DNA from: an uncultured Verrucomicrobiota bacterium
GTDB taxonomy: Bacteria > Verrucomicrobiota > Verrucomicrobiia > Limisphaerales > JAHDYP01
Reading direction: 5' to 3'
Assembly: GCA_964432995.1 (NCBI GenBank)
Contig: CAYSPU010000001.1
Span: forward strand, 2,253-64,296
Length of the DNA stretch: 62,044 nucleotides
Shown here in pieces: positions 1-62,044 of the stretch. Both the position numbers and the translations under genes were made by a program. Each line of letters starts with the position of its first letter. Positions within the stretch are counted from its first letter, which is position 1. The notes beneath the pieces were generated by a model. That model was not told the DNA's origin, did not search any database, and worked only from the letters and a program-made list of their open reading frames with translations.

Positions 1-1532
1 TCGTTCTGGTGGTATTTGCGGAAGACGGGGTCGGTGCGGAAGTAGTTCAGGGTATCGTGCATCCAACCCATGTTCCACTTGAAGGAGAAGCCGAGGCCAC
101 CCAGGTAGGGGGGCCGGGTCACGAGCGGCCAGGCGGTGGATTCCTCGGCCACCGTGACGACGCCGGGATGGTTGACGTGGACGACGTGGTTGAACTTCTT
201 CAGGAACTCGATGGCTTCGATGTTCTCGCGGCCGCCGTAGGCATTCGGGATCCACTCCCCCGGCTTGCGCGAGTAGTCGAGGTAGAGCATCGAAGCCACG
301 GCATCCACGCGCAGGCCATCGATGTGATAGCGGTCCACCCAGAAGAGCGCGTTGGCGGTCAGGAAGTTGCTGACCTCATGCCGCCCGTAGTTGAAGATGA
401 GGGTGCCCCAATCCTGGTGGGCGCCTTTGCGCGGGTCTTCGTGCTCATAAAGGGCGGTCCCGTCGAACCGTTCCAAGGCCCATTCATCCCTGGGGAAGTG
501 CGCGGGCACCCAGTCAACGAGCAGGCCGATCCCCGCCTCGTGCAGGCACTGGACGAAGTATTGAAAGTCCGTGGGGGTCCCGTAGCGGCAGGTGGGCGAG
601 TAGAAGCCTGTCACCTGATAGCCCCACGAGGGATAGAAGGCGTGCTCGGCGACCGGAAGCAGTTCCACATGCGTGAACCCCATCCGGCGGACATAGTCGA
701 TCAGCGGGCCCGCCAACTCCCGGTAGCCCAGGGACTCCGCCTGGTTCTTCTTCCGCCATGATCCCAGGTGAAGCTCGTAAACGGCCAGGGGAGAGTGCCA
801 GGGATCCTGCCCGGCACGACGGGCAATCCAGGAGGCGTCATCCCATTGATACTGGCGCGTGTTCCAGACGATGGAGGCATTCTTGGGCGCGGGCTCGAAA
901 TAAAACCCAAACGGGTCCGTCTTGAGCCGGAGGTTGCCCTGGCAGTCGAGGATCTCGAACTTGTAGAGGGTGCCTTCTTTCACGCCCGGAATGAAGATCT
1001 CCCACACTCCCGAAAGCCCCAGGAGCCGCAGGCAGTGCCGGCGGCCGTCCCACGCGTTGAAATCCCCCACCACGCTGACCCGGCGGGCATTGGGAGCCCA
1101 TACGGCGAAGCTCACCCCCGACACCCCGTCGATGGTCCGCAGTTGGGCTCCCAGCTTGTCGTAGAGCAACTGCTCGTTGCCCTGACCGAAGAGATAGAGA
1201 TCCGTCTCCCCCAGCGTCGGCAGGAAGGAGTAGGGATCCCGGTGCTGCCACCGACGCCCTTCGGCGTCTTCCACCACGAGGTCGTAGGCATACACCCCCG
1301 CTTTCTGTCGGTGCACCCCTTCGAACAAGCCGTCCGCATGCACCTTCTTGAGCTGGATCCGGGGAAGCGCCGGGTCGTGAGTGGGCACCGCTTCGACGGC
1401 ACGCGCTCCGGGCATCAAGGCGCGGACCACCAGGCCCGAGCCGTCACGAAGCGGGTGCATCCCGAGGAGATCATGCGGACATTGGCGCTCGAGACGGACG
1501 AGGCTGGTGACTTCTGCCGGAGTGAGGATCAT
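1..1532 (-). CDS. glgB: 1,4-alpha-glucan branching enzyme (GH13), N-terminal ~510 aa; the C-terminus lies beyond the window start
   Basis: Absent from the ORF track because it runs off the edge. My minus-strand translation from ATG (1532-1530) reads MILTPAEVTSLVRLE...FAVWAPNARRVSVVGDFNAWDGRRH...GVWEIFIPGVKEGTLYKFE...YELHLGSWRKK...GFTHVELLPVAEHAFYPSWGYQVTGFYSPT...LLVDWVPAHFPRD...HIDGLRVDAVASMLYLDYSR...FKWNMGWMHDTLNYF. These are the canonical GlgB CBM48 and catalytic-core motifs. Confidence 0.93.
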   Translation of the reverse strand, partial: MILTPAEVTSLVRLERQCPHDLLGMHPLRDGSGLVVRALMPGARAVEAVPTHDPALPRIQLKKVHADGLFEGVHRQKAGVYAYDLVVEDAEGRRWQHRDPYSFLPTLGETDLYLFGQGNEQLLYDKLGAQLRTIDGVSGVSFAVWAPNARRVSVVGDFNAWDGRRHCLRLLGLSGVWEIFIPGVKEGTLYKFEILDCQGNLRLKTDPFGFYFEPAPKNASIVWNTRQYQWDDASWIARRAGQDPWHSPLAVYELHLGSWRKKNQAESLGYRELAGPLIDYVRRMGFTHVELLPVAEHAFYPSWGYQVTGFYSPTCRYGTPTDFQYFVQCLHEAGIGLLVDWVPAHFPRDEWALERFDGTALYEHEDPRKGAHQDWGTLIFNYGRHEVSNFLTANALFWVDRYHIDGLRVDAVASMLYLDYSRKPGEWIPNAYGGRENIEAIEFLKKFNHVVHVNHPGVVTVAEESTAWPLVTRPPYLGGLGFSFKWNMGWMHDTLNYFRTDPVFRKYHQN

Positions 1533-1556
1533 CGCAACTGCAATCAACCACGTCAC

Positions 1557-2159
1557 TCACCAAAAGGCACGCAAAAAGAAGCCGCTGAAGACGCGTTTCG
1601 CCTGCTCCTCGAGCATCCGGAGATCGCCGTTGTTCCAGATCACGCGGTCGGAGCGTGCCATCTTCTCGGCCACCGGCCACTGGGCGGCGAGACGCTGGCG
1701 GATCTGGGCGTCGCTCCAGCCCCGTGTCCGCAGCCGTTCCCATTGCACTCGCTCGCTGCAACCGACACAGACGGCGCCATCGAACTCCTTTTCCGCTCCG
1801 ATCTCGAACAGCAAGGGGATGACCACCACGCCGAGGTCGCGCCCTGCTTGTTTCCAAGCCGCGGCTTCGGTTCGCCAGGCAACGCGGATCCGGGGGTGGA
1901 GGATGGCTTCCAGGTCGCGTCTCGCTGCGGCGTCCGCAAAGACCCGGTCGGCCAGCGCGGCGCGGCGGAGTCGGCCCTGGTCATCCAGTACGGAATCGCC
2001 GAAGCGGATGCGGATCTCCTCGAGGGCGGGGGCACCGGGTTCCACCACGATCCGGGCGAGGAGGTCGGTATCGACCAAGGCGATCCCGGAGCGCCCCAGC
2101 CACTGGACCAGCGTGGATTTGCCGCAGCCGATCCCACCTGTCAGCGCGATGGTCTTCAC
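1557..2159 (-). CDS. coaE: dephospho-CoA kinase
   Basis: 200-aa ORF. N-terminal P-loop in typical CoaE context (MKTIALTGGIGCGKST) plus ILHPRI motif; size fits CoaE. Confidence 0.88.
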   Translation of the reverse strand: MKTIALTGGIGCGKSTLVQWLGRSGIALVDTDLLARIVVEPGAPALEEIRIRFGDSVLDDQGRLRRAALADRVFADAAARRDLEAILHPRIRVAWRTEAAAWKQAGRDLGVVVIPLLFEIGAEKEFDGAVCVGCSERVQWERLRTRGWSDAQIRQRLAAQWPVAEKMARSDRVIWNNGDLRMLEEQAKRVFSGFFLRAFW

Positions 2160-2195
2160 GGCCGCCCGTGGCGGGAAAGCCGGCGTGCGGCAACC

Positions 2196-5100
2196 TCAAC
2201 GCCGGTAGGCCCGATAGAATTGCGCCGACGAACCGGCGTCCGTGGACAGGTCGAAGGGGATAACTCCGCCCACGGCCAGGTTCGTGGAGACCGGGGTCCA
2301 CCCCATCAGGTCGGTCGACGATTCGATGACGTAGGTCTGGCCGGATTCGCCGATCAACCGGAGGGTGGGCTGTTCCGCGCTTCCCACCATCTGCAGTCGC
2401 ACGGCGGATTCGGTCAGGCTCGCCAGCGGCAGCGTGAGGTTGTCCAGGTAGGCGGCATCTTCGAAGTCCTTGATGGGAGGATCGGCGAAATCCTTGGCAT
2501 AGCGCCACTCGACGGTGTTGGTGCCGGCCGGTACCACGATGGCGTAGCGCGTCCAATCCACAGCCCCGCTCCAGTTGGTTACCAGGGTCCCGTTCAGCCA
2601 GAACTGCAGGTGGTCCCAGCCTTCCTCGGAGCTGACCCGGAAATCGAACGAGAGCACGCCCGCGTCGAGTATCTCGGTCAATTGGAGCACGCTCTTCTGG
2701 CCATTCCCGATGGCGCCGGATCGGGCGGCGTACTGGCCGGTGGCCGCATTCGTGGACTGGACCCGCCAGGAGGCGTGGCTGCCGGCCGGATTCAGCGCGT
2801 AGCTCAACACGGGACTGAAGGACCCGGTCTCGAAGTCGTCCGTGAAGCTTTCCGGGGCGAAGTTCGCGACCAGGACGTGGTCCTGATCCATCAGCAAGGC
2901 CAGGGGGTTGTCGGTGGACTCGACGCTGCCGGTCCATCGGACGAAGCGGTATCCGGGAAGCGGGGTGGCCGTCAGGGTCACGGTGCTGGCCGCTTCGTAA
3001 TCGGCTTCGGCCGGGGTTGGGGCAACCGATCCCCCGGCGGTGGCGGTGACGCCGAGATGGAAGAGGGTCCGATTGGTGAACGCGTAGAGCAGGCGGTTGG
3101 TGCCGGCGCTGGCCGCATAGCCGTCCAGGGCGATGGAGTAAGTGGTCGCCGCTCGGACGCCGAGGGTGACTTTGCTGTAGCGGTTGCCCGCGATGAAGTC
3201 GTCGTTGGCCGCGACTGTGGTCAGACTGTCGACCCGGGTGCCGGTGTAGACGCCCAGCAGCGTGTCATAGCTCACGTTCGTGGTCAGCACCTGCAGCATG
3301 CCATCGGCCGGTGCGGTCCAACGATACCAGATGGAGTGTCCCCCTTCGTTGCCGGCGTGGTTGGGCTCGCCGGACTCCTTGGTCGCCCGCTGGTTGCTGC
3401 AGGCGATGGAGCCCGAGTCGCCGGTCAGTTCCAGGGCGTTGACGAAGTGATCGTTCGACGGATCCGGGGGCCAGTAATAGACGGTGGTCTTCACTGTGAT
3501 GGACTGGAGTCCGGCGTTATCGACGGCCGTGGCGTAGATGGTATTCTGGCCTTCCTGCAGCAGGAAGTTGCTCGACCACTGATCGCCGTCGAGGTCGGCG
3601 CGTTTGCCGGAGAAATCCTGGTTGATGCGGACGAGGACCTCGGCGATTCCCGAGGCGCCCGGTTGAGGATCGAAAGCCAGTCCGGTGACTTCCACGCGGT
3701 TCGTCGGGGAGATGTAACCGCTTCCGGGCCAAGTGAAGGCGGCGACGGGCGCCAGTGTGTCCGGCACGCCGTTCATTTCGACGCGCAAGCGGACGGTGCC
3801 GGTCTCTTCGTCGTCGGCGCCGCCGACGACGATGCGGTAGGTCTTGGCCGGTTCGGCCGTGAACGTGAGGTAGGCGTGCCGTCGTCCGTTGACGTCGTCC
3901 GCCGCAGCCACTTCTTTGACGTTGGCGATGTTCGTGCCGGTGTAGACCGCCACCACGGTGTCGAACGTGCTCCCCGCCGTATCGATCAAGACGGGAATAT
4001 CGGTCGAAGCGGGCGAGGACCACATCCACCACAGCGTGCTGGCCACGGTCGGATTGTCCGCGTGGAACGGCTCCTGGAACTCGATCGTCGCGTACTGGTT
4101 GTCGGAGAGAATCACCCCGCCTTCGGGCGGCACCTTGTCGGCGTGCGCGAACATGTCGTTCCCCGGGGGACTGACGATGGTGTAGCGAACGACGTTGGTG
4201 CTGGGCGTCTTTGGCGCCGGGGCTGTGACAATGACCGTGAGGATCAACTCGCTGACGTTGGTGGGGGCGACGAGCCGGCCGCTGTAGATGGCGTCTCCGG
4301 CGGCAGCGTCGGGGGCGGTGCCGTTGTTGACGAAGTTGACGGTCCCGTTGGTGCCGTAGGTGCCTTTGACGGTGGCGTTGGTCACGCTGAACATGTCGGT
4401 GACGGTCACGAAGATGTTGTTCGTGGAGCCGGCCAGGAGGACGGCGTTGTTGGGCGGGGTGATCGCCACCTCGAGTTCATTGTCGCCGACGGCGCTGAGA
4501 GCCTTGTAGGCATTGACGCGGCCTCCGGTGACGGTGATGCCGTTGAGGGCGACGGTGGGGACGACGGTCTTGAGGAGCCGCTCGCGGAGTTCGACCAGGG
4601 AGATGTTCGGGTAGTAAGCGCGGATGAGGGCGGCGACGCCGGTGACGTGGGGTGCGGCCATGCTGGTGCCCTGGTAGTATTCATAGGCAGTGGTGGAAGT
4701 GGCCACCGTCGAGTAAATGTCCACCCCCGGCGCCCCGAGATCGACCGTGGTGGCGCCGTAGTTGGAGAAGGAGGCCAACTGATCCGAACGATCGATGGCC
4801 GCCACGCTGATGATGTTGTCCAGATCGTAGTTCGCGGGGTAGGCGGGCTCTTCGTCGTTGTCCATGGCGTCGTTGCCGGCCGAAGCCACGAACAAGACAC
4901 CGGCGTCCCGGGCCGCGGCGATGGCGTCGAACTCCGCCTTCATGTAGGGGCCGCCGCCGAAACTGGCGTTCATCACCGACGCCCCGTTTTCCACCGCGTA
5001 CTCGATACCCTCGACGATGTCGGCGGATGCCAGACCGGAGGCACCGCCCACGCGGCACGCCATGATCCGAACGTTCCAATTGACGCCCACGTGGTCGTAG

Positions 5101-5861
5101 CCGTTGTTGGCAGCGGCGCCGATCGTCCCCGACACGTGGCTGCCGTGCCCGATGCTATCCATGGGATCCCCGCTGTCGTTCACGGCGTTGATGCCGAAGA
5201 CGTCGTCGACGTAGCCGTTGTCATCGTTATCGGCGCCGTCGTTGGGCACTTCGTTGGGGTTCTGCCACATCTGGGCGGAGAGATCGCGGTGGTCATAGCG
5301 CACGCCGCTGTCCACGACGGCCACAATGACGTTGGTGGAACCGACCGTGAGGTCCCAGGCGGTTTCGGCGGAGATATCGACCCCCACCACGCCGCCCTGG
5401 TCGCCGATATTGCGGAGGCCCCAGAGCGAACCATCCAGGAACTTCGCGTCCGTTGGCGTGCGGTGGAACTGCCGGATGTAGTCCGGCTCGGCGTAGAGGA
5501 AGAGGCCGGAGTCGCGCAGTGCGGCCAGCCGGCTCAGAAGGGATTCCTTGAGCTGGTCCTGGCCGGGAACGACCGCCACGGCCAGGGGAAGGCGCTGCCG
5601 GACCGGAACATCGAGAAGCACCAGACCGGAGACGCGCCGGTATTCGCGGGTCACCTCGAGTCCGATCGAACTCAGCAGCTCGCTGACGCCGGGGTCGGTC
5701 GGGCGGCGGTCCGCCTGGAGGCGGGCCAGGATTCGGGTGGGGTGGGCGTCATACCGGCCGATCTGGATCCAGGGGCTCTCTCCCTGGGCGAGCGCCCCGG
5801 GAACGAGCCCGGTCCAACCGGCCAGCAGGACCATCGGTAGCAACGTGCGCAGTCTCAACAT
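2196..5861 (-). CDS. secreted multidomain subtilisin-like serine protease (peptidase S8) with C-terminal accessory domains
   Basis: Start trimmed to the ATG at 5861 (MLRLRTLLPMVLLAGWTGLVPGALAQG signal peptide); the longer ORF would overlap the upstream gene. Asp/His/Ser triad motifs VAVVDSGV, GHGSHVSGT, GTSMAAPHVTG. Followed by two repeat modules (N..AT.E.GEP.H....S.W..W....FDT...VY.G), an InlB-B-repeat-like segment, a MAM/lectin-like segment and the shared C-terminal domain. Confidence 0.85.
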   Translation of the reverse strand: MLRLRTLLPMVLLAGWTGLVPGALAQGESPWIQIGRYDAHPTRILARLQADRRPTDPGVSELLSSIGLEVTREYRRVSGLVLLDVPVRQRLPLAVAVVPGQDQLKESLLSRLAALRDSGLFLYAEPDYIRQFHRTPTDAKFLDGSLWGLRNIGDQGGVVGVDISAETAWDLTVGSTNVIVAVVDSGVRYDHRDLSAQMWQNPNEVPNDGADNDDNGYVDDVFGINAVNDSGDPMDSIGHGSHVSGTIGAAANNGYDHVGVNWNVRIMACRVGGASGLASADIVEGIEYAVENGASVMNASFGGGPYMKAEFDAIAAARDAGVLFVASAGNDAMDNDEEPAYPANYDLDNIISVAAIDRSDQLASFSNYGATTVDLGAPGVDIYSTVATSTTAYEYYQGTSMAAPHVTGVAALIRAYYPNISLVELRERLLKTVVPTVALNGITVTGGRVNAYKALSAVGDNELEVAITPPNNAVLLAGSTNNIFVTVTDMFSVTNATVKGTYGTNGTVNFVNNGTAPDAAAGDAIYSGRLVAPTNVSELILTVIVTAPAPKTPSTNVVRYTIVSPPGNDMFAHADKVPPEGGVILSDNQYATIEFQEPFHADNPTVASTLWWMWSSPASTDIPVLIDTAGSTFDTVVAVYTGTNIANVKEVAAADDVNGRRHAYLTFTAEPAKTYRIVVGGADDEETGTVRLRVEMNGVPDTLAPVAAFTWPGSGYISPTNRVEVTGLAFDPQPGASGIAEVLVRINQDFSGKRADLDGDQWSSNFLLQEGQNTIYATAVDNAGLQSITVKTTVYYWPPDPSNDHFVNALELTGDSGSIACSNQRATKESGEPNHAGNEGGHSIWYRWTAPADGMLQVLTTNVSYDTLLGVYTGTRVDSLTTVAANDDFIAGNRYSKVTLGVRAATTYSIALDGYAASAGTNRLLYAFTNRTLFHLGVTATAGGSVAPTPAEADYEAASTVTLTATPLPGYRFVRWTGSVESTDNPLALLMDQDHVLVANFAPESFTDDFETGSFSPVLSYALNPAGSHASWRVQSTNAATGQYAARSGAIGNGQKSVLQLTEILDAGVLSFDFRVSSEEGWDHLQFWLNGTLVTNWSGAVDWTRYAIVVPAGTNTVEWRYAKDFADPPIKDFEDAAYLDNLTLPLASLTESAVRLQMVGSAEQPTLRLIGESGQTYVIESSTDLMGWTPVSTNLAVGGVIPFDLSTDAGSSAQFYRAYRR

Positions 5862-5944
5862 GGCAACAGCTTTCACCAGCCCGCACTTCCCCTCCGGTGC
5901 CAGCCCCGTGCGGGGAAGCCCGGCTGCCGGGTCGCGCGCGGCCG

Positions 5945-8809
5945 TTACGGGTTGTATCGAACGCGGTAGTAACGGCTGGACACACCCTCGGGCAGGACGT
6001 CTTCCGCCTCGAGCGTTCGCATGAACGCCTCCGGGTTGGCCACCGTGGCAATGACCTCCCATTCGCCAGCGGCCAGATCCGTCGTCATCTCCACCACATA
6101 CGTCGTCTGGGGCGCCGCCATCCACTGGATTGTAGTCTTGGAGGCGGGGGCCGTGCCGACGATCGCCTGGACCTCCGGCTCGGCGAAGGGATAGGGGTCG
6201 TAGCCGTTGGCCAGGCCGTCGCCGTCGGAATCGATCGTGATGCTCTCGCGCAAGCCCTTGTTGATGCGGACGGTTCGGCCGGAGGGCATGAGCACATCCA
6301 CCGAACTCCGCGGACCGGCGAAGTCGCGGACCCAGCGGAACCGACCGCCGAGCGCGCCGTCGAGTTCCTCGACCGGCGTGCTGCTGGGGGCGTAGGCAAA
6401 GTAGATCGTCACGTTGGGATCCACCTCGAACACCGACTCGAGGTTGCCGTTCCGATACGCGTCAAGGACATACCCCTGGAACTCGAGGTAGTCGACGTAG
6501 AGCGCGTAACGGCCCTGGGTGTTCAATCCGCGCAACTGCTGGAATCCGCTCTGGCCCGCGCTCAGCAAAAGGCTCCCGAGGGCGACGTTGTTGGTGAAAC
6601 CGTCGACCGTGGCGCCCCGATCCTCGGCCGCCCACTGATGCTCGATCCAGGCGAAGCGCGGGGCGGTGGACTGCACGGCAGTGCCCAGGAGATCGCCATA
6701 TTGTGGCTTGCGCAACATCACCAAGCCGTCCGCCGGCACCAACATGTTCCCGGCAGCCCAACCACTATCCGCCAAGGAATTGGTCACGCTCAAGATCAGC
6801 GATCCGCTGGTCTGATTCGTGAATTGGTTCAGTTTGAGGTCGTTGACCGCAAGGGTGACATCCGCGCCCGCGCTCAGGCGCCCATGCTGGAACTTGCCCA
6901 ATTTGCCCTCCAGCGCGAACGCTCCGTCGGCCTGGATCCGCCCGGAATTCTCGAAGTAGTCGGAGCGAACGCGCATCGCATTGGCATCGACGGTCCCGCG
7001 GTTGACAAAGGTGGAGTAGGGTTTCGCGCGGTCCTGACCGAAGTTGGCGGTGTTGGCGATGTAGAAGTAGCCTTCGTTGGTGAGGAACCGCAACCGCGGG
7101 GCGTTGGTAACGGCAAAGTGCCCGTCTCCGCCGCTGAAGGTGAGATCGCCCTTGAGGGTGACGGTCTCCGCATCCAACAGGAGAGGACCCACCGCCCGGA
7201 CATTGTCCTCGACGACCACGTTGGTGCTATGGACGGAGAACCCGTGCGTCTGCACCTCCCGGACGATCCCCAACTGCTGGCCATCGACGACGAACGCGTG
7301 GAACTGGAGATCCACGGTGTTGGTGGCGACGTTGGTGATCATCGTGCCCGGGTTGGCCGGGTCTTCCTCGACGTTCGTCGTGGTCGTCCCCGACTGGTTG
7401 GTCCAGGTGGCGCTCCAGAGGAAGACATAGCCGTCGAACCGGGTGATGGTGTCCGGGGTGATGTCGCGGATGAGGAGGTCGCCGCTCGCCGAAGTGAGGT
7501 TGAAGACGAGGTTGGGGGCGTCGATGTAGGTGCCGGAGGTGTCGCTCACGTCGCCGGTGGATTCGATGCGGATCGAGGAATTGCCCCGCAGCCGGGCGTC
7601 GCGGAGGTCGACTGTCCTGCCGGAAATCTCGATCCGCCCGGGGAGGTCGATGACCGATGCCCCCTCCACGCCCGTGGCATCGAGTGCGCCACCTTCCACG
7701 TACGGCGAGTAGGCCGACCAAAAGATGTCCACCGTCTGGTTCGAGTAGGCTTGATTGGAGAATAGATCCGAGGTCAGGGGCGCGTTCCCGAGGTCGCCAT
7801 CCTCGAACACCTGGAGCGGCGACAGTCTGACGCGGTAGTTGCGCGAGCGGTATGTGGACTTTGTGTCCATGCTGTTGAGCAACACGAGGTTCGTGTAGGC
7901 GCCCAGCGCATCGCTGATGTAGAGGGTCTCCGTGCGGATGGTGCCGTCGATGGAGTTGGTCATCGGCATGGTGAACTCGGCGCTGATGATCTGCAGCCCG
8001 GTCTCGGAGCCGAGGGAGCTGAAGCGGATCCGCGAGGCCAGCATGTTCGTGTCATAGCCCACGAAGGCCGCCTGGATGATCTGGTTGGTCTCCGTCAACG
8101 CGTTGGTGTAGGCTCCGACGGTGGTGGTCTGGAACCCGATCCGGCTTGTCCCCCACCCGAAGGGGTCTTCCACACGGTGCGCGGGGGTGATCACGCTGAC
8201 CGAGAACGGATCGTTCTGCACGGTGACGAAGTTCGGGAGGTTGAGGGTGGCGTTGGTCAGGCCGCCCCAGTAATTGTCGTAAATGCCGGTCGCCGGGGTG
8301 AAGTTCGTCTCGGTAACGCTATCCGAATCACCGAAACCTCCGGTGATGGTCGGGCGGACTTCGAGGCGGCTGTGGCGGACGTCGACGCCCTGCCCCTGCA
8401 GTTCGAGGAGGCCCGAGGCGCCGACGCTGAGCAACCCGCGGTTCTGGATGTTGGCCGCATTGACGATGAGGTGACTGGAGACGCTCACCTGAGCGCCGCT
8501 ATCGTTGACGAAACTGGTGGCGGGACGGGGGGCCTGGGTCGACGAGGCGGTCTGGAAGAAGAACCCCGGGTTGCCGCTCATGACGCCGTGGTTGGTGAAA
8601 TGGAGCGTGCTCTGAAAGTCGTAGGGAAGAGCTGTCGACACGTAGAACGTGCCGTAATTGATGAACGCCGTGGCATCGATCTGCGGCGGGGGGTAATCGT
8701 TCATCACGCCCTGGTTGATGTAGACCGGCTGCGTGGCCGCCTGGGCGGCGACGAGGAGGGCGGCGCCGGCCCCCAGACCCGGAAAGACGTTCTTCATAGG
8801 ACTGCTCAT
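5945..8809 (-). CDS. large secreted hypothetical protein, probably beta-helical, with a DSDGDG calcium-type motif and the shared C-terminal domain
   Basis: 954-aa ORF with a signal-like N-terminus (MSSPMKNVFPGLGAGAALLVAAQAATQ). Asn/Gly/Thr-rich repetitive body. C-terminal DSDGDGLANGYDPYPF, then TTYVVEMTTDL..GEWEV...YYRVRYNP. No catalytic motif recognised. Confidence 0.6.
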   Translation of the reverse strand: MSSPMKNVFPGLGAGAALLVAAQAATQPVYINQGVMNDYPPPQIDATAFINYGTFYVSTALPYDFQSTLHFTNHGVMSGNPGFFFQTASSTQAPRPATSFVNDSGAQVSVSSHLIVNAANIQNRGLLSVGASGLLELQGQGVDVRHSRLEVRPTITGGFGDSDSVTETNFTPATGIYDNYWGGLTNATLNLPNFVTVQNDPFSVSVITPAHRVEDPFGWGTSRIGFQTTTVGAYTNALTETNQIIQAAFVGYDTNMLASRIRFSSLGSETGLQIISAEFTMPMTNSIDGTIRTETLYISDALGAYTNLVLLNSMDTKSTYRSRNYRVRLSPLQVFEDGDLGNAPLTSDLFSNQAYSNQTVDIFWSAYSPYVEGGALDATGVEGASVIDLPGRIEISGRTVDLRDARLRGNSSIRIESTGDVSDTSGTYIDAPNLVFNLTSASGDLLIRDITPDTITRFDGYVFLWSATWTNQSGTTTTNVEEDPANPGTMITNVATNTVDLQFHAFVVDGQQLGIVREVQTHGFSVHSTNVVVEDNVRAVGPLLLDAETVTLKGDLTFSGGDGHFAVTNAPRLRFLTNEGYFYIANTANFGQDRAKPYSTFVNRGTVDANAMRVRSDYFENSGRIQADGAFALEGKLGKFQHGRLSAGADVTLAVNDLKLNQFTNQTSGSLILSVTNSLADSGWAAGNMLVPADGLVMLRKPQYGDLLGTAVQSTAPRFAWIEHQWAAEDRGATVDGFTNNVALGSLLLSAGQSGFQQLRGLNTQGRYALYVDYLEFQGYVLDAYRNGNLESVFEVDPNVTIYFAYAPSSTPVEELDGALGGRFRWVRDFAGPRSSVDVLMPSGRTVRINKGLRESITIDSDGDGLANGYDPYPFAEPEVQAIVGTAPASKTTIQWMAAPQTTYVVEMTTDLAAGEWEVIATVANPEAFMRTLEAEDVLPEGVSSRYYRVRYNP

Positions 8810-8849
8810 GAGGCGAAATGGGCTGTTCGCATTGCGGGTGGTACCGGTG

Positions 8850-10343
8850 CTACGGCGTGCCGCCGGTCGTCATACCCGTATCGGTCGTGTTGGTTCCCAC
8901 GCTGGGGGGTACCTCCCAGGCACTGCCCTGCGCCCGCTTGAAGGCGCGCTCCGTGATGTCCCGCATCGTGATACCCGCCGGGTACAGGACCGGCTCGTTG
9001 GTGGTGCCGTCGAACGATCCCCAGAACAGATACCGTGTCGCCGAAGCTTCGTCGAGGTTGTCCAGCGGGAACGTGTTCACGAGGATCTCGTTGACTCCGT
9101 TCAACTCGACGGTGAGGGCCGGGCCGCCGTTGCCTGGCGGGATGTTCCCTGGTCCGTAGTTGCCGGTGATTCCGTTGGTGCCGTCGTTGTTGACCCAGGC
9201 TTGGTTGAGGGTGGTCCCGAAAAACGGCACGGCTTGGTCGCCGTCCCCGCCCTGGAGGTCGCGGACATTGAACAGGATGTCCGGGGCGACGACCGGGCGC
9301 TCGAGGTATTGAGTGATCTCCTGGCGGTTGGAGATCACCGTGTCCGGGAACGTGTTGGTGAAGGCCTCGAAGAGCCCGACCATGGAGTCGTAGTCCGCCC
9401 GGACGAAGGTGACCTTCCCGATGCCGGAGCGGATACCGTTCGCGATGAAGGTGTTGGTCCCCGTGGTAGTCGCGTTGGTTCCCGTGGTGTTGGTGCCGGC
9501 GGGAACACTCCACGGGTTGCCGCCGGTGAGGCTGAGGGTGGCGTTGGCGGGCGGAGTCTCCACGTTCCAGTTGTTGCGGTCGTAGAGGTACTTCAGGCCC
9601 ATCACGTCGTCCCGCGTCAGTCCGGTCCAGAAACCGAGTGCCGAGAACTGAACCCCGGCCACCGGCGCATTCACGGCTCCGTCGTACAGGGCCAGAGGGT
9701 CCACCGGCGCAGTCACGACCCACGAAACGCTGCCATCACGAATGTCCGACACCCGGTCGTAGGTCCACAACACGCCGTTGATGTAGGAACTCGCCTGATA
9801 CCTCTTGGTGGCGGGGACGTACTCGAAGTTGCGCCGGATGATATGGAAGTTCGTGGTCCCGCCGGGGTCCGGCGTCGTCCAGCGGTTGCGCAGCGTGTAG
9901 ACGTAGCGGGTCGGGTCGGTGAGCCCCAATTCCTCGAGGGCGACGGAGAGGACGACCGATTTGAGATCGGCGATCCCCAGCGCAACTGCCTGGTGGTTGA
10001 GGCGCAGGGACGTGAGCGGGTACTTGTCGACGTCGATCGAGGTGACATCGGGAAGGCTGTTCAAGATCTTGAAGGCCTTGTCGATCTCCTGGATGCCGCG
10101 CTGCCCGAAGTAGGTCACGAAGTCGGGGGTGAAGCCGTAGTAGACGGTATCGACATTCCAGCGATACTCCTCGCCGAGGTTCATGGGGCCGCCACCGAGT
10201 TGGGCGTTGTAGTCGGGAGGAAGGTAGCCCAGGCGCGCCGTCATCCAGGTGGTGAGCGGTCCCTGGAGGGTGAAGGCAAAAGCTGAACCGCACCAGCCGG
10301 TCAGGGCCGCCAGCACCAGAAGCCGTTTCAGAAAGCGTAACAT
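8850..10343 (-). CDS. secreted hypothetical protein
   Basis: The ORF-track start at 10352 is GTG. I prefer the ATG at 10343, giving MLRFLKRLLVLAALTGWCGSAFA (a clean signal peptide). GC3-rich coding pattern. No family recognised. Lacks the shared C-terminal domain. Confidence 0.6.
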   Translation of the reverse strand: MLRFLKRLLVLAALTGWCGSAFAFTLQGPLTTWMTARLGYLPPDYNAQLGGGPMNLGEEYRWNVDTVYYGFTPDFVTYFGQRGIQEIDKAFKILNSLPDVTSIDVDKYPLTSLRLNHQAVALGIADLKSVVLSVALEELGLTDPTRYVYTLRNRWTTPDPGGTTNFHIIRRNFEYVPATKRYQASSYINGVLWTYDRVSDIRDGSVSWVVTAPVDPLALYDGAVNAPVAGVQFSALGFWTGLTRDDVMGLKYLYDRNNWNVETPPANATLSLTGGNPWSVPAGTNTTGTNATTTGTNTFIANGIRSGIGKVTFVRADYDSMVGLFEAFTNTFPDTVISNRQEITQYLERPVVAPDILFNVRDLQGGDGDQAVPFFGTTLNQAWVNNDGTNGITGNYGPGNIPPGNGGPALTVELNGVNEILVNTFPLDNLDEASATRYLFWGSFDGTTNEPVLYPAGITMRDITERAFKRAQGSAWEVPPSVGTNTTDTGMTTGGTP

Positions 10344-10352
10344 AGAGATCAC

Positions 10353-12302
10353 CTAGCGAATGCGAATCACTCGATACATGGACACACTCTGCGCACCGTC
10401 CACGGGGATGGAATCGGTGGTTCCGGGAGCGAATCGTTGGGCGCCCACATCGGTCCACGAGCCGAGATTGGAGCTGACCTGGACTTGATAGACGCCGCCG
10501 GGCTGGACATTCCAGTCGAGCCACCATCCCTGGGTGCTGGCCTTCATCTCGAGGCGCATCACGCTGTTGGGGTCGGCGGGGTTGGTGCCGGCCAGGAGTT
10601 CGGCCAGGTTGGAGGCGCCGTCGCCGTCGGTGTCATCATCTTTTCCCGGAGGCTGGGCGGTGAGTTCGGGCCAACTGCTGGCCTGCCAATCGTCAGGGAG
10701 CCCGTCGCGGTTGCGGTCCAGGCCCCAGGTCCGGCCGGTGGCCGCGGTGGACACCTCAGACCGGCTGCCATCGACCAACCGGTAGGCGAGGCGGAAGGTG
10801 TGCTGGCTGGCGGGCATGAAGTTCTCCGCCAGATAGTGGGTCCCCTGCACGTCCACCGGAGTCGTGGCGCCGTCGATATACAGCTCGTACGCCGCGATGT
10901 CATAGCCGGTCACCTCGGCCCAGGTCACACTGAGTTCGGTTTCGCTGACGGCGAAGGCAAACGGCGCGGCCGGCGCGGCCAGCGGCACCGCCGGGGCGAG
11001 GGCGACGCGCTGGGCGAAGAGGTCGAAGCTCCCCTCGCCGCCCGTGAAACTGGTCCAGGTCACGACGCACGCGTCCTGGGCATCCGAGGCGACCGCGGGG
11101 TGCATCTGTTGCATAGCGGTGGTCGTGTTGACGAACACTTCGCCACCCGCCGGCCCGTTGGCTTCGACCGCCCGCCCGCAGACGCCTTCATACGATCCGT
11201 CCTGGCCAACCGTGGTCCAGACGGCGAAGAACCGGCCGCCCACCCGGGCGAGGCGCGGCGCGTACTGATCTCCACGGAGGCGGGTGTTGATGGTGAACTC
11301 GGCCGAAAGGGGCGTGCCATCGGCCTGGAGCAACCGCCCGTAGACGTCCCAACGATCGGTGGACTGAGCGCCCACGGGCAGTTGGGCTTTGCGTCCGCTG
11401 TAGGCAACCAGCATGCTGCCATCCTCGGCCACGCTGATCGCCGGGTTCGCCGCCAATACGGCGCTGGAACTGACCTGGAACTCATCGCCCTCGGGCTCAC
11501 CGGTGGCGGAGAAGCAGCGCGCCAGGATGGCGACGTCGTGGAGCGGGACCCCCGCATCGGAACCGGAGTAGCCACCGGTCGGGGTGGTATCAAAAACGGT
11601 CTGGCCGAGAGGGCTCTCGCAGACCCAGGCGACGAGGAACCGGCCCCCGGGCAACCCGGCGACGGTGGCAGAGCGCTGGTTGAACTCGGTGTATTGGTTG
11701 ACGGCGAACTCGGCGCCGACCTTCTGGCCCGTCGCGCTGAAGCGCTGTCCGTAGACGCCGAGCATACTGCCGTCCTGGCCGAAGCTGTTCCAGACTACCA
11801 CGGCGCCGCCGTCCTGGAGGGTGGCGACGGCCGGTTCGATTTGAAAGCCACCGGCGTAGGTGTTCACCTGGAGGTCGGCCGACCGGAAGGTGCCGTCCGG
11901 TTTCACGAACCGCGCGTAGATCTTCTGCTTGCCATTGGCGCCACCCTGCCAGACGAAGGCCGCGCCGCCATCCTGCAGGACCGCCACCTGGGGCTTCTCC
12001 TGGTCGGCGGTTCCCACCGAATTGACGCGGAAGACGCCGAGGACGCCGCTGAGTCCGGCGTCGACGCGGCGGGCGCTGATGCCGGTGCCGTCGCCGTCGG
12101 TGGCGTTATCGTGCCAGACGACGTAGCCGCCGCCGGCGCCGAGGCTGACGTGCGGGAAGACCTGGTCGCCTCGGAGGGGACTGGTCATCCGGAACTCGGC
12201 TCCTTGGCGGGCGAAGGTGCCGGCGCCGAGGCTGCCGCCGGCCAGCAGAAGCGCACTGCAGCAGAGGGGGACCCACCTAACTCGACTCAAAAGCAACGTC
12301 AT
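10353..12302 (-). CDS. secreted repeat protein: seven propeller-like repeats, an FN3-like domain, a DTDGDG motif and the shared C-terminal domain
   Basis: Start trimmed to the ATG at 12302 (MTLLLSRVRWVPLCCSALLLAGGSLGAG). Seven units of pattern Q..P.VA...DGG..VVW....DGS..GVYG.RF...G. Then an FN3-like segment (ELSVTWAEVTGYDIAAYELYIDG), DDDTDGDGASNLAELLAGTNPADPNS, and tail ...GVYQVQVSSNLGSWTDV...MYRVIRIR. Confidence 0.65.
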   Translation of the reverse strand: MTLLLSRVRWVPLCCSALLLAGGSLGAGTFARQGAEFRMTSPLRGDQVFPHVSLGAGGGYVVWHDNATDGDGTGISARRVDAGLSGVLGVFRVNSVGTADQEKPQVAVLQDGGAAFVWQGGANGKQKIYARFVKPDGTFRSADLQVNTYAGGFQIEPAVATLQDGGAVVVWNSFGQDGSMLGVYGQRFSATGQKVGAEFAVNQYTEFNQRSATVAGLPGGRFLVAWVCESPLGQTVFDTTPTGGYSGSDAGVPLHDVAILARCFSATGEPEGDEFQVSSSAVLAANPAISVAEDGSMLVAYSGRKAQLPVGAQSTDRWDVYGRLLQADGTPLSAEFTINTRLRGDQYAPRLARVGGRFFAVWTTVGQDGSYEGVCGRAVEANGPAGGEVFVNTTTAMQQMHPAVASDAQDACVVTWTSFTGGEGSFDLFAQRVALAPAVPLAAPAAPFAFAVSETELSVTWAEVTGYDIAAYELYIDGATTPVDVQGTHYLAENFMPASQHTFRLAYRLVDGSRSEVSTAATGRTWGLDRNRDGLPDDWQASSWPELTAQPPGKDDDTDGDGASNLAELLAGTNPADPNSVMRLEMKASTQGWWLDWNVQPGGVYQVQVSSNLGSWTDVGAQRFAPGTTDSIPVDGAQSVSMYRVIRIR

Positions 12303-12450
12303 AATTCCTGACTCTCTCAGGTCATTCACCGAGGTTGACCAACTATAGCACATGAACGCCCCAAATTCCCTGCCCCCGCCCCGGGAGCGTGCGGGAAGCC
12401 CGGTTGCCACTTCCCACACCCAACCCCGCGGGCCGAGGCCGCCGGCCCGA

Positions 12451-15204
<2,754 letters not shown>

Positions 15205-15249
15205 GGTTCGCTCAGGTTTGGGTTGGCACACCATAGAAATTCGCATTGC

Positions 15250-16068
15250 CTATATGCCGGCGGGGGCAGCGCCAGAGGGCGCTTTGATAGAGATCGTCGT
15301 CCGCTTCTTGTTGGACAGGGCCTCGACTGTAACGTTCGTCGACGTGATGGCAACGATATTGTTGGTATCTCCACCAAAACTCAGATTGTCGAGCACGCGC
15401 TTGCCGTTGAAGTTCAGGTTTTCCGGCGGGTACTTCAAGTCAGCCATGTAGCCCGCGACCGCTTCGTGGGGCTTCTCTTTAGACACGACCACCACGCTTT
15501 TGTCATCCCGAAGTTCCAGGACGAATTCGGTGGGGTTCTTGCCGTCGGGACGCAGTTCCCGGAGGACGAAGATCTCGTTCTGTGATCCGGGAACCGGCAG
15601 GCTCTGATGCATCTTCGGCAGGCGGTTCCGGGGTTCGCGCTCGGCCTCGCGAGTCACGCGGAAGTTGTGGAACAGGCCCGTTCCCGACGGCGAGGTTCCC
15701 TCGTAGGAGATGATGGTGTTGAGGGGCTTCAGGGCAACGATCACCAGGGCCGGTGCGCCTTCGACCACCGTCCCCTCCTTGCGCACGGATTCCGAGCGGC
15801 GGGTCCACTTGACGGGGTTGAACAGGTTGTGGTCACCCGAGAGGATGACGGGTTCCGGTCGGCGGAGGCGGCGGAGGACCGTTTCGTTGGTGGAGAGATC
15901 GAAAGGCTGCAGCTCCTTGTTCTCGCGAGACACATCCATGTCGGCAAGTTCCTCCAAACGCTGCCGCTCGCTCGATATTTGGAAGAGGAGTTGGAGGGTG
16001 GCGGCCAATAGTCCCAGAAGAACGAGACTGAGAATGACCTTCTCGTAGTTTTTCTTGAGGAAATCCAT
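15250..16068 (-). CDS. bitopic membrane protein of the pilus-like locus (in the position of Amuc_1099; PilP-like role possible)
   Basis: 272 aa with a single N-terminal TM (VILSLVLLGLLAATLQLLF). Sits between the secretin and Amuc_1100-like genes with gaps of 45 and 16 nt. No motif recognised. Confidence 0.55.
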   Translation of the reverse strand: MDFLKKNYEKVILSLVLLGLLAATLQLLFQISSERQRLEELADMDVSRENKELQPFDLSTNETVLRRLRRPEPVILSGDHNLFNPVKWTRRSESVRKEGTVVEGAPALVIVALKPLNTIISYEGTSPSGTGLFHNFRVTREAEREPRNRLPKMHQSLPVPGSQNEIFVLRELRPDGKNPTEFVLELRDDKSVVVVSKEKPHEAVAGYMADLKYPPENLNFNGKRVLDNLSFGGDTNNIVAITSTNVTVEALSNKKRTTISIKAPSGAAPAGI

Positions 16069-16084
16069 TGAAGCGAATGCGGCG

Positions 16085-17185
16085 TTATTTGGCAGCCACG
16101 GCCCCCTGGCGAATCGAATCCACGAGCATGGTGATCCTGAGAAGCTGCTCGTTCAACATCGTCTCCGGCCCTCGCCGCGTCGAGACTCCGGGTGTCTGGT
16201 AGGTTGATTCGGTCGGAGCCCCCGGGGTGACGCCTCCCGCCGGGCCCAGGCCATAGCGACGTCGCATCGCATCCGACATTCCGGCCCCGGGTCCCCGTTC
16301 CCCTCGGCCGGTAAGACCGTAGCGCGAGCGCAGCCGGTCGGCCGGGCTCTGGCCGCCGCCCGGGAGCACGCCACCGGCAGGAGGCGCATAGTAGGGCGCT
16401 GGCGTCTGACCGGGCTCCGTCGAGTCCGGAGTGGTCAGGTCGCTGGATGGCGCACGCTCCACGTTGACGTTCTTGACAACGAAACAACAAGGGGAGCGCA
16501 GGAGGCCGTCGATCACCGCCCCCAACTCGCTGCTGAACCCGTAGAAGGTGATTTCGTAGGGGGTCACCGCCGCCCCGGCGACCTGGTTGGTGTAGGACTT
16601 GCGGAAGGTCAGGAGTTCCGGGCCCTGTTCCTTCTTGCTGACCGGGGGCCGGCGGAGGCTGACCAGGGAATGCACCCGGGCCTCGAACACGGCCGACACG
16701 ATCGCGCGGATTTCGAGGAGCTGGTAGCTCAGGGGGACCAACTCCTTTGCGTCGATCGCCGTGGCGCTGTACTGGGAACCGAAGGTGAACGCATAGGGCC
16801 CCCCGGTGACGGAAGGGGCGGGGATCTTCACCCCCTGCTTCCTGGCCATCTGCTCCAGTTCGAACACCGTCGTCGCCAACTGGCCCTTGAAGGTGGCCGT
16901 GTCGATGTTCGTCTGGGTGGAAAGCGGAGCGAAGAATTTGCGGGCTTCACCCAGGGCCGAGAGCATCCGCGTCTGCTCCTGCCGGGCCGCGGTCACGTTT
17001 TCCTCGGTAACGCTGGGGTCCTGAGTGTTGAGACGCCGGAACGCATCCGCCTGCGTCGTCAGTTCAGCCGTCACGTCCGAGTTTCGCGAGTATTGCCGGT
17101 AGAGGAAATAGCCGGCTGCGCCGAGCAGGACCACGGCTGCAAGAATCCCGCCCGCCAGGACCAAATTGCGCTTGAGCCACGACAT
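16085..17185 (-). CDS. Amuc_1100-family / PilO-like pilus-associated protein
   Basis: N-terminal TM (LVLAGGILAAVVLLGAAGYFLY). Architecture and local resemblance, from memory, to Akkermansia Amuc_1100: the TATFKGQL...ELEQMARKQGV region, the FVVKNVNVERA strand and a terminal beta strand. Locus context also fits. Confidence 0.6.
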   Translation of the reverse strand: MSWLKRNLVLAGGILAAVVLLGAAGYFLYRQYSRNSDVTAELTTQADAFRRLNTQDPSVTEENVTAARQEQTRMLSALGEARKFFAPLSTQTNIDTATFKGQLATTVFELEQMARKQGVKIPAPSVTGGPYAFTFGSQYSATAIDAKELVPLSYQLLEIRAIVSAVFEARVHSLVSLRRPPVSKKEQGPELLTFRKSYTNQVAGAAVTPYEITFYGFSSELGAVIDGLLRSPCCFVVKNVNVERAPSSDLTTPDSTEPGQTPAPYYAPPAGGVLPGGGQSPADRLRSRYGLTGRGERGPGAGMSDAMRRRYGLGPAGGVTPGAPTESTYQTPGVSTRRGPETMLNEQLLRITMLVDSIRQGAVAAK

Positions 17186-17204
17186 AGGAGAGGGTGTGAA
17201 AAGG

Positions 17205-19241
17205 TTATCTCTCTGAAGGAGCGGAGGCTGACTCGGTCGACTCGGTCGCCCCGGCGGACTCGGTGCCCTCCGTCGACTCCTCGGTCGGGGCCCTGGGGAT
17301 GGCCCCTGGCGGGTTGAGGATCACGGGGTTCTTGAGCCGGAGGCTGACTCCGAAGGTGAAGGTGTCCCCGTCGTCCTTGAACTCGCCGGCCAGCTTGGTC
17401 TCTTCGGGATCGACCATCGGGCTGGCTTTCAGCGTGTCGAGGAAGGTGAAGGCCAGGTCGTTGTTCGCCTTGGGATCCATCGACAGCTTGAGATGGTTGA
17501 CCCCCCGGCAGGTCATTTTGATGACCGCGATTTCGTTGGTGGAAGTCTTCTTCCCCTTCGGCTTGCGGACGACCGGTGTTCCGTCCTCGTTGACCGCGCC
17601 CTCTTCGCCTCCCTCGCCCTCCGACTCCGAGTCGTCGCTGGTGGGGGTTCGGATCGTCTTGATTCCGTAACGCTCCCGGAGCAGCTTGGCGTAGCGCATC
17701 TGAACGGCGGTGGGCGTGGTGGGGGTGCCTTCCGCGGTCGCTTCCGTTTCCGAGGCCTGCGCGGTGAGGATCGGATTCGCCGCGGCAAAGGACTCAATCC
17801 ACAGGCCGTTCTCGATGCCGCCCATGGCCTGTTTGCGGGCTTCTTCGGTGGCGATGAGGACGCGGCGGAGTTCGGCCAGCAAGTCGGGCCACTGGAGGCG
17901 TTCCTGGGCCCAGGCCTGCAGTTGCTGTAATTCGGATTTCTGCCGGTCCAGGCCCGAGAGTTCGGTTCTCAACCGGCGATCGCGCTCACTGATCGGCTGG
18001 ATCTTCCGGCTGATTGTCTCGAGGGCTTCGCCCTTGATCGCCGCGAGCTTGGCGTAGAACCAGCCGTAGGCCGCAACGACGAGCACCAGGCTGATCACCG
18101 TGGCGATGAAATAGGGCTTCTTCTGGTTGAGTTCCTGCCGCTTGAGCCAGCTCCGCGGCATGAGGTTCATCTCCACCGGGCATTGCGCCACGTTCCGCAA
18201 GCCGAGGCCGACGATTTCGCCGAGGGAATGAGCCACGGCGGCCAGTTCCTCCCGGTTCACGGACGGGCCGATCTCGACATTGCGGAAGGGGTTGAAGTAC
18301 TCGACCGCGATATTGAGCTTCTCGGCGAAGAACTGGGCGGTATACGGCATGATGGCCGCTCCGCCGGCGAGGAAGAGCCGCTGGGGCGGGGTGCCGCCCT
18401 GCTGGCCGCGGAAGAACTGGATGGTCTGGTTGACCTGGATGTGCAGGCGGGTCATCACCTGCCGGGCGATTTTGGAGATCTGGGCTTGCCGCGGGTTCTC
18501 GGGCTCCTCGTAGGCGCCGCCGAGGCTGACGAAGCCCTCGGCGATCTTGAGCTGTTCGGCCTCCGCGAACCGCAGTTTGGCTTCGCTGGCGAAGTCCTGG
18601 GTGATGGAGTTGGCCCCGATGTTGATGCTGCGGGCGTAGACCTTACCCTTGTCGAAGAAGAGGAGGTTGCTGGTCTTCGCGCCGATGTCCAGCAACATGG
18701 AACAACCTTCCAGATCGCTGTAATTGAACCGAAACGCGTTGCACAGCGCCGCGGGCGAGACGTCCACCAACTGCACGCGGAAACCGGAGGCTTCCGCCGT
18801 GCGGAACAGGCCTTCCACGACGTCCGTCTTGATCGCGACCAGCAGGACTTCCAGCTCTCCGGACGGCGACGTCCCCAGGATCTGGTAATCCCAAACGACT
18901 TCCTCGAGCGGGAACGGCACGTTCTGCTGCGCCTCGTATTGGATGATCTGGGTGACCTTGGAGGAATCCACCGGGGGCAGCTTGACGAATTTCGAGAAGA
19001 CGTGGAACCCCGGGGCGCAGGCGTTGACGCTCTTCGAGCTGAAGGGGCGCTCGGCCAGGAGTTCCTGGATGACCCGGTTGATGACCCGCTCTCGAGCCAC
19101 ATCCTGCGAACCCTCAAAACCCAGGGGCTTGATCCCGAACTCCTTGAGGCGGATGACTCCGGACTCAGTCGGCTCGAACTCCGCGATTTTCAGGCTGCCG
19201 GCGCCGAAATCCAGGCAAAGGAATGACTTCGTGTTCAGCAT
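17205..19241 (-). CDS. pilM: type IV pilus assembly ATPase-fold protein PilM fused to a PilN-like TM/coiled-coil region and a C-terminal extension
   Basis: N-terminus FLCLDFGAGSLKIAEF, then GANSITQD and FLAGGAA actin-like/PilM motifs. TM segment YFIATVISLVLVVAAYGWFYA near aa 375. Acidic low-complexity stretch SDDSESEGEGGEEG, then a roughly 120-aa terminal domain. Confidence 0.8.
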   Translation of the reverse strand: MLNTKSFLCLDFGAGSLKIAEFEPTESGVIRLKEFGIKPLGFEGSQDVARERVINRVIQELLAERPFSSKSVNACAPGFHVFSKFVKLPPVDSSKVTQIIQYEAQQNVPFPLEEVVWDYQILGTSPSGELEVLLVAIKTDVVEGLFRTAEASGFRVQLVDVSPAALCNAFRFNYSDLEGCSMLLDIGAKTSNLLFFDKGKVYARSINIGANSITQDFASEAKLRFAEAEQLKIAEGFVSLGGAYEEPENPRQAQISKIARQVMTRLHIQVNQTIQFFRGQQGGTPPQRLFLAGGAAIMPYTAQFFAEKLNIAVEYFNPFRNVEIGPSVNREELAAVAHSLGEIVGLGLRNVAQCPVEMNLMPRSWLKRQELNQKKPYFIATVISLVLVVAAYGWFYAKLAAIKGEALETISRKIQPISERDRRLRTELSGLDRQKSELQQLQAWAQERLQWPDLLAELRRVLIATEEARKQAMGGIENGLWIESFAAANPILTAQASETEATAEGTPTTPTAVQMRYAKLLRERYGIKTIRTPTSDDSESEGEGGEEGAVNEDGTPVVRKPKGKKTSTNEIAVIKMTCRGVNHLKLSMDPKANNDLAFTFLDTLKASPMVDPEETKLAGEFKDDGDTFTFGVSLRLKNPVILNPPGAIPRAPTEESTEGTESAGATESTESASAPSER

Positions 19242-19403
19242 CTAGTGACTCCGATGCGCCGCGGTGAACAGCATCCCGCTTTTCCGTCAGGCCTGTTGAT
19301 CTCCGGCGAGGAGAGAGTCGACCCGTGGTTACTGGAATTCGCCAGCACGGTCAAATAGAAAAGCGAAACGCGACCGCCGCGACTCTGCATGATGTTTGTT
19401 TCC

Positions 19404-20417
19404 TCAATATGCCTCCCCCGACAACCTTTTCCGAAACCAGTCGATGGTGGGCGGAAGCCCCTCGGCCAATCCCACTTTTGGCACCCAACCCAGCCAACGG
19501 CGCGCCCGCGCAATGTCCGGCCGCCTCTGCCGCGGATCATCCTGCGGAAGAGGTCGGAACACGATCCGACTGCGCGAGCCCGTCACCCGGATGATCTCCC
19601 GCGCAAACTCCAGCACCGTCAACTCCTGGGGGTTCCCCAGGTTGGTCGGAAGGTGGATCGCCGACATCATCAGCCGGTAGATCCCCTCCACCAGGTCCTG
19701 GCAGTAACAGAAACTGCGGGTTTGCGCGCCTGTCCCGAAGACGGTGATCGGGCGGTTGGCCAGTGCCTGGCCGACAAACGACGGCACCACCCGGCCGTCC
19801 CTCATCCGCATCCGCGGACCGTATGTGTTGAAGATGCGCACAATCCGGGTCTCGACGTTGTGCTCCTTATGATACGCCATGGTGAGCGCTTCGGCAAAGC
19901 GCTTGGCTTCGTCGTAGCACCCCCGGGGGCCGATCGGATTGACGTTTCCCCAGTAGTCCTCCGTCTGCGGATGGACCAGCGGGTCCCCATACACTTCGGA
20001 GGTCGAAGCCAGGAGGAAGCGGGCGCCCTTGTGCTTGGCCAGGCCGAGAGCCTTGTGGGTGCCCAGGGATCCCACCTTGAGTGTCTGGATGGGGAGTTCG
20101 AGATAGTCGATCGGACTGGCCGGGGAGGCGAAATGCCAGACGAAATCCACCGGGCCCTGGAGGAAGAGGAACTCCGTGACATCCTGCTGAATGAACCGGA
20201 ATCGGGGGTTGCCGGCCAAGTGGGCGATGTTGTCCACGGTGCCGGTCACCAGGTTGTCGATCGCGATGACTTCGTGCCCGCGCTCGAGCAGGAGGTCCAC
20301 CAGGTGAGAGCCCAGGAAACCCGCGCCGCCCGTCACGACCGACTGGGGAGCGCGCTGATGCGCCGGACGCGGCCGCCGCCGCGTCGACCGGGAGGTTGGT
20401 TTCAGAGGACGACCCAC
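19404..20417 (-). CDS. UDP-glucuronate decarboxylase (UDP-xylose synthase), SDR family
   Basis: [18 protein letters not shown] Rossmann motif, [11 protein letters not shown], catalytic [16 protein letters not shown]. The start is GTG at 20417 and uncertain; the basic N-terminal extension may not be translated. Confidence 0.85.
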
Positions 20418-20433
20418 AAGCGCACACTTCCTC

Positions 20434-21822
20434 TTATTTCGCTCCGGTGCCGAGCATCACCACGGGGACCGTCTGCAGCAGGATCCGCAGGTCCAGCCAG
20501 AGTGACCAGTTGTCGATATACTGCAGGTCCAACCGCACCCACTCCTGGAAGTCGGTGATGTTGTTCCGACCGCTGATTTGCCAGAGACAGGTGATGCCCG
20601 GCTTGACGCTCAGCCGTCGCCGGTGCGCCAGGTCGTCGAAACGCGCCACCTCGTCCAGGGGCAGCGGCCGGGGTCCCACCAGGCTCATGTCGCCCCGCAC
20701 CACATTCAGCAACTGCGGGAACTCGTCGATGCTGTATTTCCGCAGCAGGCGTCCCACCCGGGTGATCCTGGGATCGTGACTCACTTTGAAGACCGGGCCG
20801 CTCATCTCGTTGAGCAGCTCGAGTTCGTGTTTCCGCTGCTCGGCATCGCTCACCATGGAGCGGAATTTCAACATGGTGAACGGCCGGCCGTTCAATCCCG
20901 CCCGCTGCTGCCGGAAGAAAACCGGGCCGGGAGAACTCAACTTGATCAGCACCGCGGCCAGAACCAGCACCGGCGATGACACCACCAGCAACAGCAGCGC
21001 CCCCGTCAGATCCATCGTCTGCTTGGCCAGAACCTGCCACGAAGCCCCGGGCGCCGACCGAAACACCAGCATCGGCATGCCGTGAAAATCGTCGATCGTC
21101 GTCTGCGAAATCTGGGTCTTGAAGAAATCCGCCGTGAGCCAGACCTCGACACCTTCCAGCTCGCAGGCGGCAATGACCTTTTCCACGTTGCCGAAGAACG
21201 TGTGCTTGGCGCTCAGCAGGACGCTGTTGATGGCGTGCTCATGCATGAGGTGGACCAACCGCTCGACCGGAACCTCGTTGAGATCCACCTCCGCCACCAC
21301 CTCCGTGCTCTCCGCCGAATGCTCGTGCAACTGCGAGCGGAGCTGGGCCCGGTCCGCCTCCGTTCCCACCAGAATCAGCCGGCGCCGCAACTGCGACTGC
21401 CCGATGCTGCTCCGAATCCAGGACCGGAGCAGCTCCTCCTTGGCCAGGATCAACAGATACGCGATGGGGCCAAACAGCAAAATCACGCCACGAGCCGGCT
21501 GCGCCCGGGTGAGAAACACCACCGTCACCACCGCCATGGTCACCCAGACCATCCCCCACCAAAGCTGCCACAGCGTCTGCCTCCGCGATGGGATCAACGG
21601 CCGGTTGTAAAAGCCCTGCAATTGCAGAAACAGGGGCGCTATCGGGAGGATCACCAGCAACAGCCACGCGTAGTCGCCAAACTCCTGAATGTCCGGACGC
21701 AACAGGAAATCGAACAGCCCGTGAGCTCGCAGCCAGTGCGCCCACCAGAAGCTGAACGCAAAAATGGTGGCGTCGACAAACCTCTGCGCTTGGGAAAGCA
21801 CCTGTCTCTGGCGACGCAACAT
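20434..21822 (-). CDS. polyprenyl glycosylphosphotransferase (WbaP/EpsB-like sugar transferase)
   Basis: Start trimmed to the ATG at 21822 ([17 protein letters not shown]...). Four to five N-terminal TMs. C-terminal bacterial sugar transferase core: [61 protein letters not shown]. Confidence 0.88.
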
Positions 21823-21928
21823 TGGGAAGACACTCTGCTTCAGCCGCCCGGGTCTCGGCAAACCCAAAAAGCGGGCAGCCGGCCTACGGGCAGATCGATC
21901 ACCCGCCCGCTGACCCGTCATCCGCCGC

Positions 21929-21984
21929 GCCGACGTGCCGACGTGCCGACGTGCCGCCGTGCCGACGTGCCGACGTGCCGCCCC
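21929..21984. repeat. tandem 8-nt repeat GCCGACGT, six good units plus degenerate flanks
   Basis: Read directly: gccgacgt gccgacgt gccgacgt gccgccgt gccgacgt gccgacgt gccgcccc. Lies in the divergent spacer between the sugar transferase (start 21822, minus) and the ketosynthase (start 22058, plus). Confidence 0.9.
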
Positions 21985-22057
21985 TCCTGAAGGGACTGGT
22001 TTGACTCGGGCAATCCACCTTCCGTAAGCTCGGAGCCGACATCGACGCGAAGCCCCA

Positions 22058-23299
22058 GTGCTGTATCCGTCCCTCAAAGCCAGTGCCGAAGCCAACCGCG
22101 TGGTCATCACCGGCGTCGGAGTGCTCACCGGCCTGGGCGCAGGCTGGGAGGCCAATGCCGCCGGCTTCCGCCTGGGACGGCCGGCCTTCGCCCCAGTGAC
22201 CCTCTTCGATGTGTCCCGGCAGCGCGCGCGAATCGCTGCCCAAGCCGCACTCCCCGACCCCCTCCCCCACACCCGCCTCGCTCCGCGGCGACTGCAGCGC
22301 ATGGACCGCGCCGCCAGGCTGCTCCTGTGCGCCACCCTTGAGGCCTGGCGCCAATCCGGGTGGGAAACCTCCGATCGTCTCCCCTTCGTTCTCGGCACCA
22401 CCAGCGCCGGCATGTCCAAAGGCGAATCCTACTACCGCCAGAGCCTCTCCACCCCCGGCCGCCCACGGAACCAGGCCGCCCGCGTCCTCGGCTACCAGGC
22501 CCAACGCCAGGTGCTCGACACCGCGGACGCCGTCGGGTTCTCCGGGCCAACCATCCTCATTTCCAACGCCTGTGCTTCCGGCGCGAACGCCCTCGGCCAC
22601 GCCTGGAGCCTCCTCCGCTCCGGACGCGCCCACCAAGCCCTCGCTGGCGGTTACGAAGGCCTCTGCCAGTTGGTCTTCGCCGGCTTCGATTCCCTCCAAG
22701 CCCTATCGCCCACCCCCTGCCGCCCCTTCGACGCCAACCGGGACGGCCTCTCCATCGGCGAAGGTGCGGCCGTCTTCGCCCTCGAGACCCTCGAGCACGC
22801 CTCGCGCCGCAACGCCGCCATCCTCGGCGAAATCGCCGGTTACGCGGCGGCAACGGACATCCACCACCTCACGCAGCCCCACCCGGACGGCGATGCCGCC
22901 CTGACCACCATGACCGCCGCGTGCCGGGCCGCAGGCGTCAGCCCAGAAGCAATCGATTACGTCAACGCCCACGGCACGGGAACGGTCCTGAACGACAGCT
23001 CCGAAGCTGCAGCCATCAACCGCTGGGCCGGCTCCCGCGCGCCCGCTTTGAACGTCAGCTCCACCAAGTCCAGCGTCGGCCACTTGCTCGGTGCCGCCGG
23101 GGCCGTCGAGGCCGCCGTCTGTCTCATGGCGCTGCGCGGACAATGGCTGCCCCCCACCTTGACCACCGTGTCGCCCGATCCCCTCTGCCAGTTCCCGATC
23201 CTCCGGCAGCCGACCGAGGCGCGAGTGGAGGTGGCGCTCTCCAATTCCTTTGGCTTCGGCGGCGCCAACGCCACGCTCATCCTGCGGAGGTGGCCTTGA
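22058..23299 (+). CDS. beta-ketoacyl-ACP synthase (FabF/KAS II-like)
   Basis: RVVITGVGVLTGLG, active-site Cys in NACASGANAL, NAHGTGT and KSSVGHLLGAAG His motifs, SFGFGGANA. GTG start. Confidence 0.88.
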   Translation: MLYPSLKASAEANRVVITGVGVLTGLGAGWEANAAGFRLGRPAFAPVTLFDVSRQRARIAAQAALPDPLPHTRLAPRRLQRMDRAARLLLCATLEAWRQSGWETSDRLPFVLGTTSAGMSKGESYYRQSLSTPGRPRNQAARVLGYQAQRQVLDTADAVGFSGPTILISNACASGANALGHAWSLLRSGRAHQALAGGYEGLCQLVFAGFDSLQALSPTPCRPFDANRDGLSIGEGAAVFALETLEHASRRNAAILGEIAGYAAATDIHHLTQPHPDGDAALTTMTAACRAAGVSPEAIDYVNAHGTGTVLNDSSEAAAINRWAGSRAPALNVSSTKSSVGHLLGAAGAVEAAVCLMALRGQWLPPTLTTVSPDPLCQFPILRQPTEARVEVALSNSFGFGGANATLILRRWP

Positions 23300-24324
23300 G
23301 CGCAATCTGCATTCACGGCGCCGGTGCGGTAACCCCGGCCGGATGGGGTCTCACCGCCCTTGCCGACGCCCTCGCCCGCGGCCAACCCCTTGCCGCCAAT
23401 CCCGTCGAACGCCCCGGCAGCCGCCCCCGCCTCCGCGCCCGCACTGTCCCCCCGGCCGCCCCGCGGCCGGCGTTCCTGGCGCACCCCCGCCTTCGTCGCG
23501 CCAGCCCCATCGCGCACTACACTGTCTTCGCCGCCCTCGAAGCGCTGGGCAGCAGCCCCCTGCCGCCGCCGCCACCCGATCGCCTGGGCGTCGTCTTCTG
23601 CACGGTCTGCGGCAGCATGCGTTACACGAACCGGTTCTTCGCCGAGACGCTGGCGGACCCCGCCACCGCCAGCCCGCTCGTTTTCCCCGAGACCGTCTTC
23701 AACTCGCCCGCCAGCCACCTGGCGGCTTACCTCGCGCGCGCCGGTGTCAATTATACCCTCCTGGGCGACCAGGGAGTCTTCCTCCAGGGCCTGGCCACCG
23801 CCGCCGACTGGCTGGACGACGGAGACGCGGACGGCTGCCTGGTCATTGCCGCTGAGGAAACAGATTGGACGATGGCCGAGGCTCTGCATCTCTTTTCCCG
23901 CCAGGTGGTGCCCAGCGAAGGCGCCGCGGCTCTTTATCTGCGTCGTCTCCCCGGCAGGGACCACCCGCTCCCCTGCCTCGCGGCGGTCACTTCCCCGCAG
24001 CTCTATGCCGGGGACCGTTCCCGCCTCGAAGCCGCCCGCGCCATGCGCGCGGAACTGCCCCCCAGCCAAGCCGAAACGCTGCTCGTTGATGGCCTCCAGG
24101 ACGCTCCCCGCTTCGATCGGGTCGAGGAAACCCTCTGGCACGACTGGCCGTTCGCCCGTCAGTCACCCAAGCGCGTGCTGGGCGAGGGTCTTGCCGCCGC
24201 CACGGGCTGGCAATGCGTTGCCGCCGTCCAGGCCCTCGCCCGCCAAGCCTGCACCTCCGCCATCGTCAGCGCCGTCGGCTGCAACCAGCAAGCCATCGGC
24301 GCCCGGTTCTATGATTCTGCTTGA
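23290..24324 (+). CDS. beta-ketoacyl synthase-like protein lacking the catalytic triad (chain-length-factor-like partner)
   Basis: This is the 3' part of track ORF 22360..24324. The likely start is GTG 23290 (or TTG 23296), overlapping the KS stop at 23297-23299. Begins ICIHGAGAVTPAGWG like a KS N-terminus. I cannot find ACxSG, HGTG or GHxxGAAG motifs (the last position reads GEGLAAATG). Confidence 0.65.
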   Translation: MALSAICIHGAGAVTPAGWGLTALADALARGQPLAANPVERPGSRPRLRARTVPPAAPRPAFLAHPRLRRASPIAHYTVFAALEALGSSPLPPPPPDRLGVVFCTVCGSMRYTNRFFAETLADPATASPLVFPETVFNSPASHLAAYLARAGVNYTLLGDQGVFLQGLATAADWLDDGDADGCLVIAAEETDWTMAEALHLFSRQVVPSEGAAALYLRRLPGRDHPLPCLAAVTSPQLYAGDRSRLEAARAMRAELPPSQAETLLVDGLQDAPRFDRVEETLWHDWPFARQSPKRVLGEGLAAATGWQCVAAVQALARQACTSAIVSAVGCNQQAIGARFYDSA

Positions 24325-25921
24325 ACTCATCTCCAACCTGGCTCTGCTGGTCGCACTCTGCTCCGTGTCTGGCTTCATTGAACACCGCTGGCCGCGGGGC
24401 AGCCGGCGGGCCAATCTGCTTCTGGGCCTCTTGTTCGGTACGGTGGCGGTCATTGGGATCCTGAAGCCCTTTGTCTACAGCCCGGGCCTGATCTTCGACG
24501 GGCGCTCCGTCGTGATCAGCGTCTGCGGACTGTTTTATGGCGGCGGCCCGACATTTGTGGCGGCGGCGATGGCCATCATCTGCCGCGCCGCGCTCGGCGG
24601 GACGGGGATGTGGATGGGGGTCCTGGTGACGCTGTGTTCCGCCGGCTTGGGCATTCATGCCTATCGGCTGCGGCGGGAAGGCCGCTTCCACGCCGGTGCG
24701 GGCGGTTTGCTCGGTTTCGGTTTTGTGGTCCACCTGGCCATGCTGGCGATGACCGTGGCACTGCCTCCGGACCAGATCCTCCCGGTGCTGCGGCGCATCA
24801 GCTTGCCGGTAATCCTGACCTACCCGGTCGCCACCTTGCTGATCGGCAGCATCCTCGTGGCCGGGGAGGAACGCGCCCAACTCCTGGCAGACGTGCGAAC
24901 CAGCGAAGCCAAATACCGGCACCTGTACGAATGCCTCATCGACGGATTCGTCGGGGTGGACATGCAGGGTCGGCTGCAGCTATGGAACCCGGCCTTCGAG
25001 GCCATATTGGGATACTCGGAGTCGGAACTGCGCACCCTCACCTACCAGGACCTCACCCCGGAACGCTGGCACGCAAGCGAGGCCAGGATCGTCGCCGAGC
25101 AGGTGCTGGTTCGTGGCTACTCGGACCTCTATGAGAAGGAGTATCGTCGCAGGGATGGGCGGGTGTTCCCGGTCGAACTGCGCACCCACCTCCTGCGAGA
25201 TGCCTCCGGTCAGCCTGTCGGTATGTGGGCCATCGTCAGGGACATCACCGAACGAAAGCAGGCCGAAGCCAACCTCCGCGCCTCCCTCGAAGACAAAGAA
25301 ATCCTCCTCAAAGAGATCCACCACCGCGTCAAGAACAACCTCCAAGTGGTCAGCAGCCTCCTGAACCTCGAAATGCGCCAGATCGACCACCCCGCAGCCC
25401 AGGCCTTTCTCCGTGACGCCCAAAACCGAGTGCACTCCATGGCGCTCCTCCACGAAACTCTCTATCGTTCGGAGACCATCTCCCGCGTCAACTTCCCATC
25501 GTACGTCCGGACCCTATGCGAGCATATCGCCCGGTCTCACGCGGGCGACGGCCGGCATGTGCACATCCGTCACCGCCTCGACGACGTCCACCTGGACCTC
25601 GATCAAGCCGTGACCCTCGGCCTCATCATCAACGAGCTGGTGTCCAATTCCTTCAAGCACGCCTTCCCCAACCGACGCCCCGGCACCATCAGCCTGAACC
25701 TGGAACCCTCCGACACGAACCGCCTCCGACTGCGTATCGAGGACGACGGCGTCGGCCTCCCCGCAGACTTCGCCCCCACCCAACTCACCACTCTCGGCCT
25801 CCGGCTCGTGGACAGTCTCGTCAGCCAACTCGGCGGTTCCTGGAAACACGCGCCTGCACCGGGCACGGCTTGGGACATCGAGTTTCCCCTCCGACACCCC
25901 GTGCGGGAGAACGCCGGTTGA
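24311..25921 (+). CDS. sensor histidine kinase: LytS-type 5-TM sensor, PAS domain, HisKA_2 and HATPase
   Basis: This is the 3' part of track ORF 23360..25921. ATG 24311 overlaps the upstream stop (24322-24324). Five to six N-terminal TMs. PAS segment (YRHLYECLIDGFVGVDMQGRLQLWNPAFEAILGY). H-box EIHHRVKNNLQVVSSLL. ATP-lid region INELVSNSFKHAF...DDGVGLP. Confidence 0.85.
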   Translation: MILLELISNLALLVALCSVSGFIEHRWPRGSRRANLLLGLLFGTVAVIGILKPFVYSPGLIFDGRSVVISVCGLFYGGGPTFVAAAMAIICRAALGGTGMWMGVLVTLCSAGLGIHAYRLRREGRFHAGAGGLLGFGFVVHLAMLAMTVALPPDQILPVLRRISLPVILTYPVATLLIGSILVAGEERAQLLADVRTSEAKYRHLYECLIDGFVGVDMQGRLQLWNPAFEAILGYSESELRTLTYQDLTPERWHASEARIVAEQVLVRGYSDLYEKEYRRRDGRVFPVELRTHLLRDASGQPVGMWAIVRDITERKQAEANLRASLEDKEILLKEIHHRVKNNLQVVSSLLNLEMRQIDHPAAQAFLRDAQNRVHSMALLHETLYRSETISRVNFPSYVRTLCEHIARSHAGDGRHVHIRHRLDDVHLDLDQAVTLGLIINELVSNSFKHAFPNRRPGTISLNLEPSDTNRLRLRIEDDGVGLPADFAPTQLTTLGLRLVDSLVSQLGGSWKHAPAPGTAWDIEFPLRHPVRENAG

Positions 25922-25934
25922 ACTGCGGCCAGAT

Positions 25935-25980
25935 CGCGACCGCGCGCCAGATTAGCTCTGCGGGGCGTTCCGCGGTCGCG
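25935..25980. promoter_or_regulatory. perfect 10-bp inverted repeat (CGCGACCGCG ... CGCGGTCGCG) with a 26-nt spacer
   Basis: Read directly, 14 nt after the kinase stop and about 145 nt upstream of the ACP start. Could be a terminator-like stem or an operator. Confidence 0.4.
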
Positions 25981-26125
25981 GGACGCGCCCCAAAACGCCG
26001 AGGAGGCGGATGGGGAACAGTGTCAAGCGGCGCTGGCGCGCCGCGCCGCCGGTCATCCCCCATTTCTTGCTTGTGCGGCGTTCGGCCAGCCGACAGGCTG
26101 GGGGGCGCCGCGGCGGCGAGCAACC

Positions 26126-26410
26126 ATGGAACCACAGGCGCCCCTCAAGGAACGCATCAAAGGCATGCTGGTCGAGCAACTCATGCTTCAGCTCCGCCCC
26201 GCGGAAATCGGCGACGACCAGGCACTGTTCGGCCCGGGCAGCCTTGGCCTCGACTCCGTGGACGCCCTGCAGTTGGTCGTCATGCTGGACAAGCACTTCG
26301 GCCTGAAGATCGCCGATCCGGCGGCCGCGCGGGAGATCCTCCAGAACGTCAGCACCATCACCGCCGCCGTCGAAAGGCACGCGGGGAACACCGCCGGAGC
26401 CCCGCAATAG
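26126..26410 (+). CDS. acyl carrier protein
   Basis: 94 aa. Phosphopantetheine-attachment motif LGLDSVDALQLV in a four-helix-sized protein. Confidence 0.85.
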   Translation: MEPQAPLKERIKGMLVEQLMLQLRPAEIGDDQALFGPGSLGLDSVDALQLVVMLDKHFGLKIADPAAAREILQNVSTITAAVERHAGNTAGAPQ

Positions 26411-26435
26411 GGATCAGGCGGAACGGGGACCGCCC

Positions 26436-27260
26436 ATGACCAATCAACTCGAGACCCTCGACCAGATCCGCCGCACGGCGATCGACTTGAGCATCCAGTT
26501 CGGGCCCAAGGTCCTTGTCGCCACCGCCATTCTGGTGGCGGGCTTCTTCACCGGCCGGTGGGTGGCCGGCATCCTCGATCGCACCTTGAGCCGGTTCGAA
26601 CTCGAACCGCCGGTCCGCCTCCTCTTGATGCGCATCACGCGCATCCTGATTCTGGCGCTGTTTGCCATCATGGCGTTGCAGAATCTTGGAGTGGAACTGC
26701 TGCCGCTCATCGCCGGTCTCGGCGTCGCCGGCGCCGGCATCGCCCTCGCCATGCAGGGTGTCCTCGGCAACATCGTCGCCGGCCTCACCATCATCTTCAC
26801 CCGCCCGTTCCGCGTCGGGGATTATGTCTCCATGGTCGGCGTCGAAGGCCGGGTCGCGGTCATCGACATCTTCACCACCACCCTCGCCCACTTCGACCTC
26901 TCGCGCGTCGTGGTCCCCAACCGCAAGATCATCGGCGAGATCCTGCACAACTACGGCCAGATCCGGCAGCTCGATGTCCAGGTGGGCGTGGCCTACGAGA
27001 CCGACCTCAACCGCGCCTTGGCCATCGTCCACCGCACACTCGCCGCCAACTCGATGGTGCTGCAGGACCCGGCGCCGCTTTTCGGCGTGCAGCTCGTCGG
27101 GGACTCCGCGATCCGTCTCGCGGTCAGACCGTGGGTGAATGTCCCGGATTTCGTGGTCGCGGGCGCCCAAGTGAACAAGGCCATCATCGAGGCCTTCCGT
27201 GCCGAGGGCATCACGATGCCCTTGCCGCAGCGGGAAATCCGAATCCTCAGCGGCGGCTGA
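26436..27260 (+). CDS. small-conductance mechanosensitive channel (MscS family)
   Basis: Three N-terminal TMs. Pore-helix and beta-domain motif GLGVAGAGIALAMQGVLGNIVAGLTIIFTRPFRVGDYV; typical 274-aa size. Confidence 0.85.
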   Translation: MTNQLETLDQIRRTAIDLSIQFGPKVLVATAILVAGFFTGRWVAGILDRTLSRFELEPPVRLLLMRITRILILALFAIMALQNLGVELLPLIAGLGVAGAGIALAMQGVLGNIVAGLTIIFTRPFRVGDYVSMVGVEGRVAVIDIFTTTLAHFDLSRVVVPNRKIIGEILHNYGQIRQLDVQVGVAYETDLNRALAIVHRTLAANSMVLQDPAPLFGVQLVGDSAIRLAVRPWVNVPDFVVAGAQVNKAIIEAFRAEGITMPLPQREIRILSGG

Positions 27261-27274
27261 GACCGCCAAACGGA

Positions 27275-27990
27275 TTACATGGCCAGGCCGCCGTCGACCA
27301 CCAGCACCTGGCCGGTCACGTAACGGCCGGCCGGCCCCGCGAGGTATAGGGCGGCCAGCGCGATGTCCTCCGGTTGGCCGAGGCGGTTCAGCGGGATCTT
27401 CTGCAGCATCCCCTTGCGCAGTTCCTCACTGAGCACCGCCGTCATGTCGGTTTCGATGAAGCCCGGGGCGATGGCGTTGACGGTGATCCCCCGTGAACCC
27501 AGCTCAGCCCGGCCTTGCTGGCGGCGTAGTTGCACTGGCCCGCATTGCCGATCAACCCAATGATCGACGACACGTTGATGATGCGCCCCGAACGCTGCTT
27601 CACGAACGCCAGCGCCAGCGCCTTGGTCACCAAAAACGCCCCCTTCAAATTCGTGTCCAGCACCGTGTCCCAATCGGCATCGCTCATCCGCATCAACAAC
27701 GTGTCGCGCGTCACCCCGGCGTTGTTCACCAGGATGTCCACCCGACCCGCCTCCGCCAGGGCCTTCCCGATCGTGGCCGTGACCGCGGCCGCGTCGGCAA
27801 CATCCACGGCGTGGGCCCAAGCCCGCCGGCCGGCGGCCCGCACCTCCGCCGCGACTTTCTCGGAGTTCTCCGCCGTCCTCGAGAGGCAGATGACAGCGGC
27901 GCCTTCGGCGGCGAAGCGCAGGGCGATGGCGCGGCCAGTGCCGCGGCCGGCCCCGGTGACCAGAGCGATTTGGTTTTCAAGTTGACCCAT
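27275..27990 (-). pseudogene. fabG: 3-oxoacyl-ACP reductase interrupted by a frame-breaking internal deletion
   Basis: N-terminal 162 aa sit in one frame (MGQLENQIALVTGAGRGTGR...NNAGVTRD...NYAASKAGL, track ORF 27442..28053). C-terminal 76 aa sit in another frame (ELGSRGITVNAIAPGFIETDM...VVDGGLAM, track ORF 27275..27820). The junction is at about 27505. The nine residues normally between them (IGF.KSLAR in FabG) are absent. Confidence 0.8.
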
Positions 27991-28176
27991 AGCGGCCGCC
28001 TTTCTCCGGCGTTCGGCGAGCGTTGTCAATGCCGGCCCACCAGCACGGCACAACCCGAACCGGCGGCCAAGACGGCCAGCGTCGTCGGGGGCGCATCCAC
28101 CATCGCGCCAGCGTCACTGATCGCACCTTCCGCGTTCAGGTTGCACACGTGGCGCCGTGGCTGGTAGGTTCGGCGC

Positions 28177-29226
28177 ATGCCCAACGAGTGCTGGTTGCCG
28201 CGAGCCGCTCTGTGGACCGCCTTGGCAATGGGTGGCGTTGTCGGTCGTTCCCCGGCCGCGCCTGCGGACGCAACGGGGGCGCCGCCGCGAATGTCGCGCG
28301 AGGAAACGACCACTCTGCGCCGGGTGCATGATCCCTCGACGATCGTTCGGTGCGGCGACGAGTATTGGTTCTTCTACACGGGCGTCGGGGTGCGCTCCTA
28401 TCGTTCCCGGGATCGCGTGAACTGGGCGCCCGGGCCGCCGGTGTTCCGGGAGTTCCCGGCCTGGACGCGGGAGGTGGTGACGAATCACACGGGGCATTTC
28501 TGGGCGCCGGATGTCATCCGCGTGAACGACCGGTACCTGGTGTATTACTCGGTTTCGAGCTGGGGCAAAAACCGCTCGGCCATCGGACTGGCCACGAACG
28601 CCACGCTCGATCCCTCGGACCCGGCCTTTGGCTGGAAGGACGAGGGGATCGCGGTGAGCTCGACGCCGGCGGACAACTTCAACGCGATCGACCCGAGCGT
28701 GTTGCTGGATCGGGACGGGCGACTGTGGATGGCGTTCGGGTCTTTCTGGAGCGGCATCAAGCTGGTGGAACTGGATCCGGCGACTGGCAAGCGGAAGTTC
28801 CCGGATGCGCCCGTGGAGGGTCTGGCCTTTCGCGAGGCGATCGAGGCGCCCTGTCTCCACCGGCGTGGCGATCAGTACTACTTGTTCGTCAACTGGGGCC
28901 TGTGCTGTCGGGGCACGAACAGCACCTACGAGATTCGGGTGGGCCGCAGCGGCGCGGTGACAGGTCCTTATGTCGATCGCGACGGCATCCCGCTCCTGCA
29001 CGAGGCGGCCACGCCGGTCCTCGGCACCACCAACCGGTTCATCGGCCCCGGCCACGCCGGCATCCTCCAGGTCGGCGCCGAGGACTGGATGAGCTACCAC
29101 TACTATGACGGCGCCGCGCACGGACGACCAACGTTCGCCCTGCGCCGACTGCGCTGGACGGCGGACGGTTGGCCGGAGGTCGTGGATCCCGCCGAGGCGG
29201 CCGCCCCGAGTCCGCCGCCGAAGTGA
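28177..29226 (+). CDS. glycoside hydrolase family 43 (arabinanase-like five-bladed propeller)
   Basis: VHDPSTIV..GDEYWFFYTG, HFWAPDVIRVNDRYLVYYSVSSWG, NAIDPSVLLDRDGRLWMAFGSFWSGIKLVELD, IEAPCLHRRGDQYYLFVNWG. Signal-like N-terminus. Confidence 0.82.
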   Translation: MPNECWLPRAALWTALAMGGVVGRSPAAPADATGAPPRMSREETTTLRRVHDPSTIVRCGDEYWFFYTGVGVRSYRSRDRVNWAPGPPVFREFPAWTREVVTNHTGHFWAPDVIRVNDRYLVYYSVSSWGKNRSAIGLATNATLDPSDPAFGWKDEGIAVSSTPADNFNAIDPSVLLDRDGRLWMAFGSFWSGIKLVELDPATGKRKFPDAPVEGLAFREAIEAPCLHRRGDQYYLFVNWGLCCRGTNSTYEIRVGRSGAVTGPYVDRDGIPLLHEAATPVLGTTNRFIGPGHAGILQVGAEDWMSYHYYDGAAHGRPTFALRRLRWTADGWPEVVDPAEAAAPSPPPK

Positions 29227-29234
29227 AGGAGACC

Positions 29235-31385
29235 ATGCACGTTCACCGAGAGAGCGAATTCATGAGACTACGCACACAGCTACTGCCCGTTGCCGTTCGA
29301 GCGCTCTTCCTGGCGCTGGCGGCACTCACGACGCGACCGTTCCTCGAGGCTGAACCCGTTCCGAGCGCAGGCTCGGCCGAGCCGTCACGCGCGACCAACC
29401 GCGCCCCAGCAGTGCTGCATGTATCCAAGCTCGGTGACAACTCCGATGGATCGTCCTGGGCGACGGCGTTTCACACGATTCAGGCGGCGCTGAACGCGGT
29501 GCCCGACGCGCAGGGCGGCCACCGAATCGTCATTCGACCGGGCGCCTACGACGAGGCGAACTTGTTCCCCGCCCACAAAGGCGCGCCTGGCGCCTACAAC
29601 GTCCTCGAGGGAGACTGGGACGGCAGCCTCGGCTCGGGAACGAACGGCTGGGTGGTGATCGACTCCGGCGCGCCGCGGGTCGTGGTCCGCACGAACCCCA
29701 ACGCGCCGACGGGCAACCCGACGTTTCAGATCCTTCCCGAAGGCGATCCGGATGCCGAGACCGGGCTCAAGAGCGTGGATTGGTGGGGACCCTGGCGCTG
29801 CGATCCCTCCTACTCGGCCGTCGGTTGGGATCGGTGGATCTTCCGTCGGCTCTACGGCACCGGTTCCGAAGGGGGCATCGGCTGGGACCTGACCTGCGAG
29901 GCGGGGTCTCCGTTCTCGGCGATCGTCGAGGATTGCGTCGGGGTGGGGCGTTTTGCCGGCGCGTGTGTCATTGCGCACGTGAATCGACCGGAGGAACCGG
30001 TGCTCTTCCGACGCTGCTACTTCGTGTGCATGGACGTCTGGGGGGACGCCGGCGGCGTCTACGTGCGGGCGCACAACCCCGAGATGCCGGCCACGCCCGA
30101 CGCCGTGTTCGAGGACTGCACGATTCTCGGCGCGGACAACGCGCTGCAGGTGGGGTATCCGGGTTTCGTGGGCTACACCCGGGTGCGGTTCCAGGGTTGC
30201 CGGCTGATCGTGTTAAACTTCTCGCAACCGCACGGGACCCCGGCCACGGGCGTGGTCTACAGCGATCTCGCGGGCAAGTATCTGCAAGTCGATTTCGAGG
30301 ATTGCACCCTCATGGGCTTCAAGGCCCTCGGCGCGCGCGACGACCTGTTCACCTACACAACGACCGGGACCAACCGCGCCTACGTGCAGTACCGACAGAA
30401 CGTTCCGGCCGGGTTCGAACGTCTGCGGTTCTGGCCGGCGGACGTGTTTCAGGAACTGACCCCGGCGCGGTTCGCGGCCCCCGGCAAAGCGGCGCCCAGT
30501 CGGCCGCAGTTGACGAAACTGCCGCTGGCCTTGGGACAGGCGATGGAGAACACGCCGGTGATCTGGAAATCGCGGCCGGTGCTGGTGCTGAACCACCGCG
30601 ACGATACCAAGAACAAGACCGACGACTACACGCGAAGCATGTATCTCTACATTCGGGACCTGGCGACCGGGCAGGAGGTGGCGCGGTTCGGGGAGGGGCA
30701 TTCCTTCGCCAACGCGTTCGTCAACGGTTCGGAGTTGAACGTGTTCGCCAGCGAAGGCACCAACCGCGACTGGTTCCAGAGCCTGTATCGCTTCTGGTCG
30801 ACCGACCTCACCAACTGGAGCCGGGAACTCGCCATCCCGCAGAGTGGGGGGGAGCACTTGTTCAACGCGTCCGTGTGCCGGGACCGGGAGGGCTACGTGA
30901 TGGCCTACGAATCGGACAAACCGGTCCAGTTCTGCTTCAAGTTCGCCCGGTCGGCCGACCTCTCCCGCTGGCGCAAGCTCGAGGGCCTGGTCTTCACGGG
31001 TGCCAACCGCGAATACAGCGCCTGTCCGGTGCTCCGTTACGTGGCGCCCTACTACTACGTGATCTACCTGCACGCGGCGACTCCGGGGCATCCGGGCTGG
31101 ATCTCCTACCTGGCGCGTTCCCGGGACCTGGAGACGTGGGAGTTGAGCCCCTACAACCCGATCCTCGAGGCGGGGCCGGGCGAAGGCATCAACAACTCGG
31201 ACGTCGACCTCTTCGAGTGGGAGGGGAAGACCTACCTATATTACGCGACGGGCGATCAGGCGAGCTGGGGGGCGGTGCGCGTGGCGCAGTATGCCGGGCC
31301 AATGAACGAGTTCTACCCCGCCCATTTCCCCGAAGGCGCACCCGTCATCCGCCTCAGCGCGCGCACGGACGGGGCGGGCCAGTGA
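29235..31385 (+). CDS. secreted two-domain protein: right-handed beta-helix (pectate-lyase-fold) N-domain plus a beta-propeller glycosidase-like C-domain
   Basis: ATG 29235 is preceded by GAAGGAG 4 nt upstream (ATG 29262 is an alternative). VLHVSKLGDNSDGSSWATAFHTIQAALNAV....GHRIVIRPGAY is a typical beta-helix N-cap. The C-terminal part has propeller-like repeats (WSTDLTNWSRE, SADLSRWRKL, SRDLETWELSPYNPIL). Confidence 0.6.
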   Translation: MHVHRESEFMRLRTQLLPVAVRALFLALAALTTRPFLEAEPVPSAGSAEPSRATNRAPAVLHVSKLGDNSDGSSWATAFHTIQAALNAVPDAQGGHRIVIRPGAYDEANLFPAHKGAPGAYNVLEGDWDGSLGSGTNGWVVIDSGAPRVVVRTNPNAPTGNPTFQILPEGDPDAETGLKSVDWWGPWRCDPSYSAVGWDRWIFRRLYGTGSEGGIGWDLTCEAGSPFSAIVEDCVGVGRFAGACVIAHVNRPEEPVLFRRCYFVCMDVWGDAGGVYVRAHNPEMPATPDAVFEDCTILGADNALQVGYPGFVGYTRVRFQGCRLIVLNFSQPHGTPATGVVYSDLAGKYLQVDFEDCTLMGFKALGARDDLFTYTTTGTNRAYVQYRQNVPAGFERLRFWPADVFQELTPARFAAPGKAAPSRPQLTKLPLALGQAMENTPVIWKSRPVLVLNHRDDTKNKTDDYTRSMYLYIRDLATGQEVARFGEGHSFANAFVNGSELNVFASEGTNRDWFQSLYRFWSTDLTNWSRELAIPQSGGEHLFNASVCRDREGYVMAYESDKPVQFCFKFARSADLSRWRKLEGLVFTGANREYSACPVLRYVAPYYYVIYLHAATPGHPGWISYLARSRDLETWELSPYNPILEAGPGEGINNSDVDLFEWEGKTYLYYATGDQASWGAVRVAQYAGPMNEFYPAHFPEGAPVIRLSARTDGAGQ

Positions 31386-31445
31386 ATCACCGTTTCTGAC
31401 GCCTGCTCGGACGCGTCCCGCCCTTGAGAGAGGACAGCAGCCAAA

Positions 31446-31530
31446 CATCCAACGCCCAGCATCGAACTTCGAACATCGAACGGTGGCAGCGGTGCAACGT
31501 CCGATGTTCGGTGTTCGACGTCCGACGTTG
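31446..31530. repeat. TCGAAC-rich long imperfect hairpin element, copy 1
   Basis: The left arm catcgaacttcgaacatcgaacg pairs with the right arm cgtccgatgttcggtgttcgacg around the loop gtggcagcggtgcaa. It is an inverted copy of the element at 33019-33110. Confidence 0.75.
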
Positions 31531-31649
31531 CGGAGGCACAGATCATCCCGCCCGTAGCCGCGGACGTCAGTTCGTGCACAGTGACCGGTGGCAGTGTTGT
31601 GCGATTGCTCTCGGCGGCGCGCCCGGAGGCCGCGCCCTGCCTCGGACGG

Positions 31650-31676
31650 GTAGGGCGACCTCTCCGAGGGCGCCGC
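31650..31676. repeat. GTAGGG-headed REP-like hairpin (27-mer identical to 36795-36821)
   Basis: gtagggcgacctctccgagggcgccgc. Internal stem GCGaCCTC / GAGGgCGC. Confidence 0.8.
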
Positions 31677-31726
31677 AAGAAGCCGTTTCCGAACCATTGG
31701 TTTCCGGCGCGATGCGGAGACCTGCT

Positions 31727-31755
31727 CGCGAGTCCTTCTCGGAGTCGCGCCCTAC
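31727..31755. repeat. REP-like hairpin in inverted orientation (ends ...GCGCCCTAC)
   Basis: cgcgagtccttctcggagtcgcgccctac is an imperfect palindrome ending in CCCTAC, the reverse complement of GTAGGG. Confidence 0.5.
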
Positions 31756-31890
31756 CGGCATTCAGGGTAACCGGGACAACAGAGGGCAGACGCGAATTGC
31801 GCCAATTGGCGCTAACTCGCGGAATTCGCGTCTTGGTGTTCCTCCCTTTGCCTCTATGCCCGTGCCCGGTTTTCCGGTGAGACTCCGAGC

Positions 31891-32883
31891 TCAGGCGCAC
31901 CAGAGGCGTTCGCGGTTCTGGGTGGCGCGAACCACCTCGGCGGTGAGGGCGACGTCTTCGGCAATCTGGAAATCGAACATGCCGACGGCGGCGAAGTCGG
32001 CGCCGTTCTCGAAGGCGTGGCGCAGGCCGGCCCTGGGGTGGATGGCGCCGGCGGCCAGGACCTTGTAAGCGATCCACGGGCGGGCGATCCCGCCCATGTA
32101 GGCGATGGTCGCCTCGGGATCTGCGCACCAGTAGTTGTCGATGTTGTAGTTGTCGATGACCTCCTTCATCTGGTCGGGGCGGCGTTTGGACCAGTAGCCG
32201 GTGCTATGGAGGGTTTTCATGTAGAAATCCGGGGCGCCTTTTGCGTCCTCGACCGCTTGGATGGTGCGCAGTTCGTGTCCGGCCACGCCGGCGATGAGGC
32301 CGTGGTCCCGGATGATCGAGATCAACTCGACGATGAGCCGGGTGTCGCCCTCACGGGTCCAGGCATCGCTGAGGTTCCCGAGGAGGAAGGCGCCGACGGC
32401 GCCGCGGTCCCTGGCCTTCTTGACGACGGTGCGCAGGTCCGTCTTTTCGGGGTTGATCTGGGCAAGATACTGGATCTTGCCGCCATCGGCGCGATAGCGG
32501 TCGTAGAGCGCCTTCGCGCGGTCGTCATTGGAGAGGATCATCGTGTTGACGCCGTACTGTTCGCAGCGGGCCCAGGTCTCGATGATCTTCTCGTCGGTGA
32601 AGTAGTGTTGGAGCAAGGGGGAAACGTAGATGAGATCGCGGCTGTGGGCGTAGCCGCTGATGAGATTACCGCCACAGACGAGCCGGCTGATCTGGACGTT
32701 GCCGATCTTGCCCAGGGGCATCGAAGCCTTGGGAGCGGAGGCGTCCGCGACGGCGGGAGGGTGCGTCTCTTGAGCCACCAGCGCATACTCTTCCAGACTG
32801 GTGACGAGCGGCGCGGCCAGGGTGGCGGCGGCGGATCGGCGAAGGAAGGATCGACGCGAATTGCGGGGCATACGATTGGACAT
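31891..32883 (-). CDS. Tat-signal exported hypothetical protein
   Basis: Start trimmed to the ATG at 32883 (32871 is an alternative). Twin-arginine motif SRRSFLRRSAAATLAAP. GC3-rich coding pattern. No catalytic family recognised. Confidence 0.6.
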   Translation of the reverse strand: MSNRMPRNSRRSFLRRSAAATLAAPLVTSLEEYALVAQETHPPAVADASAPKASMPLGKIGNVQISRLVCGGNLISGYAHSRDLIYVSPLLQHYFTDEKIIETWARCEQYGVNTMILSNDDRAKALYDRYRADGGKIQYLAQINPEKTDLRTVVKKARDRGAVGAFLLGNLSDAWTREGDTRLIVELISIIRDHGLIAGVAGHELRTIQAVEDAKGAPDFYMKTLHSTGYWSKRRPDQMKEVIDNYNIDNYWCADPEATIAYMGGIARPWIAYKVLAAGAIHPRAGLRHAFENGADFAAVGMFDFQIAEDVALTAEVVRATQNRERLWCA

Positions 32884-33018
32884 CAGGTTGGCCGACGCAC
32901 GGACTCTGGTCTTTGGCGCGCTGCAGTCGCCAAGCGGGTCTTCCAAGACCGGCGCTTCTCGTGGGTGTCATGCTGACAGCAGATGCCACTCGGGGACAGC
33001 CCAAAAAACTGCCGGTGC

Positions 33019-33110
33019 GAACTTCGAACACTGAACATGCAACGTCGAACACCGAACCGAGGCAGTGGTTCAACGTTCGAAGTTCGATGTTGGACGTTGG
33101 ATGTTCGGCT
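33019..33110. repeat. TCGAAC-rich long hairpin element, copy 2
   Basis: cgaacttcgaacactgaacatgcaacgtcgaacaccgaac / loop cgaggcagtgg / ttcaacgttcgaagttcgatgttggacgttggatgttcgg. Shares gtcgaacaccgaac and gttcgaagttcgatg.tgg.cgttggatgtt.gg with the reverse complement of copy 1. Confidence 0.75.
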
Positions 33111-33282
33111 GCCGTCCCCTTCTACGCGCGGGACGCGCCTGCGGCGCTGCTCACCGCCCCCGCGCTCGAGCGTGTGGTGCTTGCCCGAATCACCCGCGGG
33201 GAGAATCCGGCCCGATACCATCTCTTTCTCCTTGCCGCCACTCCGGTTCCGCCGGATAAGGGCGGCACCAAATCGAATCCAT

Positions 33283-34305
33283 ATGAAGACTCGCTGCACT
33301 GGTATGGTCCTGGTTGTCGCAACTTCGATTCTCACCCTGGTTCCGACTCCGCCTTTGGCGGCGGCGGAGAACGCATTTGTGGGGCGTTGGGCCCTGACGA
33401 TTCCGGGCGGGGGCGCGGGTTGGCTCGGGGTGACGCGCGAGCAGGGGTATTACGATGCCAGCATTCTCTGGGGCGGAGGCAGTGTGGTGCCGGTTGCTTC
33501 GGTTTTCCTCAACGAGAACGAACTCTTCGTGCTCCGCCTGAACGAGGTCAAACGCAAGGACGCCTCCGGCAAGGTCGTCCGCACCCACCAGTTTCCCGAG
33601 GTCATCACCGCGCGCCTCGAAGGCGACTCTCTCGAACTCCAGCGGCATGTTCCCAACCCAAACGGCGAGGGGATCCGCAGCGAGCAGTTCAGCGGCAAGC
33701 GCATTCCCGACCTCCCGCCCCGGCCGGATCTGGCGAACGTCAGGTTCGGCGCGTCGATCGCCCTCTTCAACGGCAAGGATCTCACCGGCTGGCGGTTGAC
33801 GGATCCGAACCAGAAGAATGGCTGGCGGGCGGAAAGCGGCCTGCTCATTAACAACCCGAAACAGGAAGAGGGCAAACCCCACATCAGCTACGGCAACCTC
33901 CGGACCGACCGGGAGTTCGAGGACTTCCGCCTCCAACTCGAGGTGAAAGTCGACCAGGACGGCAACAGCGGCATCTACCTGCGCGGCATCTACGAGGTGC
34001 AGGTGGCCGACAGCTACGGCCGCGGCCTGGATTCCCACAACATGGGCGGCGTTTACAGCCGGATCACACCCACAGTGAATGCCGCCAAGCGCCCCGGCGA
34101 ATGGCAGAAGTACGTGATCACCCTCGTCGACCGCCACGTCACGGTGGTGCTCAACGACCAGAAGATCATCGACAACCAGCCGCTGCTCGGTTGCACCGGA
34201 GGCGCGCTGTGGTCGGATGAATTCCGCCCCGGGCCGATCTACCTCCAGGGCGACCATACGGGGGTCACCTATCGGAACATCACCCTGGAGCCGATCGTTC
34301 GGTAG
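33283..34305 (+). CDS. DUF1080 (3-keto-disaccharide hydrolase-like) domain protein, secreted
   Basis: This is the 3' part of track ORF 32983..34305, with ATG at 33283 (MKTRCTGMVLVVATSILTLVP...). The C-terminal half matches the DUF1080 pattern: LFNGKDLTGWR, NSGIYLRGIYEVQVADSYG, GGVYSRI.P...A.RPGEWQKY.I, IYLQGDHTGVTYRNI. Confidence 0.8.
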   Translation: MKTRCTGMVLVVATSILTLVPTPPLAAAENAFVGRWALTIPGGGAGWLGVTREQGYYDASILWGGGSVVPVASVFLNENELFVLRLNEVKRKDASGKVVRTHQFPEVITARLEGDSLELQRHVPNPNGEGIRSEQFSGKRIPDLPPRPDLANVRFGASIALFNGKDLTGWRLTDPNQKNGWRAESGLLINNPKQEEGKPHISYGNLRTDREFEDFRLQLEVKVDQDGNSGIYLRGIYEVQVADSYGRGLDSHNMGGVYSRITPTVNAAKRPGEWQKYVITLVDRHVTVVLNDQKIIDNQPLLGCTGGALWSDEFRPGPIYLQGDHTGVTYRNITLEPIVR

Positions 34306-34319
34306 GCCGACACCGGCCT
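34304..34319 (+). terminator. short GC hairpin overlapping the stop codon (AGGCCG acac CGGCCT); weak terminator candidate
   Basis: 6-bp perfect stem read directly. The downstream tract cttgcc is only weakly T-rich. Confidence 0.3.
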
Positions 34320-34576
34320 CTTGCCGCCGGTGCGCAAGGGCGGTTCCGCATGCAAGTGCTGTTGGGCAACCGACGACCCGCCATGTCCGGGACCGCGGCT
34401 CATCTCGAGCCGCAGCCATGTGCGCGTGCGTTCTGCTGCGGGTCAGAAGACCCGCGGTCCGGAACTCGGCGGGCAGCAACCCCACCAGCCGAACGCGCGA
34501 ACGACCAGCGGCGGTTCCAGTCCTTTGTTTCTTCGCGCCGCTGCCGTTCCTCCCCGTCCGACTCTCGGCGGGGGGG

Positions 34577-35101
34577 CTACCACCGGTCGTGGTGGACGTA
34601 CTCCTCCCGATAGCGGGTGCGGGGTTCTTTCTGCTCGGCCGCGTGGCCCACAGCCACGCCGGCGACCGGGATCACCTGGGCGGGTAATCCCAGTATTTCA
34701 CGGATGGTCTGAATCCGTTTCTCGCGCGGGTGGATCCCGAGCCAGCATGCCCCAAGGCCGAGGCCGTGGGCGGCGAGCAGGAGGTTCTCGATGGCGGCGG
34801 CGCAATCCTGCAGCAAGTAGCTGAGCTGGCGATCGTGCGCCGCTTCGAGGTCGCCACAGACGACGATCCCCAAGCCGGCGCCGACCAGCATCTGGCCATT
34901 CGAAAGCACCGCCGCCAACCGGCCGATGGTCTGCGGATCGCGCACCACGACAAAGCGCCAGGGGTCCTTCGCGACGGCCGACGGCGCCGCCATGGCGGCC
35001 TCGAGCAACAATTTCAACTGGGCGTCTTCCACCGAACCGGGGCGGTAGGCGCGGATGCTGCGCCGGCCGAAGAGGAGGTCGAGAGTCGTTGATGTCTTCA
35101 T
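34577..35101 (-). CDS. nitroreductase family protein
   Basis: 174 aa. RRSIRAY motif, PSA...PWRFVVV, LLQDCAAAIENLLLAAHGLGLGACW. Confidence 0.85.
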   Translation of the reverse strand: MKTSTTLDLLFGRRSIRAYRPGSVEDAQLKLLLEAAMAAPSAVAKDPWRFVVVRDPQTIGRLAAVLSNGQMLVGAGLGIVVCGDLEAAHDRQLSYLLQDCAAAIENLLLAAHGLGLGACWLGIHPREKRIQTIREILGLPAQVIPVAGVAVGHAAEQKEPRTRYREEYVHHDRW

Positions 35102-35147
35102 TGCCGATCTGGATTCATTGGGACCATGAACCTGGCTGTGGCCGAAT

Positions 35148-35200
35148 CCCCCTTACCCCAACCCTCTCCCGTCGGACGGGAGAGGGCCGGGGTGAGGGGA
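35148..35200. repeat. long imperfect hairpin (cccccttaccccaaccctctcccg / tcgga / cgggagagggccggggtgagggga)
   Basis: 24-nt arms with about four non-Watson-Crick positions. Lies in the 119-nt spacer between the Gfo/Idh/MocA stop (35221) and the nitroreductase start (35101). Confidence 0.7.
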
Positions 35201-35220
35201 CCAGATCCATGATCGGTTCT

Positions 35221-36654
35221 TCACACGCTCCACTCGCCTGCGGTCGTGCGGTATTGCCGTCGCAGGAAGGCGTTGGCTTCGCTGACGTTGGTGAACTCGA
35301 ACTTCGCGGGGTCCCACTGGAGCTTGGTGGTGGTGAGGATTTCGCGCAACTGCACGCGCAGGGCCACGTTGCCGAGGAGGACGATCTCCGCCAGCGGCCC
35401 GGCCCAGTCGAAGTTCGAACCGCCCGGTCGGCCGCCCCGGCAGGCGTCGACGAACTCCCGATAGTGCCCCGGTGAACGGGCCAGCATCTTGGGCACATCG
35501 CCGATTTCCCTCCGGCGCGACTCGGGAAACACCTTGGTGCCGAGAATGAAACCGTCTTCGCCCACGAGGAGGCGGCCGTTGTCACCCATCGTCTCGTGGT
35601 CCGGCAGTCCGGCCGGACGCGGCGGTCGCAGCCCGCCATCGTACCAAACCACCTTGAGGGACGGCGCGTCGCCGCGCGCCTCGAATTCGTAGGTCACCGT
35701 CGAAGCCAGCGGGAAGGTCTCCTGGTTCACGCGTGAGGATGAGGCCTGAACGCTCACCGGGTGCACCGCGCGCGCCACGAGGGAATCGTCCCAAGTCATC
35801 TTCTCCGGGTAGACCACCGGGGACCCGATCTTGAGCGCGCGGAACACGGGATCAAAGGCGTGGCAGCCGATGTCGCCCAGGGCGCCGGTGCCGAAGTCCC
35901 ACCAGCCGCGCCAACGAAACGGAACGTAGATGGGATGATAGGGACGCTCGGGGGCGGGCCCGAGCCAGAGATTCCAGTCCAGGTCTGCCGGAACCTCGGG
36001 GGTCTCCTTGGGCCGCTCGACTCCCTGCGGCCAGTACTCCTTGAACAGCCCTTGTGAGGGGCGATCGGTCCACACATGCGCCTCGCGGACCCGGCCAATC
36101 GCGCCGGACCAGACCAGCTCGCAAAGGCGGCGGGTGTCTTCGGAGGCCTGCCCCTGGTTGCCCATCTGGGTGGCGACCTTCTTCGCCCGCGCCACGGTAG
36201 CCACGCGGCGCGCCTCGGCGACGTCGTGGGTCAGCGGCTTCTCGCAGTAAACGTGTTTGCCGCGCTGGAGGGCAGCCAGCGACGCCACCGCGTGCACATG
36301 GTCGGGCGTGGCGACCACGACCGCGTCGCAACCGCTCTGCTCCTCGAGCATCTGGCGGAAATCCTTGTAGCGTTTGGCGGCGGGGAACCGGTCGAACGTG
36401 CCGCGGGCCTGGCGCCAGTCGACATCGCAGAGGGCGACGATGTCCGCCTGGCCGGTCTTGTGGATCTCGCTCAAGTCATGGGAACCCTGGCCGCCAACGC
36501 CGATGCCGACCACGCGGACCTTCTCGTTCGGGGAGGTGGCGCCGTGGAGCCCGAGCACATGGCCGGGCACGACTTGAAAGGCCAGGGCGGCGGTGGTGGT
36601 GGTGCCGAGGAATCGGCGGCGGGTGGTTTTGTTGGTGGGATGGTTGGTCTTCAT
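35221..36654 (-). CDS. Gfo/Idh/MocA family oxidoreductase with a Tat signal
   Basis: ATG 36654 is preferred over the TTG at 36684. TRRRFLGTTTTAALAF twin-arginine leader. Rossmann motif VRVVGIGVGGQG, and EKPL motif (VYCEKPLTH). Confidence 0.85.
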   Translation of the reverse strand: MKTNHPTNKTTRRRFLGTTTTAALAFQVVPGHVLGLHGATSPNEKVRVVGIGVGGQGSHDLSEIHKTGQADIVALCDVDWRQARGTFDRFPAAKRYKDFRQMLEEQSGCDAVVVATPDHVHAVASLAALQRGKHVYCEKPLTHDVAEARRVATVARAKKVATQMGNQGQASEDTRRLCELVWSGAIGRVREAHVWTDRPSQGLFKEYWPQGVERPKETPEVPADLDWNLWLGPAPERPYHPIYVPFRWRGWWDFGTGALGDIGCHAFDPVFRALKIGSPVVYPEKMTWDDSLVARAVHPVSVQASSSRVNQETFPLASTVTYEFEARGDAPSLKVVWYDGGLRPPRPAGLPDHETMGDNGRLLVGEDGFILGTKVFPESRRREIGDVPKMLARSPGHYREFVDACRGGRPGGSNFDWAGPLAEIVLLGNVALRVQLREILTTTKLQWDPAKFEFTNVSEANAFLRRQYRTTAGEWSV

Positions 36655-36691
36655 GGCAGAGGGGTACGGTGCGGCTAGGGACAATCAGCAG

Positions 36692-36821
36692 GTAGGGACG
36701 CACAGCCGCGCGCGTCCGTCAGAATTCTCACGGCATACCTCATCGCCCGGACACCCGAGCCGGGCGTCCCTACCCCGTGCCGCTCGGGCACATGGTAGGG
36801 CGACCTCTCCGAGGGCGCCGC
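36692..36821. repeat. BIME-like cluster of three GTAGGG-headed REP-like hairpins (forward, inverted, forward)
   Basis: 36692-36717 gtagggacgcacagccgcgcgcgtcc; 36749-36773 ggacacccgagccgggcgtccctac; 36795-36821 gtagggcgacctctccgagggcgccgc. Confidence 0.75.
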
Positions 36822-37004
36822 GGAAGAGCGGGTACGGGATGGATGGGAGGGACGACCGTGCGGCGCGCTGCGGAGATCGCGCCCCACCTCTTCTCGGTTC
36901 TTGGTCCGAATGCCCATCAAGTCGTTCGATGTTGGCGTTCTCCATGGGCCGCCCGGCAAGGCGACCACTTCCTGCCCAGGTCCGTGCCGCCGTGTATAGA
37001 CCTT

Positions 37005-38531
37005 TCACCGTTTCCAGAGCAAGTTCCCTTCGTTGTCGCGCCAGCGGCGCGGATGTTCCGCGCGATCCGTCCGGGCCAGGTGCTGGAGATAGCAAAGCGT
37101 CGGTTCGGCAATGTGCTGGTTGTTGAGGAACGGTTCGGTGTAGCGGATGGCTCCATACCGCGCCTGCCCGACGTGATGTTGCTGGCTCACGTGGTTGTTC
37201 CAGTCGACGCCTTCGGTGAGGAACCCGTGCGGCCCGTGATGGTGTCGGGCGGCGGCGCGCAGGATGGTCAGGCCGTGGCGTTCATAAGCGCGGCTGCGCT
37301 CCGGATCGCTCGACCGCAGTTGGACGGCTCCCTCGAAGTAGGCCAGTGCCGCCTCGGCGTTCTCCCATAGATAGGAGGTGTCCCAGGTCCGTTCCATGTA
37401 GAGCAGCCCCTGGGTGGCGACGCCGTTCCGGTCCTGTTCCATCCAGAACTGCTCGAGCCCGTCCAAACACCGGTCGAAGGAAAACGCCCGCAACGCGTCG
37501 TCGCCCAACACCTCCGCGACCAGCAGCCACGTCCGAAACGCCACCGCATAGGCCACGCTCTCGTGGGGATCGTAGGTGTCGTGATTGATGCTCGCGAAGT
37601 AGCCGCCGGCCTCGACGAACGTCCGCGCCTTCCGCCGCAGCGCCTCGCGGTAGTCCGCCAGTCCGCGCCGGGTCAACGCCGCCTGCAGTTGCACGATGAA
37701 CAAACCGTCGCCTGATGTCTGCCAAAACGGGTCGTTCCCGCCTTCGGGTGATTTGCGGTAGACCTTGCCCTCCGGCGTGGTGCGCCGCGGATACCACCCG
37801 TTTGGCACCGACTCGACATTGCGTTCGATCCAGGCGGCGCAGCGGACCGCCTGTTGCCGCATCCGCTCACGACGCGGATCGCCTTCGAGATCGTCGGCGA
37901 AGCGGAGGAGTTGAAAGGCGACCTTGGCCATGGAGCCGGGGCAGAACCAATCCGACTGGTGTTTGTAGTTCAGGCAGAGCCTGCCCGTGGTGGTCTCCCG
38001 GTAACCGCTGATGAAGCCGCTCGAGGCGTCCAGGAACCCGCCCTCCAGCACGTGGTCCAGAATCCCGACCGCGCTCCGCATCCAGTCGGCACGGCCAAGG
38101 AACCGCCCCAGAGCGTGGATCTCCCAGGCGCCGCCGACCGCGTTGGCCGCCCACCCCGGCCCCTCCAGGTTCCCGAAGTCGTGCCAACCCATCACCTCGG
38201 CGTCGGGGCCGACGAAGCTCGAGATCGACACGAGGTGCCCCTGTTCGTTGGTCCGCAGCGTCTTGGTGAGCGTGAACCGGATCGAGTCGATGGCGGAATC
38301 GACGATCGTGTACCGGGGATTGGCCAGCACGTGGAAGGCGGGGGTGGGGCTCGCTGCCCCCAGGGCGGAGGCGGGCAGGGCCAAGGCTGCCGCCCAGAGA
38401 CCGAAGGCCAACCAACGGAATCGTGCCCCGCTTGCCTCGCCGCGACCTCCGGCCAAGACAGGTCCACGGTCGCGCCATCTCTTGACCGGATGCGGGTCGC
38501 CTCCAATCCGTCTGCAGTTGATGCCGAACAT
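37005..38531 (-). CDS. secreted hypothetical protein, possibly an (alpha/alpha)6-barrel (GlcNAc 2-epimerase/glycosidase-like) fold
   Basis: Long GC3-rich ORF. Hydrophobic leader WLAFGLWAAALALPASALG. The function guess rests only on helical repeat texture (e.g. WENAEAALAYFEG). The start is uncertain because the ORF-track start lies inside a repeat element. Confidence 0.5.
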   Translation of the reverse strand: MFGINCRRIGGDPHPVKRWRDRGPVLAGGRGEASGARFRWLAFGLWAAALALPASALGAASPTPAFHVLANPRYTIVDSAIDSIRFTLTKTLRTNEQGHLVSISSFVGPDAEVMGWHDFGNLEGPGWAANAVGGAWEIHALGRFLGRADWMRSAVGILDHVLEGGFLDASSGFISGYRETTTGRLCLNYKHQSDWFCPGSMAKVAFQLLRFADDLEGDPRRERMRQQAVRCAAWIERNVESVPNGWYPRRTTPEGKVYRKSPEGGNDPFWQTSGDGLFIVQLQAALTRRGLADYREALRRKARTFVEAGGYFASINHDTYDPHESVAYAVAFRTWLLVAEVLGDDALRAFSFDRCLDGLEQFWMEQDRNGVATQGLLYMERTWDTSYLWENAEAALAYFEGAVQLRSSDPERSRAYERHGLTILRAAARHHHGPHGFLTEGVDWNNHVSQQHHVGQARYGAIRYTEPFLNNQHIAEPTLCYLQHLARTDRAEHPRRWRDNEGNLLWKR

Positions 38532-38567
38532 GCCATGTGGTTTGCCTGCACGAGCTGTCAGCGTCAA

Positions 38568-38681
38568 GCGCGGATGGTTCGAGATCGCGCCCGGTCGGTG
38601 AGGCTGCTGCCCGCCGGGACGGCGGGCGGTCCGGAGCGGCCAGACGGTGCTGGCCGCCCACCGTCAACCTGGGGATGCACC
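38568..38681. repeat. 114-nt interspersed repeat, inverted copy of 50427-50540
   Basis: My manual alignment of the reverse complement against 50427-50540 gives about 10 mismatches in 114 nt. Contains the internal hairpin CCCGCCG tccc CGGCGGG. Confidence 0.85.
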
Positions 38682-38759
38682 GAAGCCGCTCGCCCTCAGC
38701 AACCGCACGACAGCGGAACTCCTGGCACGATCAGGATTCCGGGGCCCCCGCGGTCGGCG

Positions 38760-41700
38760 CTACCACGGTCGCTTGAGCTGGAAGAATATCGGAGCGTCGG
38801 CCACGCGGTTTGTGACCACACAATCCTCGCCGAGATAACCCACGGCGTTGGTGGTGTTCGACCAGTCGATTGGCGGTTCGAGGGTGGGCGCGCTCTGCAG
38901 CACGAACCCGGGGGCCACCGCTGACCAGTAGATCCTCACCTCGTCGCCGTCGGCGGCCATCCGGAGAGACGGCACCGGGACAACGACCGCCGTGAAGGTC
39001 CGCTCGTCGCTGCCGCCCGGAGTGCCGTTGTCGGTCACGCGGACGGTGACGAGGTTGGTGCTGGGGATCTGCTCGGGCGCGGGCGACCAGGTGAGAGTCC
39101 CGAGGGCGGGGTCGATGGTGAATCCAGTCGGCGGGGCGACGAGGCTGAAGGTCAGGAGGTTGGCCGGCAGGTCGGGATCGGTGGCGACGTTGGTGACGGT
39201 CAGCCCTTCGCCTTCGAGGATAACCTGTTCCGGAAGAGGCTCGAGGGCGGGCGGAAGGTTGACCTCGCGCACAGCGACGGTGAACTCGCGGGTGTCGCTC
39301 AGCGTCGGGGAGCCGTTGTCGGTGCTGCGGACGCGGATGGTCACGTTGGTGGGTCCCTGGGCTTCGGTTGGGGTCCAGGTGACGACGCCGGAAGTGGGGT
39401 TGATCTGGGCGTTGGGTGGGGCGGAGACGAGGCTGAAGGTGAGGGTGTTGGTGGGCAGGTCGGTGTCCAGGACGGAGTTGGTGACCGAGAGGGTGGCGAG
39501 TTCATCGAGCGTCTGAGCGCCGGGAACGGTGAGTGAGGGCGGGCTGTTCACCTCCGACACGGTGATGGTCATCTGGTTCGTGATGCTCAGCAGTGGCTGG
39601 CCGTTGTCACTGACCTTCACGGTGAGGAGGTGCGCGCCTGGACCCTGGCTCTCGGTGGGCGTCCAGGAGACGATTCCGGAGTGGGGACCCACCGTGGCAC
39701 CGGCTGGTCCCGAGAGCAGGGAGAAGCTGAGCGTGTTCGTGGGGAAGTCGGGGTCCGTGGCTACGCTGGGAAGCTGGATTGAGGTCAGTTCGCTGTTTGT
39801 CAGAGCAGCCGGAGCGGTCCACATCGGCGAGCGGTTCACTTCGTTCACCGTGACGGTGAAGGACTGCGAGTTGCTCAGCGGCGGCGTCCCGTTGTCGGTG
39901 GCCTGGATGGTGACCGTGTTGGTGCCGGGGCCTTGGGCCTCGGTGGGGGTCCAACTGAGGAGTCCGGTCGCGGTGTCGATGTGAGCGCCGGACGGCGCTT
40001 GGGTCAGGGCGTACGTGACGGTTTGGTCGAGGTCGGGATGTTCGACGGTCGGCGCCACGTTCAGGGTTGTCTCTTCATCCAGAGTGTGGTCGTCGATGGC
40101 GGTCAAGACAGGTTGCGCATTCAGCACGGTCAGCGTGACCGCAGTTGCGCTGTAGAGGGTGTCGTTGGTTTGCCAGGCGGCGACCGTCGGGAGGTCGAAG
40201 CCGGTGAAGGCTCCGGCACGGTCCGGATAGGTCAAGACCGTGAAGGCATCACCGGCGCGCGGGCGGAAGGAGGTGCTGAGGGTGGCGGCGAGGGTGCCGG
40301 TCAAGGGGGCCGTTCCAGTGAACTGGACTCGGCCGAAGTCGGCAAGGCTGTTGAGGCCGAGGTTGAGCCGTCCACCGGTCTGGGTGTAGGGGCAGGCAAA
40401 GAGGATCAAGCCGGTCTGGACGTCGACAGCTCCTGTGTTCTCGAAGGGGATGGTGCTGACGGAGGTGACGCCGCTGCCACCGGTTTTGCGGAAGAGCCCG
40501 GCGTTATGAACAGCCCCGCCGACGCCGCTGTAGTCGTAGATCGCAGAGTCACTCAGATTCTCCCAGAGGCCGCCAGGGAGGTTGTTCAGCGTGCCACCAC
40601 TGATGGCGATCCGCCCGCTGTCGGACCAAATCACGTGTCCGATGTTGTCCAGTGTGCCGGCCAAACCTTTGTCGACGGTGCCGGTCAGGAGCAAAGTGCT
40701 ATTCGTGGAGACGGTCATGGTGGCGGCACCTCCGATCCACCCCATGGTCCAGGTGAGGGTGCCGTCGATCGTGTTCGTGCCCGTCACGACTGTGTTAGCT
40801 CCCCCGAGTTGGAGATTGTCGGTGTGGATCGCGCCGTCCAGGGTGACGACGCCTTCGGCGGCCAAGAGGTTGATCCCGGTTCCGGTGAAGGAACTGCCGT
40901 CGCGGAAGACGCTCCCGGCCGCGTAGAGAACGACGCCGGTCTGGACATTGAGCATGCCCGGGTTGTCCAGGGGCACGGCTAGGTAAGTTGTACCGGTACC
41001 GCTGGTTTTCGTGATGAGCCCGGCGTTGCGGTTGGTTGACAGCGCGCCGGACACCAGCAGCGCGGCGTCGGTCTGCAGCTCAAACACGCCTCCGGCCTGA
41101 TTGTCGATCACGCCGGCGTCTTGCCAGATCTGGCCTGTGCCCGACCAGAGGATGCGCCCCTGGTTGTGGATGACACCGGCCAGGCCTTTGTTGTCTGCCC
41201 CAGCAACGTTCAGGACACCGTTCGTGGCGAGGGTCAAGTCCGCGGCGCCACCGATCCATCCCATGGTCCAGGTCAAGACGCCATCGATGGTGCTGGTTCC
41301 CGCGATGACCGTGTTGCCCCCGGCGAGTTGGAGGTTGTCGGTGTGGATCGCGCCGTCCAGGGTGACGACGCCTTCGGCGGCCAGCACGTTGAGTCCCGCC
41401 CCAGTGAAAGAGCTGCCGTCATGGAAGACGCTCCCGGCTGCATAGAGGGCGGCGCCGGTTTGGACCTCGAGCGTTCCCAAGTTGTCGAGCGGCACGGCCA
41501 GGTAGATGGTACCGGTGCCGCTGGTTTTGGTGATGAGCCCGGCGTTGCGGTTGGTCGACAGCGCGCCGGACACCAGCAGCGCGGCGTCGGTCTGCAGCTC
41601 GAACACGCCTCCGGCCTGGTTGTCGATCACGCCGGCGTTCTGCCAGATCTGGCCTGTGCCCGACCAGATGAGCCGCCCCTGGTTGCGCAGCGTTCCGGCC

Positions 41701-43223
41701 AGGCCTTTGTTGTCCACGCCGGCCACGCGCAAGACGCCGTTGGTGGCAACGGTCAAGTCCGCGGCGCCACCGATCCATCCCATGGTCCAGGTCAAGACGC
41801 CATCGATGGTGGAGACGCCTGTGATGACCGTGTTGCCTCCCCCGAGCTGGAGGTTGTCGGTGTGGATCGCGCCTTCGAGGGTGACGACGCCCTCGGCCGC
41901 CAAGAGGTTGAGTCCCGCGCCGGTGAAGGAGCTGCCGTCACGGAAGGCACTACCCGCCGCGTAGAGGATGGCGCCGGTTTGGACGTCGAGCGTGCCCGAG
42001 TTGTCGAGGGGGACAGCCAGAGTGGTGAGACCAGCACCGGCGGTCTTGCGGAGGAGACCGGCGTTGCGGTTGGTCGACAACGCGCCGTTGACCAGCATGG
42101 CGGCGTCCGTCTGCACTTCAAACACACCTCCGGCCTGGTTGTCGATCACGCCGGCGTCTTGCCAGATCTGGCCCGAGCCCGACCAGATGAGACGCCCCTG
42201 GTTGCGCAGCGCTCCGGCCACGCCTTTGTTGTCCCCGCCAGCCACGCTCAGCACACCGTTGGTGGCGACGGTCACGTCCGCCGCACCACCGATCCATCCC
42301 CTGGTCCAGGTGAGGGTGCCGTCGATGGTGTTCGTCCCCGCCACGAATGTGTTGCCTCCCCCCAGCTCGAGATTGTCCGTGTGAATCGCGCCCTCGAGGG
42401 TTACCGGCCCAGCGGCGGCTAACAGGTTGAGCCCCGCGCCAGTGAAAGAGCTGCCGTCACGGAAGACGCTCCCGGCCGCGTAGAGGATGGCACCGGTCTG
42501 GACCTCGAGCGTGCCTGAGCTGTCGAGGGGCACGCCCAGAGCGGTGGCGCCAGCTCCGGCGGTCTTGCGGATGAGGCCAGCGTTCACGATCTGAGGGCTG
42601 CCGCTGGCGAGCACGACAGTCTGATCGTTCTGGATCTCGATGGTGCCGGTGGGCAGGTTCTCGAAGCGGGCGTCTCCGGCGAGGAAGAGGTTGTTCGCGC
42701 CCGACCAAGTGACGCGGCCACTGTTTGCCAGCGAGCCAACGAGGTAGCGGTCGGCTGAACCGGTCAACTCGCACGCGCCCGAGGTGGCGACGGTGATCGT
42801 GCCATAGGCAGCGCCCCCGCTGCAGCGGAGCAATCCATTCACGGTGAGGGTGCCTGCGGCGTCCAGCGTGCCGCCACTCATCGCCAGCACGCCTCCGGTT
42901 TGGACGGTGCTGGCGGTGGTGAGGGTGAGCGTGGGTGCGAAGTTGACCAGTGTCTGTTCCCCGGTGGTTCCTCCCAGGGTGAGGCTGGCGATCGTGGCGT
43001 TGACGTCCAGGACGACGGTGTAAGTGCCGTCCATGGTGATGTGGACGTCGTCGGCTGCGGTGGGGACCGTGCCGCCACTCCAGTTGGTGGCGGTATTCCA
43101 ACTGCCGCCCCCCGGGTTGGTCCAGAAGACGGTTGCCGCGAAGGTTGGCGCGGCAAACGAGCAGCCGAATCCGGTCAGGAGCGCGAGGAGGTACTGCCGC
43201 AAGCCGAGGTGGGGAGTGCCCAT
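38760..43223 (-). CDS. giant secreted adhesin-like protein: beta-helical repeats, 4 x 173-aa tandem repeats, five Ig/cadherin-like domains and the shared C-terminal domain
   Basis: Signal peptide MGTPHLGLRQYLLALLTGFGCSFAAPTFA. Autotransporter-associated-beta-strand-like N-terminus (W.NP.GGSWNTATNWSGG). Repeats begin NAGL(I/L)(R/T)KT.G.G at aa 214, 387, 560 and 733. Five units of pattern D.D.P.NTL(T/S)FSL...P.GA.I....G...WTPTE.QGP......V...DNG.P.LS. Confidence 0.8.
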   Translation of the reverse strand: MGTPHLGLRQYLLALLTGFGCSFAAPTFAATVFWTNPGGGSWNTATNWSGGTVPTAADDVHITMDGTYTVVLDVNATIASLTLGGTTGEQTLVNFAPTLTLTTASTVQTGGVLAMSGGTLDAAGTLTVNGLLRCSGGAAYGTITVATSGACELTGSADRYLVGSLANSGRVTWSGANNLFLAGDARFENLPTGTIEIQNDQTVVLASGSPQIVNAGLIRKTAGAGATALGVPLDSSGTLEVQTGAILYAAGSVFRDGSSFTGAGLNLLAAAGPVTLEGAIHTDNLELGGGNTFVAGTNTIDGTLTWTRGWIGGAADVTVATNGVLSVAGGDNKGVAGALRNQGRLIWSGSGQIWQDAGVIDNQAGGVFEVQTDAAMLVNGALSTNRNAGLLRKTAGAGLTTLAVPLDNSGTLDVQTGAILYAAGSAFRDGSSFTGAGLNLLAAEGVVTLEGAIHTDNLQLGGGNTVITGVSTIDGVLTWTMGWIGGAADLTVATNGVLRVAGVDNKGLAGTLRNQGRLIWSGTGQIWQNAGVIDNQAGGVFELQTDAALLVSGALSTNRNAGLITKTSGTGTIYLAVPLDNLGTLEVQTGAALYAAGSVFHDGSSFTGAGLNVLAAEGVVTLDGAIHTDNLQLAGGNTVIAGTSTIDGVLTWTMGWIGGAADLTLATNGVLNVAGADNKGLAGVIHNQGRILWSGTGQIWQDAGVIDNQAGGVFELQTDAALLVSGALSTNRNAGLITKTSGTGTTYLAVPLDNPGMLNVQTGVVLYAAGSVFRDGSSFTGTGINLLAAEGVVTLDGAIHTDNLQLGGANTVVTGTNTIDGTLTWTMGWIGGAATMTVSTNSTLLLTGTVDKGLAGTLDNIGHVIWSDSGRIAISGGTLNNLPGGLWENLSDSAIYDYSGVGGAVHNAGLFRKTGGSGVTSVSTIPFENTGAVDVQTGLILFACPYTQTGGRLNLGLNSLADFGRVQFTGTAPLTGTLAATLSTSFRPRAGDAFTVLTYPDRAGAFTGFDLPTVAAWQTNDTLYSATAVTLTVLNAQPVLTAIDDHTLDEETTLNVAPTVEHPDLDQTVTYALTQAPSGAHIDTATGLLSWTPTEAQGPGTNTVTIQATDNGTPPLSNSQSFTVTVNEVNRSPMWTAPAALTNSELTSIQLPSVATDPDFPTNTLSFSLLSGPAGATVGPHSGIVSWTPTESQGPGAHLLTVKVSDNGQPLLSITNQMTITVSEVNSPPSLTVPGAQTLDELATLSVTNSVLDTDLPTNTLTFSLVSAPPNAQINPTSGVVTWTPTEAQGPTNVTIRVRSTDNGSPTLSDTREFTVAVREVNLPPALEPLPEQVILEGEGLTVTNVATDPDLPANLLTFSLVAPPTGFTIDPALGTLTWSPAPEQIPSTNLVTVRVTDNGTPGGSDERTFTAVVVPVPSLRMAADGDEVRIYWSAVAPGFVLQSAPTLEPPIDWSNTTNAVGYLGEDCVVTNRVADAPIFFQLKRPW
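40508..42584. repeat. intragenic tandem repeat, four copies of about 519 nt
   Basis: A 173-aa period is seen in the protein. Plus-strand shadow ORFs at 40582, 41101, about 41620 and about 42136 repeat the same peptide (SITPASCQIWPVPDQ...) at 519-nt spacing. Confidence 0.85.
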
Positions 43224-43359
43224 AGTCCGAGGTTCTGAGGTATACGTGCAGCCTACTCCTTCGGGTGCGGGGGTTAAAGGAGATTCTGGCCGACACGCCG
43301 AGCGTCGAGCGTTGCCCAGTTCGCACCGTGCGCGCTTCCGGCGGGCACCGTACGGGCTA

Positions 43360-46300
43360 TTATGGCCCCACCAGGCGGTAGAAGAGCGTTTGGTGTTGGC
43401 CGAAGTCCACGGCTTCGGTCAGGTCCAGGAGACCGAGTTCGTCGGCGTAGGCGTGACGCAGGAGTTGCCAGTGCTCGAGGTCCGTGGAGATTTCGAGGCG
43501 GTAGAGTTGGCCGGGTTCGCCCGTCAGGCGGAGTTGGAGGACACCGTCCGCGCGCAACTGCGCATTGGCTCTGGGCGCGACGTCTGGAGGGCGCAGCGCC
43601 GCCGGCAGCAGGGTAACCGCGGTTTCGGCCGGTGCGCTTTCGAGGGCGCCATCGCTGACGACCAACTGGAACGTCAGCGTGGCCGGGGCGCCGACCGGTC
43701 GGGCGAGGAAGCAGGGAGTAGGGCTCGCAGGATTGAGGAGTTGCACGACGGGACCGGTGGTTTGCTTCCAGGCGAACAGCAGCGACTGCCGGTCGCCATC
43801 GGTGGAGCCGGAGCCGTTGAGATAGACGTTGCGGGGTGCCCGCAGCCGGATGCGCTGGCTCTCGCCGGCGTGGGCGACTGGCGCCCGGTTGACCGGGCTG
43901 GGCGGATTGGTGCCGAAGTAGACGGGTGCCCAGGAAGCGGGGGAAGTGGAGGTTGCGGTGGGCGGCCATTCAGCAGAGTCGTGGACCAGCATGATGCGGG
44001 CGGCATGGTTCCAGCCGTTGAGGAGGCTTTGGGTGACACGGAACTCGGCGTTCCAGGTGTTGCTGCTCCGGTGGACGATCGCGCTGAAGCCGGCGCTGGG
44101 AGTCGTGGTCACCGCCATGCCGCTGAGGCCGGTGCCCACTTCCTGGGAGGGGATGCCGTCTTCGTCCACAAAGAACCCGCGGTCCTTGATGGAGGGCGTG
44201 CTGCTACCGTTGCCGTCCACTTCCACGCGGAGACCAACCTGGCGGCTGGCACGGACGCCTCCGTATTTCAGGTTGGAGAAGGAGACAAACAGGTTGCTGC
44301 CAGAGTGGAGCAGGCGAACCGGGATGGTGTCTTGGGCGGCCCAAACCACGCGGACGAGTGGTGCGTTGGTGTAACCGTTGTCGTTGCTGAGGCCGTCCAG
44401 GGTGGGGGCGGAGCCATCGGGGATGGTGATTGGCAGGATGTCGAACTGACGTGTGACACGGGCGGTCTGGCCGGCGGGGTCGGTCGCGTCGAGGGTGGCG
44501 GTGTAGGCACCTGGGGAGAGGGATTGCAGGGGCAGAGAGAGTGCTGCGACGAGGCCGGTTTGGGTCGAGGGCGACGGACCCGTCAGGGAGAGGGCGAGGG
44601 TATTGCTGGAGGTCCCCGTTTCGGGATCGAAGGCGTGGCCTCGCAAGACGCGCGTTTCGCCGAAGGGCAACCGCTGCCGTTCCTTGACCCCACTGAGTGT
44701 GGGACGGGGCGGCTGATTGGACATGGCGAACGGCTCGCTGGTGGCCACGGCGGTCTGCACTCCATCGGTGGCGATGATGCGCACCCGGGTCTCGGAGCTG
44801 CCTGGAAGACCGCGAGCGTCGATGGTGTCCTCGAGTCCGCGATAGTTCTTCCGGATGGTGAACCATCGAGAGCCAGCGCCGTATTGAACGAGGAAGCGCA
44901 GTGGATCGCCGTCCGGATCTTCCGCCTTCCACCGCACGTAGACGGACTGGGCTGCCTGGTCCACGTTCACGGTCGAGATGGTGAGGATGGGAGGGTGCGG
45001 GCTGACGAAGCGTTCGATCCAGACCTGGTTGTTCCGGAGGAGTTGGAGAGTCCGAACGTCCGGGGCGAGGTCGACCCATTGGGAAAAGGTGTCGAAGTGG
45101 AGCCGGCGCACTTCTTCGGAGTGGGCCTCGCTGACGGCGATGGGGATTTCGCTCAGGAGCGTGCCCCGGGCGTCGAGTTGTCGAAGAAGGGCGGCGGACG
45201 CGTCTTTGGCGAGGGAGGCGGCGAGTTCGCGTGCTTGGGCTAACCGGTCAGCGGGCAGCAGGTCTTCGGGGAGGGCGTAGAGAGGGCGGAAGAAGCCGGA
45301 CGGCTCGCTGCGTCCAAGTCGGCCCTGGAGGAGCAGCACGTTGCCGGTGCCGCCTCCAGGCTGGGGATCATCGCCGGAACCGGCTCCCACGGGCGCGCGT
45401 GCGGTGCGTTCGAGCAGCGCATTCCAGTAGACGTGCGAGGGCCAGAGGGAACTGGCGTAGGACATGATGTCGGCTGCGCTCTCCGGAGCAATGATCCCGG
45501 ACTCGAGGTAGTCCCAACCGACGTATGCATCGGGGCTGACGTCATCCGGAACGCCAAGAGAGCAGGTGTAGAGCACCAGGTCGAAGTTCTGTTGGTCGGC
45601 GGGGAAGTTGCCGCAGTTGACGTGTTGGCGTCCGTAGCCGTGGCCGAGTTCGTGGGCGAGGATGGCCCCGCCTCCGTGCGAGATGCTCTTGTAGCTGTCT
45701 GGATCCATGTGCACGATCGCCATGGCCTGGTTGCGGCGGGTGACACCGGCGAAGTTCGGTGTGCTTTCGTGGAGCATCCCCACGTAGTGCTGGTCGCCCC
45801 AATCGCCACAGGGGAACCACGAGAAGTCCTCGAGGTCATCCAGGGCGCGCGTCTGTTCCGCGTCGTCGGTGTCGGGATCCTCGCTGCCGATGGCGTACGG
45901 GTCTTCGGGATCGCCGAAGGGGGCGGGGAATTCGCTGATCATCCAGTCGGCAACGGGCATGAGGGACCGGGCGCGTTCGGCCAGGTCGGGGACGTCCTCG
46001 AAACCGCACGTGGGGCCGGGGGTGATGAGCGGGATGAAGGTGAGGCCGGGGCGGCCCTTGCCGATCACGGTGGCGGGGTTGCGCAGCCAGACGACATTAT
46101 TGGCGAGCGGCTCCACGCCGGTTTCAGCGACATCGAGGTCTTCGTTGACCACCATCTTTAGCTGCAGCCTTGCTGGCACCAGGGGATCGCCGTAGTCCAT
46201 CCATGTGTCCGGCAATTCGAACAGATAGGAGAAAGAGGTATTCAGGATGCGCCGTTGGGGCAACGACTTGAATGATTCCAGCGTCGGCCGGTTGACGGGT

Positions 46301-47667
46301 TCGATGGGGGAGCCGGGCAGAAGCTGGTCGTTGAGGTAGCCGTAGAGATGGGCGTCGGGTTGCCAGGACCCGCCGGCGGTGTTGGTGCGGACGTAGGCGT
46401 AGCCGCGCGCAAAGGTGGGGTGCCGGCTGACGAGGGGGACGGAGATGTCCAGGTTCTGGATCGCCTGGGTCACCTCGAGGCCGTCGGCCACGAAGTCGAG
46501 CTCCTGGGCTGGTGCATCGCGAGAGATCCTTCGGATCATGTTGCCGGCGACATAGTAGAGCCAGTCCTTGTCCAGGCGCAGGTTGCCGCCGCCTCCCGTG
46601 GTGACAATTTGCTCCCAACCGGTCGTGCTCCCCGGCGTGGTGTGGCGTTTGATGACCCGGTCCGTCTCGTCGCAGAACAACTCGCCGCAGCTCATGATCG
46701 CTTCGGCAAGGTAGAGGTAATGGGGATCGGACCCGATGGGGGTGACGAATTCGCTGGGGTCGACCGCCACGCTGAGGACCTGGTTGTTGCCGGACGCCGT
46801 ATAGATGGTGGTGGCATCCCCTGTGTAGGCGTTGATGCGGAGCAAGCCGCCGGCGGGGGTCTCGGGTTGCATGTCGCTCGCGGACTTGCCGATCGCCGCG
46901 TAGAGGTAGGTGGTCGTGCCTGTCAGGAGGCGTCGGCGATGGACGGCGAAGTCGGCGACACCGCCCGCCAGGTAGAGGGTGGCGGTGGGGGACGTCAGCA
47001 GGACCCGATACAACCGGCCGTCACTGAAGAGAACGGCCAGCGATTCCGCCGAGCCGGCGTCGGGGTCCGTGAGGATGAACCGCTGGAGTTTGCTCACGTC
47101 GTTGGTATTCGTGATGCGGACCAACTGGTCGGGGGCGCTGCTGCCATCGCTGGGCATGCGGTAGATGGTGGTGTAGCTGCTGCCACGGCGTGGCCAGTAG
47201 AGTTGGCTTTCAGCCAACTCCAGGACGGCGCAGGATTGGGCTGCGGGCAGGGTCGGGTTGAGGTTGGTGGTGACGAGCACCTGGCTGGGATCCCTCTCGA
47301 GCGCGTTGAGCGCCTTGCGGTGGAGTTGGAGACCGCTGAAGAAGTAGATGTAGGCCTCGTCCCGCACGACCCGGGTGTAGTCCCCCTCGAGCATGGCGCA
47401 GTCCCTTGCCAGGTTCACCGTGCCGCCTCCCAGCGTCGCCATCACACGCACTGTAGCTTCGTGGGGCATCTCGCCCGTGCAACGCCCGGGGGCGTCCCAC
47501 CAGATCAGGCCGTTCTCATAGAGGTCAAACGCGGTGATCCCCAGGGGATCGGCGACCACGAGTTCTGGGGTGGCCGCCTTGATCAGGGGGGCCACGGTTA
47601 GCGCGCCGGTGACGAGAAGCATGGGGAGGAGTGCTCTCGAGCGAGCACCCGGGTAACAGGGTACCAT
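43360..47667 (-). CDS. giant secreted protein with a metzincin-type zinc metalloprotease motif, Ig-like domains and the shared C-terminal domain
   Basis: Start trimmed to the ATG at 47667 (MVPCYPGARSRALLPMLLVTGALTVAPLIKA). HELGHGYGRQH (HEXXHXXGXXH) is encoded at 45622-45654, and a downstream ADIMSY is a possible Met-turn. Tail GQLYRLEISTDLEHWQLL...LFYRLVGP. Confidence 0.75.
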   Translation of the reverse strand: MVPCYPGARSRALLPMLLVTGALTVAPLIKAATPELVVADPLGITAFDLYENGLIWWDAPGRCTGEMPHEATVRVMATLGGGTVNLARDCAMLEGDYTRVVRDEAYIYFFSGLQLHRKALNALERDPSQVLVTTNLNPTLPAAQSCAVLELAESQLYWPRRGSSYTTIYRMPSDGSSAPDQLVRITNTNDVSKLQRFILTDPDAGSAESLAVLFSDGRLYRVLLTSPTATLYLAGGVADFAVHRRRLLTGTTTYLYAAIGKSASDMQPETPAGGLLRINAYTGDATTIYTASGNNQVLSVAVDPSEFVTPIGSDPHYLYLAEAIMSCGELFCDETDRVIKRHTTPGSTTGWEQIVTTGGGGNLRLDKDWLYYVAGNMIRRISRDAPAQELDFVADGLEVTQAIQNLDISVPLVSRHPTFARGYAYVRTNTAGGSWQPDAHLYGYLNDQLLPGSPIEPVNRPTLESFKSLPQRRILNTSFSYLFELPDTWMDYGDPLVPARLQLKMVVNEDLDVAETGVEPLANNVVWLRNPATVIGKGRPGLTFIPLITPGPTCGFEDVPDLAERARSLMPVADWMISEFPAPFGDPEDPYAIGSEDPDTDDAEQTRALDDLEDFSWFPCGDWGDQHYVGMLHESTPNFAGVTRRNQAMAIVHMDPDSYKSISHGGGAILAHELGHGYGRQHVNCGNFPADQQNFDLVLYTCSLGVPDDVSPDAYVGWDYLESGIIAPESAADIMSYASSLWPSHVYWNALLERTARAPVGAGSGDDPQPGGGTGNVLLLQGRLGRSEPSGFFRPLYALPEDLLPADRLAQARELAASLAKDASAALLRQLDARGTLLSEIPIAVSEAHSEEVRRLHFDTFSQWVDLAPDVRTLQLLRNNQVWIERFVSPHPPILTISTVNVDQAAQSVYVRWKAEDPDGDPLRFLVQYGAGSRWFTIRKNYRGLEDTIDARGLPGSSETRVRIIATDGVQTAVATSEPFAMSNQPPRPTLSGVKERQRLPFGETRVLRGHAFDPETGTSSNTLALSLTGPSPSTQTGLVAALSLPLQSLSPGAYTATLDATDPAGQTARVTRQFDILPITIPDGSAPTLDGLSNDNGYTNAPLVRVVWAAQDTIPVRLLHSGSNLFVSFSNLKYGGVRASRQVGLRVEVDGNGSSTPSIKDRGFFVDEDGIPSQEVGTGLSGMAVTTTPSAGFSAIVHRSSNTWNAEFRVTQSLLNGWNHAARIMLVHDSAEWPPTATSTSPASWAPVYFGTNPPSPVNRAPVAHAGESQRIRLRAPRNVYLNGSGSTDGDRQSLLFAWKQTTGPVVQLLNPASPTPCFLARPVGAPATLTFQLVVSDGALESAPAETAVTLLPAALRPPDVAPRANAQLRADGVLQLRLTGEPGQLYRLEISTDLEHWQLLRHAYADELGLLDLTEAVDFGQHQTLFYRLVGP

Positions 47668-47977
47668 TTGTCTTCCTTGGTGACAGCGCGGGCCATTCCG
47701 CGCGAACCGCCAGCGCCCATCGAGACCACTCGCGGGCGCGAGAACTCGCCTCCGCACACTACTGAGGAATTGTGCATGGAGCCGGGGGTGATCTTCTGGA
47801 GACGCAGTCTAATCCCCAACGTCCATGGGACTAAAGGAGAATGTGGTGACGGTGGGTGATCGATCGACCGCTCCGTTGAAGCACTGACCTCCGGACTTCG
47901 CAGCCTCCAGACTCCCGAGGCGTGTTGGACGCATGAATCCCCCCGCCCGTTCTGGGATGCCACTTCGCAGGAGAAAG

Positions 47978-48004
47978 GTGGGGCGACCGCTCCGAGGACG
48001 CCGC
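47978..48004. repeat. degenerate copy (24/27) of the GTAGGG 27-mer
   Basis: gtggggcgaccgctccgaggacgccgc versus gtagggcgacctctccgagggcgccgc. Confidence 0.55.
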
Positions 48005-48047
48005 GGGATGCTGTCGCCGCCTTCGTCGAAAGCCGGAAGTCCAGAGG

Positions 48048-48299
48048 CTACCGTTCCCCGGCTTTGCCGATGCTCCCGACGATGGTGGAGAGCTTGGAGG
48101 CGCCCGGTTGCCGGAGTGTCTGCAGTTGCGCTTCCGAATACCGGGTGAGAAGCCACTCATGAACCGGGATGCGGCCTTCCCAGCACTGGCAGATCAGTCG
48201 GCACGGGAGGTCGATGCTCTCCTCGGCGCAATAGGAGAGCGGCACCGAATGTCCGAGTCGGCGGCAGTGGATTTCCTGATGCCAGTCGGGCGGGGTCAT
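48048..48299 (-). CDS. small Cys-rich hypothetical protein (83 aa)
   Basis: This is the 3' part of track ORF 48048..48752, from the ATG at 48299: MTPPDWHQEIHCRRLGHSVPLSYCAEESIDLPCRLICQCWEGRIPVHEWLL... Strongly GC3-biased codons. Five Cys and several His in the first 40 aa. Lies 118 nt downstream of trpB2 on the same strand. Confidence 0.5.
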   Translation of the reverse strand: MTPPDWHQEIHCRRLGHSVPLSYCAEESIDLPCRLICQCWEGRIPVHEWLLTRYSEAQLQTLRQPGASKLSTIVGSIGKAGER

Positions 48300-48417
48300 G
48301 GCTGGACCTCCGCGCGGAGCGAGGGGCCCCGCGTCGCGACGCCGAGGCCCCTCTCCGGATTCCGATTCCGTTTCCGAGAAAGCGGACGGTTCCTCACCGG
48401 GCGCTGCTGTTGCCTGC

Positions 48418-49806
48418 TCACCATTTGCCGGTGCGGACCACCTTCGGCCTGGGCAACCCGTTGAGTTCCCGGATGGCGCTCCCCATTTCGCTCTCGGGCA
48501 GCGCGTAGTTGGAGAGCTTGCCCCGGAAGAAGTTGTCGTATCCGGAAAGGTCCATGAGCCCGTGACCGGAGAAGCCGAAGAGAATGACCTTCTCCTTCCC
48601 TTCTTCCTTGGCTTTCTTCGCCTCCTGGATGGCGGCGGCGATGGCGTGACTGGTCTCGGGCGCGGGAATGATCCCCTCCGTGCGGGCGAAGAGCACCGCC
48701 GCTTCGTAGCACTCGATCTGGTCGATGGCCCGCGGGGTGGCCAATCCCTCAATGATGGTCTGGCTCACGAGCGGGGCCATGCCGTGATACCGCAGGCCGC
48801 CGGCATGAATCGGAGGCGGAATGAAATCGTGGCCCAACGAATGCATGGGCAACAGCGGCGTCATCTTCGCCGTGTCGCCGTGGTCGTAGACAAACGGCGC
48901 CCGGGTCATGGTCGGGCACGACGTCGGCTCGACCGGGATGACGTCGATCGTGGCGCCGTTGATCTTGTCGTTGACGAACGGGAAGGCGAGCCCGGCGAAG
49001 TTGGATCCGCCGCCGGCGCAGCCGATGACGGCATCCACCTTCTTGACGCCGATTTTCTCGAACTGCTTCTTGGCTTCGAGCCCGATGATGGTCTGGTGGA
49101 GCATGACGTGGTTCAACACGCTCCCCAGGGAGTAACGGGTGGAGCCCGTCGGGTCGGTGACGGCGGCCTCGATCGCCTCGCTGATGGCGATGCCGAGGGA
49201 TCCGGGGGTGTTCGGGTGCTTGGCGAGGATCTGGCGGCCGGCGTTCGTCTGCGTGGAGGGGCTGGCGATGCAGGTGGCCCCCCAGGTTTCCATCATCAGT
49301 TTGCGGAAGGGTTTTTGGTCGAAGCTGATGCGGACCATGAAGACCTTGCATTCGAGGCCGAGGAGGGAGCAGGCGAAGGCGAGGGCGCTTCCCCACTGGC
49401 CGGCGCCGGTCTCGGTGGTGATCTTCTTGATGCCGAATTGCTTGTTGTACCAGGCCTGCGGGACCGCGGTGTTGGGCTTGTGGCTTCCCGGCGGGGAGAC
49501 GCTCTCGTTCTTGTAGTAGATCCGGGCGGGTGTCCCCAGGGCCTGCTCCAGGGCCAGGGCCCGGTGCAGGGGCGACGGCCGCCACTTGCAGAGAATGCCC
49601 AGCACCTCCTCGGGGATGTCAATCCAGCGTTGGGTGCTCACCTCCTGCTCGATGATGTTCATCGGGAAAACCGGCGCGAGCATGTCGGGGGTGATGGGTT
49701 TTCCGTCCGGCCCCAGCGGGGGCTGCAGGGGGGACGGGAGATCGGCGGCGAGGTTGTACCATTGCCGCGGCATTTCGTCTTCGGTCAGGAACACTTTGGT
49801 CTGCAT
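48418..49806 (-). CDS. trpB: TrpB2-type (long form) tryptophan synthase beta-like PLP enzyme
   Basis: 462 aa. [13 protein letters not shown]-terminus typical of TrpB2, PLP-lysine region [36 protein letters not shown]. Confidence 0.88.
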
Positions 49807-49816
49807 GAATTTTCCC

Positions 49817-50104
49817 TCAGGCTGCGGATCGTGCTGGCGACGACCGTTGTTGGAACACTCTTCTCACCGCGGATCCCCGCCGCTTCAGTTGGCGGGCGCC
49901 GCGCGTGATGTTGCACAGGCTGACTCCCAACTGGTGGGCGATCGCGCGCTGGCTCTTGCCCTCGGACAGAAACCGCACGATGTCCCAGCGGAGCGACAGC
50001 TTCTCGGCCTCGCTTTCGGTCAACAGTTCCCGGAGCAGATGTTCCACCTTCCGGGCTTCCCGCATGCGCGCCAGCACCTGCGCGATGTCGCCGATCCTGT
50101 CCAC
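49817..50104 (-). CDS. TrpR-like / YerC-YecD family DNA-binding protein
   Basis: 95 aa with a GTG start. [45 protein letters not shown] matches the Trp-repressor-family helix-turn-helix layout. Confidence 0.7.
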
Positions 50105-50107
50105 GAT

Positions 50108-50125
50108 GTTTCTCCGCGTAGAAAC
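50108..50125. promoter_or_regulatory. palindrome GTTTCT ccgcgt AGAAAC, 4-21 nt upstream of the trpR-like start
   Basis: Read directly. On the coding strand it abuts or overlaps the GGAG Shine-Dalgarno-like sequence. Candidate operator or RBS-sequestering stem. Confidence 0.35.
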
Positions 50126-50269
50126 AGCTTTCCGGCGAAGGCGTCAAGCGGAAAAAGCGGCGCGCCGCGGGGGGACGGCAGGACCGGGCGACGGTCCGAC
50201 GGGAGGACGGCACGTCGGTGCGACGGTGCGGCGGCCAGCCGAACGCCAGACAGACAACAGGCACCAAGG

Positions 50270-50370
50270 AATATGGAACGCCAGCGGCAGTTCAACGTTC
50301 AGTGTTCCCGGTTCGCTCGAAGAAACCCAAGCCTTGAACCCAACCGTGAACCCTGAACCTGGATCCATAT
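50270..50370. repeat. partial, degenerate copy of the TCGAAC-rich element
   Basis: cagcggcagttcaacgttcagtgttc resembles cgaggcagtggttcaacgttcgaagttcg of copy 2. It is followed by ccttgaacccaaccgtgaaccctgaacc. Confidence 0.45.
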
Positions 50371-50426
50371 GCCACTCTTCATTCTGCATCCCCCCCGAGC
50401 GCCGGCCTGTTGTGGGGCGGACAACC

Positions 50427-50633
50427 GGTGCATCCCCAGGTTGTCTGTGGGTGACCAGCACCGTCTGGCCGCTCCGGACCGCCCGCCGTCCCGGCGGGCA
50501 GCAGCACCACACACCGGTCGCGATCTCGAACCACCCGCGCACTGCCGCCCACCGCAGCCGCTGCGACCGGGGACCGGTCGCGCTCCGCACCGCCCGCCCT
50601 CGGGGACTGGTGACCGACAACCTCCGGATGCAC
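50427..50633. repeat. MITE-like element of about 207 nt; its left 114 nt is the repeat shared with 38568-38681, and its ends form terminal inverted repeats
   Basis: The left end gtgcatccccaggttgtc matches the reverse complement of the right end, gtgcatccggaggttgtc, at 16/18 positions. No ORF with transposase character lies inside. Confidence 0.6.
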
Positions 50634-50859
50634 TGGCGAACAACAGCCGCCGAGTCCCGGCCTTCCCACCGTTGGGATGTCATCCCGCCGCCGAGGTGGG
50701 ACCATCCCGGAGCCGACAGAGCGCCCGTTCGCAGGGGCGAAAACCGCTCGTGGACCGGGGACGACCGAACCTTCAGCGTCACGGAGGCGAGGATCCGGGG
50801 CGAGGATCCGGGGCCTTGACTCCGTCTGGACAGCGCCCATGATGTGCGGCCTTGCCACA

Positions 50860-51675
50860 ATGAAGACTGCACCGCGCATTTCTCTGTCGAACGTCCAGGC
50901 CGTCTACGGCGGCCCCGAAGGCGATCTCTGGGAGTTGATCATGGGGGAACAGATTCACCTGGGCGGATTTCAGTCCTCGATGGCGCTGGCGGAGCGCGCG
51001 GGCATCGGGGCCGGCCAATCCGGGGTGGACCTGTGCTGCTGCACGGGGGCCGGCATGCGGTTCCTGGTCCGCTTCCGCCACGTCGCCCACATGACGGGCG
51101 TGGACGCCACGCCGCTGGTCCTGGAACGCGGGCGCCAGCGGACCGCGGCGGCGGGATTGGCCGACCGGATCGAGTTCCGCGAGGCGGACGTCTGCGCCAG
51201 CGGGTTGGCGGAGGCCGGCGTTGATTTCGTCTGGGGTGAGGACGCCTGGTGTTACGTGGCGGACAAGCGCCGGCTGATCGCCGAGGCGGCCCGCATGGTG
51301 AAGGCGGGGGGGAAGATCGCCTTTACGGATTGGGTGGAGGGGCCGACGCCGCTGGCGGAGTCCGAAGCGCAGCGGTTTCTGACGTTTATGAAGTTCCCCA
51401 GTCTGGCGAGCATCGGCGACTATCGGGGCTTGCTGGAGGCGAACGGGTGTCGGGTGGAAGCCGCGGAAGACACGGGGAGGTTCGCGCCGTGCATGGATCT
51501 GTACCTGGACATGCTGAGCCGCCAACTGACCTACGACGCCCTCCGCATCATCGGCTTCGACCTCCCGCTGATGCAGCAACTGGGGGCGGAGATGCGGTTC
51601 GCGCGGCAACTGACTCACGAGCGCAAGCTGGTGCAGGGGCAGTTCGTCGCCGTCAAAGGGAGCGGGCTGTCGTAA
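50860..51675 (+). CDS. class I SAM-dependent methyltransferase
   Basis: This is the 3' part of track ORF 50677..51675; ATG 50860 (ATG 50839 is an alternative). LWELIMGEQIHLGGF resembles the N-terminal motif of gamma-tocopherol/sarcosine-dimethylglycine-type methyltransferases. Motif I VDLCCCTGAGMRFL, motif post-II GKIAFTDW. Confidence 0.75.
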   Translation: MKTAPRISLSNVQAVYGGPEGDLWELIMGEQIHLGGFQSSMALAERAGIGAGQSGVDLCCCTGAGMRFLVRFRHVAHMTGVDATPLVLERGRQRTAAAGLADRIEFREADVCASGLAEAGVDFVWGEDAWCYVADKRRLIAEAARMVKAGGKIAFTDWVEGPTPLAESEAQRFLTFMKFPSLASIGDYRGLLEANGCRVEAAEDTGRFAPCMDLYLDMLSRQLTYDALRIIGFDLPLMQQLGAEMRFARQLTHERKLVQGQFVAVKGSGLS

Positions 51676-51688
51676 GGACTCCTTCTCT

Positions 51689-51781
51689 ATGACCAGGACA
51701 GAAAGCGGGGAGGAAACGGGGTGTGAGACCTGCGGGGGCAGCTTCTGGTGCGCTGCTGCCGGACGCGCTGCAGACACTTGA
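51689..51781 (+). CDS. 30-codon Cys-rich small ORF (speculative)
   Basis: ATG 51689 to TGA 51779-51781: MTRTESGEETGCETCGGSFWCAAAGRAADT. It starts 14 nt after the methyltransferase stop and ends 5 nt before the candidate GTG start of the next gene. Too short to judge its coding statistics. Confidence 0.2.
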   Translation: MTRTESGEETGCETCGGSFWCAAAGRAADT

Positions 51782-51785
51782 ACTC

Positions 51786-52993
51786 GTGAATGCCTCCACC
51801 TCAACACCCGGTGGTTGCGGCGGAAGCGCCGTGGCAGCGGCCGCGGCGCGCGAATCCGCCGCGCCCGATCCCCTCGAGTGGTTTCAGCGCATGATCCCGC
51901 GCTGCAAGGAATACGCGCTGGCGGCCCGGGCGTCGGGGCGCCCGGTGGTGGGGATCATGTGTGAGTATGCCCCGCGGGAGTTGGTGCTGGCGGCGGGCGC
52001 CGTGCCGGTCTGTCTGTGCGGCGGGGATCCGGATACGATTCCGTCGGCCGAGACGCGGCTGCCGACCAATCTCTGTCCGTTGATCAAGTCGACGTACGGT
52101 TACTGGGTGGAGCACGGCAACCCGTTCCTCGAGATGGCGGACTTCGTCCTGGCGGAAACGACGTGTTGGAGCTGCCCCATCGGGACAACGCCCCCGACGC
52201 CCGGGAGCAGTGGGTGCGGGAGTTGGCGCGGTTGCGGGATTTCCTGGCCACCCGCTACCGGGTGGAGGTGGATGACGCCCGGCTGCGCGCGGCGGTGCGC
52301 ACGATGAACCGGGAGCGCGGATTGCGGCGGCGGCTGGCGGATTTGATGAAGCGCGAGGCGCCGCCGCTGACGGGCCGCCAACTGCTGGATCTGAAGAGCA
52401 TCATCTCGGGGATTCCGGCCGATCTCGACCAGTATGAGCGGGCGCTCAAGTTGCTGGCGCAGGCGGACGGGGCGGCGGAACCGGGAGCCGCCCGGGGCGG
52501 CCGGCCGCGGGTCTTGCTCACGGGCGTGCCCCTGGTGCACGGGGCGGAACGCGTGCTCGAGATCATCGAAAGCAGCGGCGGACTGGTGGTGTGTCAGGAG
52601 AACTGCACCGGTCTCAAACCAATCCTCGAGGACGTGCCCGAGAACGCGTCCGATCTGTTGGGCGCGCTGGCGGACAAGTACTTTCACCTTCCGTGTTCGG
52701 TGCGAACGCCGAATGACGGGCGCTTCCAGACACTGCGTCAGTTGACGGCCGAGTTCCGGGCGGAGTGCGTCATCGAGCTGATCTGGCAGGCGTGCCTGAC
52801 GTACGCGATTGAAGCGGATCGGACGCGGCGGTTGGTGGAAGAGGAGCTGAAGCTGCCCTACCTGCGCATCGAGACCGACTATTCGCCGTCAGACTCGGCA
52901 CGGATCGCGACCCGGGTCGAGGCGCTGTTGGAGATGGTCAGCGACCGGCGCGGCGAGAGGGCGCCGCGAGGCACGGGGGGCAACGCTGCCTGA
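51786..52993 (+). pseudogene. 2-hydroxyacyl-CoA dehydratase / BcrB-BcrC / double-cubane-cluster family subunit, reading frame broken near 52163-52167
   Basis: The N-terminal part sits in track ORF 51723..52307 (...RPVVGIMCEYAPRELVLAAGAVPVCLCGG...LCPLIKSTYGYW...FVLAETTC). The C-terminal part sits in track ORF 52016..52993 (VLELPHRDNAPDAREQWV...RVLLTGVPLVHGAERVLEIIESSGGLVVCQENCTGLKP...ELIWQACLTYAIE...PYLRIETDYSPSD). Together they give about 403 aa. The start (GTG 51786) is uncertain. Confidence 0.7.
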
Positions 52994-53023
52994 ACTCGGC
53001 GTGAGGTTCGGGGCACTTCGACT

Positions 53024-54100
53024 GTGGATGCCGTGCGCTACATATCGCCGTGGGTGCCTCCGGAGTGGATTGCGGCCCACGGCCTGCGCCCGGTGCGGTG
53101 GGTGCCGGGGGCGACGGCGGCGCGGCGGCTGACCTCGGGGCCGATGGGCGTTTGTCCGTTCGCGCTGGCGGTGGCGGCGTCCGCCGCGGAGGCCCCGGGT
53201 CGGGCGTTGGTTGTGGCCGCACGCTGCGATCAACTGCGGAGGACGGCGGATGCGATCGGGCCCGACGATTCGGTCTCAGTGGACGCGCGGGGCCGCGCGT
53301 CCCTCCTACCTGCCGTTGGCGGCGCCCTCGGAGAGGTCGTCCTCCCGGATGTTCCAAGGGAGGTGCCGGCGGTGTTTTTGTTGGCCGTTCCGGCGACGGC
53401 GGGCAATCCGAACGCGGAGGACTGCTATCGCCTGGAGTTGGAGCGGTTGGGACGTTTCCTGGTGCGGCGGGGCGGCCGGCCGCCGGCCGCCGGCGCCTTG
53501 CGACGGGAGATGCAGCGCTACGCCGAGGCGCGGCTCGAGTTGCGCGCTCGCCGCGGCGAGTTCGGGGCGCGTGCCTTCGCCGAGGCGGTGATCCGTGTGG
53601 AATCGGATGGAACGCTGCCACCGAAACAGGAAGGCAGACCTTCGCCAGCGGGGCGGGCCGGAATCCCGGTGGCCCTGGTGGGCGGCCCTCTGCGGCGAAC
53701 GCATCTGGAGCTTCTGGACCGCATCGAGTCTCGCGGCGGTCGTATGGTGCTGGACGCGACGGAGAATGGCGAACGCGGCTTGCCGCCGCCGTCTGAAGCG
53801 GAGAGGGCGCAGCGCGACCCCTTGGGGGCGTTGGCGCACGCGTTCCTCGAGGGGATCCCCGATGTCGCGCAGCGACCGAACACGGGTTTTCATGCGTGGC
53901 TGGCCGGGCGGGTGCGGGAGCGCGGCGCGCGCGGGGTGATTGCCTGGCACTACCCGTGGTGCGACGTCTGGCAGGCGGAGGTGGCGCGTCTCCAGGAGAC
54001 GCTGGGCGTGCCGGTGCTCGACCTGGACGCGGGGGATTCGGAAGGGCTGACTCCCCAAGTGGACACGCGGCTGCAGGCGTTTCTCGAGATGCTGACGTGA
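53024..54100 (+). CDS. 2-hydroxyacyl-CoA dehydratase / BcrB-BcrC family subunit (second paralogue)
   Basis: 358 aa with a GTG start. ISPWVPPEWIAAHGLRPV N-terminus, VALVGGPL....LELLDRIESRGGRMVLDATENG, GVIAWHYPWCDVWQAEV, LDLDAGDSEGL....RLQAFLEML. Confidence 0.72.
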   Translation: MDAVRYISPWVPPEWIAAHGLRPVRWVPGATAARRLTSGPMGVCPFALAVAASAAEAPGRALVVAARCDQLRRTADAIGPDDSVSVDARGRASLLPAVGGALGEVVLPDVPREVPAVFLLAVPATAGNPNAEDCYRLELERLGRFLVRRGGRPPAAGALRREMQRYAEARLELRARRGEFGARAFAEAVIRVESDGTLPPKQEGRPSPAGRAGIPVALVGGPLRRTHLELLDRIESRGGRMVLDATENGERGLPPPSEAERAQRDPLGALAHAFLEGIPDVAQRPNTGFHAWLAGRVRERGARGVIAWHYPWCDVWQAEVARLQETLGVPVLDLDAGDSEGLTPQVDTRLQAFLEMLT

Positions 54101-55482
54101 ACGATCGTCCGGCCAAGATCGGTCTGGAGGAATGGGACGCCCGACAGGGCGCGCTCGGCGACGCGAGCGGCGGGGGGTGCGGCTACGGGGGGCCGCTGGG
54201 ACGCCACGTTGGCGAGCGGGGCGATCTGCGGTTGCGGCACCTGCAATTTGACAACTCGGCCGCGGCGCTGCGCCTGTGGAACCTGGTGTTGACCGAGGAA
54301 GACCGGCTGCGGGCGCATCGGGCGCAGGGGCGCAAGCTGGTGGGGACGATGAAGGACCTGGGGACCGTGCCGGTGCTGGCCTATGCCCTGCCGAATCTCG
54401 TGGCGTTCTACCCGGACGGATCATGGTGGACGCCATGTTGGATGGAGTGTTCGGACGGCCTGTTCCAGGTCGCCGACCGGCTGGGCATTGACGAGTCGTT
54501 CTGCCCCGTGCGGGCCATGCTGGGGGCGTTCGTCACCCGCGCGCACTTCCCCCTCCCCGACTTCCTCGTGTGCAGCGTCGGGGCGGTATGCGACGATTTC
54601 ACGGCAATCGCGCAGCGGCTGGAGTCGCTGGGCCATCCGATCTTTTGGTGGGAAATGCCGCGGCGGCGGAAGCCGGATCCGGATGAGGCCGCCGTGGTCC
54701 TTCCGGGAGGGATGGTCGCCCCGCGCGTGCAAGTGGATTTGGTCTCGGCGGAGTTGGCGCGGGTGCGGCGCGCACTGGAGTCGTTGGCGGGCCGGCCGCT
54801 GGACGACGCGACGCTCGCGGAGGGGATCCGGCACGCCAACGCTGTCCGCCGCCGGATTACGCGGCTGCGACAGACGGTCTTCCAGGCGAGCGTTTGTCCG
54901 CTGCCGGCGCTCGAGATGTTGCTGGTGGACGCTCTGGCCATTCATTACTGCTCGGACCGCGCGGAGACGATCGCGGTCCTGGACGAATTGCAGGCGGAAG
55001 TGAACCGTCGGGTGGCGCAGGGGGAGGGAGTGCTTTCCCCGGAGGCGGTGCGGCTCTACTGGGTGAACCCAGTGGCGGACTTGCGCCTGATGAATCTCGT
55101 TGAGGAGTGGGGCGGGAGGATCTGCGGCGCCGACTACCTGTTCGGGCACGCGCTGGTGGAGATTCCGGAGGAGTTGCCGCCATTGGAAGCCCTGGCGCGG
55201 GTGGCGTTGGCCGATCCGATGGTGGGATCGGCGGAGGACCGTGCCGGGCAGGTGGCGAGCGAGGTGCTGGGGTTGGGAATCGAAGGACTGGTCGTCTCGC
55301 GCATTCCGGGGGCCAGTCATTGCGCCCACGAGGGAGCCTATTTGCGGGAAGAGGTCGCCCGGCGCGCCGCGGCGCCGGCGGTCGAGATCGAGGTGCCGCC
55401 GCTGTGCGACGGTCTCGAGGCCGCCCTGCATTCGCGTTTGCAGGCCCTGTTGGAGACGGTGCAATCGAGGAGGGCAACATGA
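54097..55482 (+). CDS. 2-hydroxyacyl-CoA dehydratase / BcrB-BcrC family subunit (third, longest paralogue)
   Basis: This is the 3' part of track ORF 53896..55482. GTG 54097 overlaps the upstream TGA (GTGA). GRKLVGTMKDLGTVPVLAYA, ESFCPVRAMLG, DFLVCSVGAVCDDF, LYWVNPVADLRLMNLVEEWGGRICGADYLF, GLVVSRIPGASHCAHEGAYL. Confidence 0.75.
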   Translation: MNDRPAKIGLEEWDARQGALGDASGGGCGYGGPLGRHVGERGDLRLRHLQFDNSAAALRLWNLVLTEEDRLRAHRAQGRKLVGTMKDLGTVPVLAYALPNLVAFYPDGSWWTPCWMECSDGLFQVADRLGIDESFCPVRAMLGAFVTRAHFPLPDFLVCSVGAVCDDFTAIAQRLESLGHPIFWWEMPRRRKPDPDEAAVVLPGGMVAPRVQVDLVSAELARVRRALESLAGRPLDDATLAEGIRHANAVRRRITRLRQTVFQASVCPLPALEMLLVDALAIHYCSDRAETIAVLDELQAEVNRRVAQGEGVLSPEAVRLYWVNPVADLRLMNLVEEWGGRICGADYLFGHALVEIPEELPPLEALARVALADPMVGSAEDRAGQVASEVLGLGIEGLVVSRIPGASHCAHEGAYLREEVARRAAAPAVEIEVPPLCDGLEAALHSRLQALLETVQSRRAT

Positions 55483-56255
55483 TCGCGGTGGGAGTCGATG
55501 CCGGGTCGCGCATGACGAAGATCGTCCTTTGGGACCGGGGGCGCGGTGCCGTGGCGGCCACGGGATCGGTGGAGCATCACGTCGACCAGGGGGCTTCGGC
55601 GCGGGAGTTGCGGGACGCGTTGCTGCGGCAGGTCGGGCACACCACCGCGGAGGTCAAGGGGGCGGTGGCGACGGGTTACGGACGGAACCTGGTGGACTTT
55701 GCCGACACGACGATCACGGAGATCACATGCCACGCTCGTGGCGTTCGGGAAGGGCGCCCGGAGGTGCGAACGATCATCGAGATCGGCGGACAGGACAGCA
55801 AGTTGATCCGACTGGACGAGCGCGGGCACGTGCGGGACTTCATGATGAACGACCGTTGTGCGGCGGGCACCGGGCGGTTCCTGGAGATGGTCGCTCAGCG
55901 AGTGGGAGTGGGGCTGGGTGATTTGGGAGGGTTGGCGCGGGCCAGCGGGGCACCGGCCGTGATCAGCAGCATGTGCGTGGTGTTTGCCGAGACCGAGATC
56001 ATCGGTTTGTTGGCAGGCGGACGGCAAGCGGCAGACGTGGTGGCAGGGGTGCAGGCGGCGATAGCCGTCCGGGTGGGCGGGATGGTGGGCCGGCGGCTGG
56101 AGCAACCGGTCTGTTTCACCGGGGGGGTGGCCATGGTGCCTGGAATGGTCGAGGCCCTGCAGAAGGTCTTGGACTGCCCCGTGGGCGTGGTGCCCGAACC
56201 GATGTTCACCGGCGCGCTGGGAGCGGCGGTTCTCGCCGCCGAACGGTGCCGCTGA
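55479..56255 (+). CDS. activase ATPase of the BcrA/BcrD/BadF/BadG/HgdC family (CoA-substrate-specific enzyme activase)
   Basis: ATG 55479 overlaps the upstream TGA (ATGA). MIAVGVDAGSRMTKIVL, ATGYGR, EITCHARG, IIEIGGQDSKLI, NDRCAAGTGRFLE and ISSMCVVFAETEIIGL (the two cluster-ligand Cys contexts of HgdC-type activators), FTGGVA. Confidence 0.88.
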   Translation: MIAVGVDAGSRMTKIVLWDRGRGAVAATGSVEHHVDQGASARELRDALLRQVGHTTAEVKGAVATGYGRNLVDFADTTITEITCHARGVREGRPEVRTIIEIGGQDSKLIRLDERGHVRDFMMNDRCAAGTGRFLEMVAQRVGVGLGDLGGLARASGAPAVISSMCVVFAETEIIGLLAGGRQAADVVAGVQAAIAVRVGGMVGRRLEQPVCFTGGVAMVPGMVEALQKVLDCPVGVVPEPMFTGALGAAVLAAERCR

Positions 56256-56272
56256 AGGCAGCCCCGTCCCCG

Positions 56273-56977
56273 CTATCCGGAGACGATCCGACTGAAGTGG
56301 ATCGAGTCCTCGTACCGCTTGCTCATGTAGCGGAGGCGAGTGGCAAGGGCCCGGGCCAGACCCAGGGCGAAGGGCATGGCCAAGGCGGGGGCTTCGCGCA
56401 AGATGGTCTCGAAATTCGCGGCCGTCATCCGCAGGAGAAGGCTGTCCTTGTTGGCCGCCACGTTGGCGCTCCGCACGCCGTGGTCCAGCAGCGCGATTTC
56501 ACCGAACGACTCGCCGGGCAGGATTGTCGCGAGGATGGTCTCCTTCCCCTCGTGAACCAGGAACGCGCGCACCTCGCCCTCCAGCAGGAAGTAGATCGCA
56601 TCGGCCGGATCGCCCTCCCGCACCACGGTCGTGAAGATCCGGACCTCGAGCGGTTCCATGTAGCGCAAGAGGGATTCGAGAGCGCGCTCCTCCATGTCCG
56701 CGAGGATCTTGATGCGCCGGAGCGCACCGGCGGTAACCCGCTGCATTTGGCTGGAGGTGCGCGGTGCGCCGGCGGGCCGGTCGCGAAAGAACATCCTGAG
56801 TTCCAGCACCTCTGCTGCCCGCAACCACGACATGACCTGATCCAGGAAGAGCCAGGTGTCCGCCAGCACCCGGCCGTCCTTGATCCAGCTCACCAGGGTG
56901 GGCAGTTCGACCGGGCCGTAAGCGATGCAGTCCGCACCCCAGACTCGATAGGTAGGCGTTTCGTCACTCTGGTTCAT
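56273..56977 (-). CDS. GYF_2 (DUF4339)-like N-domain plus a cyclic-nucleotide-binding domain protein
   Basis: N-terminus YRVWGADCIAYGPVELPTLVSWIKDGRV...TWLF. cNMP-binding motifs GDPADAIYFLLEGEV, GESFGEIALLD...RSANVAA. No DNA-binding or enzymatic output domain is visible. Confidence 0.75.
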   Translation of the reverse strand: MNQSDETPTYRVWGADCIAYGPVELPTLVSWIKDGRVLADTWLFLDQVMSWLRAAEVLELRMFFRDRPAGAPRTSSQMQRVTAGALRRIKILADMEERALESLLRYMEPLEVRIFTTVVREGDPADAIYFLLEGEVRAFLVHEGKETILATILPGESFGEIALLDHGVRSANVAANKDSLLLRMTAANFETILREAPALAMPFALGLARALATRLRYMSKRYEDSIHFSRIVSG

Positions 56978-56996
56978 GGCACCGCGGGAAGTTGTC

Positions 56997-57761
56997 TCAC
57001 GAAGCGGCTTTGCGCGCCACGAGAAAGGCGTTGAACATCGCGTAGCGAAGCGGGGTGGCGTTCAACAACCGGTCGAGCACCGGAGCGACGTAGCGGTCCG
57101 TGCACTCCACCCGTTCCACCCGGCAGCCCGCGCGCTCCAGGAAGAACCGCATTTCCAGCGCGTTGGTGGCCACAATCGCGTCGTCATCCGGTGTGAACGG
57201 CTCCTTGACGACGGGCGTCATGCGGTCGAACCGCACCTCACCCGGAGCGCGCCGCATCATCCGGCGCTTGGCCAGGAGCCGGGCCGCATTCCGCCATTTG
57301 TTCCCCAAACCGCGCATCCGATGATGGTAGTCGCGGAAGCCGAGCACGCGAAAGAAGTTGGGGCTGGACACGACGACCCGGCCGCCCGCTTCGGCCACGC
57401 GCGCCAGCTCGGGCAGGAATGCCTCCGGTTCCTCCACATGCTCGAGGACGTTCAGGGCGCCCACACTCGCGAAGTATCCATCGGGATACGGAAGCCGGCG
57501 CCCGTCGTAGAGGCGGCAATGGGGACTTCGATTCCGGGCGCGTTCGATGTTGGGCTCCGAGACATCCACGCCGTGCGCCTCGAAGCCGGCCTCGGCCAGC
57601 CGGCCGACCACCTGCCCGGCGCCGCATCCCACGTCGAGGACGCGTCCCCCGGCCCGGGCCGGCCGCAGCGTGTCGGCATACTTCGCGTAGAAGCCCGGGT
57701 CCCAGTGGTCCAGGAACTCCGCATAGGCCTCGTTGTGCCGGTAGGTCTCCTGGTGGCTCAT
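56997..57761 (-). CDS. class I SAM-dependent methyltransferase
   Basis: Start trimmed to the ATG at 57761, which overlaps the upstream stop (ATGA). Motif I RVLDVGCGAGQVV, plus FASVGALNVLEHVEEP and GGRVVVSSPN. Confidence 0.8.
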   Translation of the reverse strand: MSHQETYRHNEAYAEFLDHWDPGFYAKYADTLRPARAGGRVLDVGCGAGQVVGRLAEAGFEAHGVDVSEPNIERARNRSPHCRLYDGRRLPYPDGYFASVGALNVLEHVEEPEAFLPELARVAEAGGRVVVSSPNFFRVLGFRDYHHRMRGLGNKWRNAARLLAKRRMMRRAPGEVRFDRMTPVVKEPFTPDDDAIVATNALEMRFFLERAGCRVERVECTDRYVAPVLDRLLNATPLRYAMFNAFLVARKAAS

Positions 57762-60415
57762 CGGTCCTTCTGGCGCGAGCTCACGACGACGAAGCCGCAG
57801 AGCGCCAGGCCGGCGATCCAGCCGGCGAGGCTGACGTAGAACATGCGTCGCGGCGGCACGAAACGGAACTCGACCGTGTGCGCCCCGGGCTCGAGGCGGA
57901 CGCCGCGCATGATGAAGTTGCAGCGCAGCAGCGGTTGTTCGGCGCCGTCCACCCACACCCGCCAATCCGGATGGTGCCGGTCATTGAGCAGCAGCAGCGC
58001 CGGAGCCGTTGCCTCCGCCTGCAACCGCAGATACTTCGGCTCGCTCCGTTCCCAGGTCACCGTCCCGATCGCGGTGTTGGTTCCGGGCGACGCGACCGTC
58101 GCCATCGGCTCCGCCACGAGCACCGTCTGGTGGGGGTCGAACTCGAGGCTGGCCAGGCGCTGCAACGTCGCCGTGTCGTTGGTCTCCACCTCCCAGCGAG
58201 CGAAGAGTCGGGCGCGCGGGAGAGCCCCCGCAAACTCGAACAGCGCATAGATCCCATTCGGGTCGGGCGCCGCGGACAGGTCCTGCGCTGAAACGGCCGC
58301 CGCTTTCCCGGCTTTGGGGACGATGGAGAAATTCGTCAGGACCCGGAACCGCCCTTTGCCAGGATCCAGCCCCGTGTTCAGTTGGGAGAGGAATCCCGCC
58401 ATGCCAATGACATGCCGCACGGAACCCAGTTCCCAGAGCCGGGCGATGCGGTACATGTTGGTCTCACCGGTCGGCAGGAAGTTCTTGATGCAGGCCGTGT
58501 CGAACTCCGGGGGCCGCGACATCTGGATGATGTCGAGCGACGGCACCCGGTAAAAGGGAAAGTGGTGCTGCAGCCACTCGGTGAAGTAGAGGTGCACCAG
58601 CAACTGCCCCTGCTCGGTGACCAGGTACGACTGGGTCATGGGCGACAGTTTGGCGGCCACACGGTAGCGATCCGGGTTGTCGCGGAGACGCTCGAGGATC
58701 GGGTTGGTCGCGTACTTGTAGTGGTAATCGTAGTAAATGACCCAGGGCAGATCGGCTCGGGCCAGGTCCAACACCAACACGCCGCCGAGCGCCAGCCCCG
58801 CCCACCGTGCCCTCCGCCCCGCAAACACTCCGGCCAGGACCAGAACCAACACCCCAGCCGACAACGCGAGAAACACGATGAACCAGCCAGCCTCGCGCAA
58901 GCTGAACTGGGCGATGGATCGCGCCAGGGTGGCATCGGCAAAACCGGCTGACCGGAGGTACGCGGTGAGTTCGTCGAGCGAACCGGCATACACGAGCCAG
59001 GCCAGTCCGCTCAGCCCGATGGCCGCCGCCATCCCCTGCACCCACCAGCGGTCCACCCCGCTCACTGCCCGCCACCAGCCGCGGAGGTGTGCCGTCCAGG
59101 CGACTGTCCGCTCCGGCAGGCCTCGCACATACCCGCGAATCAAGCCTTCCACCCCGCAGGCAAATAGAATCCCGATCGACAGATGAAACGGATGCAGAAA
59201 CTTGAGCGGGTTCCGAATGGTCGAGAAATACGGCAGCGCGTAGGCGATGCGGTAGAGCGGCGTATGCCGCCCAAACGCGAGCAGCAAGGAGATCAACGCG
59301 GCGCCGGCCCAGAACCAGATCAGGCGGCGTTGCCAGGGCGCATACGGGCTGTTGCGTCCCCGAAGCGATTGGCCCACGCCCCACAACGCGACCAGTGTGA
59401 CCAGAACGCCCGCAAATTCGCCGCATCCGGAATGCCGCCCGGCCGGGTTCCCCGGCGGCGCCCCCACCTCGCCCCAGTAGTTGGACCCGCCCACGCTGTC
59501 TTCCGGGTCGCCGTAAAGATGCGGCATGCGGTAGCCAAACAAACCCGGGATCACCACCCGCAAAGCCTCGACACGCGGCAGGCTCCACAACGTCGCTTCC
59601 ATCCAGCGATTCTCCTTGGTGCGCTCGTCCTGCTGCATCCCCACCACGCCCTTGACCTGGGTGCCGATCAACGTGGTCACGGCTTGGGCGGCGATGAACG
59701 CGGCGAAGATCGCCACGACCGCCACGCGTGCGCCCGCAACGGCCCAGCGCCGGGCGCCCGTCCCCCCCTTCTCGGCGGTCAGCCCCTGGTAGAGCACGAA
59801 CGCCCCGACGTACAGGCTGAAGATGGCGCCCACATCGAAGCCCTCCATCAGCGCGAGCCCGACCGCGAGACCGGCCAGCGCGGCGCGGGCCCAACCGTGA
59901 GGAACGCCGGCGCGCGGCCAGGCGGCCAGCGCCAGGAAGATACAGGCGCGGGCCAGCCCCCAGTTCGCCAGCCCCCAGCAACTCACCGAGAACACGTTCA
60001 TGTTCAAGGCAACGGCCAAGCCGCCGAGGATGCAGGCCGTCAGACTGAACCCGAGCTGGCGGAAGAAGAGCCAGGCCGCCAAGCCCAAGACCAACAAGGC
60101 GACGGGGACGTGCAGCTTGGCAAAGGCAATGGGCCGAACCGCCACCAGCAGCACATCCGTCAGCCGCAGCAAGCCCCCCACCGCTTCGCCCCCCAGCCAT
60201 GTCAGATCCTGCCACTGCCCGAAGAAGTTCTGCGCGCCGCTCTCGGCCTGCGCCATGTTGGCGCCCAGCGGCCCGTCGTTCGCAAACAAGACCTGACCCG
60301 GCTCGAAGCTCCGATGAAAGAAGAAACACAACACCAGGACCAGGATCCCCAACATCCAGAAGAATCCCCTGCCCCGTTGTTCGGCCACGACCCTCGCCTC
60401 ATCTGCAGCAGGCAT
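57758..60415 (-). CDS. large polytopic membrane protein, YfhO-like (GT-C-type glycosyltransferase-like)
   Basis: ATG 60415 is preferred over the TTG at 60460. More than 12 predicted TMs. C-terminal pattern HPDWRVWVDGAEQPLLRCNFIMRGVRLEPGAHTVEFRFVPP followed by a final TM, as in YfhO-family proteins. Confidence 0.6.
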   Translation of the reverse strand: MPAADEARVVAEQRGRGFFWMLGILVLVLCFFFHRSFEPGQVLFANDGPLGANMAQAESGAQNFFGQWQDLTWLGGEAVGGLLRLTDVLLVAVRPIAFAKLHVPVALLVLGLAAWLFFRQLGFSLTACILGGLAVALNMNVFSVSCWGLANWGLARACIFLALAAWPRAGVPHGWARAALAGLAVGLALMEGFDVGAIFSLYVGAFVLYQGLTAEKGGTGARRWAVAGARVAVVAIFAAFIAAQAVTTLIGTQVKGVVGMQQDERTKENRWMEATLWSLPRVEALRVVIPGLFGYRMPHLYGDPEDSVGGSNYWGEVGAPPGNPAGRHSGCGEFAGVLVTLVALWGVGQSLRGRNSPYAPWQRRLIWFWAGAALISLLLAFGRHTPLYRIAYALPYFSTIRNPLKFLHPFHLSIGILFACGVEGLIRGYVRGLPERTVAWTAHLRGWWRAVSGVDRWWVQGMAAAIGLSGLAWLVYAGSLDELTAYLRSAGFADATLARSIAQFSLREAGWFIVFLALSAGVLVLVLAGVFAGRRARWAGLALGGVLVLDLARADLPWVIYYDYHYKYATNPILERLRDNPDRYRVAAKLSPMTQSYLVTEQGQLLVHLYFTEWLQHHFPFYRVPSLDIIQMSRPPEFDTACIKNFLPTGETNMYRIARLWELGSVRHVIGMAGFLSQLNTGLDPGKGRFRVLTNFSIVPKAGKAAAVSAQDLSAAPDPNGIYALFEFAGALPRARLFARWEVETNDTATLQRLASLEFDPHQTVLVAEPMATVASPGTNTAIGTVTWERSEPKYLRLQAEATAPALLLLNDRHHPDWRVWVDGAEQPLLRCNFIMRGVRLEPGAHTVEFRFVPPRRMFYVSLAGWIAGLALCGFVVVSSRQKDR

Positions 60416-60478
60416 AGAAGAACTTCGCAGGACGATGCCGCCCGCCCCGGGAAGATTCAACCCGAATTGCCGCGCGGC

Positions 60479-61882
60479 TCAAGGACGCAGCGTGAGCACT
60501 TCCCCCATCATCGGCCGGCTCGAGTCCAGGCCAAACCGCTCGCGAATCTGCTCCGCCAAGGCGTCGCGACGCTTGGGTTCGCCGTGGGTCAGGATCACGC
60601 GCGGCCGACTTGGGGCCAGCGGGGACAGCCACTCGAGCAATTCCCGTTGCCCGGCATGCGCGCTGAAGCCGCCCAGCGTGTGGATCCGGGCGCGCACGGC
60701 GACCTTCTCGCCGAAGATGGAGACGCTCGTGGCGCCGTCGACAAGCTGCCGGCCGAGGCTGCCTTCGGGCTGGAAGCCAACGATGAAGACCACCGTGCCA
60801 TCCCGCCAGAGGTTCTGTTTGAGGTGATGCAGGATGCGCCCGGCGGTGCACATGCCGGAACCGGCCAGGATCAGACAGGGACCGGCGCAATCGTTGAGCT
60901 GGCGCGATTCGTCGGCGGTCGGCGTTGGCCGCACCGTGGTCAGATCCGCCTCGATCGGTCGCTCGCGCTGGAGCGCCTGGAAATCCTCGTCGAAAAGCTC
61001 GAGATGCCGCCGGTAGATGCGCGTGGCTTCGATCGCCATCGGGCTGTCAATGTAGATCGGGAACGGCGGCACCAGCTTCTGCCGGAACATCACCGCCAAC
61101 AAATAGAGCAACAACTGGGCGCGGCCCACGGCAAAGGTCGGAATCAGGATCTTGCTCTTCCGTTCGACGGCGGTTTTCACCAGCGACTCGAACTCGGCCA
61201 GCGTGTCGGGCAGCGGCTTGTGATCATGACCGCCGTAGGTCGACTCCAGCACCACCACGTCCCCCTGCTGGAACCCGGCCGCGTCCTTCAGCAGCGGGGC
61301 GTCCTGCCGCCCGAGGTCGCCCGAGAACACAATCGTCTGGCGACTGCCGTCGTCCTCCACGAGCAACTGGATGCTGGCGGACCCGAGCAGGTGGCCGGCT
61401 TCCACCCAGCGCGCGCGGATTCCCGGAGCCACCGGAACGAACTCGTCATAGGCCACCGGCCGGAAGAGGGGCAGGAACCGCTCGACCTCCGCCGTCGAAT
61501 ACAGGGGCTCAAGCGGCGGATCTCCGGCACGCTCGCGCTTCCGGTTCGTGCGAACCAGGTCCTGCGCCTGAACGCGCGCCGAGTCGTGCAGGATGAGACT
61601 CGTCGCCTCGCGGGTGGCCTCCGTCCCGTACACCGGGCCGTCGTAACCGGCCTTGGCCAGCAACGGCAGCCGCCCCGTGTGATCCAGATGGGCGTGCGTG
61701 ACGAGCACCGCCTGCAGCGCCCGCGCCTCCCAGGGCAGAGGCTCGTGATTGCGCGCCTCCGCCTCGCGCCCCCCCTGAAACAGCCCGCAATCGATCAGGA
61801 CATTCGCCCGCGATGTCCGAAGTTGATACGCCGATCCGGTGACACCACCGGCGGCCCCGTGGAAGTGAAGTTGAATGGCCAT
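60479..61882 (-). CDS. MBL-fold metallo-hydrolase with a beta-CASP / RNA-specificity domain
   Basis: MAIQLHFHGAAGGVTGSAY..........VLIDCGLFQG, VLVTHAHLDHTGRLP, SGDLGR, GGFSAHAGQ.EL, VILTHGE. Confidence 0.85.
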   Translation of the reverse strand: MAIQLHFHGAAGGVTGSAYQLRTSRANVLIDCGLFQGGREAEARNHEPLPWEARALQAVLVTHAHLDHTGRLPLLAKAGYDGPVYGTEATREATSLILHDSARVQAQDLVRTNRKRERAGDPPLEPLYSTAEVERFLPLFRPVAYDEFVPVAPGIRARWVEAGHLLGSASIQLLVEDDGSRQTIVFSGDLGRQDAPLLKDAAGFQQGDVVVLESTYGGHDHKPLPDTLAEFESLVKTAVERKSKILIPTFAVGRAQLLLYLLAVMFRQKLVPPFPIYIDSPMAIEATRIYRRHLELFDEDFQALQRERPIEADLTTVRPTPTADESRQLNDCAGPCLILAGSGMCTAGRILHHLKQNLWRDGTVVFIVGFQPEGSLGRQLVDGATSVSIFGEKVAVRARIHTLGGFSAHAGQRELLEWLSPLAPSRPRVILTHGEPKRRDALAEQIRERFGLDSSRPMMGEVLTLRP

Positions 61883-62009
61883 GAATCAGTCCAGGCGCCA
61901 ACCTACCCGATCCGCCCCGCTCATGGAAAGCAATGACATCGGCCGGCTGGCTGCGCGTGAAGCCCATGAACCCAGCCGCATCCCCCTCCCCATGAACCTC
62001 CCGTTTGAG

Positions 62010-62035
62010 GTAGGGACGCCCGGCCTCGGGCGTCC
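62010..62035. repeat. GTAGGG-headed REP-like hairpin with a perfect 9-bp stem
   Basis: gtagGGACGCCCGgcctCGGGCGTCC, the same head and stem family as 36692-36773. Confidence 0.7.
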
Positions 62036-62044
62036 GGCGGTTCC

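Follow-up and report, generated by a model that had tools for sequence, protein, structure and literature searches.

A conserved operon of secreted proteins beside an Akkermansia-type secretin module in Limisphaerales, and its possible partnership with the module

Introduction

What does a secretin module do when genes for large secreted proteins follow it directly and pilin and motor genes are missing from its surroundings? The question is raised by a 62,044-nt stretch of DNA (the window, about 62 kb) from an environmental, 65% GC member of the Limisphaerales/Pedosphaera group. The first-pass annotation of the window described a run of minus-strand genes from pilM to glgB and proposed that the secretin is an exit pore for the adjacent exoproteins. 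The genes, their order and coordinates, the gaps between them, a hairpin behind the secretin gene and a C-terminal domain shared by several products are all present as it described, except that the run holds ten genes on recount and not eleven. All coordinates below refer to the minus strand.

Results and discussion

On sequence grounds, the four genes at 12451–19241 are the Limisphaerales version of the Akkermansia Amuc_1101–1098 (MUL2-type) envelope module, and their products look like parts of a type IV filament machine, namely its alignment subcomplex and its secretin. More specifically, the first gene (17205–19241) encodes a 678-aa protein of the Amuc_1101 family, composed of a cytoplasmic actin-like PilM domain, a transmembrane helix at about residues 376–398 and a periplasmic tail. 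In profile searches it matches PF11104 PilM_2 (129 bits, 2.5e-37), TIGR01175 pilM (155 bits, above the cut-off of 133) and, over residues 1–462, Amuc_1101_fam (3.9e-142); its relatives are 50–68% identical. The layout resembles PilM+PilN or GspL. Of the PilM–PilN fusion originally annotated, the PilM part is upheld, while PilN models give no match to the other half and we infer a 'PilN' half only from the transmembrane helix and the periplasmic tail.

The second product, a 366-aa bitopic protein in the PilO/GspM position (16085–17185), carries a transmembrane helix at the N-terminus, has a tail rich in Pro and Gly and matches Amuc_1100_fam at 5.2e-19 (68.8 bits, below the cut-off of 180). Its orthologs in relatives, where the four genes stand in the same order, match Pfam PF28028 Amuc_1100. 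A distant module, 29% identical, has the same four genes as well, and there the counterpart of this protein shows a weak GspM match. The 272-aa bitopic protein in the Amuc_1099/PilP/GspC position (15250–16068) has no family match in Pfam and NCBIfam profile searches. It is present in 47/47 loci, and its orthologs give weak matches to Amuc_1099_fam in 20 of 45 cases (best 2e-4) and to pilP_fam in two of the 45. The fourth gene (12451–15246) encodes a secretin of the Amuc_1098 family with an N-terminal TPR region and a Gly-rich tract (about 13674–13908). It matches Secretin (2.6e-30), TPR_2 and Amuc_1098_fam (2.5e-97) and does not reach the cut-offs of the models for GspD and PilQ. Since the secretins of relatives align from residue 15, its true start is probably Met15 (15204). 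Both the family matches and the loci of relatives bear out the Amuc_1101-to-1098 gene order that had been suggested.

Amuc_1098–1102 of Akkermansia muciniphila (MUL2, 'pili-like') thus has these four proteins in the same order, and coaE (dephospho-CoA kinase), which is found at 1557–2195 here and serves as a conserved anchor on the downstream side of the locus, lies downstream in both. The present locus differs in that its Amuc_1101, Amuc_1100 and Amuc_1098 family matches are all below the NCBI equivalog cut-offs, in that pilMN is not preceded by an Amuc_1102/MUL2A gene, and in that three orphan secreted proteins and a protease are encoded between secretin and coaE. The gap at 19242–19403, where Akkermansia has the pilin-like MUL2A (Amuc_1102), is only 162 nt long and empty. 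The module is also similar to type IVa PilMNOPQ of Pseudomonas, Myxococcus and Thermus: it combines a PilM domain above the curated cut-off, three bitopic periplasmic partners and a secretin in one operon that is apart from motors and pilins. In Pseudomonas, too, coaE is linked to type IV pilus genes (pilD–coaE). In contrast to the type IVa systems, PilM is fused to a PilN-like part, as in GspL, the secretin carries N-terminal TPR instead of AMIN domains and is below the PilQ cut-off, only the Amuc families allow the PilO and PilP equivalents to be recognised, and a non-pilin operon is attached.

Within the 62-kb window, no called gene matches the T2SSE, T2SSF, N_methyl or pilin families in profile searches, tblastn with GspE, GspF, GspG, GspH and PilT of relatives finds nothing better than E = 0.3, and the prepilin motif G-F-T-L-x-E occurs in no six-frame ORF. 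In most relatives, pilin and motor genes were likewise not found less than 10 kb from the module, and the sole GspE/F/G set found adjoining a module (in L003) belongs to a canonical type II secretion system (T2SS). These absences would fit the strictest form of the original proposal, in which pilins and ATPase are encoded nowhere in the genome and the module is an autonomous pore, a new exit for exoproteins. We regard this as very improbable. The cytoplasmic PilM domain has been retained, and such a domain would have little purpose if no cytoplasmic motor existed. Two relatives have the missing kinds of genes near the locus: a bona fide PilT is encoded 306 nt upstream of pilMN in L025 (TIGR01420, 423 bits, above the cut-off of 319) and, in L073, a PilA-like prepilin some 5 kb downstream of the gene for protein C, described below (TIGR02532, above cut-off). 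Moreover, pilMNOPQ-type operons of model organisms are normally encoded apart from pilB/C/T and pilin genes, as is established for Pseudomonas. The earlier description 'pilin-less, ATPase-less' can be upheld for the window only, and other parts of the genome probably encode the ATPase(s), the platform protein, the prepilin peptidase and the pilin-like subunits.

Downstream of the secretin gene lie four genes for secreted proteins, A to D. Protein A (10353–12302, 649 aa) has a signal peptide, propeller-like repeats, FN3, TSP3 calcium-binding repeats and the C-terminal domain. Protein B (8850–10343, 497 aa) consists of a signal peptide and an orphan domain, lacks the C-terminal tag and is the marker of the A-B-C triad. 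Its AlphaFold model (pLDDT 84, pTM 0.83) has no fold neighbour in the PDB (best E 0.36). Protein C (5945–8809, 954 aa) has a signal peptide, a long region of beta-helix-like appearance on visual inspection, a DSDGDG motif of putative calcium-binding type and the C-terminal domain. Neither B nor C has a Pfam, NCBIfam or PDB sequence match. On a metagenome contig of identical sequence, A, B and C were called independently with lengths of 649, 497 and 950 aa. Protein D (2196–5861, 1221 aa) is an S8 subtilase (Peptidase_S8, 1.4e-55) with Flg_new_2 and the C-terminal domain. It had been counted as a fourth exoprotein of the set, but it is not a fixed partner: the S8 protease is present in only 29/55 loci and an M36 protease occupies this variable 'protease slot' in L089.

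Proteins of this kind could also serve uptake. A polysaccharide would be captured and imported to the periplasm ('selfish' uptake), as proposed for Akkermansia MUL2, with a retractile filament pulling it through the secretin as in DNA uptake and with A (propeller, FN3, calcium-binding repeats) and C (long fibre) as glycan-binding surface parts. MUL2 genes are reported to be required for mucin accumulation inside Akkermansia, MUL2-homologous loci have been linked to fucoidan uptake and Pedosphaeraceae perform selfish laminarin uptake (PMC13174399; PMC12418764). In our data, the retraction-type ATPase PilT adjoins pilMN in L025, glycan enzymes are plentiful in the window (GH43, 3-keto-disaccharide hydrolase) and A shows weak GH43-type propeller similarity. 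However, searches of A, B and C revealed neither a carbohydrate-binding module nor a catalytic family, and the slot after C is usually taken by proteases, not glycanases. To our knowledge, import through a secretin has been demonstrated for DNA only. Taken together, we find an uptake machine unlikely.

Conservation of the exoprotein genes was examined in 80 species loci from 80 different assemblies, for which B was the only query. Gene A immediately precedes B in 75/75 loci and C follows it in 75/75; the secretin gene is present in 64/65 and pilMN in 45/45. The genes are on one strand and no order breaks occur, across species whose secretins share only about 40–65% identity in the segment that matches best. 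The median gap between A and B is 8 nt and that between B and C 24 nt. In every relative examined, A, B and C have 1:1 orthologs downstream of the module secretin (24–52% identity in L001–L005 and L089). Neither a second A-B-C copy nor B and C in any other context was seen among the 80 loci. Protein B is encoded in at least 412 species genomes and forms 1591 clusters at 50% identity. As the distant module lacks A-B-C and coaE is reported to adjoin the secretin in Akkermansiaceae (PMC13174399), the triad appears to be a clade-specific addition at the 3' side of the secretin gene. The proposed secretin–exoprotein adjacency is thus conserved for A, B and C in all relatives examined, although adjacency alone is weak evidence for a functional link, because the unrelated UXS (25/43 loci) and coaE (30/52, and downstream of the L005 locus too) are often syntenic as well.

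In the window, secretin and A are separated by 148 nt (12303–12450), and the gaps after A, B and C are 9, 40 and 83 nt. A GC hairpin (GGGCCG, 7 nt, CGGCCC; 12430–12448) directly follows the secretin stop. It has no U-tract, and a terminator scan of the window did not call it. An element TGcTATAGT is located about 40 nt upstream of the A start. The gap with its hairpin speaks against a functional link of secretin and A. In 32 of the 80 species a housekeeping 5'–3' exonuclease gene stands between the two, which indicates that A-B-C is its own unit. From the gene arrangement, we consider A-B-C a separate, tightly packed, clade-confined operon that lies beside the module secretin in nearly every locus examined.

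The domain shared by three of the four exoproteins, with the motif Y.v..S.dL..W ... FYRv, was confirmed on A (10356–10574), C (5948–6172) and D (2199–2414). The model of A's copy is an Ig/FN3-like sandwich (pLDDT 75). The domain is not specific to the secretin-A-B-C-D locus, because two giant proteins encoded 25–35 kb away in the window carry it too; in about 10 loci it is swapped for another tag or lost. It is a general, swappable tag, and its swaps, losses and distant carriers hint at a general route of export or anchoring. A complete canonical T2SS (gspE-F-G-H-J-K-M-C-D), separately encoded and with a secretin of its own, is also present in relatives and might equally export A, C and D.

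The exonuclease insertion, the tag on unlinked giant proteins and the T2SS of relatives could all mean that A-B-C, with or without D, are mere neighbours of the module: ordinary Sec-exported surface proteins that leave via the canonical T2SS or a tag-recognising route. The region may simply rearrange rarely, with a backbone of exosortase, sugar transferase, UXS, module, exonuclease, A-B-C, protease and coaE, and the frequent synteny of UXS and coaE, as well as the reported position of coaE next to the secretin even in Akkermansiaceae, would agree with this. Nevertheless, A-B-C adjacency is essentially invariant and unbroken across diverged secretins, and B and C have no other setting among the 80 loci, whereas the share of loci with UXS, coaE or D is only about 55–60%. 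Mere neighbourhood is a possible explanation that we hold doubtful, though less so than uptake.

The explanation we prefer, with a probability of about one half for the scheme as a whole, combines the module, a motor and pilins from elsewhere and T2SS-style export of A-B-C through the module secretin. By homology, the module provides a type IV filament machine with both scaffold and pore, the scaffold being the PilM–PilN-like fusion with the proteins in the PilO/GspM and PilP/GspC positions and the pore being the outer-membrane TPR-secretin. Such a scaffold could not work alone, and motor and pilin parts would be supplied from elsewhere in the genome. Proteins A, B and C would reach the periplasm via Sec. 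A short (pseudo)pilus would then drive A and C through the module secretin across the outer membrane, and at the cell surface they would serve as dedicated cargo or form an adhesin/fibre, while the untagged B may stay with the machine. D and the other proteins of its slot would be interchangeable passengers, and the C-terminal domain would be a general surface-protein tag rather than a signal for this secretin.

A T2SS can have dedicated substrates encoded next to it, as in Klebsiella pulA-pul and E. coli sslE-gsp, and type IVb pili secrete TcpF or CofJ. As in those systems, a secretin machine of the type IV filament class here adjoins genes of Sec-dependent exoproteins, and the export mode we propose would by analogy be the same. 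Unlike a canonical T2SS, the module has no GspE-K genes and no N0-type GspD (its secretin being below that cut-off), and relatives carry their T2SS separately from it. Its candidate cargo also differs, being not a known enzyme but a set of three conserved orphan proteins.

Conclusions

Of the exit-pore proposal for the adjacent exoproteins, the A-B-C adjacency stands; the proposal is weakened by the exonuclease insertion, the variable D, the general tag and the separate T2SS. Export of A-B-C through the module secretin is a plausible hypothesis.

New here is the conserved A-B-C operon beside the module secretin, with B and C matching nothing in Pfam, NCBIfam or the PDB sequences. These unannotated secreted proteins may be working partners of the secretin module.

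Gene layout and identity of the module proteins

Third-position GC and open reading frame analysis of the window (65% GC) reveal an unbroken minus-strand run of genes. It starts with a sugar transferase (20434-22419) and a UXS-type epimerase (19404-20417) and continues with the four genes of the module: the PilM-fusion gene pilMN (17205-19241), the genes for a 366-aa (16085-17185) and a 272-aa protein (15250-16068), and the TPR-secretin (12451-15246). Then come the genes for the secreted proteins A (649 aa, 10353-12302), B (497 aa, 8850-10343), C (954 aa, 5945-8809) and D (1221 aa, 2196-5861), and after coaE (1557-2195) the run ends in a truncated glgB. From pilMN to glgB we count ten genes, not the eleven of the first-pass annotation; its intergenic gaps of 148, 9, 40 and 83 nt downstream of the secretin and its hairpin directly after the secretin stop are as it described them. 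We reject this hairpin as an intrinsic terminator, as it has no U-tract and the terminator scan made no call. About 40 nt 5' of the start of A, at 12341-12349 on the minus strand, the element TGcTATAGT resembles an extended −10 box. Judged by this resemblance it could be a candidate internal promoter for A-B-C; the consensus promoter scan did not report it.

The module is of an already known kind, namely an Amuc_1098-1101 or PilMNOPQ-type scaffold with its secretin. The PilM-fusion scores 155 bits against TIGR01175, above the curated cut-off of 133 for PilM, a protein with an actin-like ATPase fold, and 129 bits against PF11104. The Akkermansia gene order from Amuc_1101 to Amuc_1098, as named in the first-pass annotation, proved correct, and three of the proteins match the corresponding families: the PilM-fusion matches NF045709 (Amuc_1101; 3.9e-142, residues 1-462, 475 bits with an equivalog cut-off of 650), the 366-aa protein NF038287 (Amuc_1100; 5.2e-19, 68.8 bits with a cut-off of 180) and the secretin NF042912 (Amuc_1098; 2.5e-97, below the equivalog cut-off). 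Because all three scores lie below the NCBI equivalog cut-offs, the module proteins are, on these profile matches, homologous family relatives of the Amuc proteins and not their equivalents.

The 272-aa protein of the window has no family match. Among its orthologs 20 of 45 weakly match the Amuc_1099 family (best 2e-4) and two of 45 weakly match pilP_fam, and both position and bitopic layout agree with Amuc_1099. Orthologs of the 366-aa protein in relatives carry Pfam PF28028. Searches of PDB sequences with the 366-aa protein, the 272-aa protein and the family profile of the latter found nothing. The PilN and PilO models match none of the module proteins; the three bitopic proteins or segments stand in the expected order, and a single transmembrane helix, read from the sequence, is found at the expected place in all three inner proteins. 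The secretin contains Secretin and TPR domains and scores 120 bits against the PilQ-type model TIGR02515 (cut-off 284) and 151 bits against the GspD model TIGR02517 (cut-off 351); Pfam and NCBIfam detect no N0 domain in it. Its true start is probably Met15, which would explain why an exact look-up of the called sequence gave no match. A tract of about 80 residues, almost all Gly with Met and Tyr (approximately 13674-13908), separates the secretin core from the TPR region at the N-terminus and causes long spurious Ala-rich ORFs in other frames.

Conservation of the A-B-C triad

Five relatives with secretins of 48-67% identity have 1:1 orthologs of A, B and C, which follow the secretin directly in the same order. 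A second survey covered GTDB species, each represented by one genome, and used only an alignment of B as the query. Relatives of B are encoded in at least 412 species genomes, and synteny was counted in the best 80 of these at least 412 loci, which come from 80 different assemblies and are nearly all labelled Verrucomicrobiota, Limisphaerales or Pedosphaera. Where the contig reaches far enough, A lies upstream of B in 75/75 loci, C downstream of B in 75/75 and the secretin upstream of A-B-C in 64/65. The sole exception, locus L085, stands on a short contig on which genes upstream of A are duplicated. Further upstream, the 272-aa and Amuc_1100-like genes are found in all 47 loci and pilMN in all 45, and no break in gene order occurs in the loci surveyed. 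Median gaps are 8 nt (A-B) and 24 nt (B-C). The proposed adjacency of secretin and exoprotein genes is therefore conserved for A, B and C. What is new here is that the module is almost invariably associated with a compact operon for three secreted proteins, of which two are true orphans. A distant module (29% secretin identity) keeps the four core genes and is without A-B-C, so the triad is a clade-specific addition 3' of the secretin.

Our preferred reading of this arrangement, to which we give a probability of about 0.5, is that the proteins of the triad are dedicated partners of this secretin and make use of it. Conservation of the triad beside the module could also be purely positional, which we regard as somewhat unlikely. 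Several features of the neighbourhood speak for it. A gene for a 5'-3' exonuclease, absent from the window, separates secretin and A, in the same orientation as both, in 32 of the 80 species and in locus L089 (for example L018 7102-8040 and L089 13141-14037, with 30 further loci). It encodes a stand-alone housekeeping enzyme that resembles Xni or the N-terminal domain of Pol I. Apparent 1-kb gaps between secretin and A are real, since this gene occupies the junction; the junction can be interrupted and A-B-C probably form their own transcription unit. Moreover, UXS is often conserved upstream (25/43 loci) and coaE downstream (30/52 loci). Whatever the function, the gene order of the region is unusually stable.

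The downstream anchor coaE is located at 1557-2195 in the window and at 19449-20042 in the relative's locus L005. In Pseudomonas, coaE also follows pilD. In Akkermansiaceae too, the gene for this dephospho-CoA kinase is reported to flank the secretin locus (PMC13174399), which again fits a positional explanation. Judged by these neighbourhoods, the linkage of coaE with type IV pilus genes is old.

On the other side of the module, Exosortase EpsH/EpsI genes precede sugar transferase, UXS and pilMN in several relatives (L002 1665-3488; L089 1722-3404; one JGI contig); the window keeps transferase and UXS and lacks the exosortase at that place. Elsewhere in the window there is a glycan-degradation patch (28168-34305) with a GH43 enzyme, a second protein weakly similar to GH43 and a member of the 3-keto-disaccharide hydrolase family. 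The region 51965-56255 contains a tandem array of three 2-hydroxyglutaryl-CoA dehydratase D-component family genes together with a BcrAD/BadFG-type activator ATPase; the gene boundaries called there overlap and are provisional.

Secreted proteins and their C-terminal tags

A, B and C all have Sec signal peptides. In protein A, propeller-like repeats that weakly resemble GH43 are accompanied by an FN3 domain, by TSP3 calcium-binding repeats and by a C-terminal domain; its FN3 domain was the sole match when profiles of A, B and C were searched against PDB sequences. For protein B, Pfam, NCBIfam and PDB sequences gave no match. AlphaFold predicts its structure with confidence (pLDDT 84, pTM 0.83), and the model has no neighbour among PDB folds (best E 0.36). 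Weak local MMP-like matches to B were dismissed, as it contains neither an HExxH motif nor an invariant histidine. In an environmental protein library the B family comprises 1591 clusters at 50% identity. An exact copy of B is present in JGI sample 3300010353 and on a 64,296-bp NCBI contig. Protein C has neither a family match nor a PDB sequence match, and visual inspection suggests a long beta-helix. In comparison with two-partner secretion of the FHA-like type, C gives no TPS match and no Pfam match, a marginal Fil_haemagg match occurs in only one of its 38 orthologs, and the Pfam scan of window genes found no TpsB or Omp85-type gene at the locus.

D is an S8 subtilase present in 29 of 55 loci. 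In L089 the slot after C (20860-22406) holds an M36 (fungalysin-type) metalloprotease instead, with the accessory domains Glucodextran_B and Flg_new_2; these are the same accessories as those of the S8 enzyme, on another catalytic class.

A, C and D share a C-terminal domain. The same domain ends a neighbouring pair of giant secreted proteins (about 1480-1550 aa each), encoded on the minus strand at 38760-43418 and 43360-47808 and containing He_PIG, RibLong and PKD-like domains, which indicates that the tag is used genome-wide; further genes of relatives end in it as well. The last ~75 residues of A, C and D have no Pfam or NCBIfam match, T9SS CTD and PEP-CTERM included, and no transmembrane helix. 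Modelled from its five copies in the window, the domain takes the form of an Ig/FN3-like sandwich; the fold search gave no significant neighbour (best E 0.05) and only generic Ig/FN3-like similarity. A second, unrelated tail (F.G.LLQk...G.GyFL...SG.V) is present on C, and sometimes on A, in about ten loci. It replaces the FYR-type tail on C in L004, L030, L035, L038, L049, L053, L059 and L069, and it is also on A in L004, L030 and L038. In L053, L069, L049 and L025 A stops right after the propeller and is tail-less. Judged from their sequences, the tails behave as swappable modules. The presence of the C-terminal domain on the unlinked giants and its exchange for the second tail indicate that large surface proteins in general use it as an exchangeable tag and that it is not a signal private to this secretin. 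Its generality is a further point for purely positional conservation.

Motor, pilins and comparison with MUL2

No pilin, GspE/PilB/PilT ATPase or GspF/PilC platform was found by Pfam among all called genes of the window, tblastn of the window with such proteins from relatives gave nothing better than E = 0.3, and no six-frame ORF contains a prepilin motif. With all three scans negative, the description 'pilin-less, ATPase-less' is confirmed for these 62 kb, nearly all of a 64,296-bp contig, and the claim is limited to them. In comparison with a type IVa pilus machine the window shares PilM, whereas prepilins, PilB/PilT, PilC and PilD are absent from the 62 kb; of a canonical T2SS (gspE-F-G-H-I-J-K-L-M-C-D with N0-type GspD) none of GspE-K is present.

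A truly motor-less pore is very unlikely in our opinion. It would agree with the negative scans of the window, but the cytoplasmic PilM domain is retained in the module, a bona fide PilT (TIGR01420, 423 bits, cut-off 319) is encoded 306 nt upstream of pilMN in L025, and in L073, about 5 kb downstream of C, there is a gene for a PilA-like prepilin. The pilMNOPQ operons of model organisms are separate from the pilB, pilC, pilT and pilin genes. The economical reading is that the module is a normal filament-machine scaffold with its motor encoded elsewhere. In L003 genes for GspE, GspF and GspG lie divergently upstream of pilMN. We rejected them as the missing motor, since their ATPase shares 83-90% identity with proteins from complete canonical T2SS operons, which include GspH, J, K, M, C and an N0-type GspD of their own. 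By this similarity they are an ordinary neighbouring T2SS and not the motor of the module. A separate full T2SS in relatives could export A, C and D, in favour of a merely positional link.

The Akkermansia cluster is known as 'type IV pili' or the MUL2 locus. It differs from the window in that a pilin-like gene, Amuc_1102 (MUL2A), lies upstream of its PilM gene. In the window this position is empty, as the gap between pilMN and UXS is only 162 nt, and relatives have the same pilMN/UXS arrangement with no MUL2A-type gene between. The secretin of the cluster is the outer-membrane protein of highest abundance in A. muciniphila (PMC4960237), and the MUL2 locus is reported to be necessary for mucin accumulation (PMC12418764). 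By analogy, the locus described here might serve uptake as proposed for MUL2, which we consider quite unlikely.

Significance

A further, speculative possibility, to which we assign a low probability, is that in Limisphaerales and Pedosphaera-type Verrucomicrobiota a scaffold of the PilM-N/O/P/Q type has been re-tooled for three Sec-dependent orphans. They would form its extracellular working end, as cargo or as glycan-capture proteins for selfish uptake, instead of or besides a MUL2A-like fibre subunit. The proteins handled by the scaffold would then be a propeller protein, one with no neighbour among solved folds, and one that is long and fibre-like.

Should the association prove purely positional, the locus would still show usefully how synteny, even when conserved, can be misleading. 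Active work on the Amuc_1098-1101 (MUL2) module is driven by its ties to mucin foraging and to the host effects of Akkermansia, and a whole sister group of environmental Verrucomicrobiota keeps this module next to the three secreted proteins, which lack annotation. These three are concrete candidates for cargo or outer components of the module, and two large orphan families are flagged, one of them with a confidently predicted fold that lacks a solved relative. Should the scaffold indeed have been re-tooled, the outer components missing from the MUL2-type system would be identified and two new secretin-tied families defined.

Follow-up and report, generated by a model that had tools for sequence, protein, structure and literature searches.

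Why should several large and dissimilar proteins end in the same small module, and is that module a signal, an anchor or just one more accessory domain? The question is raised by a stretch of 62,044 nucleotides from an uncultured Verrucomicrobiota bacterium, analysed here over its whole length and called the window. A reading made from the sequence alone had noticed five secreted proteins with a common end module, and had taken it for a candidate sorting or anchoring tag with the logic of the T9SS C-terminal domain (CTD) of Bacteroidota.

The shared tail and its carriers

Five minus-strand proteins of 649–1487 aa with signal-like N-termini do end in a common module (Table 1). Each interval pointed out by the sequence-only reading comprises the final ~60–75 codons of a long minus-strand open reading frame, up to the stop codon (5/5), and the quoted peptides are correct. 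The shared tail stands, with a correction to its extent: the unit is ~65–75 aa long and starts one strand before some of the quoted peptides.

Table 1. Module copies, carrier proteins and secretin-cluster genes of the window. E-values of module copies are from the foreign-only profile.
Feature	Position	Strand	Description	Match
Module copy 1	2199..2420	-	~74 aa, ...TLRLIGESGQTYVIESSTDLMGWTPV...AQFYRAYRR, stop 2196-2198	E 1e-15
Carrier 1	2196..5861	-	1221 aa, S8 subtilase protein, start MLRLRTLL	
Module copy 2	5948..6184	-	...TIQWMAAPQTTYVVEMTTDLAAGEWEVI...SRYYRVRYNP, longer C'-E loop	E 7e-12
Carrier 2	5945..8797	-	950 aa; DSDGDG motif at aa 856, then module	
Module copy 3	10356..10577	-	...WLDWNVQPGGVYQVQVSSNLGSWTDV...SMYRVIRIR	E 4e-14
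Carrier 3	10353..12302	-	649 aa, directly downstream of secretin	
Amuc_1098-like TPR-secretin	12451-15246	-		NCBIfam best match 2.5e-97; Pfam Secretin
Unknown gene	15250-16068	-	between Amuc_1100-like and secretin genes	
Amuc_1100-like	16085-17185	-		NCBIfam best match 5.2e-19
Amuc_1101-like PilM	17205-19241	-		NCBIfam best match 3.9e-142; Pfam PilM_2
Module copy 4	38763..38999	-	divergent "proline-insert" variant, ...VRIYWSAVAPGFVLQSAPTLEPPIDWSN...PIFFQLKRPW	E 0.17
Carrier 4	38760..43223	-	1487 aa; identical to protein P0153	
Module copy 5	43363..43593	-	...LQLRLTGEPGQLYRLEISTDLEHWQLL...TLFYRLVGP	E 9e-15
Carrier 5	43360..47667	-	1435 aa; identical to protein P0018	

A hidden Markov model (HMM) of the five tails, as the sequence-only reading had proposed, was built and run here against the 732 six-frame open reading frames of the window. 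It matches the five tails only, always at the end of the reading frame, with the next best match at an E-value of 0.48. Leave-one-out models recover four of the five, namely the tails at 2196 (5e-12), 5945 (1e-3), 10353 (3e-4) and 43360 (3.5e-4), and a profile of 251 foreign instances, free of window sequences, recovers the same four with E-values of 1e-15 to 7e-12. The tails are only 20–34% identical in pairs, which could raise the suspicion of a chance resemblance or a compositional artefact of a genome with 66% G+C; the E-values of the leave-one-out and foreign profiles, thousands of database relatives, confident structure models and conservation of the tails in orthologs reduce the probability of that explanation to practically nil. 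The signature of the module is L-x-W-x-G-x-PG-x-x-Y-x-V-Q-x-S-x-D-L-x-x-W ... R-F-Y-R, in which the conserved residues resemble a hydrophobic core or tyrosine-corner-type signature rather than a surface site.

Scanned alone against Pfam (2025 copy) and NCBIfam (r20) at E ≤ 10, the five tails match no T9SS CTD, PEP-CTERM or other sorting model. The scan returns no named family, F5_F8_type_C_2 appearing below threshold only, and no LPXTG/sortase, PEP-CTERM/exosortase, GlyGly-CTERM or similar model matches carriers or tails. The last element of the tails is a beta-strand (...FYRxxx), and they have no hydrophobic helix, unlike signals made of a TM segment and a basic tail. No autotransporter (T5SS) barrel is found by Pfam in the full carriers, such a barrel being ~250–300 aa long and the tail a sandwich of ~70 aa. 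The scans thus bear out that the module is not a PEP-CTERM, an LPXTG signal or an autotransporter barrel. A word-indexed search with the five-tail alignment gave no matches, one with a 46-sequence alignment gave short unnamed fragments only, none with a Pfam domain, and searches of the literature turned up no account of the module. It is a real, autonomous domain that neither Pfam nor NCBIfam contains.

The carriers are of an extracellular type and include proteases, adhesin-like repeat proteins and proteins rich in Ig, cadherin and fn3 domains. All five have hydrophobic, signal-peptide-like N-termini, as judged by inspection and a crude hydropathy test, an unspecific one that also scored a cytoplasmic KAS as positive. 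The cargo is as varied, and as much of the Sec type, as had been claimed. In carrier 1 the signal-like N-terminus is followed by Peptidase_S8 (Pfam E 1.4e-55), Flg_new_2 (1.4e-12), an unassigned region that is jelly-roll-like, and the module; its ortholog in another genome (L001) is 47% identical and has the module at its end. Carrier 2 belongs to no Pfam or NCBIfam family; it is identical to protein P0035, and its L001 ortholog, 36% identical, also ends in the module. Carrier 3 consists of a repeat-rich N-terminal part, a TSP3_bac motif at aa 555 and the module, and its orthologs, P0114 and a protein of L001 (50% identical), end in ...YYRVIRIR and ...LYRVIRLR. The calcium-type DxDGDG motif reported before the module in two proteins is thus confirmed, as a DxDxDG motif of bacterial TSP3 type in carriers 2 and 3. 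Carrier 4 has a signal-like N-terminus, about five ~190-aa repeats and four He_PIG/cadherin-like Ig domains before the module; carrier 5 has a signal-like N-terminus, a HELGH zincin motif at aa 672 and a K319L-like PKD domain.

Predicted fold and relationship to discoidin

Structure prediction, likewise proposed beforehand, was performed with AlphaFold2 on two tails. Both are modelled as a six-strand beta-sandwich, with pLDDT values of 88.3 (copy 1, the 2196 tail) and 82.4 (copy 4, the 38760 tail). The predicted sandwich is of a 3+3 Ig-like type lacking the G strand. According to these models the module folds autonomously; the tandem period of ~70–80 aa seen in other proteins leaves no room for another domain in the repeat unit. 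The model of copy 4 also bears on its membership. This tail is missed by the leave-one-out HMM; compared pairwise with individual family members it reaches E-values down to 1.2e-4, with 30 shuffled versions at 0.026 or above. These matches and the same six-strand fold identify it, at the level of sequence and model, as a divergent member.

A Foldseek search of the PDB with both models found no significant neighbour, and no T9SS CTD among the top 50. Nearest to them in structure are sandwiches of fn3 and Ig type (TM ~0.6). Against the CBM32 structure 4LKS the TM is 0.40, below that of the Ig/fn3 sandwiches, and the eight strands of a jelly-roll are not present in the model. Some near neighbours of copy 4 are fn3 domains; fn3 homology was rejected on the hhalign result (1.5%), and the Pfam scan of the tails contains no fn3 (PF00041) match.

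Sequence comparison leads elsewhere. In hhalign the module aligns with discoidin columns 125–180 of 197 at 96.8% (E 3e-10), a value inflated by ascertainment because the discoidin set was selected by the module profile itself; the controls gave 1.5% for ordinary fn3 and about 1% for reversed sequences. An independent PDB sequence search found the CBM32 modules 2RV9/4ZXE/4ZY9 (E 4.4e-5). Partial matches to F5_F8_type_C_2 cover profile positions ~35–85 of 91 and score 19.7–28.5 bits against a gathering threshold (GA) of 27.8; they also occur below threshold on module-only proteins and, at E 1.3e-3, on copy 3. The scores of 28.4–28.5 bits in P0013 and P0015 are totals for several copies, no stretch by itself reaching the threshold, and the module stays below the Pfam gathering threshold for discoidin over ~130–150 aa. 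Judged from these alignments, the module is a remote relative of the discoidin or F5-F8 type C fold (CBM32, galactose-binding-like), corresponding to its C-terminal half. The expectation of no match to a characterised carbohydrate-binding domain has therefore to be softened, the kinship being detectable, while the positional bias that accompanied it is strong. The motif in common with discoidin is structural core and not ligand loops, which does not allow carbohydrate binding to be carried over to the module.

Copy number, position and neighbourhood

The module profile matches 3,753 representative protein clusters at E ≤ 1e-3. Among the top 150 proteins by summed score, a sample enriched for multi-copy proteins because of that ranking, 22 of 149 proved to be genuine discoidin proteins, in which the profile had matched half a domain, and were excluded; the remaining 127 carriers hold 380 copies, mostly in tandem arrays of 2–4 (range 2–10), and ~72% of the copies in these best-scoring carriers are internal. 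Internal and terminal copies have one consensus and are intermixed in similarity (39 versus 38 cases), without forming separate sequence classes. Copies this often internal do not fit the logic of a single-copy tag. The single-copy form is the state in this Limisphaerales-like genome.

The C-terminal bias does extend beyond the window. In the best-scoring carriers, 105 of the 127 arrays end within 10 aa of the C-terminus; another four look like exceptions but finish with additional divergent copies, so that at least 109 are terminal (83–86%). In genomic DNA 12 distinct genes were seen, and the module is single-copy and terminal in every one. Copies end 0–1 aa before the stop codon in 9/9 cases in the fetched loci and 5/5 in the window, the proteins ending 4–5 residues past FYR. 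The module mixes with fn3, Ig, cadherin and PKD modules, alternating with fn3 in P0030. Neighbouring copies are near-identical in P0005 and P0013, which indicates recent tandem duplication. Some small proteins consist of a signal peptide and the module, with little else, suggesting that the module functions in its own right. Single terminal copies are kept in orthologs at 35–61% identity.

Carriers 3, 2 and 1 lie directly downstream of an Amuc_1098-type cluster (12451..19241, minus strand). By sequence, its genes are clear homologs of Amuc_1098, Amuc_1100 and Amuc_1101 rather than equivalogs, all scoring below the NCBIfam equivalog cut-offs (326.8/750, 68.8/180 and 475.2/650, respectively). 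In Akkermansia, Amuc_1098/PilQ is a secretin abundant in the outer membrane (PMC4960237). The block of secretin and carriers is syntenic in L001 end to end; the flanking housekeeping genes are included in the synteny, so that relatedness alone may account for the linkage. A genome scan found one relative, a Limisphaerales MAG. The other two window carriers are ~25 kb from the secretin, six further module loci (L005–L010) have no secretin within 10 kb, and three metagenome loci seeded with the secretin, which are distant (27–29% identity), contain no module copies. Co-occurrence with the secretin locus, an expectation of the sequence-only reading, hence amounts to one syntenic block shared by the window and one other genome, and is not seen at the six other loci.

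Possible function and known systems

Tandem C-terminal arrays and distant discoidin kinship point to an ordinary binding or retention module and not to a new secretion tag. That the module is a discoidin-derived end-module for binding or retention, missing from the catalogues, is, in our judgement, slightly better than an even proposition. The cargo would be exported by Sec, its N-terminal signal peptide being released, and binding of the module or array at its C-terminus to a glycan, an envelope component or the substrate surface would hold or target it. The module itself would be non-catalytic and would presumably stay uncleaved, and multivalent arrays would raise avidity. Binding or retention is proposed here by analogy, and several observations speak against it: the motif shared with discoidin is core, the predicted fold is nearer to Ig/fn3 than to CBM32, the terminal position is stricter than is usual for CBMs, as a terminal recognition signal would show, and the genes in the unbiased genomic samples are single-copy and terminal throughout (12/12).

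A passive stalk, spacer, cap or aid to folding or stability, with no specific partner, would account for the core-like character of the conserved residues, the free mixing with fn3, Ig, cadherin and PKD modules and the near-identical adjacent copies, the C-terminal enrichment then arising solely from tandem duplication at gene ends. We regard this as rather unlikely: a spacer is expected between domains and should not come last in >80% of proteins, orthologs retain single terminal copies, and the stand-alone proteins suggest a function. It is quite improbable that the module serves as a sorting or export signal at the C-terminus in the manner of a T9SS CTD, the terminal copy being read, perhaps via an exposed edge strand, by an outer-membrane translocon or attachment machine such as an Amuc_1098-type secretin complex, directing secretion or covalent surface attachment. 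Such a signal agrees with the extreme C-terminal position in most best-scoring carriers and in all genomic genes, the diverse cargo with signal peptides, the frequency of five genes in 62 kb, the three carriers beside the secretin cluster in an arrangement conserved in a second genome, and the T9SS-CTD-like size and beta-sandwich nature. It is at odds with the common tandem and internal copies, indistinguishable from terminal ones, the lack of any sorting-model match in Pfam and NCBIfam, the carriers with no secretin nearby (two of five in the window and those of L005–L010), a synteny that includes housekeeping flanks, and the small proteins with little beyond signal peptide and module. The sorting domains described so far are single and terminal, no secretin of a T2SS or T4P is known to read C-terminal domains, and no T9SS is known from PVC bacteria; no T9SS gene was seen among the window genes with Pfam and NCBIfam. 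Equally improbable is a variant in which the terminal copy serves as a handle, for recognition or attachment, in a so far undescribed PVC surface-display pathway that tethers or exports giant proteases and adhesins. The sandwich has no G strand, and a strand donated by an outer-membrane or pilus-like partner might then complete its exposed edge; the Amuc_1098-type secretin system, whose genes lie beside three of the carriers, could be that partner. Internal copies would be duplicated spacers derived from the handle. Of the original sorting-or-anchoring idea, anchoring is thus plausible, and a T9SS-like single sorting tag is unsupported, given the internal copies and the discoidin kinship.

Whatever its function, this is a widespread domain family, with thousands of protein clusters and no name in Pfam or NCBIfam, and its "always last" position, in large surface proteins from Verrucomicrobia-like bacteria, is unusual. 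An entry in the catalogues would allow many "hypothetical" giant proteins to be annotated better and would help to predict surface proteomes in PVC lineages that have been little studied. Should it prove to be a retention or sorting handle, it would have a bearing on the display or release of very large exoproteins by diderm PVC bacteria; should it be a further accessory beta-sandwich, which is the likelier case, the finding is routine.

Among known systems, the Akkermansia Amuc_1098-Amuc_1102 cluster has PilM-like, Amuc_1100-like and TPR-secretin genes in the same order as here, albeit with the window genes below all equivalog cut-offs. The T9SS CTD (Por_Secre_tail PF18962 / TIGR04183, Bacteroidota) is, like the module, a small C-terminal beta-sandwich carried by many diverse signal-peptide proteins of a single genome. 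No sequence match connects the two (PF18962 / TIGR04183 / TIGR04131), and the module, single and terminal in the window and the fetched loci, is often tandem or internal across the family. Accessory fn3 and Ig domains are alike in general fold (TM ~0.6) and co-occur or alternate with the module, but fn3 has seven strands against six and is mostly internal, whereas the module is strongly C-terminal. The GW, SLH, CWB2 and choline-binding repeats, non-covalent C-terminal anchors of surface proteins in Gram-positive bacteria, resemble it in logic only: one to many tandem copies at an end of diverse cargo proteins, with variable copy number and near-identical neighbours, as in the module arrays. 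In fold and sequence they bear no relation to the module, whose host has an envelope of another type, diderm, binding to an envelope polymer being a proposal only. Compared with CBM32, the module is half the size (~70 versus ~140–150 aa), aligns to the C-terminal part only, does not share the ligand-binding loops and is predicted to be a 3+3 Ig-like sandwich instead of a jelly-roll. Yet the CBM32 modules of the Paenibacillus fukuinensis glucanase/chitosanase (DD1/DD2, 2RV9, 4ZXE) share its strand signature, W-E...Y-x-I-Q-V-S-x-D...W...R-Y-V-R, and CBM32 modules likewise form C-terminal tandem arrays on extracellular enzymes, the same logic as is proposed here for the arrays of the module.

Five carriers and their shared tail

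The sequence-only reading held that five secreted proteins of the window end in the same module of 60–70 residues, and a common tail is confirmed, with one divergent member. All five intervals lie on the minus strand, where each forms the 3' terminus of a long open reading frame (ORF) and closes at a stop codon. A hidden Markov model (HMM) of the five tails matched only these tails among the 732 six-frame ORFs of the window, all at ORF ends. Leave-one-out HMMs recovered four of the five, and the same four were recovered, with E from 1e-15 to 7e-12, by a profile built from 251 instances outside the window (the foreign-only profile). The exception is the 38760 tail (tails are named by the low coordinate of their gene), which scores marginally with that profile (E 0.17) but matches individual family members with E down to 1.2e-4, whereas 30 shuffles gave nothing better than 0.026. 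Its predicted structure is the same kind of domain, and it is a divergent member of the family.

Carriers of the module and other features of the window (carrier lengths and 5' limits are from likely start codons)
Feature	Position	Strand	Description
Carrier 1, S8 protein	2196-5861	minus	1221 aa; Peptidase_S8 and Flg_new_2
Carrier 2	5945-8797	minus	950 aa; without known family; DSDGDG at aa 856
500-aa protein	8850-10352	minus	
Carrier 3	10353-12302	minus	649 aa; TSP3_bac motif at aa 555
Pilus-like cluster	12451-19241	minus	four genes, next four rows
Amuc_1098-like TPR-secretin	12451-15246	minus	best NCBIfam match, below equivalog cut-off
Gene without assigned family	15250-16068	minus	between secretin and Amuc_1100-like gene
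Amuc_1100-like gene	16085-17185	minus	best NCBIfam match, below equivalog cut-off
Amuc_1101-like PilM	17205-19241	minus	best NCBIfam match, below equivalog cut-off
Carrier 4	38760-43223	minus	1487 aa; ~190-aa repeats and He_PIG/RibLong/Big_9 Ig-like domains
Carrier 5	43360-47667	minus	1435 aa; HELGH zincin motif; K319L-like PKD
Beta-CASP/MBL ribonuclease	60479-61882	minus	best NCBIfam: type VII CRISPR Cas14, 320 bits (cut-off 800), and archaeal aCPSF1, 293 (cut-off 580), both far below

The N-termini of all five carriers are hydrophobic and signal-peptide-like, as judged by a crude hydropathy test and inspection. Carrier 5 contains a zincin-type motif, HELGHGYGRQH, at residue 672, its first ~1200 residues matching no Pfam or NCBIfam peptidase family; it may represent an undescribed metalloprotease family. 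In carrier 4, residues ~30–950 consist of about five near-identical ~190-residue repeats (…GAILYAAGSVFRDGSSFTGAGLNLLAAEGVVTLEGAIHTDNL…), matched by no Pfam repeat family and probably beta-helical and adhesin-like. In the S8 protein, a stretch of ~140 residues without assigned family (residues ~1000–1145, FTDDFETGSF…AAYLDNLTLP) lies between Flg_new_2 and the terminal module and resembles a jelly-roll or lectin-like domain; the sole nearby match is a weak one to choice-of-anchor X, elsewhere in the protein. Carrier 2 and the 500-residue protein, both with signal-like N-termini, have zero Pfam or NCBIfam matches and are kept at the same position in a Limisphaerales MAG (36% and 43% identity).

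Predicted fold and kinship with discoidin

Pfam-A and NCBIfam hold no family for the module, and no description of it was found in the literature searched. At E ≤ 10 the isolated tails gave a single catalogue match, a sub-threshold one of the 10353 tail to Pfam F5_F8_type_C_2. When 1.84 billion representative proteins were scanned exhaustively with HMMER, 3,753 matched at E ≤ 1e-3, of which 161 reached E ≤ 1e-10. Residues 592–634 of one database protein, P0002, partially match Pfam DUF7298 (38.3 bits against a gathering score of 27; profile positions 37–78 of 167); judging by this match, DUF7298 may contain or overlap a module copy.

The sequence-only reading had proposed predicting the structure of the tail. 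The AlphaFold2 model, from a 46-sequence alignment, is confident (pLDDT 88.3, pTM 0.71) and compact, with six beta-strands; the 38760 tail gave the same strand order (pLDDT 82.4). Neither model had a PDB match at E ≤ 1e-3 in Foldseek; the closest structures were generic Ig/fn3-type sandwiches (TM ~0.6), with a top match common to both models.

In a local hhalign comparison, 235 copies of the module and 91 complete discoidin units aligned with 96.8% probability (E 3e-10), a value inflated by the discoidin set having been picked by the module profile itself. Module columns 17–75 align with discoidin columns 125–180 of 197, with the common signature W-E...Y-x-IQVS-x-D...W...RYVR. Ordinary fn3 domains from non-module regions gave 1.5% (E 0.035), and reversed alignments ~1%. 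Independent support comes from two sides: the module profile, searched against PDB sequences, found the CBM32 chitosan-binding modules 2RV9, 4ZXE and 4ZY9 over the same segment (E 4.4e-5), and module-only proteins gave sub-threshold F5_F8_type_C_2 matches.

Copy number, position and neighbourhood

Most proteins among the best 150 matches of the family scan carry several copies, in a list ranked by summed score, so that multi-copy proteins are over-represented. Since 19 of 50 carriers scanned with Pfam were strong multi-copy discoidin (F5_F8_type_C) proteins, the profile also matches half of each discoidin domain; the two classes were separated by checking whether the N-terminal half of a discoidin domain immediately preceded each match. 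Among these best 150, 22 proteins are discoidin-only, one of them with a terminal match. Genuine modules of ~70 residues number 380 in 127 proteins, mostly as 2–4 copies but in some cases as many as 10, repeated in tandem every ~70–80 residues. Of the 127, 105 have a last copy that ends no more than 10 residues before the C-terminus. Direct reading showed that at least four of the apparent exceptions close with additional divergent copies missed by the HMM; others finish in fn3 domains or seem truncated, and no sorting-signal-like C-terminus was seen among the ten remainders that were read by eye. Terminal copies stop 4–5 residues past the FYR motif.

Some proteins are almost wholly module: P0005 and P0013 (fn3 plus three near-identical copies), P0002 (eight copies) and P0030 (four alternating module-fn3 units), an arrangement that shows very recent tandem amplification. 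In genomic DNA with real stop codons (five window genes and seven distinct ones in the fetched loci L001 and L005–L009), every copy is single and ends 0–1 residues before the stop. Genomic carriers include small proteins of 124–143 residues; one, P0183, has a clear signal peptide and little beyond the module, the other three N-termini being unclear or apparently truncated. In locus L010 (stretch 643–3613), the gene for P0183 (141 residues) directly follows two Peptidase_S74 genes, of the tail-fibre/endosialidase chaperone type, and a Collar-domain gene is close by; the context is possibly phage-tail-like or fibre-related.

Three carriers adjoin the pilus-like cluster on its downstream side. 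There, and in L001 (cluster at 3059–9742), four large genes come after the cluster in the same orientation with short gaps: three carry the module and one encodes the 500-residue protein. In Akkermansia, Amuc_1098/PilQ is the most abundant outer-membrane protein (PMC4960237). L001, from the Limisphaerales MAG, was the only related genome locus found; its synteny with the window block runs from the epimerase on one flank to CoaE on the other (32–80% amino-acid identity), and each of the three carriers has an ortholog there that ends in the module. Orthologous tails are closer (35–61% identity) than paralogous ones (16–32%); the tails therefore descend vertically along with their proteins.

Function and place among known modules

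The tails represent a genuine beta-sandwich family, uncatalogued and autonomously folding, that is related to the C-terminal half of discoidin and occupies the extreme C-terminus of Sec-type extracellular proteins, either as one copy or as a tandem array. We lean towards a non-catalytic binding or retention end-module, which best fits the variable-copy terminal arrays on diverse cargo, the kinship with a binding fold and the stand-alone small versions. The other serious rival, a passive structural element, seems rather unlikely.

The sorting tag of the sequence-only reading, with the logic of the Bacteroidota T9SS C-terminal domain, has strict terminal placement in its favour but is not supported and looks improbable. 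Internal copies are genuine, since module and fn3 units alternate in P0030, and they are indistinguishable from terminal ones: the consensus is identical, and terminal copies resemble one another no more than they resemble internal copies from other proteins (39 versus 38 cases). Membership of the T9SS CTD, PEP-CTERM or related sorting-signal families is excluded by sequence (zero matches at E ≤ 10), and the full-length carriers lack an autotransporter barrel in the Pfam scan; the earlier rejection of PEP-CTERM and a barrel stands. Nor is there general linkage to machinery: in six other carrier loci no secretin lies within 10 kb, the remaining two window carriers are about 25 kb from the secretin, and synteny alone does not show a functional secretin link because the syntenic block extends into housekeeping genes. 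The module would be surprising only if its terminal copy proved to be a handle for sorting or attachment; its use lies in annotation and in the prediction of PVC surface proteomes.

Accessory modules of the beta-sandwich type are known from bacterial extracellular proteins, and this is a new one among them. Unlike discoidin and CBM32, it is half the size and predicted to form an Ig-like 3+3 sandwich (TM 0.40 to CBM32), and it is therefore a distinct, probably derived family rather than a member of CBM32.

Follow-up and report, generated by a model that had tools for sequence, protein, structure and literature searches.

In Cluster I of anammox bacteria, a FabF-like beta-ketoacyl-ACP synthase (KS) and a catalytically dead partner act as a heterodimer that decarboxylates malonyl-ACP, and the partner, amxFabFmut, has Val at the catalytic Cys column (bioRxiv 10.64898/2026.05.19.726425). 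Pairs of a KS and a chain-length factor or inactive partner are also found in the ishigamide highly reducing type II polyketide synthase (PKS), in which Iga11/Iga12 (PDB 6kxd-6kxf) act iteratively on a reduced chain together with an ACP and a FabG-type ketoreductase (KR); in the aryl-polyene pathway of the Gram-negative E. coli CFT073, where ApeO/ApeC are accompanied by dedicated ACPs; and in aromatic type II PKSs such as actinorhodin KS/chain-length factor (act KS/CLF) and AntD/AntE, where the partner of the active KS is without the catalytic Cys. As for membrane sensor kinases, the LytS/BtsS type joins a 5TMR-LYT membrane module to a His_kinase (PF06580) core and has a LytTR regulator alongside, and HWE/HisKA_2 kinases commonly have no response regulator encoded close by.

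Here, we have analyzed a window of 62,044 nt (the term denotes the whole stretch of DNA) from an uncultured Verrucomicrobiota bacterium, which holds genes for a KS, a KS-like protein (KSL), a sensor kinase and an ACP (Table 1). All genes named in the original prediction were present at their positions, and its account of the layout (an intact Cys-His-His KS overlapping a KS-fold protein by 4-10 nt, a 14-nt overlap of KSL and kinase, an ACP after a further gap, then MscS and a broken convergent fabG) was confirmed by alignment and coordinates. The KS stop is overlapped by the KSL start by 10 nt if a GTG start is used or by 4 nt if a TTG start is used, the kinase ATG lies 14 nt ahead of the KSL stop, and 204 nt separate the kinase stop from the ACP gene. 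A sigma-70 promoter scan of positions 21700-27400 gave no match, a result that is uninformative for this phylum. A 10-bp inverted repeat 3' of the kinase was rejected as a terminator, as its fold energy is no better than that of shuffled sequences (z -0.28) and it is without a T tract. Dehydratase, thioesterase and acyltransferase genes were not found among the ten neighbouring ORFs scanned (approximately 19.4-31.4 kb), and the pathway is indeed incomplete in the window, as had been proposed; an AMP-ligase gene and a conserved partner gene, U263 (function unassigned), are located on another contig of this genome (C38).

Table 1. Features of the KS-KSL-kinase-ACP region (positions are those of the window)
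Feature	Position	Strand	Basis
KS, active beta-ketoacyl-ACP synthase	22058-23299	+	PF00109 and PF02801 (E ~1e-33)
KSL, KS-like, chain-length-factor-like partner, 344 aa	23290-24324	+	Alignment, AlphaFold model, Foldseek
Lineage-specific segment, apparently inserted: kinase gene and ~136 nt of 3' flank; right boundary approximate	24310-26057	+	Left junction and start of KR relic; absent in relatives
Orphan membrane sensor histidine kinase	24311-25921	+	Pfam and NCBIfam
Putative relic of the 3' end of the lost cassette KR: ATTTCTTGCTTGT, 18 nt, ACAGGCT (= codons RFLAC...ITGS)	26062-26099	+	Spacing as in intact KR genes
Dedicated cassette ACP	26126-26410	+	PF00550; serine in GLDSVDAL
MscS	26436-27260		Pfam
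Convergent fabG, frameshifted, ~9 residues missing after NYAASKAGL	27275-28113	-

The KS retains all catalytic residues in an alignment with E. coli FabF: Cys (NACASG), His (NAHGT), Lys (STKSS) and His (VGHLLG). It was rejected as a housekeeping FabF on three grounds: it scores 333.8 bits against the FabF equivalog model TIGR03150, under the cut-off of 493.75; a separate KS on contig C228 groups with E. coli FabF and is the FabF orthologue of this genome; and the cassette is missing in 18 of 40 relatives from the same order. In one combined KS/KSL tree, the cassette KS proteins form a clade of their own with 100% support, apart from FabF.

In KSL, the same alignment places Gln at the Cys column and Asp and Glu at the two His columns, with Lys kept, so the earlier statement that none of the three catalytic motifs is present was right as far as the triad is concerned. 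Its sole Pfam match is PF13723, at 17.6 bits and thus under the cut-off of 25. The AlphaFold model has a thiolase fold (pLDDT 87, pTM 0.90), and its best Foldseek matches are Iga12 (6kxd_B), act CLF (1tqy_B) and AntE (6smo_E), with Iga12 at the top (E 6.7e-18, TM 0.80) in spite of a sequence identity of 19%. Among 42 members of the KSL family the Cys column is never Cys, being occupied by Pro (23), Gln (8), Asp (4), Ala (4) or Ser (3); the idea of a chain-length-factor 'KS-Q' with Gln in this position holds for the KSL of the window and is not a property of the family. Alignment and predicted fold thus support KSL as a catalytically dead, chain-length-factor-like partner of KS. The conserved overlap of 4-10 nt in more than 100 loci, together with the matching of nearest relatives between the KS and KSL clades of the tree, suggests that the two proteins may form a physical heterodimer. 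The locus has the general make-up of a KS/chain-length-factor type II system, namely a KS with an active triad, an adjacent partner without the catalytic Cys, and an ACP with a phosphopantetheine serine. The separate KS clade and the FabF orthologue on C228 support the original prediction that KS, KSL and ACP are a specialised set distinct from the housekeeping one.

Across the Limisphaerales/Pedosphaera group of Verrucomicrobiota the cassette is widespread, and its KS/chain-length-factor-like pairs constitute a clade that is so far uncharacterised. Strong KSL matches were detected in 22 of 40 genomes of the same order and in 5 of 150 genomes sampled evenly across the remainder of the phylum, and 548 relatives could be confirmed in species genomes. 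KS-KSL pairs were analyzed in 101 related verrucomicrobial loci (a set of 80, a set of 20, and locus L053). The set of 80 comprises 43 loci with the order KS-KSL-KR-ACP, 14 with KS-KSL-ACP, the layout left after loss of the KR, and truncated or variant loci as the remainder; none of them has a kinase, and the same is true of the 20-locus set and L053, so that the order KS-KSL-kinase-ACP occurs in 0 of 101. The ACP is conserved beside the KS-KSL pair, and the cassette ACPs of relatives share 54-76% identity with that of the window. AMP-ligase, GT2, radical-SAM and FAD enzyme genes are often found beside the cassette in relatives, the B12-radical-SAM genes that adjoin it in some of them scoring 88 bits against TIGR04072 (below the cut-off of 360), and three recurrent neighbour classes (U263, U131 and Sec200) have no Pfam match. 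KSL family members are annotated as 'hypothetical protein' or under the generic name '3-oxoacyl-ACP synthase', and many are without a precomputed Pfam domain; a literature search found no paper on a KS/KSL/ACP cassette in Verrucomicrobia. The comparison defines a large unannotated KS/dead-KS/(KR)/ACP cassette family in Limisphaerales-type Verrucomicrobiota, carried by more than 500 species genomes, which is not surprising in itself and offers a sensible starting point for lipid discovery in a phylum with few cultured members.

The nearest studied analogues of this family are the anammox FabF2/FabFmut pair and the highly reducing type II PKSs. Among the PDB sequence matches of KS, chain B of 9s5h, an entry that we take to be, probably, anammox amxFabF2/amxFabFmut with amxACP, ranks third (243 bits). 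For KSL, chain C of this entry ranks second (E 2.5e-4); the chain carries Val at the Cys column and has the stretch FPxTVxNxPAS in common with KSL. A literature search for the structure code 9S5H returned nothing relevant. As in anammox Cluster I, a FabF-like KS adjoins a FabF-fold partner without Cys-His-His, with a dedicated ACP and a fatty-acid-like rather than aromatic context, in a member of the PVC superphylum; the B12-radical-SAM genes next to the cassette in some relatives are a further likeness. However, the dead partner lies upstream of the KS in Cluster I, whereas the cassette order is KS then KSL; the anammox partner has 412 aa and KSL 344 aa (~70 residues shorter), with remote similarity between the two; and the substitutions of the KSL family (Pro/Gln, Asp, Glu) differ from those of the anammox partner. 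Neither amxFabZ nor the radical-SAM genes adjacent in Cluster I have counterparts among the window genes scanned, the cassette has no FabZ homologue, and there is no evidence for ladderane-type products of the cassette. The ishigamide PKS shares with it a KS and chain-length factor, an ACP, a FabG-type KR and iterative action on a reduced chain, but the cassette KS is nearer to FabF than to Iga11, the cassette is without a dehydratase, and the phyla are different.

The third gene of the window's unit is the exception to this conserved arrangement. The kinase contains 5TM-5TMR_LYT, PAS, HisKA_2 (100.1 bits; cut-off 22.3) and HATPase_c (44.2 bits; cut-off 26.4) domains, with the H-box EIHHRVKNN present, and alignments with its homologues begin at residues 1-4, in support of the ATG at 24311 as its start. 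It thus resembles LytS/BtsS sensors in its 5TMR-LYT membrane module and differs from them in its core, HisKA_2; with PAS, a HisKA_2/HATPase core and no adjacent response regulator, it resembles HWE/HisKA_2 orphan kinases. The genome has 115 receiver-domain matches, none of them on the 64-kb contig that holds the window (C1), in agreement with the original prediction that no response regulator is present there; the locus is therefore not a classical two-component operon with a regulator beside the kinase. No orthologue of the kinase was detected in 40 relatives, and among 5.8 billion protein clusters the best full-length match is 49% identical, with none above that. Homologues of the same architecture sit in unrelated contexts and, in the contexts read, never beside KS genes. 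Because the ORF is intact with all motifs, the kinase is under selection for some function.

Both edges of the kinase segment point to insertion. DNA homology to the closest relative (KSL 81% identical), whose contigs reach 291 nt past KSL and then end, stops at 24309, one base before the kinase ATG (24311), and the last four codons and the stop of KSL (24310-24324) are supplied by inserted DNA. At the other edge, a putative KR relic starts 64 nt upstream of the ACP gene. Its two-part pattern has the spacing that the intact KR genes of relatives show; the 5.77-Mb genome contains it a single time, and 24 of the 101 related loci have it as well. In a comparison of a DNA profile of KR 3' ends with the window, the relic reached only E 6.5, and an unrelated gene, the broken fabG, was matched at E 3e-7; the relic is short, and it was recognised from the two-part pattern in combination with spacing and location. 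Clearer KR relics are present in several other KR-less loci (L064, L085, L091, L114 and L121), and no cassette-type KR was found elsewhere in the genome, the best match being 41% identical. A functional DNA element was considered as a cause of the persistence of the relics and rejected, since across 54 KR genes the third-codon-position entropy of the final 26 codons (1.46) is practically that of the rest of the gene (1.49). In another lineage (L054), the same slot is occupied by two unrelated ORFs.

These observations give the following history. The ancestral cassette had a FabG-type KR between KSL and ACP. KS and KSL would form a heterodimer of the KS/chain-length-factor type that uses malonyl units in loading and lengthening acyl chains on the dedicated ACP. 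Where a KR is available, every round would end with 3-hydroxyacyl-ACP, except if the housekeeping FabZ and FabI completed the cycle. In the family of this genome, the KR was deleted with ~40-75 nt of its 3' end left ahead of the ACP gene; then, in one population, a complete and apparently intact orphan HWE/HisKA_2 kinase gene with its 3' flank landed exactly at the scar. The KSL frame now reads four codons into the insert, which creates the 14-nt overlap. The kinase is probably co-transcribed with KS-KSL. We consider this explanation as a whole, from the conserved cassette and its presumed function to KR loss and the landing of the kinase, very likely to be correct. Judged from the junctions, the insertion site of the kinase was the scar of the deleted KR, and the unusual order of the genes seems to be accidental and local rather than the mark of a designed unit.

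The best-surviving alternative, although an unlikely one, is that the kinase has been functionally recruited, being co-transcribed and translationally coupled with KS-KSL and sensing, through 5TMR-LYT, the lipid product or an envelope state altered by it. Several features would fit such recruitment: the genes share a strand and the 14-nt overlap, no terminator-like site was seen between KSL and the kinase, kinase domains and H-box are intact, all three assemblies of the population show this order, and a PrsK kinase gene lies divergently beside another ACP-KS-KSL set on contig C218 of the same genome. However, the kinase is missing in all 101 related loci and has no orthologue, its homologues do not adjoin KS genes in the contexts read, and the overlap is accounted for by the insertion junction itself, since the junctions show insertion at the KR scar and make the overlap a by-product. 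Nothing points to the kinase having evolved to work with the cassette, and the earlier view of it as an integral third cistron implying stress-coupled synthesis or product sensing is not borne out; the order proved unique to one population, of which two further assemblies share it, and the reading of the locus as an unusual unit falls with this. The chief value of the analysis is hence corrective, in that overlap and shared strand mimicked a designed KS-CLF-kinase unit where comparison with 101 loci shows a recent insertion. A later co-option, in which the cassette promoter would drive expression of the 5TMR-LYT kinase and the membrane domain of the latter would sense the specialised lipid made by the cassette, is quite improbable in our judgement. 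If true, an orphan kinase would have become tied to the regulation of a lipid pathway only very recently, the lipid coming from a PVC KS/KSL system distantly related to anammox FabF2/FabFmut.

It is still less likely that KS, KSL and ACP are one piece of an already described kind of pathway, either aryl-polyene synthesis or an aromatic type II PKS. Their KS/dead-KS/ACP make-up, the weak PF13723 match and the chain-length-factor-like fold of KSL would suit this, act CLF and AntE being among the top fold matches, and so would the GT2 and AMP-ligase genes near the cassette in some relatives, which together with KR recall aryl-polyene clusters. Against an aryl-polyene origin, ApeO groups with the KS of contig C218 and not with the fully supported clade of cassette KS proteins, and ApeC (240 aa) is on a long branch distant from KSL; the tree thus places the pair outside the ApeO/ApeC lineages. 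The ApeI/ApeP, ApeR, MMPL, LolA-like and DUF3261 genes are absent from the window genes scanned, and neither they nor an export gene were identified among the recurrent neighbours of relatives, three classes of which are without a Pfam match. In PDB sequence searches, KS scores higher with FabF (271 bits) than with Iga11 (196), act KS (194) or 6qsp chain A (165), which is presumably an ApeO. This FabF-like character also separates it from aromatic PKSs, as does the Cys column of KSL, where the Gln of aromatic chain-length factors is not conserved, and no cyclase or aromatase gene was found among the window neighbours scanned or the Pfam-matched recurrent neighbours of the 101 loci, again with the exception of the three unmatched classes.

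Finally, an assembly chimera joining a kinase locus to the cassette is hardly credible: the assembly is fragmented and of metagenome type (415 contigs, 85% complete) and the junction is the very point at which homology to the nearest relative breaks off, but cassette genes flank the kinase on both sides, so that two compensating mis-joins would be needed, both junctions are spanned by a JGI metagenome contig (L140, 99.97% over 3748 nt) and a MAG contig (L141, 100%), and the presence of the same order in two other assemblies of the population shows that it is not an artefact.

The genes named in the original prediction, including a broken fabG next to MscS, were all found in the window (see the table), and the same arrangement was recovered in other assemblies. 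The stretch from the active ketosynthase (KS)/dead KS-like partner (KSL) through the kinase and carrier protein (ACP) to MscS is spanned by two further contigs, one from a JGI metagenome (3748 nt, one mismatch) and one from a second metagenome-assembled genome (MAG; 3153 nt, identical). The order is thus real and not an assembly artefact; since both contigs derive from this same population, they validate the assembly but carry no evidence of evolutionary conservation.

Features of the cassette region in the window
Feature	Position	Strand	Description
Sugar transferase/KS spacer	21822-22058		holds an 8-nt tandem repeat
KS, 413 aa	22058-23299	+	ketosynthase
KSL, 344 aa	23290-24324	+	KS-like protein
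Kinase, 536 aa	24311-25921	+	membrane histidine kinase; 5TMR-LYT, PAS, HisKA_2 and HATPase_c domains
Relic	26062-26099		putative remnant of the 3' end of a lost ketoreductase (KR)
ACP, 94 aa	26126-26410		
MscS	26436-27260		
fabG	27275-28113	-	broken, convergent

Alignment with Escherichia coli FabF, FabB, ApeO and ApeR bore out the original reading of an intact KS with a catalytically dead partner, as KS retains Cys, His, Lys and His, and KSL has Gln, Asp, Lys and Glu in these columns. Among 42 members of the KSL family, the Cys column is occupied by Pro (23), Gln (8), Asp (4), Ala (4) or Ser (3). Asp replaces the first His in 37 and Glu the second in 36, and the catalytic Lys is retained in 35. 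KS is nearest to FabF by sequence in the PDB (1j3n, Thermus FabF, 271 bits), followed by 9s5h_B (243 bits), 6kxd_A (Iga11, 196 bits), 1tqy_A (act KS, 194 bits) and 6qsp_A, which we take to be an ApeO (165 bits), and it falls below the FabF equivalog cut-off (334 versus 494 bits). The only Pfam match noted for KSL, PF13723 at 17.6 bits, is under the cut-off. Its AlphaFold model, built with 27 homologues as input, is confident (pLDDT 87, pTM 0.90), and the chain-length-factor chains of Iga11/Iga12, actinorhodin KS/CLF and AntD/AntE rank ahead of or among FabFs as its top structural matches, which supports the proposed chain-length-factor-like role. A maximum-likelihood tree places the cassette KSs in a clade of their own with full support, separate from the group of E. 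coli FabF and the KS on contig C228 of this genome; the KSLs make up another fully supported clade, on the side of ApeC and the genome's other dead partners.

Of 40 genomes from the same order, 22 gave strong KSL matches, against only 5 in a set of 150 sampled evenly across the phylum, and a species-genome collection contains 548 confirmed KSL relatives, whose records name Limisphaerales, Pedosphaera, Verrucomicrobiales, Luteolibacter, Phragmitibacter and others. When the window's proteins were mapped onto 101 KSL loci (6-8 kb on each side of KSL), the usual layout was KS-KSL-KR-ACP, found exactly so in 43 loci of one 80-locus subset; 14 of the same 80 have KS-KSL-ACP, and the remainder are cut by contig ends or are minor variants. 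In the window's family, the four other genomes likewise have KS-KSL-ACP, as does the locus of P0007, a relative whose KSL is 62% identical. The cassette is a new, uncharacterised KS/chain-length-factor system, and since none of the 101 related loci has a kinase in it, the idea of a conserved KS/KSL/kinase/ACP unit is not supported.

Several observations indicate that the kinase is an insertion. No full-length orthologue was found in 40 relatives, and the best full-length homologue among 5.8 billion protein clusters is 49% identical; two homologues of the same architecture sit amid unrelated genes, one of them adjoining another kinase near a sigma-54 regulator. Alignment with the cassette's nearest relative (KSL 81% identical, DNA ~82%) runs to position 24309 and then stops, one base short of the kinase ATG at 24311. 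Up to this point the KSL frame reads ...AIGARF; beyond it, the first codons of the kinase gene supply YDSA-stop, so the predicted 14-nt KSL/kinase overlap is real but a product of the junction. Two separate contig records of that relative from different samples (L051 and L052) break off at an identical point, 291 nt past KSL; this terminal stretch is non-coding, is unrelated to the window and carries a GC-rich hairpin (ATTGCGCCCCGA...CGGGGCGCAAT), and it may be a repeat element situated at the same junction. The KSL-to-ACP slot tolerates other insertions: in a Limisphaerales MAG (L054, 7165-8997), two unrelated ORFs of 387 and 219 aa, whose starts resemble signal peptides, lie between KSL and KR, in the slot that the kinase fills in the window, and L068 and L087 have ~400 extra nt there. 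A recent functional co-option of the kinase by the cassette appears improbable; the one point in favour of such co-option is that the two are probably co-transcribed. The absence of a response regulator near the kinase was upheld (no receiver domain on the whole 64-kb contig versus 115 in the genome), yet it is not unusual, as an orphan state is ordinary for the HWE/HisKA_2 class.

Traces of a lost KR precede ACP. The relic, 64 nt before the ACP start, reads ATTTCTTGCTTGT-N18-ACAGGCT; relatives whose KR is intact have both blocks, identically spaced, as the codons for RFLAC...ITGS, ~25 codons from the KR stop and ~76 nt ahead of the ACP start. Across the 5.77-Mb genome the two-block pattern has a single occurrence, and 24 of the 101 loci contain it; its 13-nt half matches once in the window versus 0.07 expected, and no cassette-type KR is present elsewhere in the genome. 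KR was lost repeatedly, and its remains are plainer in KR-less loci of other families (KSL-ACP spacers of L064, L085, L091, L114, L121 and others). Several of these join the KSL 3' end (..GARF) directly to the KR tail (..RFLAC), leaving the last 40-75 nt of KR before ACP, which suggests recurrent deletion through this short similarity. In the window's family, ATTTnnnnCTTGT and ACAGGCT persist though no longer coding, and they are possibly a promoter for ACP. The ancestor would thus have been KS-KSL-KR-ACP, KR would then have been lost in the window's family, and in this lineage alone the kinase with ~136 nt of 3' flank would later have entered the KR scar.

KS and KSL would, by analogy, pair as a heterodimer: KSL would shape the acyl tunnel, and KS would carry out the condensation of malonyl-ACP units on the dedicated ACP. 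In anammox bacteria, a FabF homologue and a second one whose triad is dead assemble into a heterodimer that decarboxylates malonyl-ACP only when both subunits are present (bioRxiv 10.64898/2026.05.19.726425). PDB 9s5h ranks near the top of the sequence matches for KS as well as KSL, and its chain C has Val at the Cys column, as given for amxFabFmut (bioRxiv 10.64898/2026.05.19.726425), which makes it a candidate for that complex. As the cassette includes a KR and lacks both dehydratase and enoyl reductase, it would yield either a 3-hydroxyacyl chain or a chain that housekeeping enzymes finish; without a KR of its own, the cassette of the window's family would need to borrow this step or omit it. 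Frequent neighbours in other families are a Trp-halogenase-like FAD enzyme (27 loci), GT2 (26), a HydE/PylB-like radical-SAM enzyme (23), a secreted 200-aa protein (21), AMP-ligase (16), an unknown 263-aa lipoprotein-like protein (12) and B12-radical-SAM enzymes, and such gene contexts point to a modified acyl or glycolipid product.

KS is flanked upstream by a divergent polyprenyl-phosphate sugar transferase, epimerase and PilM/Amuc_1100-type module. The first two are common to the relatives' loci G002, G004 and P0007 and the contigs of P0006, so that the sugar transferase/KS pairing is conserved across the window's family. Downstream, the fabG frame ends after NYAASKAGL and restarts in another frame at ELGSRGITVN with ~9 residues missing; the break may be an assembly error, and among the contigs fetched no independent one spans it. 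This gene (34-38% identical) was ruled out as the cassette KR.

The AMP-ligase and 263-aa protein genes of this genome are on contig C38, ~7 kb from a second, larger, type II-like KS/KSL cluster (C38:1-18600), which contains a B12-radical-SAM gene, two KS/dead-KS pairs, an ACP, a GcvT-like aminomethyltransferase, a YbgC-type thioesterase, FabG, FabD and an acetyltransferase-aminotransferase fusion. On contig C218 (4133-10004), a PrsK-type XrtA/PEP-CTERM histidine kinase (438 bits, above cut-off) divergently adjoins an ACP-KS-dead-KS set, whose KS groups with ApeO, and a polysaccharide deacetylase; polysaccharide genes lie beside two of the genome's KS/KSL sets, this one and that of the window.

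Follow-up and report, generated by a model that had tools for sequence, protein, structure and literature searches.

A widely conserved, uncharacterised operon of a methyltransferase, three HGD-D-family subunits and one activase, and its linkage to selenium genes in related genomes

The five genes described here, which encode a SAM methyltransferase (MT), three subunits of the HGD-D family (A, B and C) and a single activase, form a widely conserved but uncharacterised operon, with no biochemical data for any member. At roughly even odds (about 0.5), we read it as a reductase system of the BCR-I/HAD/DCCP superfamily, one that uses ATP to drive iron-sulfur chemistry at very low potential and that acts in selenium metabolism; its substrate is unproven. 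The placement in selenium metabolism rests on genomic linkage in other genomes, where the module is physically linked to selD, selA, selB and selenoprotein genes. The preliminary description of the window (the whole 62,044-nucleotide stretch analysed) lacked this link, because the strong association appears only in related genomes. The sel-linked operon offers a testable lead on the cellular role of double-cubane iron-sulfur enzymes.

All five open reading frames are located on the + strand (Table 1). The overlaps of B with C (GTGA, 54097-54100) and of C with the activase (ATGA, 55479-55482) were read directly from the sequence, confirming the co-directional, overlapping arrangement first described; they couple the last three genes translationally, and the same start-stop overlaps recur in most of the loci compared. 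The promoter match is weak evidence, as one was found against 0.3 expected in shuffles. The scanned ORFs of the 62 kb window included no gene for a CoA-transferase, CoA-ligase, acyl-CoA dehydrogenase, ferredoxin or flavodoxin, so that the earlier remark on their absence nearby held up. The lineage suggested earlier, Verrucomicrobiota, has weak support: a TrpB-like protein encoded nearby groups, at 90% identity or above, with proteins labelled Verrucomicrobiota by their sources.

Table 1. Features of the operon, in window coordinates
Feature	Position	Strand	Basis or remark
Sigma-70-like promoter match (TTGACT-16-CATGAT)	50816..50843	+	Just 5' of the MT start codon; consensus match only
MT, class I SAM-dependent methyltransferase, 271 aa	50860..51675	+	Pfam Methyltransf_11
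Subunit A, double-cubane cluster protein (DCCP), frame-broken here	51723 or 51786..52993	+	NF040772, intact L089 allele
55-nt deletion junction inside A	52163..52164	+	Alignments to L001/L002 and L089
Subunit B, beta/BzdN/HadC-type, 358 aa	53024..54100	+	Alignments, PDB profiles, Foldseek
Subunit C, alpha/BzdO/HadB-type, 461 aa	54097..55482	+	Profile-profile alignment, AlphaFold/Foldseek
Activase, single HgdC/DCCP-R-type ('archerase'), 258 aa	55479..56255	+	BcrAD_BadFG, TIGR00241

Relatives of C were found at 411 places in at least six phyla of a species-representative genome collection. The 51 untruncated loci came from Planctomycetota, Verrucomicrobiota, Armatimonadota and other phyla; all five genes were present in 44 of them, two of the 44 having B detected in two pieces. 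The gene orders among the 51 included MT-A-B-C-ACT-SelD (24 loci), MT-A-B-C-ACT (10) and A-MT-B-C-ACT (9), and relatives only 37-45% identical still have the MT, HGD-D subunits and the activase. The five genes are not strictly inseparable: A was absent nearby in three loci (L060, L079 and L083) and the activase in three (L035, L079 and L083). Neighbour families were defined as those common to at least two of 83 compared loci, of which 24 were inspected in detail and the rest are unannotated; none of the inspected families belonged to a CoA-ester pathway.

Subunit A is a genuine member of the double-cubane cluster proteins. Its two fragments in the window match HGD-D (64 and 207 bits, Pfam) and NF040772 (107 and 235 bits), the intact allele of L089 scores 393.5 bits against the NF040772 cutoff of 350, and the ortholog in L005 aligns with the DCCP structure 6ENO at 203 bits. 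All seven DCCP cysteines are present (C59, C78, C97, C127, C292, C322 and C355, intact-allele numbering), four before the deletion and three after it, with a spacing (x18/x18/x29/x164/x29/x32) slightly off the published motif. The frame break reported earlier is real, but proved to be a clean 55-nt deletion, which takes out the conserved DGKKKMFELLGETKPTFL stretch right after ETTC and shifts the frame. L089 (GCA_029556785.1), a second and independent NCBI assembly for this organism, has an MT (P0241) 100% identical to that of the window; it carries the extra 55 nt and an intact A, with 99.8% identity upstream of the deletion and 100% downstream. Because the deletion is absent from this assembly, the break is taken to reflect strain polymorphism or an artefact of assembly rather than gene decay. 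For the start of A there are two candidates, GTG 51723, as in the L089 gene call, and the GTG at 51786.

The reference system for A is DCCP with its reductase DCCP-R of Carboxydothermus hydrogenoformans (CHY_0487/0488; PDB 6ENO and 7YYL; NCBIfam NF040772; E. coli YjiM/YjiL). Here too a single homodimer-type activase is paired with the protein. The DCCP family is known structurally, but its physiological substrate and role are not. Unlike in that pair, the DCCP here always comes with two divergent paralogues (B and C) and a SAM methyltransferase, and the gene to which the activase is translationally coupled is C rather than A.

Subunit B matches HGD-D over its C-terminal half only (87 bits, Pfam). 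Against PDB profiles it scored 70 bits with BzdN, 70-80 bits with DCCP and 39-43 bits with HadC, with residue-level alignments; the Foldseek search with its AlphaFold model (pLDDT 87.9) returned DCCP, BzdN (TM 0.78) and HadC at the top, and alpha/O-type chains ranked far lower. B is therefore of the beta/N type, as assigned by the profile search and by Foldseek on a confident model. Its three invariant cysteines (C44, C68 and C313), all kept in the window, align to Cys3, Cys4 and Cys7 of DCCP, from which a single cubane with one non-cysteine iron site is inferred.

Subunit C is of the alpha/O type by the same two approaches. It matches HGD-D at 108 bits, whereas its sequence matches to PDB entries cover the C-terminal half only (DCCP 59 bits, BzdO 25 bits) and that to HadB is marginal (18.6 bits); its AlphaFold model (pLDDT 84) matches HadB (TM 0.73-0.84), DCCP, BzdO and MbdO over the full-length fold. 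Within its family C is very conserved, yet it stands far apart from the remaining HGD-D proteins. In a set of 1.84 billion representative proteins only 289 had matches to it at E<=1e-3; P0001 is the closest, at 92% identity, and the remaining homologs listed span phyla at 59-69% identity. All seven of its invariant cysteines (C114, C136, C159, C165, C285, C343 and C409) are kept in the window. In the profile-profile alignment to family A, C114, C136, C165 and C409 fall on DCCP Cys2, Cys3, Cys4 and Cys7 and C343 lies in the Cys5 loop, while Cys1 and Cys6 are missing. B and C look like a beta/alpha heterodimer. The three paralogous subunits of the preliminary description do share one family, but they are not equivalent and are functionally distinct, A being a true DCCP and B and C heterodimer-like.

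The catalytic module of class I benzoyl-CoA reductases (BzdNO/MbdNO; PDB 8S02 and 9G87) likewise combines an N-type and an O-type chain of this fold (TM about 0.7 for C with BzdO/MbdO), with a many-cysteine cluster on one subunit and a three-cysteine cubane with an open iron site on the other, and carries out ATP-driven reduction. Here, however, the cysteine-rich cluster would be on the O-type C and the three-cysteine one on the N-type B, which is the reverse of BzdNO, and the operon has no ferredoxin or CoA-pathway gene. The 2-hydroxyacyl-CoA dehydratases (HadBC/HadI, HgdAB/HgdC, FldBC/FldI and LcdAB) also join an alpha/beta heterodimer to a single homodimeric activase; B shares the three cysteine positions of HadC, and HadB is the top fold match of C. 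They differ in that C has seven invariant cysteines against three, sequence similarity is marginal for both subunits (18.6 bits with HadB, 20-43 bits with HadC), and a DCCP and a methyltransferase are additional here, with no CoA-transferase present.

The MT matches Methyltransf_11 at 55 bits (Pfam) and meets no NCBIfam cutoff, its top model being the DVU_1556 family (50 bits, cutoff 155). It also fails the ArsM cutoff (38 bits, cutoff 263). The family is tightly conserved, with 59-68% identity across phyla and a mean column identity of 77%, and the window MT keeps all of its invariant cysteines, namely CC(C) in SAM motif I (VDLCCCxGAG), C131 and C197. Among solved structures the MT comes closest to phosphoethanolamine and sarcosine/dimethylglycine N-methyltransferases (73-64 bits), and ArsM is not among its 19 structure matches at E<=1e-6. 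The activase matches BcrAD_BadFG (177 bits, Pfam) and exceeds the cutoff of TIGR00241 (221 against 125 bits, NCBIfam); the two cluster-bridging cysteine contexts that had been noted are borne out, at Cys127 and Cys166.

The preliminary description proposed an uncharacterised ATP-driven, low-potential system fitting no known one, and named three outcomes that would refute it: subunits inside a characterised clade with its missing pathway genes just beyond the window, an arrangement conserved in no other genome, and decayed subunits without cluster-binding cysteines. All three tests came out in favour of the proposal. B and C belong to no characterised clade and lie below every NCBIfam family cutoff, the arrangement recurs as given above, and the invariant cysteines of MT, A, B and C are present, with dN/dS values of 0.13-0.34 across the operon genes against a 92%-identical relative.

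In the mechanism that we propose, a single archerase-type ATPase would hydrolyse ATP to feed electrons to two acceptor modules; it is presumably a homodimer with one bridging [4Fe-4S] cluster. The first would be A, a double-cubane [8Fe-9S] protein that is presumably homodimeric like the solved DCCP. The second would be a heterodimer of B and C on the plan of BzdN/BzdO or HadC/HadB, in which B may hold a three-cysteine cubane with an open iron site and C, probably the catalytic subunit, a cysteine-rich cluster that is possibly a variant double cubane. Stoichiometry, cluster types and the electron flow to both modules are inferred only. The MT would be an obligate partner whose methyl acceptor is the substrate, the product or an intermediate. 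A small non-CoA substrate, as suggested before, is supported by the lack of CoA-ester genes in the window and the inspected families, although the substrate itself is unproven. Most likely, the system would mobilise or otherwise handle a selenium species by reduction and pass the reduced selenium on to a specialised, cysteine-rich SelD-AhpD selenophosphate synthetase; both selenium as the substrate and flow towards SelD are inferences from gene neighbourhood.

Selenium genes lie by the module in most of the loci with sufficient flanks. Of the loci, 40 had 6 kb or more on each side of the module, and 33 of these contained one or more markers (SelD-AhpD in 29, SelA in 23, SelB in 20 and FEYG-U selenoproteins in 18); the other seven had no selenium gene. 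In Armatimonadota and Verrucomicrobiae the module is flanked by entire sel operons. The usual distance from the activase to the SelD start 3' of it is 35-250 nt, and in one locus (L094) the MT directly follows SelD-AhpD. The linked protein is a true SelD (TIGR00476, 367 bits) in a cysteine-rich fusion with an invariant N-terminal HCxC..CPC..CxC motif, a CC linker and an AhpD CxPC motif, and the neighbouring selenoproteins FEYG-U and CPT-U are apparently new. A statistical tie of DCCPs to SelD-encoding genomes has been reported, with 955 of 970 strong DCCPs in such genomes (Haft & Gwadz, 10.1101/2022.07.06.499078), and genes for an activase and for subunits of HGD type belong to the Slackia selenium locus (PMC5322559, Table 1). 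Against the selenium reading, the 62 kb window contains none of selD, selA, selB, FEYG-U, CPT-U or NapH-like genes, and neither does the locus of its 92%-identical relative L001. Also against it, selenocysteine was not found in MT, A, B, C or activase across the 83 loci compared, except for one in-frame TGA in A of L045, which we read as a sequence error or a pseudogene.

The sel adjacency could instead arise because neighbouring genes encode selenoproteins, and not through a selenium-handling reductase. In one such alternative, the MT and reductases would act on arsenic, tellurium, antimony or mercury species by methylation or reduction, akin to the proposed selenocysteine-assisted organometallic (SAO) system, and sel genes would be nearby only since the periplasmic or membrane proteins FEYG-U and CPT-U use selenocysteine to bind metal. 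We consider this unlikely, though it has some support. UxxxC and CxxU motifs, as are usual at metal or redox sites, occur in the neighbouring families; the SAO locus also joins a DCCP and activase to selenoprotein genes with Cys/Sec metal-type motifs, depends on SelD and occurs in anaerobic lineages (Haft & Gwadz 2022/2023). The MT weakly matches models of ArsM type and of selenoprotein methyltransferases, seven related loci encode an ABC substrate-binding protein with weak SaoX similarity (34 bits), and one distant relative adjoins Fur-ZnuABC genes. However, the tightest and commonest partner is SelD, directly 3' of the activase or 5' of the MT, rather than selenoprotein genes, and the MT falls far short of ArsM membership. 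Apart from the SaoX-like match, none of the nine Sao families is present, and ars, mer and Sao genes were not found among the inspected neighbour families. The selenoproteins here are FEYG-U and CPT-U, the taxa are PVC bacteria and Armatimonadota instead of Clostridia, spirochetes and Deltaproteobacteria, and B, C and MT are additional. That the structural neighbours of the MT are small-amine N-methyltransferases, not metalloid ones of the ArsM type, counts against this possibility and against the selenium reading alike.

By analogy with nitrogenase, A could be the working enzyme and B/C a NifEN-like scaffold for a modified double-cubane cofactor, for example a selenium-bridged or methylated one, with the activase in a NifH-like double role and SelD donating selenium. 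A, B and C are indeed paralogous scaffolds with differing cysteine sets, B and C are coupled to the activase, and DCCP occurrence is approximately a subset of SelD occurrence. Yet C is the most conserved subunit and some loci have MT-B-C without A, which points to B/C being catalytic in their own right. No cluster-maturation role is known for class I SAM methyltransferases, which also weighs against this idea. A selenium-bridged 2(4Fe-4S) cluster is a formal possibility (10.1101/2022.07.06.499078), but sulfur was refined as the bridging atom in the solved clusters of BzdN (PMC11971306) and DCCP (PMC7317905). We regard this maturation role as quite improbable.

A 2-hydroxyacyl-CoA dehydratase or aryl-CoA reductase, with CoA-activating and downstream genes elsewhere in the genome, would agree with the fold shared with HadBC and BzdNO and with the source annotations (2-hydroxyacyl-CoA dehydratase or BcrC/BadD/HgdB), but there is very little room for it. 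Equivalog scores are far under the NCBIfam cutoffs (BzdN 47 against 454, BzdO 18 against 449, HadC 22 against 700), there is one activase gene instead of two distinct ATPase subunits, and the window and inspected neighbour families lack CoA-transferase, CoA-ligase, acyl-CoA dehydrogenase and hydratase genes. Moreover, the compounds that DCCP reduces are small molecules, and CoA esters are too bulky to pass its narrow channels (PMC7317905).

Finally, that the module is a degenerating remnant in this genome is scarcely credible: the frameshifting deletion in A, the 31-aa low-confidence insertion in window-lineage B with loss of its near-invariant TWQ motif, the dN/dS of B (0.34, the highest of the operon) and the lack of selenium genes nearby would fit, but A is intact in the independent assembly, its post-deletion part has a dN/dS of 0.18 (against L001) and keeps the three C-terminal DCCP cysteines, C and the activase have values of 0.17 and 0.13, and the family-invariant residues are all kept.

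All five co-directional open reading frames that the preliminary description had placed in the operon, encoding a SAM methyltransferase (MT), three related subunits (A, B, and C), and one activase, were recovered at their positions (Table). The activase scored above the curated NCBIfam cutoff for the acyl-CoA dehydratase activase domain, and both cysteine contexts described for it are present, with Cys127 in NDRCAAGTG and Cys166 in SSMCVVFAE. The start/stop overlaps noted earlier (GTGA and ATGA) were also found in the sequence; translational coupling links B, C, and the activase in the window and in most related loci, and an intergenic gap separates A from B. The operon is flanked by genes for a TrpB-like PLP enzyme and a cNMP-binding protein. 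Among the ORFs scanned elsewhere in the window, which belongs to an NCBI contig of 64,296 nt, are a small KS/ACP/SDR set, a secretin/PilM system, and genes for glycoside hydrolases, giant Ig/PKD proteins, and a subtilase. The earlier guess of a Verrucomicrobiota lineage gained weak support from the TrpB-like protein, which falls into one cluster (90% identity or more) with proteins that carry the name Verrucomicrobiota.

At gathering thresholds, Rfam gave no match in the window, so no known riboswitch lies in the 1-kb gap upstream of MT. A tRNA scan of the window found none, and an exact look-up of the window C protein in the contig index returned no record. One copy of a 115-nt intergenic repeat without an Rfam match lies inside the ~1-kb noncoding gap between the TrpB-like gene and MT; a second copy, 91% identical, was found in inverted orientation. 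Outside the operon, a second class I methyltransferase (Methyltransf_11/23, MetW-like), unrelated to MT, lies between the cNMP-binding gene and a gene for a 900-aa YfhO-like membrane protein. L001, the relative whose C is 92% identical to that of the window, conserves it at 90.6% identity.

Table. Coordinates of features in the window and in related loci (L numbers denote loci in other assemblies)
Feature	Position	Strand	Remark
TrpB-like PLP enzyme	window 48418-49806	-	divergent flank
MT	window 50860-51675	+	Pfam class I SAM methyltransferase
A	window 51723/51786-52993	+	Pfam HGD-D (PF06050)
B	window 53024-54100	+	Pfam HGD-D (PF06050)
C	window 54097-55482	+	Pfam HGD-D (PF06050)
Activase	window 55479-56255	+	Pfam BcrAD_BadFG; TIGR00241, 221 bits vs cutoff 125
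cNMP-binding protein	window 56273-56977	-	convergent flank
Second methyltransferase	window 57000-57761	-	outside operon
GTGA overlap	window 54097-54100		B/C
ATGA overlap	window 55479-55482		C/activase
115-nt repeat	window 50426-50540	+	
115-nt repeat	window 38568-38682	-	
Insertion in B	window 53264-53356		31 aa, residues 81-111
Deletion junction in A	window 52163/52164		55 nt lost
Extra 55 nt in intact A	L089:1825-1879		
SelD-AhpD	L005:10236-11840; L003:3300-4871; L087:2882-4498; L088:16011-17621; L094:1923-3521		
FEYG proteins	L005:1545-2933; L005:3138-3794		
FEYG paralog	L053:160-1407		Arg replaces U
CPT-U protein	L005:12150-12404; L003:5063-5398		
SsuA-like ABC substrate-binding protein	L086:1205-2416		
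Distant cluster	L092:8125-13365		
Distant split cluster	L094:1923-13511		

On sequence grounds, subunit A is a genuine double-cubane cluster protein (DCCP). The intact A of L089, a contig of an independent assembly of the window's own organism (GCA_029556785.1), scored 393.5 bits on the DCCP model NF040772 and met its cutoff of 350 bits; orthologs reached 412-424 bits, and the two frame-broken pieces in the window 107 and 235 bits. Against the structure 6ENO, the ortholog in L005 scored 203 bits. The DCCP motif comprises seven cysteines, of which six are cluster ligands and one lies nearby, and all seven positions are occupied in A (C59, C78, C97, C127, C292, C322, and C355), with a spacing slightly different from the published motif. 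The DCCP-R criterion, an adjacent archerase-type reductase, was met by the activase. A homodimer with an [8Fe-9S] cluster and ATP-dependent reduction of small molecules are inferred.

The view of A, B, and C as three paralogues holds in that all are HGD-D proteins; however, they are not interchangeable, as A is a DCCP and B and C are distinct types. On NF040772, B and C reached only 47 and 41 bits, far below the cutoff, and are not DCCPs. The B family is weakly conserved, mostly at 36-51% identity, with the nearest relative at 86%. Its three invariant cysteines, C44, C68, and C313, fall on Cys3, Cys4, and Cys7 of DCCP in HMM alignments, and the same three positions are kept in HadC. The AlphaFold model of B (pLDDT 87.9) was closest to DCCP, BzdN (TM 0.78), and HadC, with alpha/O-type chains far lower. 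The B proteins of the window and L001 share a 31-aa insertion with pLDDT below 50, and in this lineage the near-invariant NVPxTWQ motif is replaced by AVPATAG.

Subunit C is the best conserved within its own family, with the nearest relative at 92% identity and the other listed homologs at 59-69% across phyla, and it is far from other HGD-D proteins: just 289 of 1.84 billion representative proteins were found at E<=1e-3. Among PDB sequences, only its C-terminal half was matched (DCCP 59 bits, BzdO 25 bits), and its model (pLDDT 84) matched HadB, DCCP, BzdO, and MbdO over the full length, with alpha/O-type chains first. A profile-profile alignment against family A placed four of the seven invariant cysteines of C, namely C114, C136, C165, and C409, on DCCP Cys2, Cys3, Cys4, and Cys7, and C343 in the Cys5 loop; C has no counterpart of Cys1 or Cys6, and C159 and C285 are extra. 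In characterized members, DCCP is a homodimer, BzdNO carries an [8Fe-9S] cluster on N and an aqua-[4Fe-4S] cluster on O, and HadBC has two 3-Cys cubanes (PMC11971306, PMC7317905). We read B/C as a heterodimer built like BzdN/BzdO, with its stoichiometry and cluster types inferred, in which, unlike in BzdNO, the Cys-rich site lies on the O-type subunit. We also read the single archerase as serving both A and B/C, again by inference. This would be a new composition for the BCR-I/HAD/DCCP family, with one homodimeric and one heterodimeric acceptor sharing a common archerase.

The MT family is tight (59-68% identity, mean column identity 77%), in which SAM motif I holds an invariant CC(C) and C131 and C197 are invariant as well. 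MT reached no NCBIfam cutoff, the best being the DVU_1556 family with 50 bits against 155, and the solved structures closest to it are those of phosphoethanolamine and sarcosine/dimethylglycine N-methyltransferases. Membership in ArsM was rejected, as NF008823 gave 38 bits against a cutoff of 263 and the nearest structures are not ArsM.

A pattern scan of GTDB species-representative genomes located C relatives in 411 places. The 80 loci listed from these all come from MAGs or metagenome assemblies, and among them are Planctomycetota (Phycisphaerae, Sedimentisphaerales, and Pirellulales), Verrucomicrobiota, Armatimonadota, Lentisphaerales, Sumerlaeota, Acidobacteriota, and a Nitrospiraceae bin. 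Gene order was counted in 51 untruncated loci, including the window: MT-A-B-C-activase-SelD in 24, MT-A-B-C-activase in 10, A-MT-B-C-activase in nine (mainly Verrucomicrobiota), and other orders in eight. MT is missing from L051 (A-B-C-activase) and L030 (A-B-B-C-activase, with B detected in two pieces), A from L079 and L083 (both MT-B-C) and L060 (MT-B-C-activase), and the activase from L035 (MT-A-B-C). In L003 (SelD-MT-B-C-activase), A lies ~5 kb upstream of the module, and L084 (MT-A-B-B-C-activase-SelD) has all five genes with B in two pieces. MT-B-C forms the recurrent core, and only the two loci without MT lack it. The architecture is also kept where C is only 37-45% identical (L091, L092, and L094; in L091 as MT?-HGD-HGD-C-activase). 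The arrangement of a methyltransferase, three subunits, and one activase, whose conservation had been left to be checked, thus recurs across phyla and in distant relatives. Two of the latter, with C 37-38% identical, are rearranged. L092 has the order MT-HGD-(867-aa fused C-type protein)-activase beside Fur and a ZnuABC-like transporter. The L094 cluster is in two parts 4.5 kb apart: SelD-AhpD, directly before MT and one HGD-D gene, forms one, and C-HGD-activase the other.

Neighbouring selenium genes were counted in the 40 loci whose sequence extends at least 6 kb to either side of C. SelD fused to an AhpD/CMD domain, the neighbour seen most often beside the module, was present near C in 29 of the 40; SelA was present in 23, SelB in 20, and 'FEYG' proteins in 18, and at least one of the four occurred in 33. 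The SelD start usually lies 35-250 nt downstream of the activase. An Armatimonadota contig has the order selA, selD-AhpD, selB, MT, A, B, C, activase, and a Verrucomicrobiae contig A, MT, B, C, activase, selA, selB, selD-AhpD. The module-linked SelD is authentic (TIGR00476, 367 bits), and the fusion protein is unusually rich in added cysteines: six form an invariant N-terminal motif (HCxC-x5-CPC-x8-CxC), the linker contains a CC dipeptide, and the C-terminal AhpD domain has CxPC. No conserved in-frame TGA was found in MT, A, B, C, or the activase in 83 loci; recoding among core genes was confined to L009, at the SelD active-site U. A search of the window for homologs of SelD-AhpD, SelA, SelB, FEYG, CPT-U, the NapH-like protein, DUF3034, and the ABC substrate-binding protein found none, and the same selenium-linked neighbours are absent from L001. 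As the window copy has no selenium genes within 62 kb, the functional inference is imported from orthologous loci.

The FEYG proteins are apparently a new selenoprotein family, as judged from their reading frame. They are secreted or N-terminally anchored and beta-rich, and gene callers truncate them at '...FEYG'; the frame runs through TGA as FEYG-U-GGxC-RYSWRVPxxFKGKYQVQVDxDLGPF, with a UxxxC motif. More than 50 copies were found, including those in L003, L005, L021-L026, L036, L042, L043, L049, L063, L068, L069, L080, and others. A conserved 8-bp hairpin, GGUACUCG-UGG-CGAGUGCC, lies 13 nt downstream of the UGA; 95.6% of its positions pair, against 25-49% with one arm slid, and wobble or compensatory changes are seen at some of the pairs. 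In one paralog, Arg replaces U. The small single-TM protein CPT-U also appears to contain selenocysteine. It ends in CPT-UGA-x-x-stop, a CxxU 'UXX-star'-type C-terminus, with TGA in 11 of 11 loci, and its 8-bp hairpin with a 3-nt loop, 14-18 nt downstream, overlaps the start codon of the next gene. CPT-U is always upstream of a NapH/MauN-like Fer4_5 membrane ferredoxin. With full-length sequences in which U was replaced by C, neither FEYG nor CPT-U matched an NCBIfam family, and FEYG has no Pfam family either. DUF3034 also recurs near the module, as does, in a few loci, an SsuA-like ABC system.

A link between DCCP and selenium has been reported before. Of 970 strong NF040772 DCCPs, 955 are in SelD-encoding assemblies, and processing of a selenium compound or, formally, a Se-bridged cluster was proposed (Haft & Gwadz, 10.1101/2022.07.06.499078). 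HGD-type subunits and an activase also appear, uncommented, among the STRING partners of Slackia selenium genes (Lin et al. 2015, PMC5322559). The components belong to a known superfamily and A to a known family; what is new, as far as we checked, is the subunit composition, the B/C families, the obligate presence of a methyltransferase, and the linkage to SelD. We found no account in the literature of MT-A-B-C-activase, the B/C families, or the SelD adjacency, although a prior mention in Haft & Tolstoy 2025 (mSystems) is not excluded, and no model of NCBIfam release 20, which carries Haft's families, was reached by B, C, or MT. The claim of an uncharacterized system stands, for one that is real and conserved.

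In the best-supported reading, the archerase would use ATP to deliver low-potential electrons into A and into B/C, which would reduce a small non-CoA substrate of selenium metabolism; the Cys-rich SelD-AhpD would take up the reduced selenium, and MT would methylate a pathway species. The enzymology is the well-supported part. The selenium assignment rests on gene linkage and the published co-occurrence, and the direction of flow towards SelD is an inference. The Se(0)/HSe- couple is very negative, and with elemental selenium as the substrate the need for a reductant energised by ATP could be understood. A more novel reading, a tentative proposal to which we give a probability of roughly 0.3, is that the operon is a dedicated selenium-mobilising machine. 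In it, the clusters of A and B/C would reduce recalcitrant selenium in elemental/poly-selenium or organoselenium form, the reduced selenium would be passed directly to SelD-AhpD for conversion into selenophosphate, and MT would divert or prepare a methylated selenium intermediate. In a variant of this proposal, B/C would be a NifEN-like scaffold for a Se-containing double-cubane cofactor of A.

The physiological substrate of DCCP has been an open question since the 2018 structure, and the source of selenide for SelD in strict anaerobes is a second one. As the operon unites a DCCP, the inferred and hitherto undescribed B/C heterodimer, a single ATP-driven activase with a methyltransferase, and, in most genomes, a specialised SelD, the entire selenocysteine machinery, and apparently new selenoproteins, both questions become directly testable, with a defined gene set for expression and a short list of candidate substrates. 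If true, the selenium-mobilising reading would provide the first physiological role for double-cubane proteins. The operon also points to an unrecognised selenium-related trait of PVC-group bacteria and Armatimonadota of anoxic sediments, bogs, and lakes.

The linkage to selenium genes could also arise if the module performed chemistry on organometals or organometalloids like that of selenocysteine-assisted organometallic (SAO) loci, with the sel genes serving only the neighbouring selenoproteins. No window protein matched the families SaoA/B/C/D/E/L/P/T/X, and the only hint is a SaoX-like score of 34 bits (cutoff 300) for an ABC substrate-binding protein of related loci. This protein, which is SsuA-like and has the CCC motif NHPCCCIAAN, was found near the module in some Sedimentisphaerales loci (seven loci), with partner ATPase genes in 11 loci and permease genes in seven. 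NifEN-like cofactor maturation by B/C, which the selenium-mobilising reading admits only as a variant, remains a further rival in its own right.

A conventional CoA-ester enzyme is poorly supported. B resembles BzdN, and with its three cysteines fits the 2-hydroxyacyl-CoA dehydratases (Hgd/Had/Fld/Lcd), which have a 3-Cys [4Fe-4S] cluster per subunit; C differs with its seven invariant cysteines, and the two-times-3-Cys criterion is not met. On the HadC model, whose cutoff is 700 bits, the A fragments did not exceed 22 bits, and B and C had no match. The equivalog cutoffs for class I benzoyl-CoA reductase were not met either (BzdN 47 against 454, BzdO 18 against 449, BcrC 21 against 421), and its two ATPase subunits (BcrA/D, BzdP/Q) were not found; the window has a single activase gene, and 77 of the 83 loci likewise have just one. 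As had been pointed out for the vicinity of the operon, the ORFs scanned over 62 kb include no CoA-transferase, CoA-ligase, acyl-CoA dehydrogenase, ferredoxin, or flavodoxin; the neighbour families inspected likewise contained no CoA-transferase and no ferredoxin or dienoyl-CoA pathway genes, the latter also missing from the window. Known reactions of DCCP itself are the reduction of acetylene, azide, and hydrazine, and its channels are too narrow to admit CoA esters (PMC7317905).

That the operon is a decaying remnant, as the frame break in A might imply, is largely refuted. The break reported for the window is present there as a single 55-nt deletion directly after the ETTC cysteine, by which the DGKKKMFELLGETKPTFL stretch is lost; however, A is intact in the independent assembly of the same organism. 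The window MT is 100% identical to the protein on contig JAKQAK010000266.1 of that assembly (L089), and the two sequences are 99.8% identical upstream of the junction and 100% downstream, with the extra 55 nt restoring A in L089. The part of A after the deletion retains the three C-terminal DCCP cysteines and has a dN/dS of 0.18 against L001 (A identity 86.5% over the part compared); the values were 0.34 for B (the highest of the operon), 0.17 for C, 0.13 for the activase, and 0.08-0.10 for flanking genes. The intact gene, the low dN/dS, and the retained cysteines point to a strain polymorphism or an assembly artefact rather than lineage decay, and a pseudogene reading of A was rejected. Two independent Logan contigs of a related organism (L001:1 and L002:1) end exactly at the conserved CDGKKKM-coding stretch, so assemblers evidently struggle at that spot. 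The coincidence of deletion and contig ends suggests assembly-graph branching at a motif common to paralogues, or a recurrent indel. For B and C (53024-55482), dS between the window and L001 was 0.23-0.26, roughly half the 0.49-0.62 of the activase and the downstream flank genes (56273-61882); recent recombination or extra constraint on B/C codons is possible.
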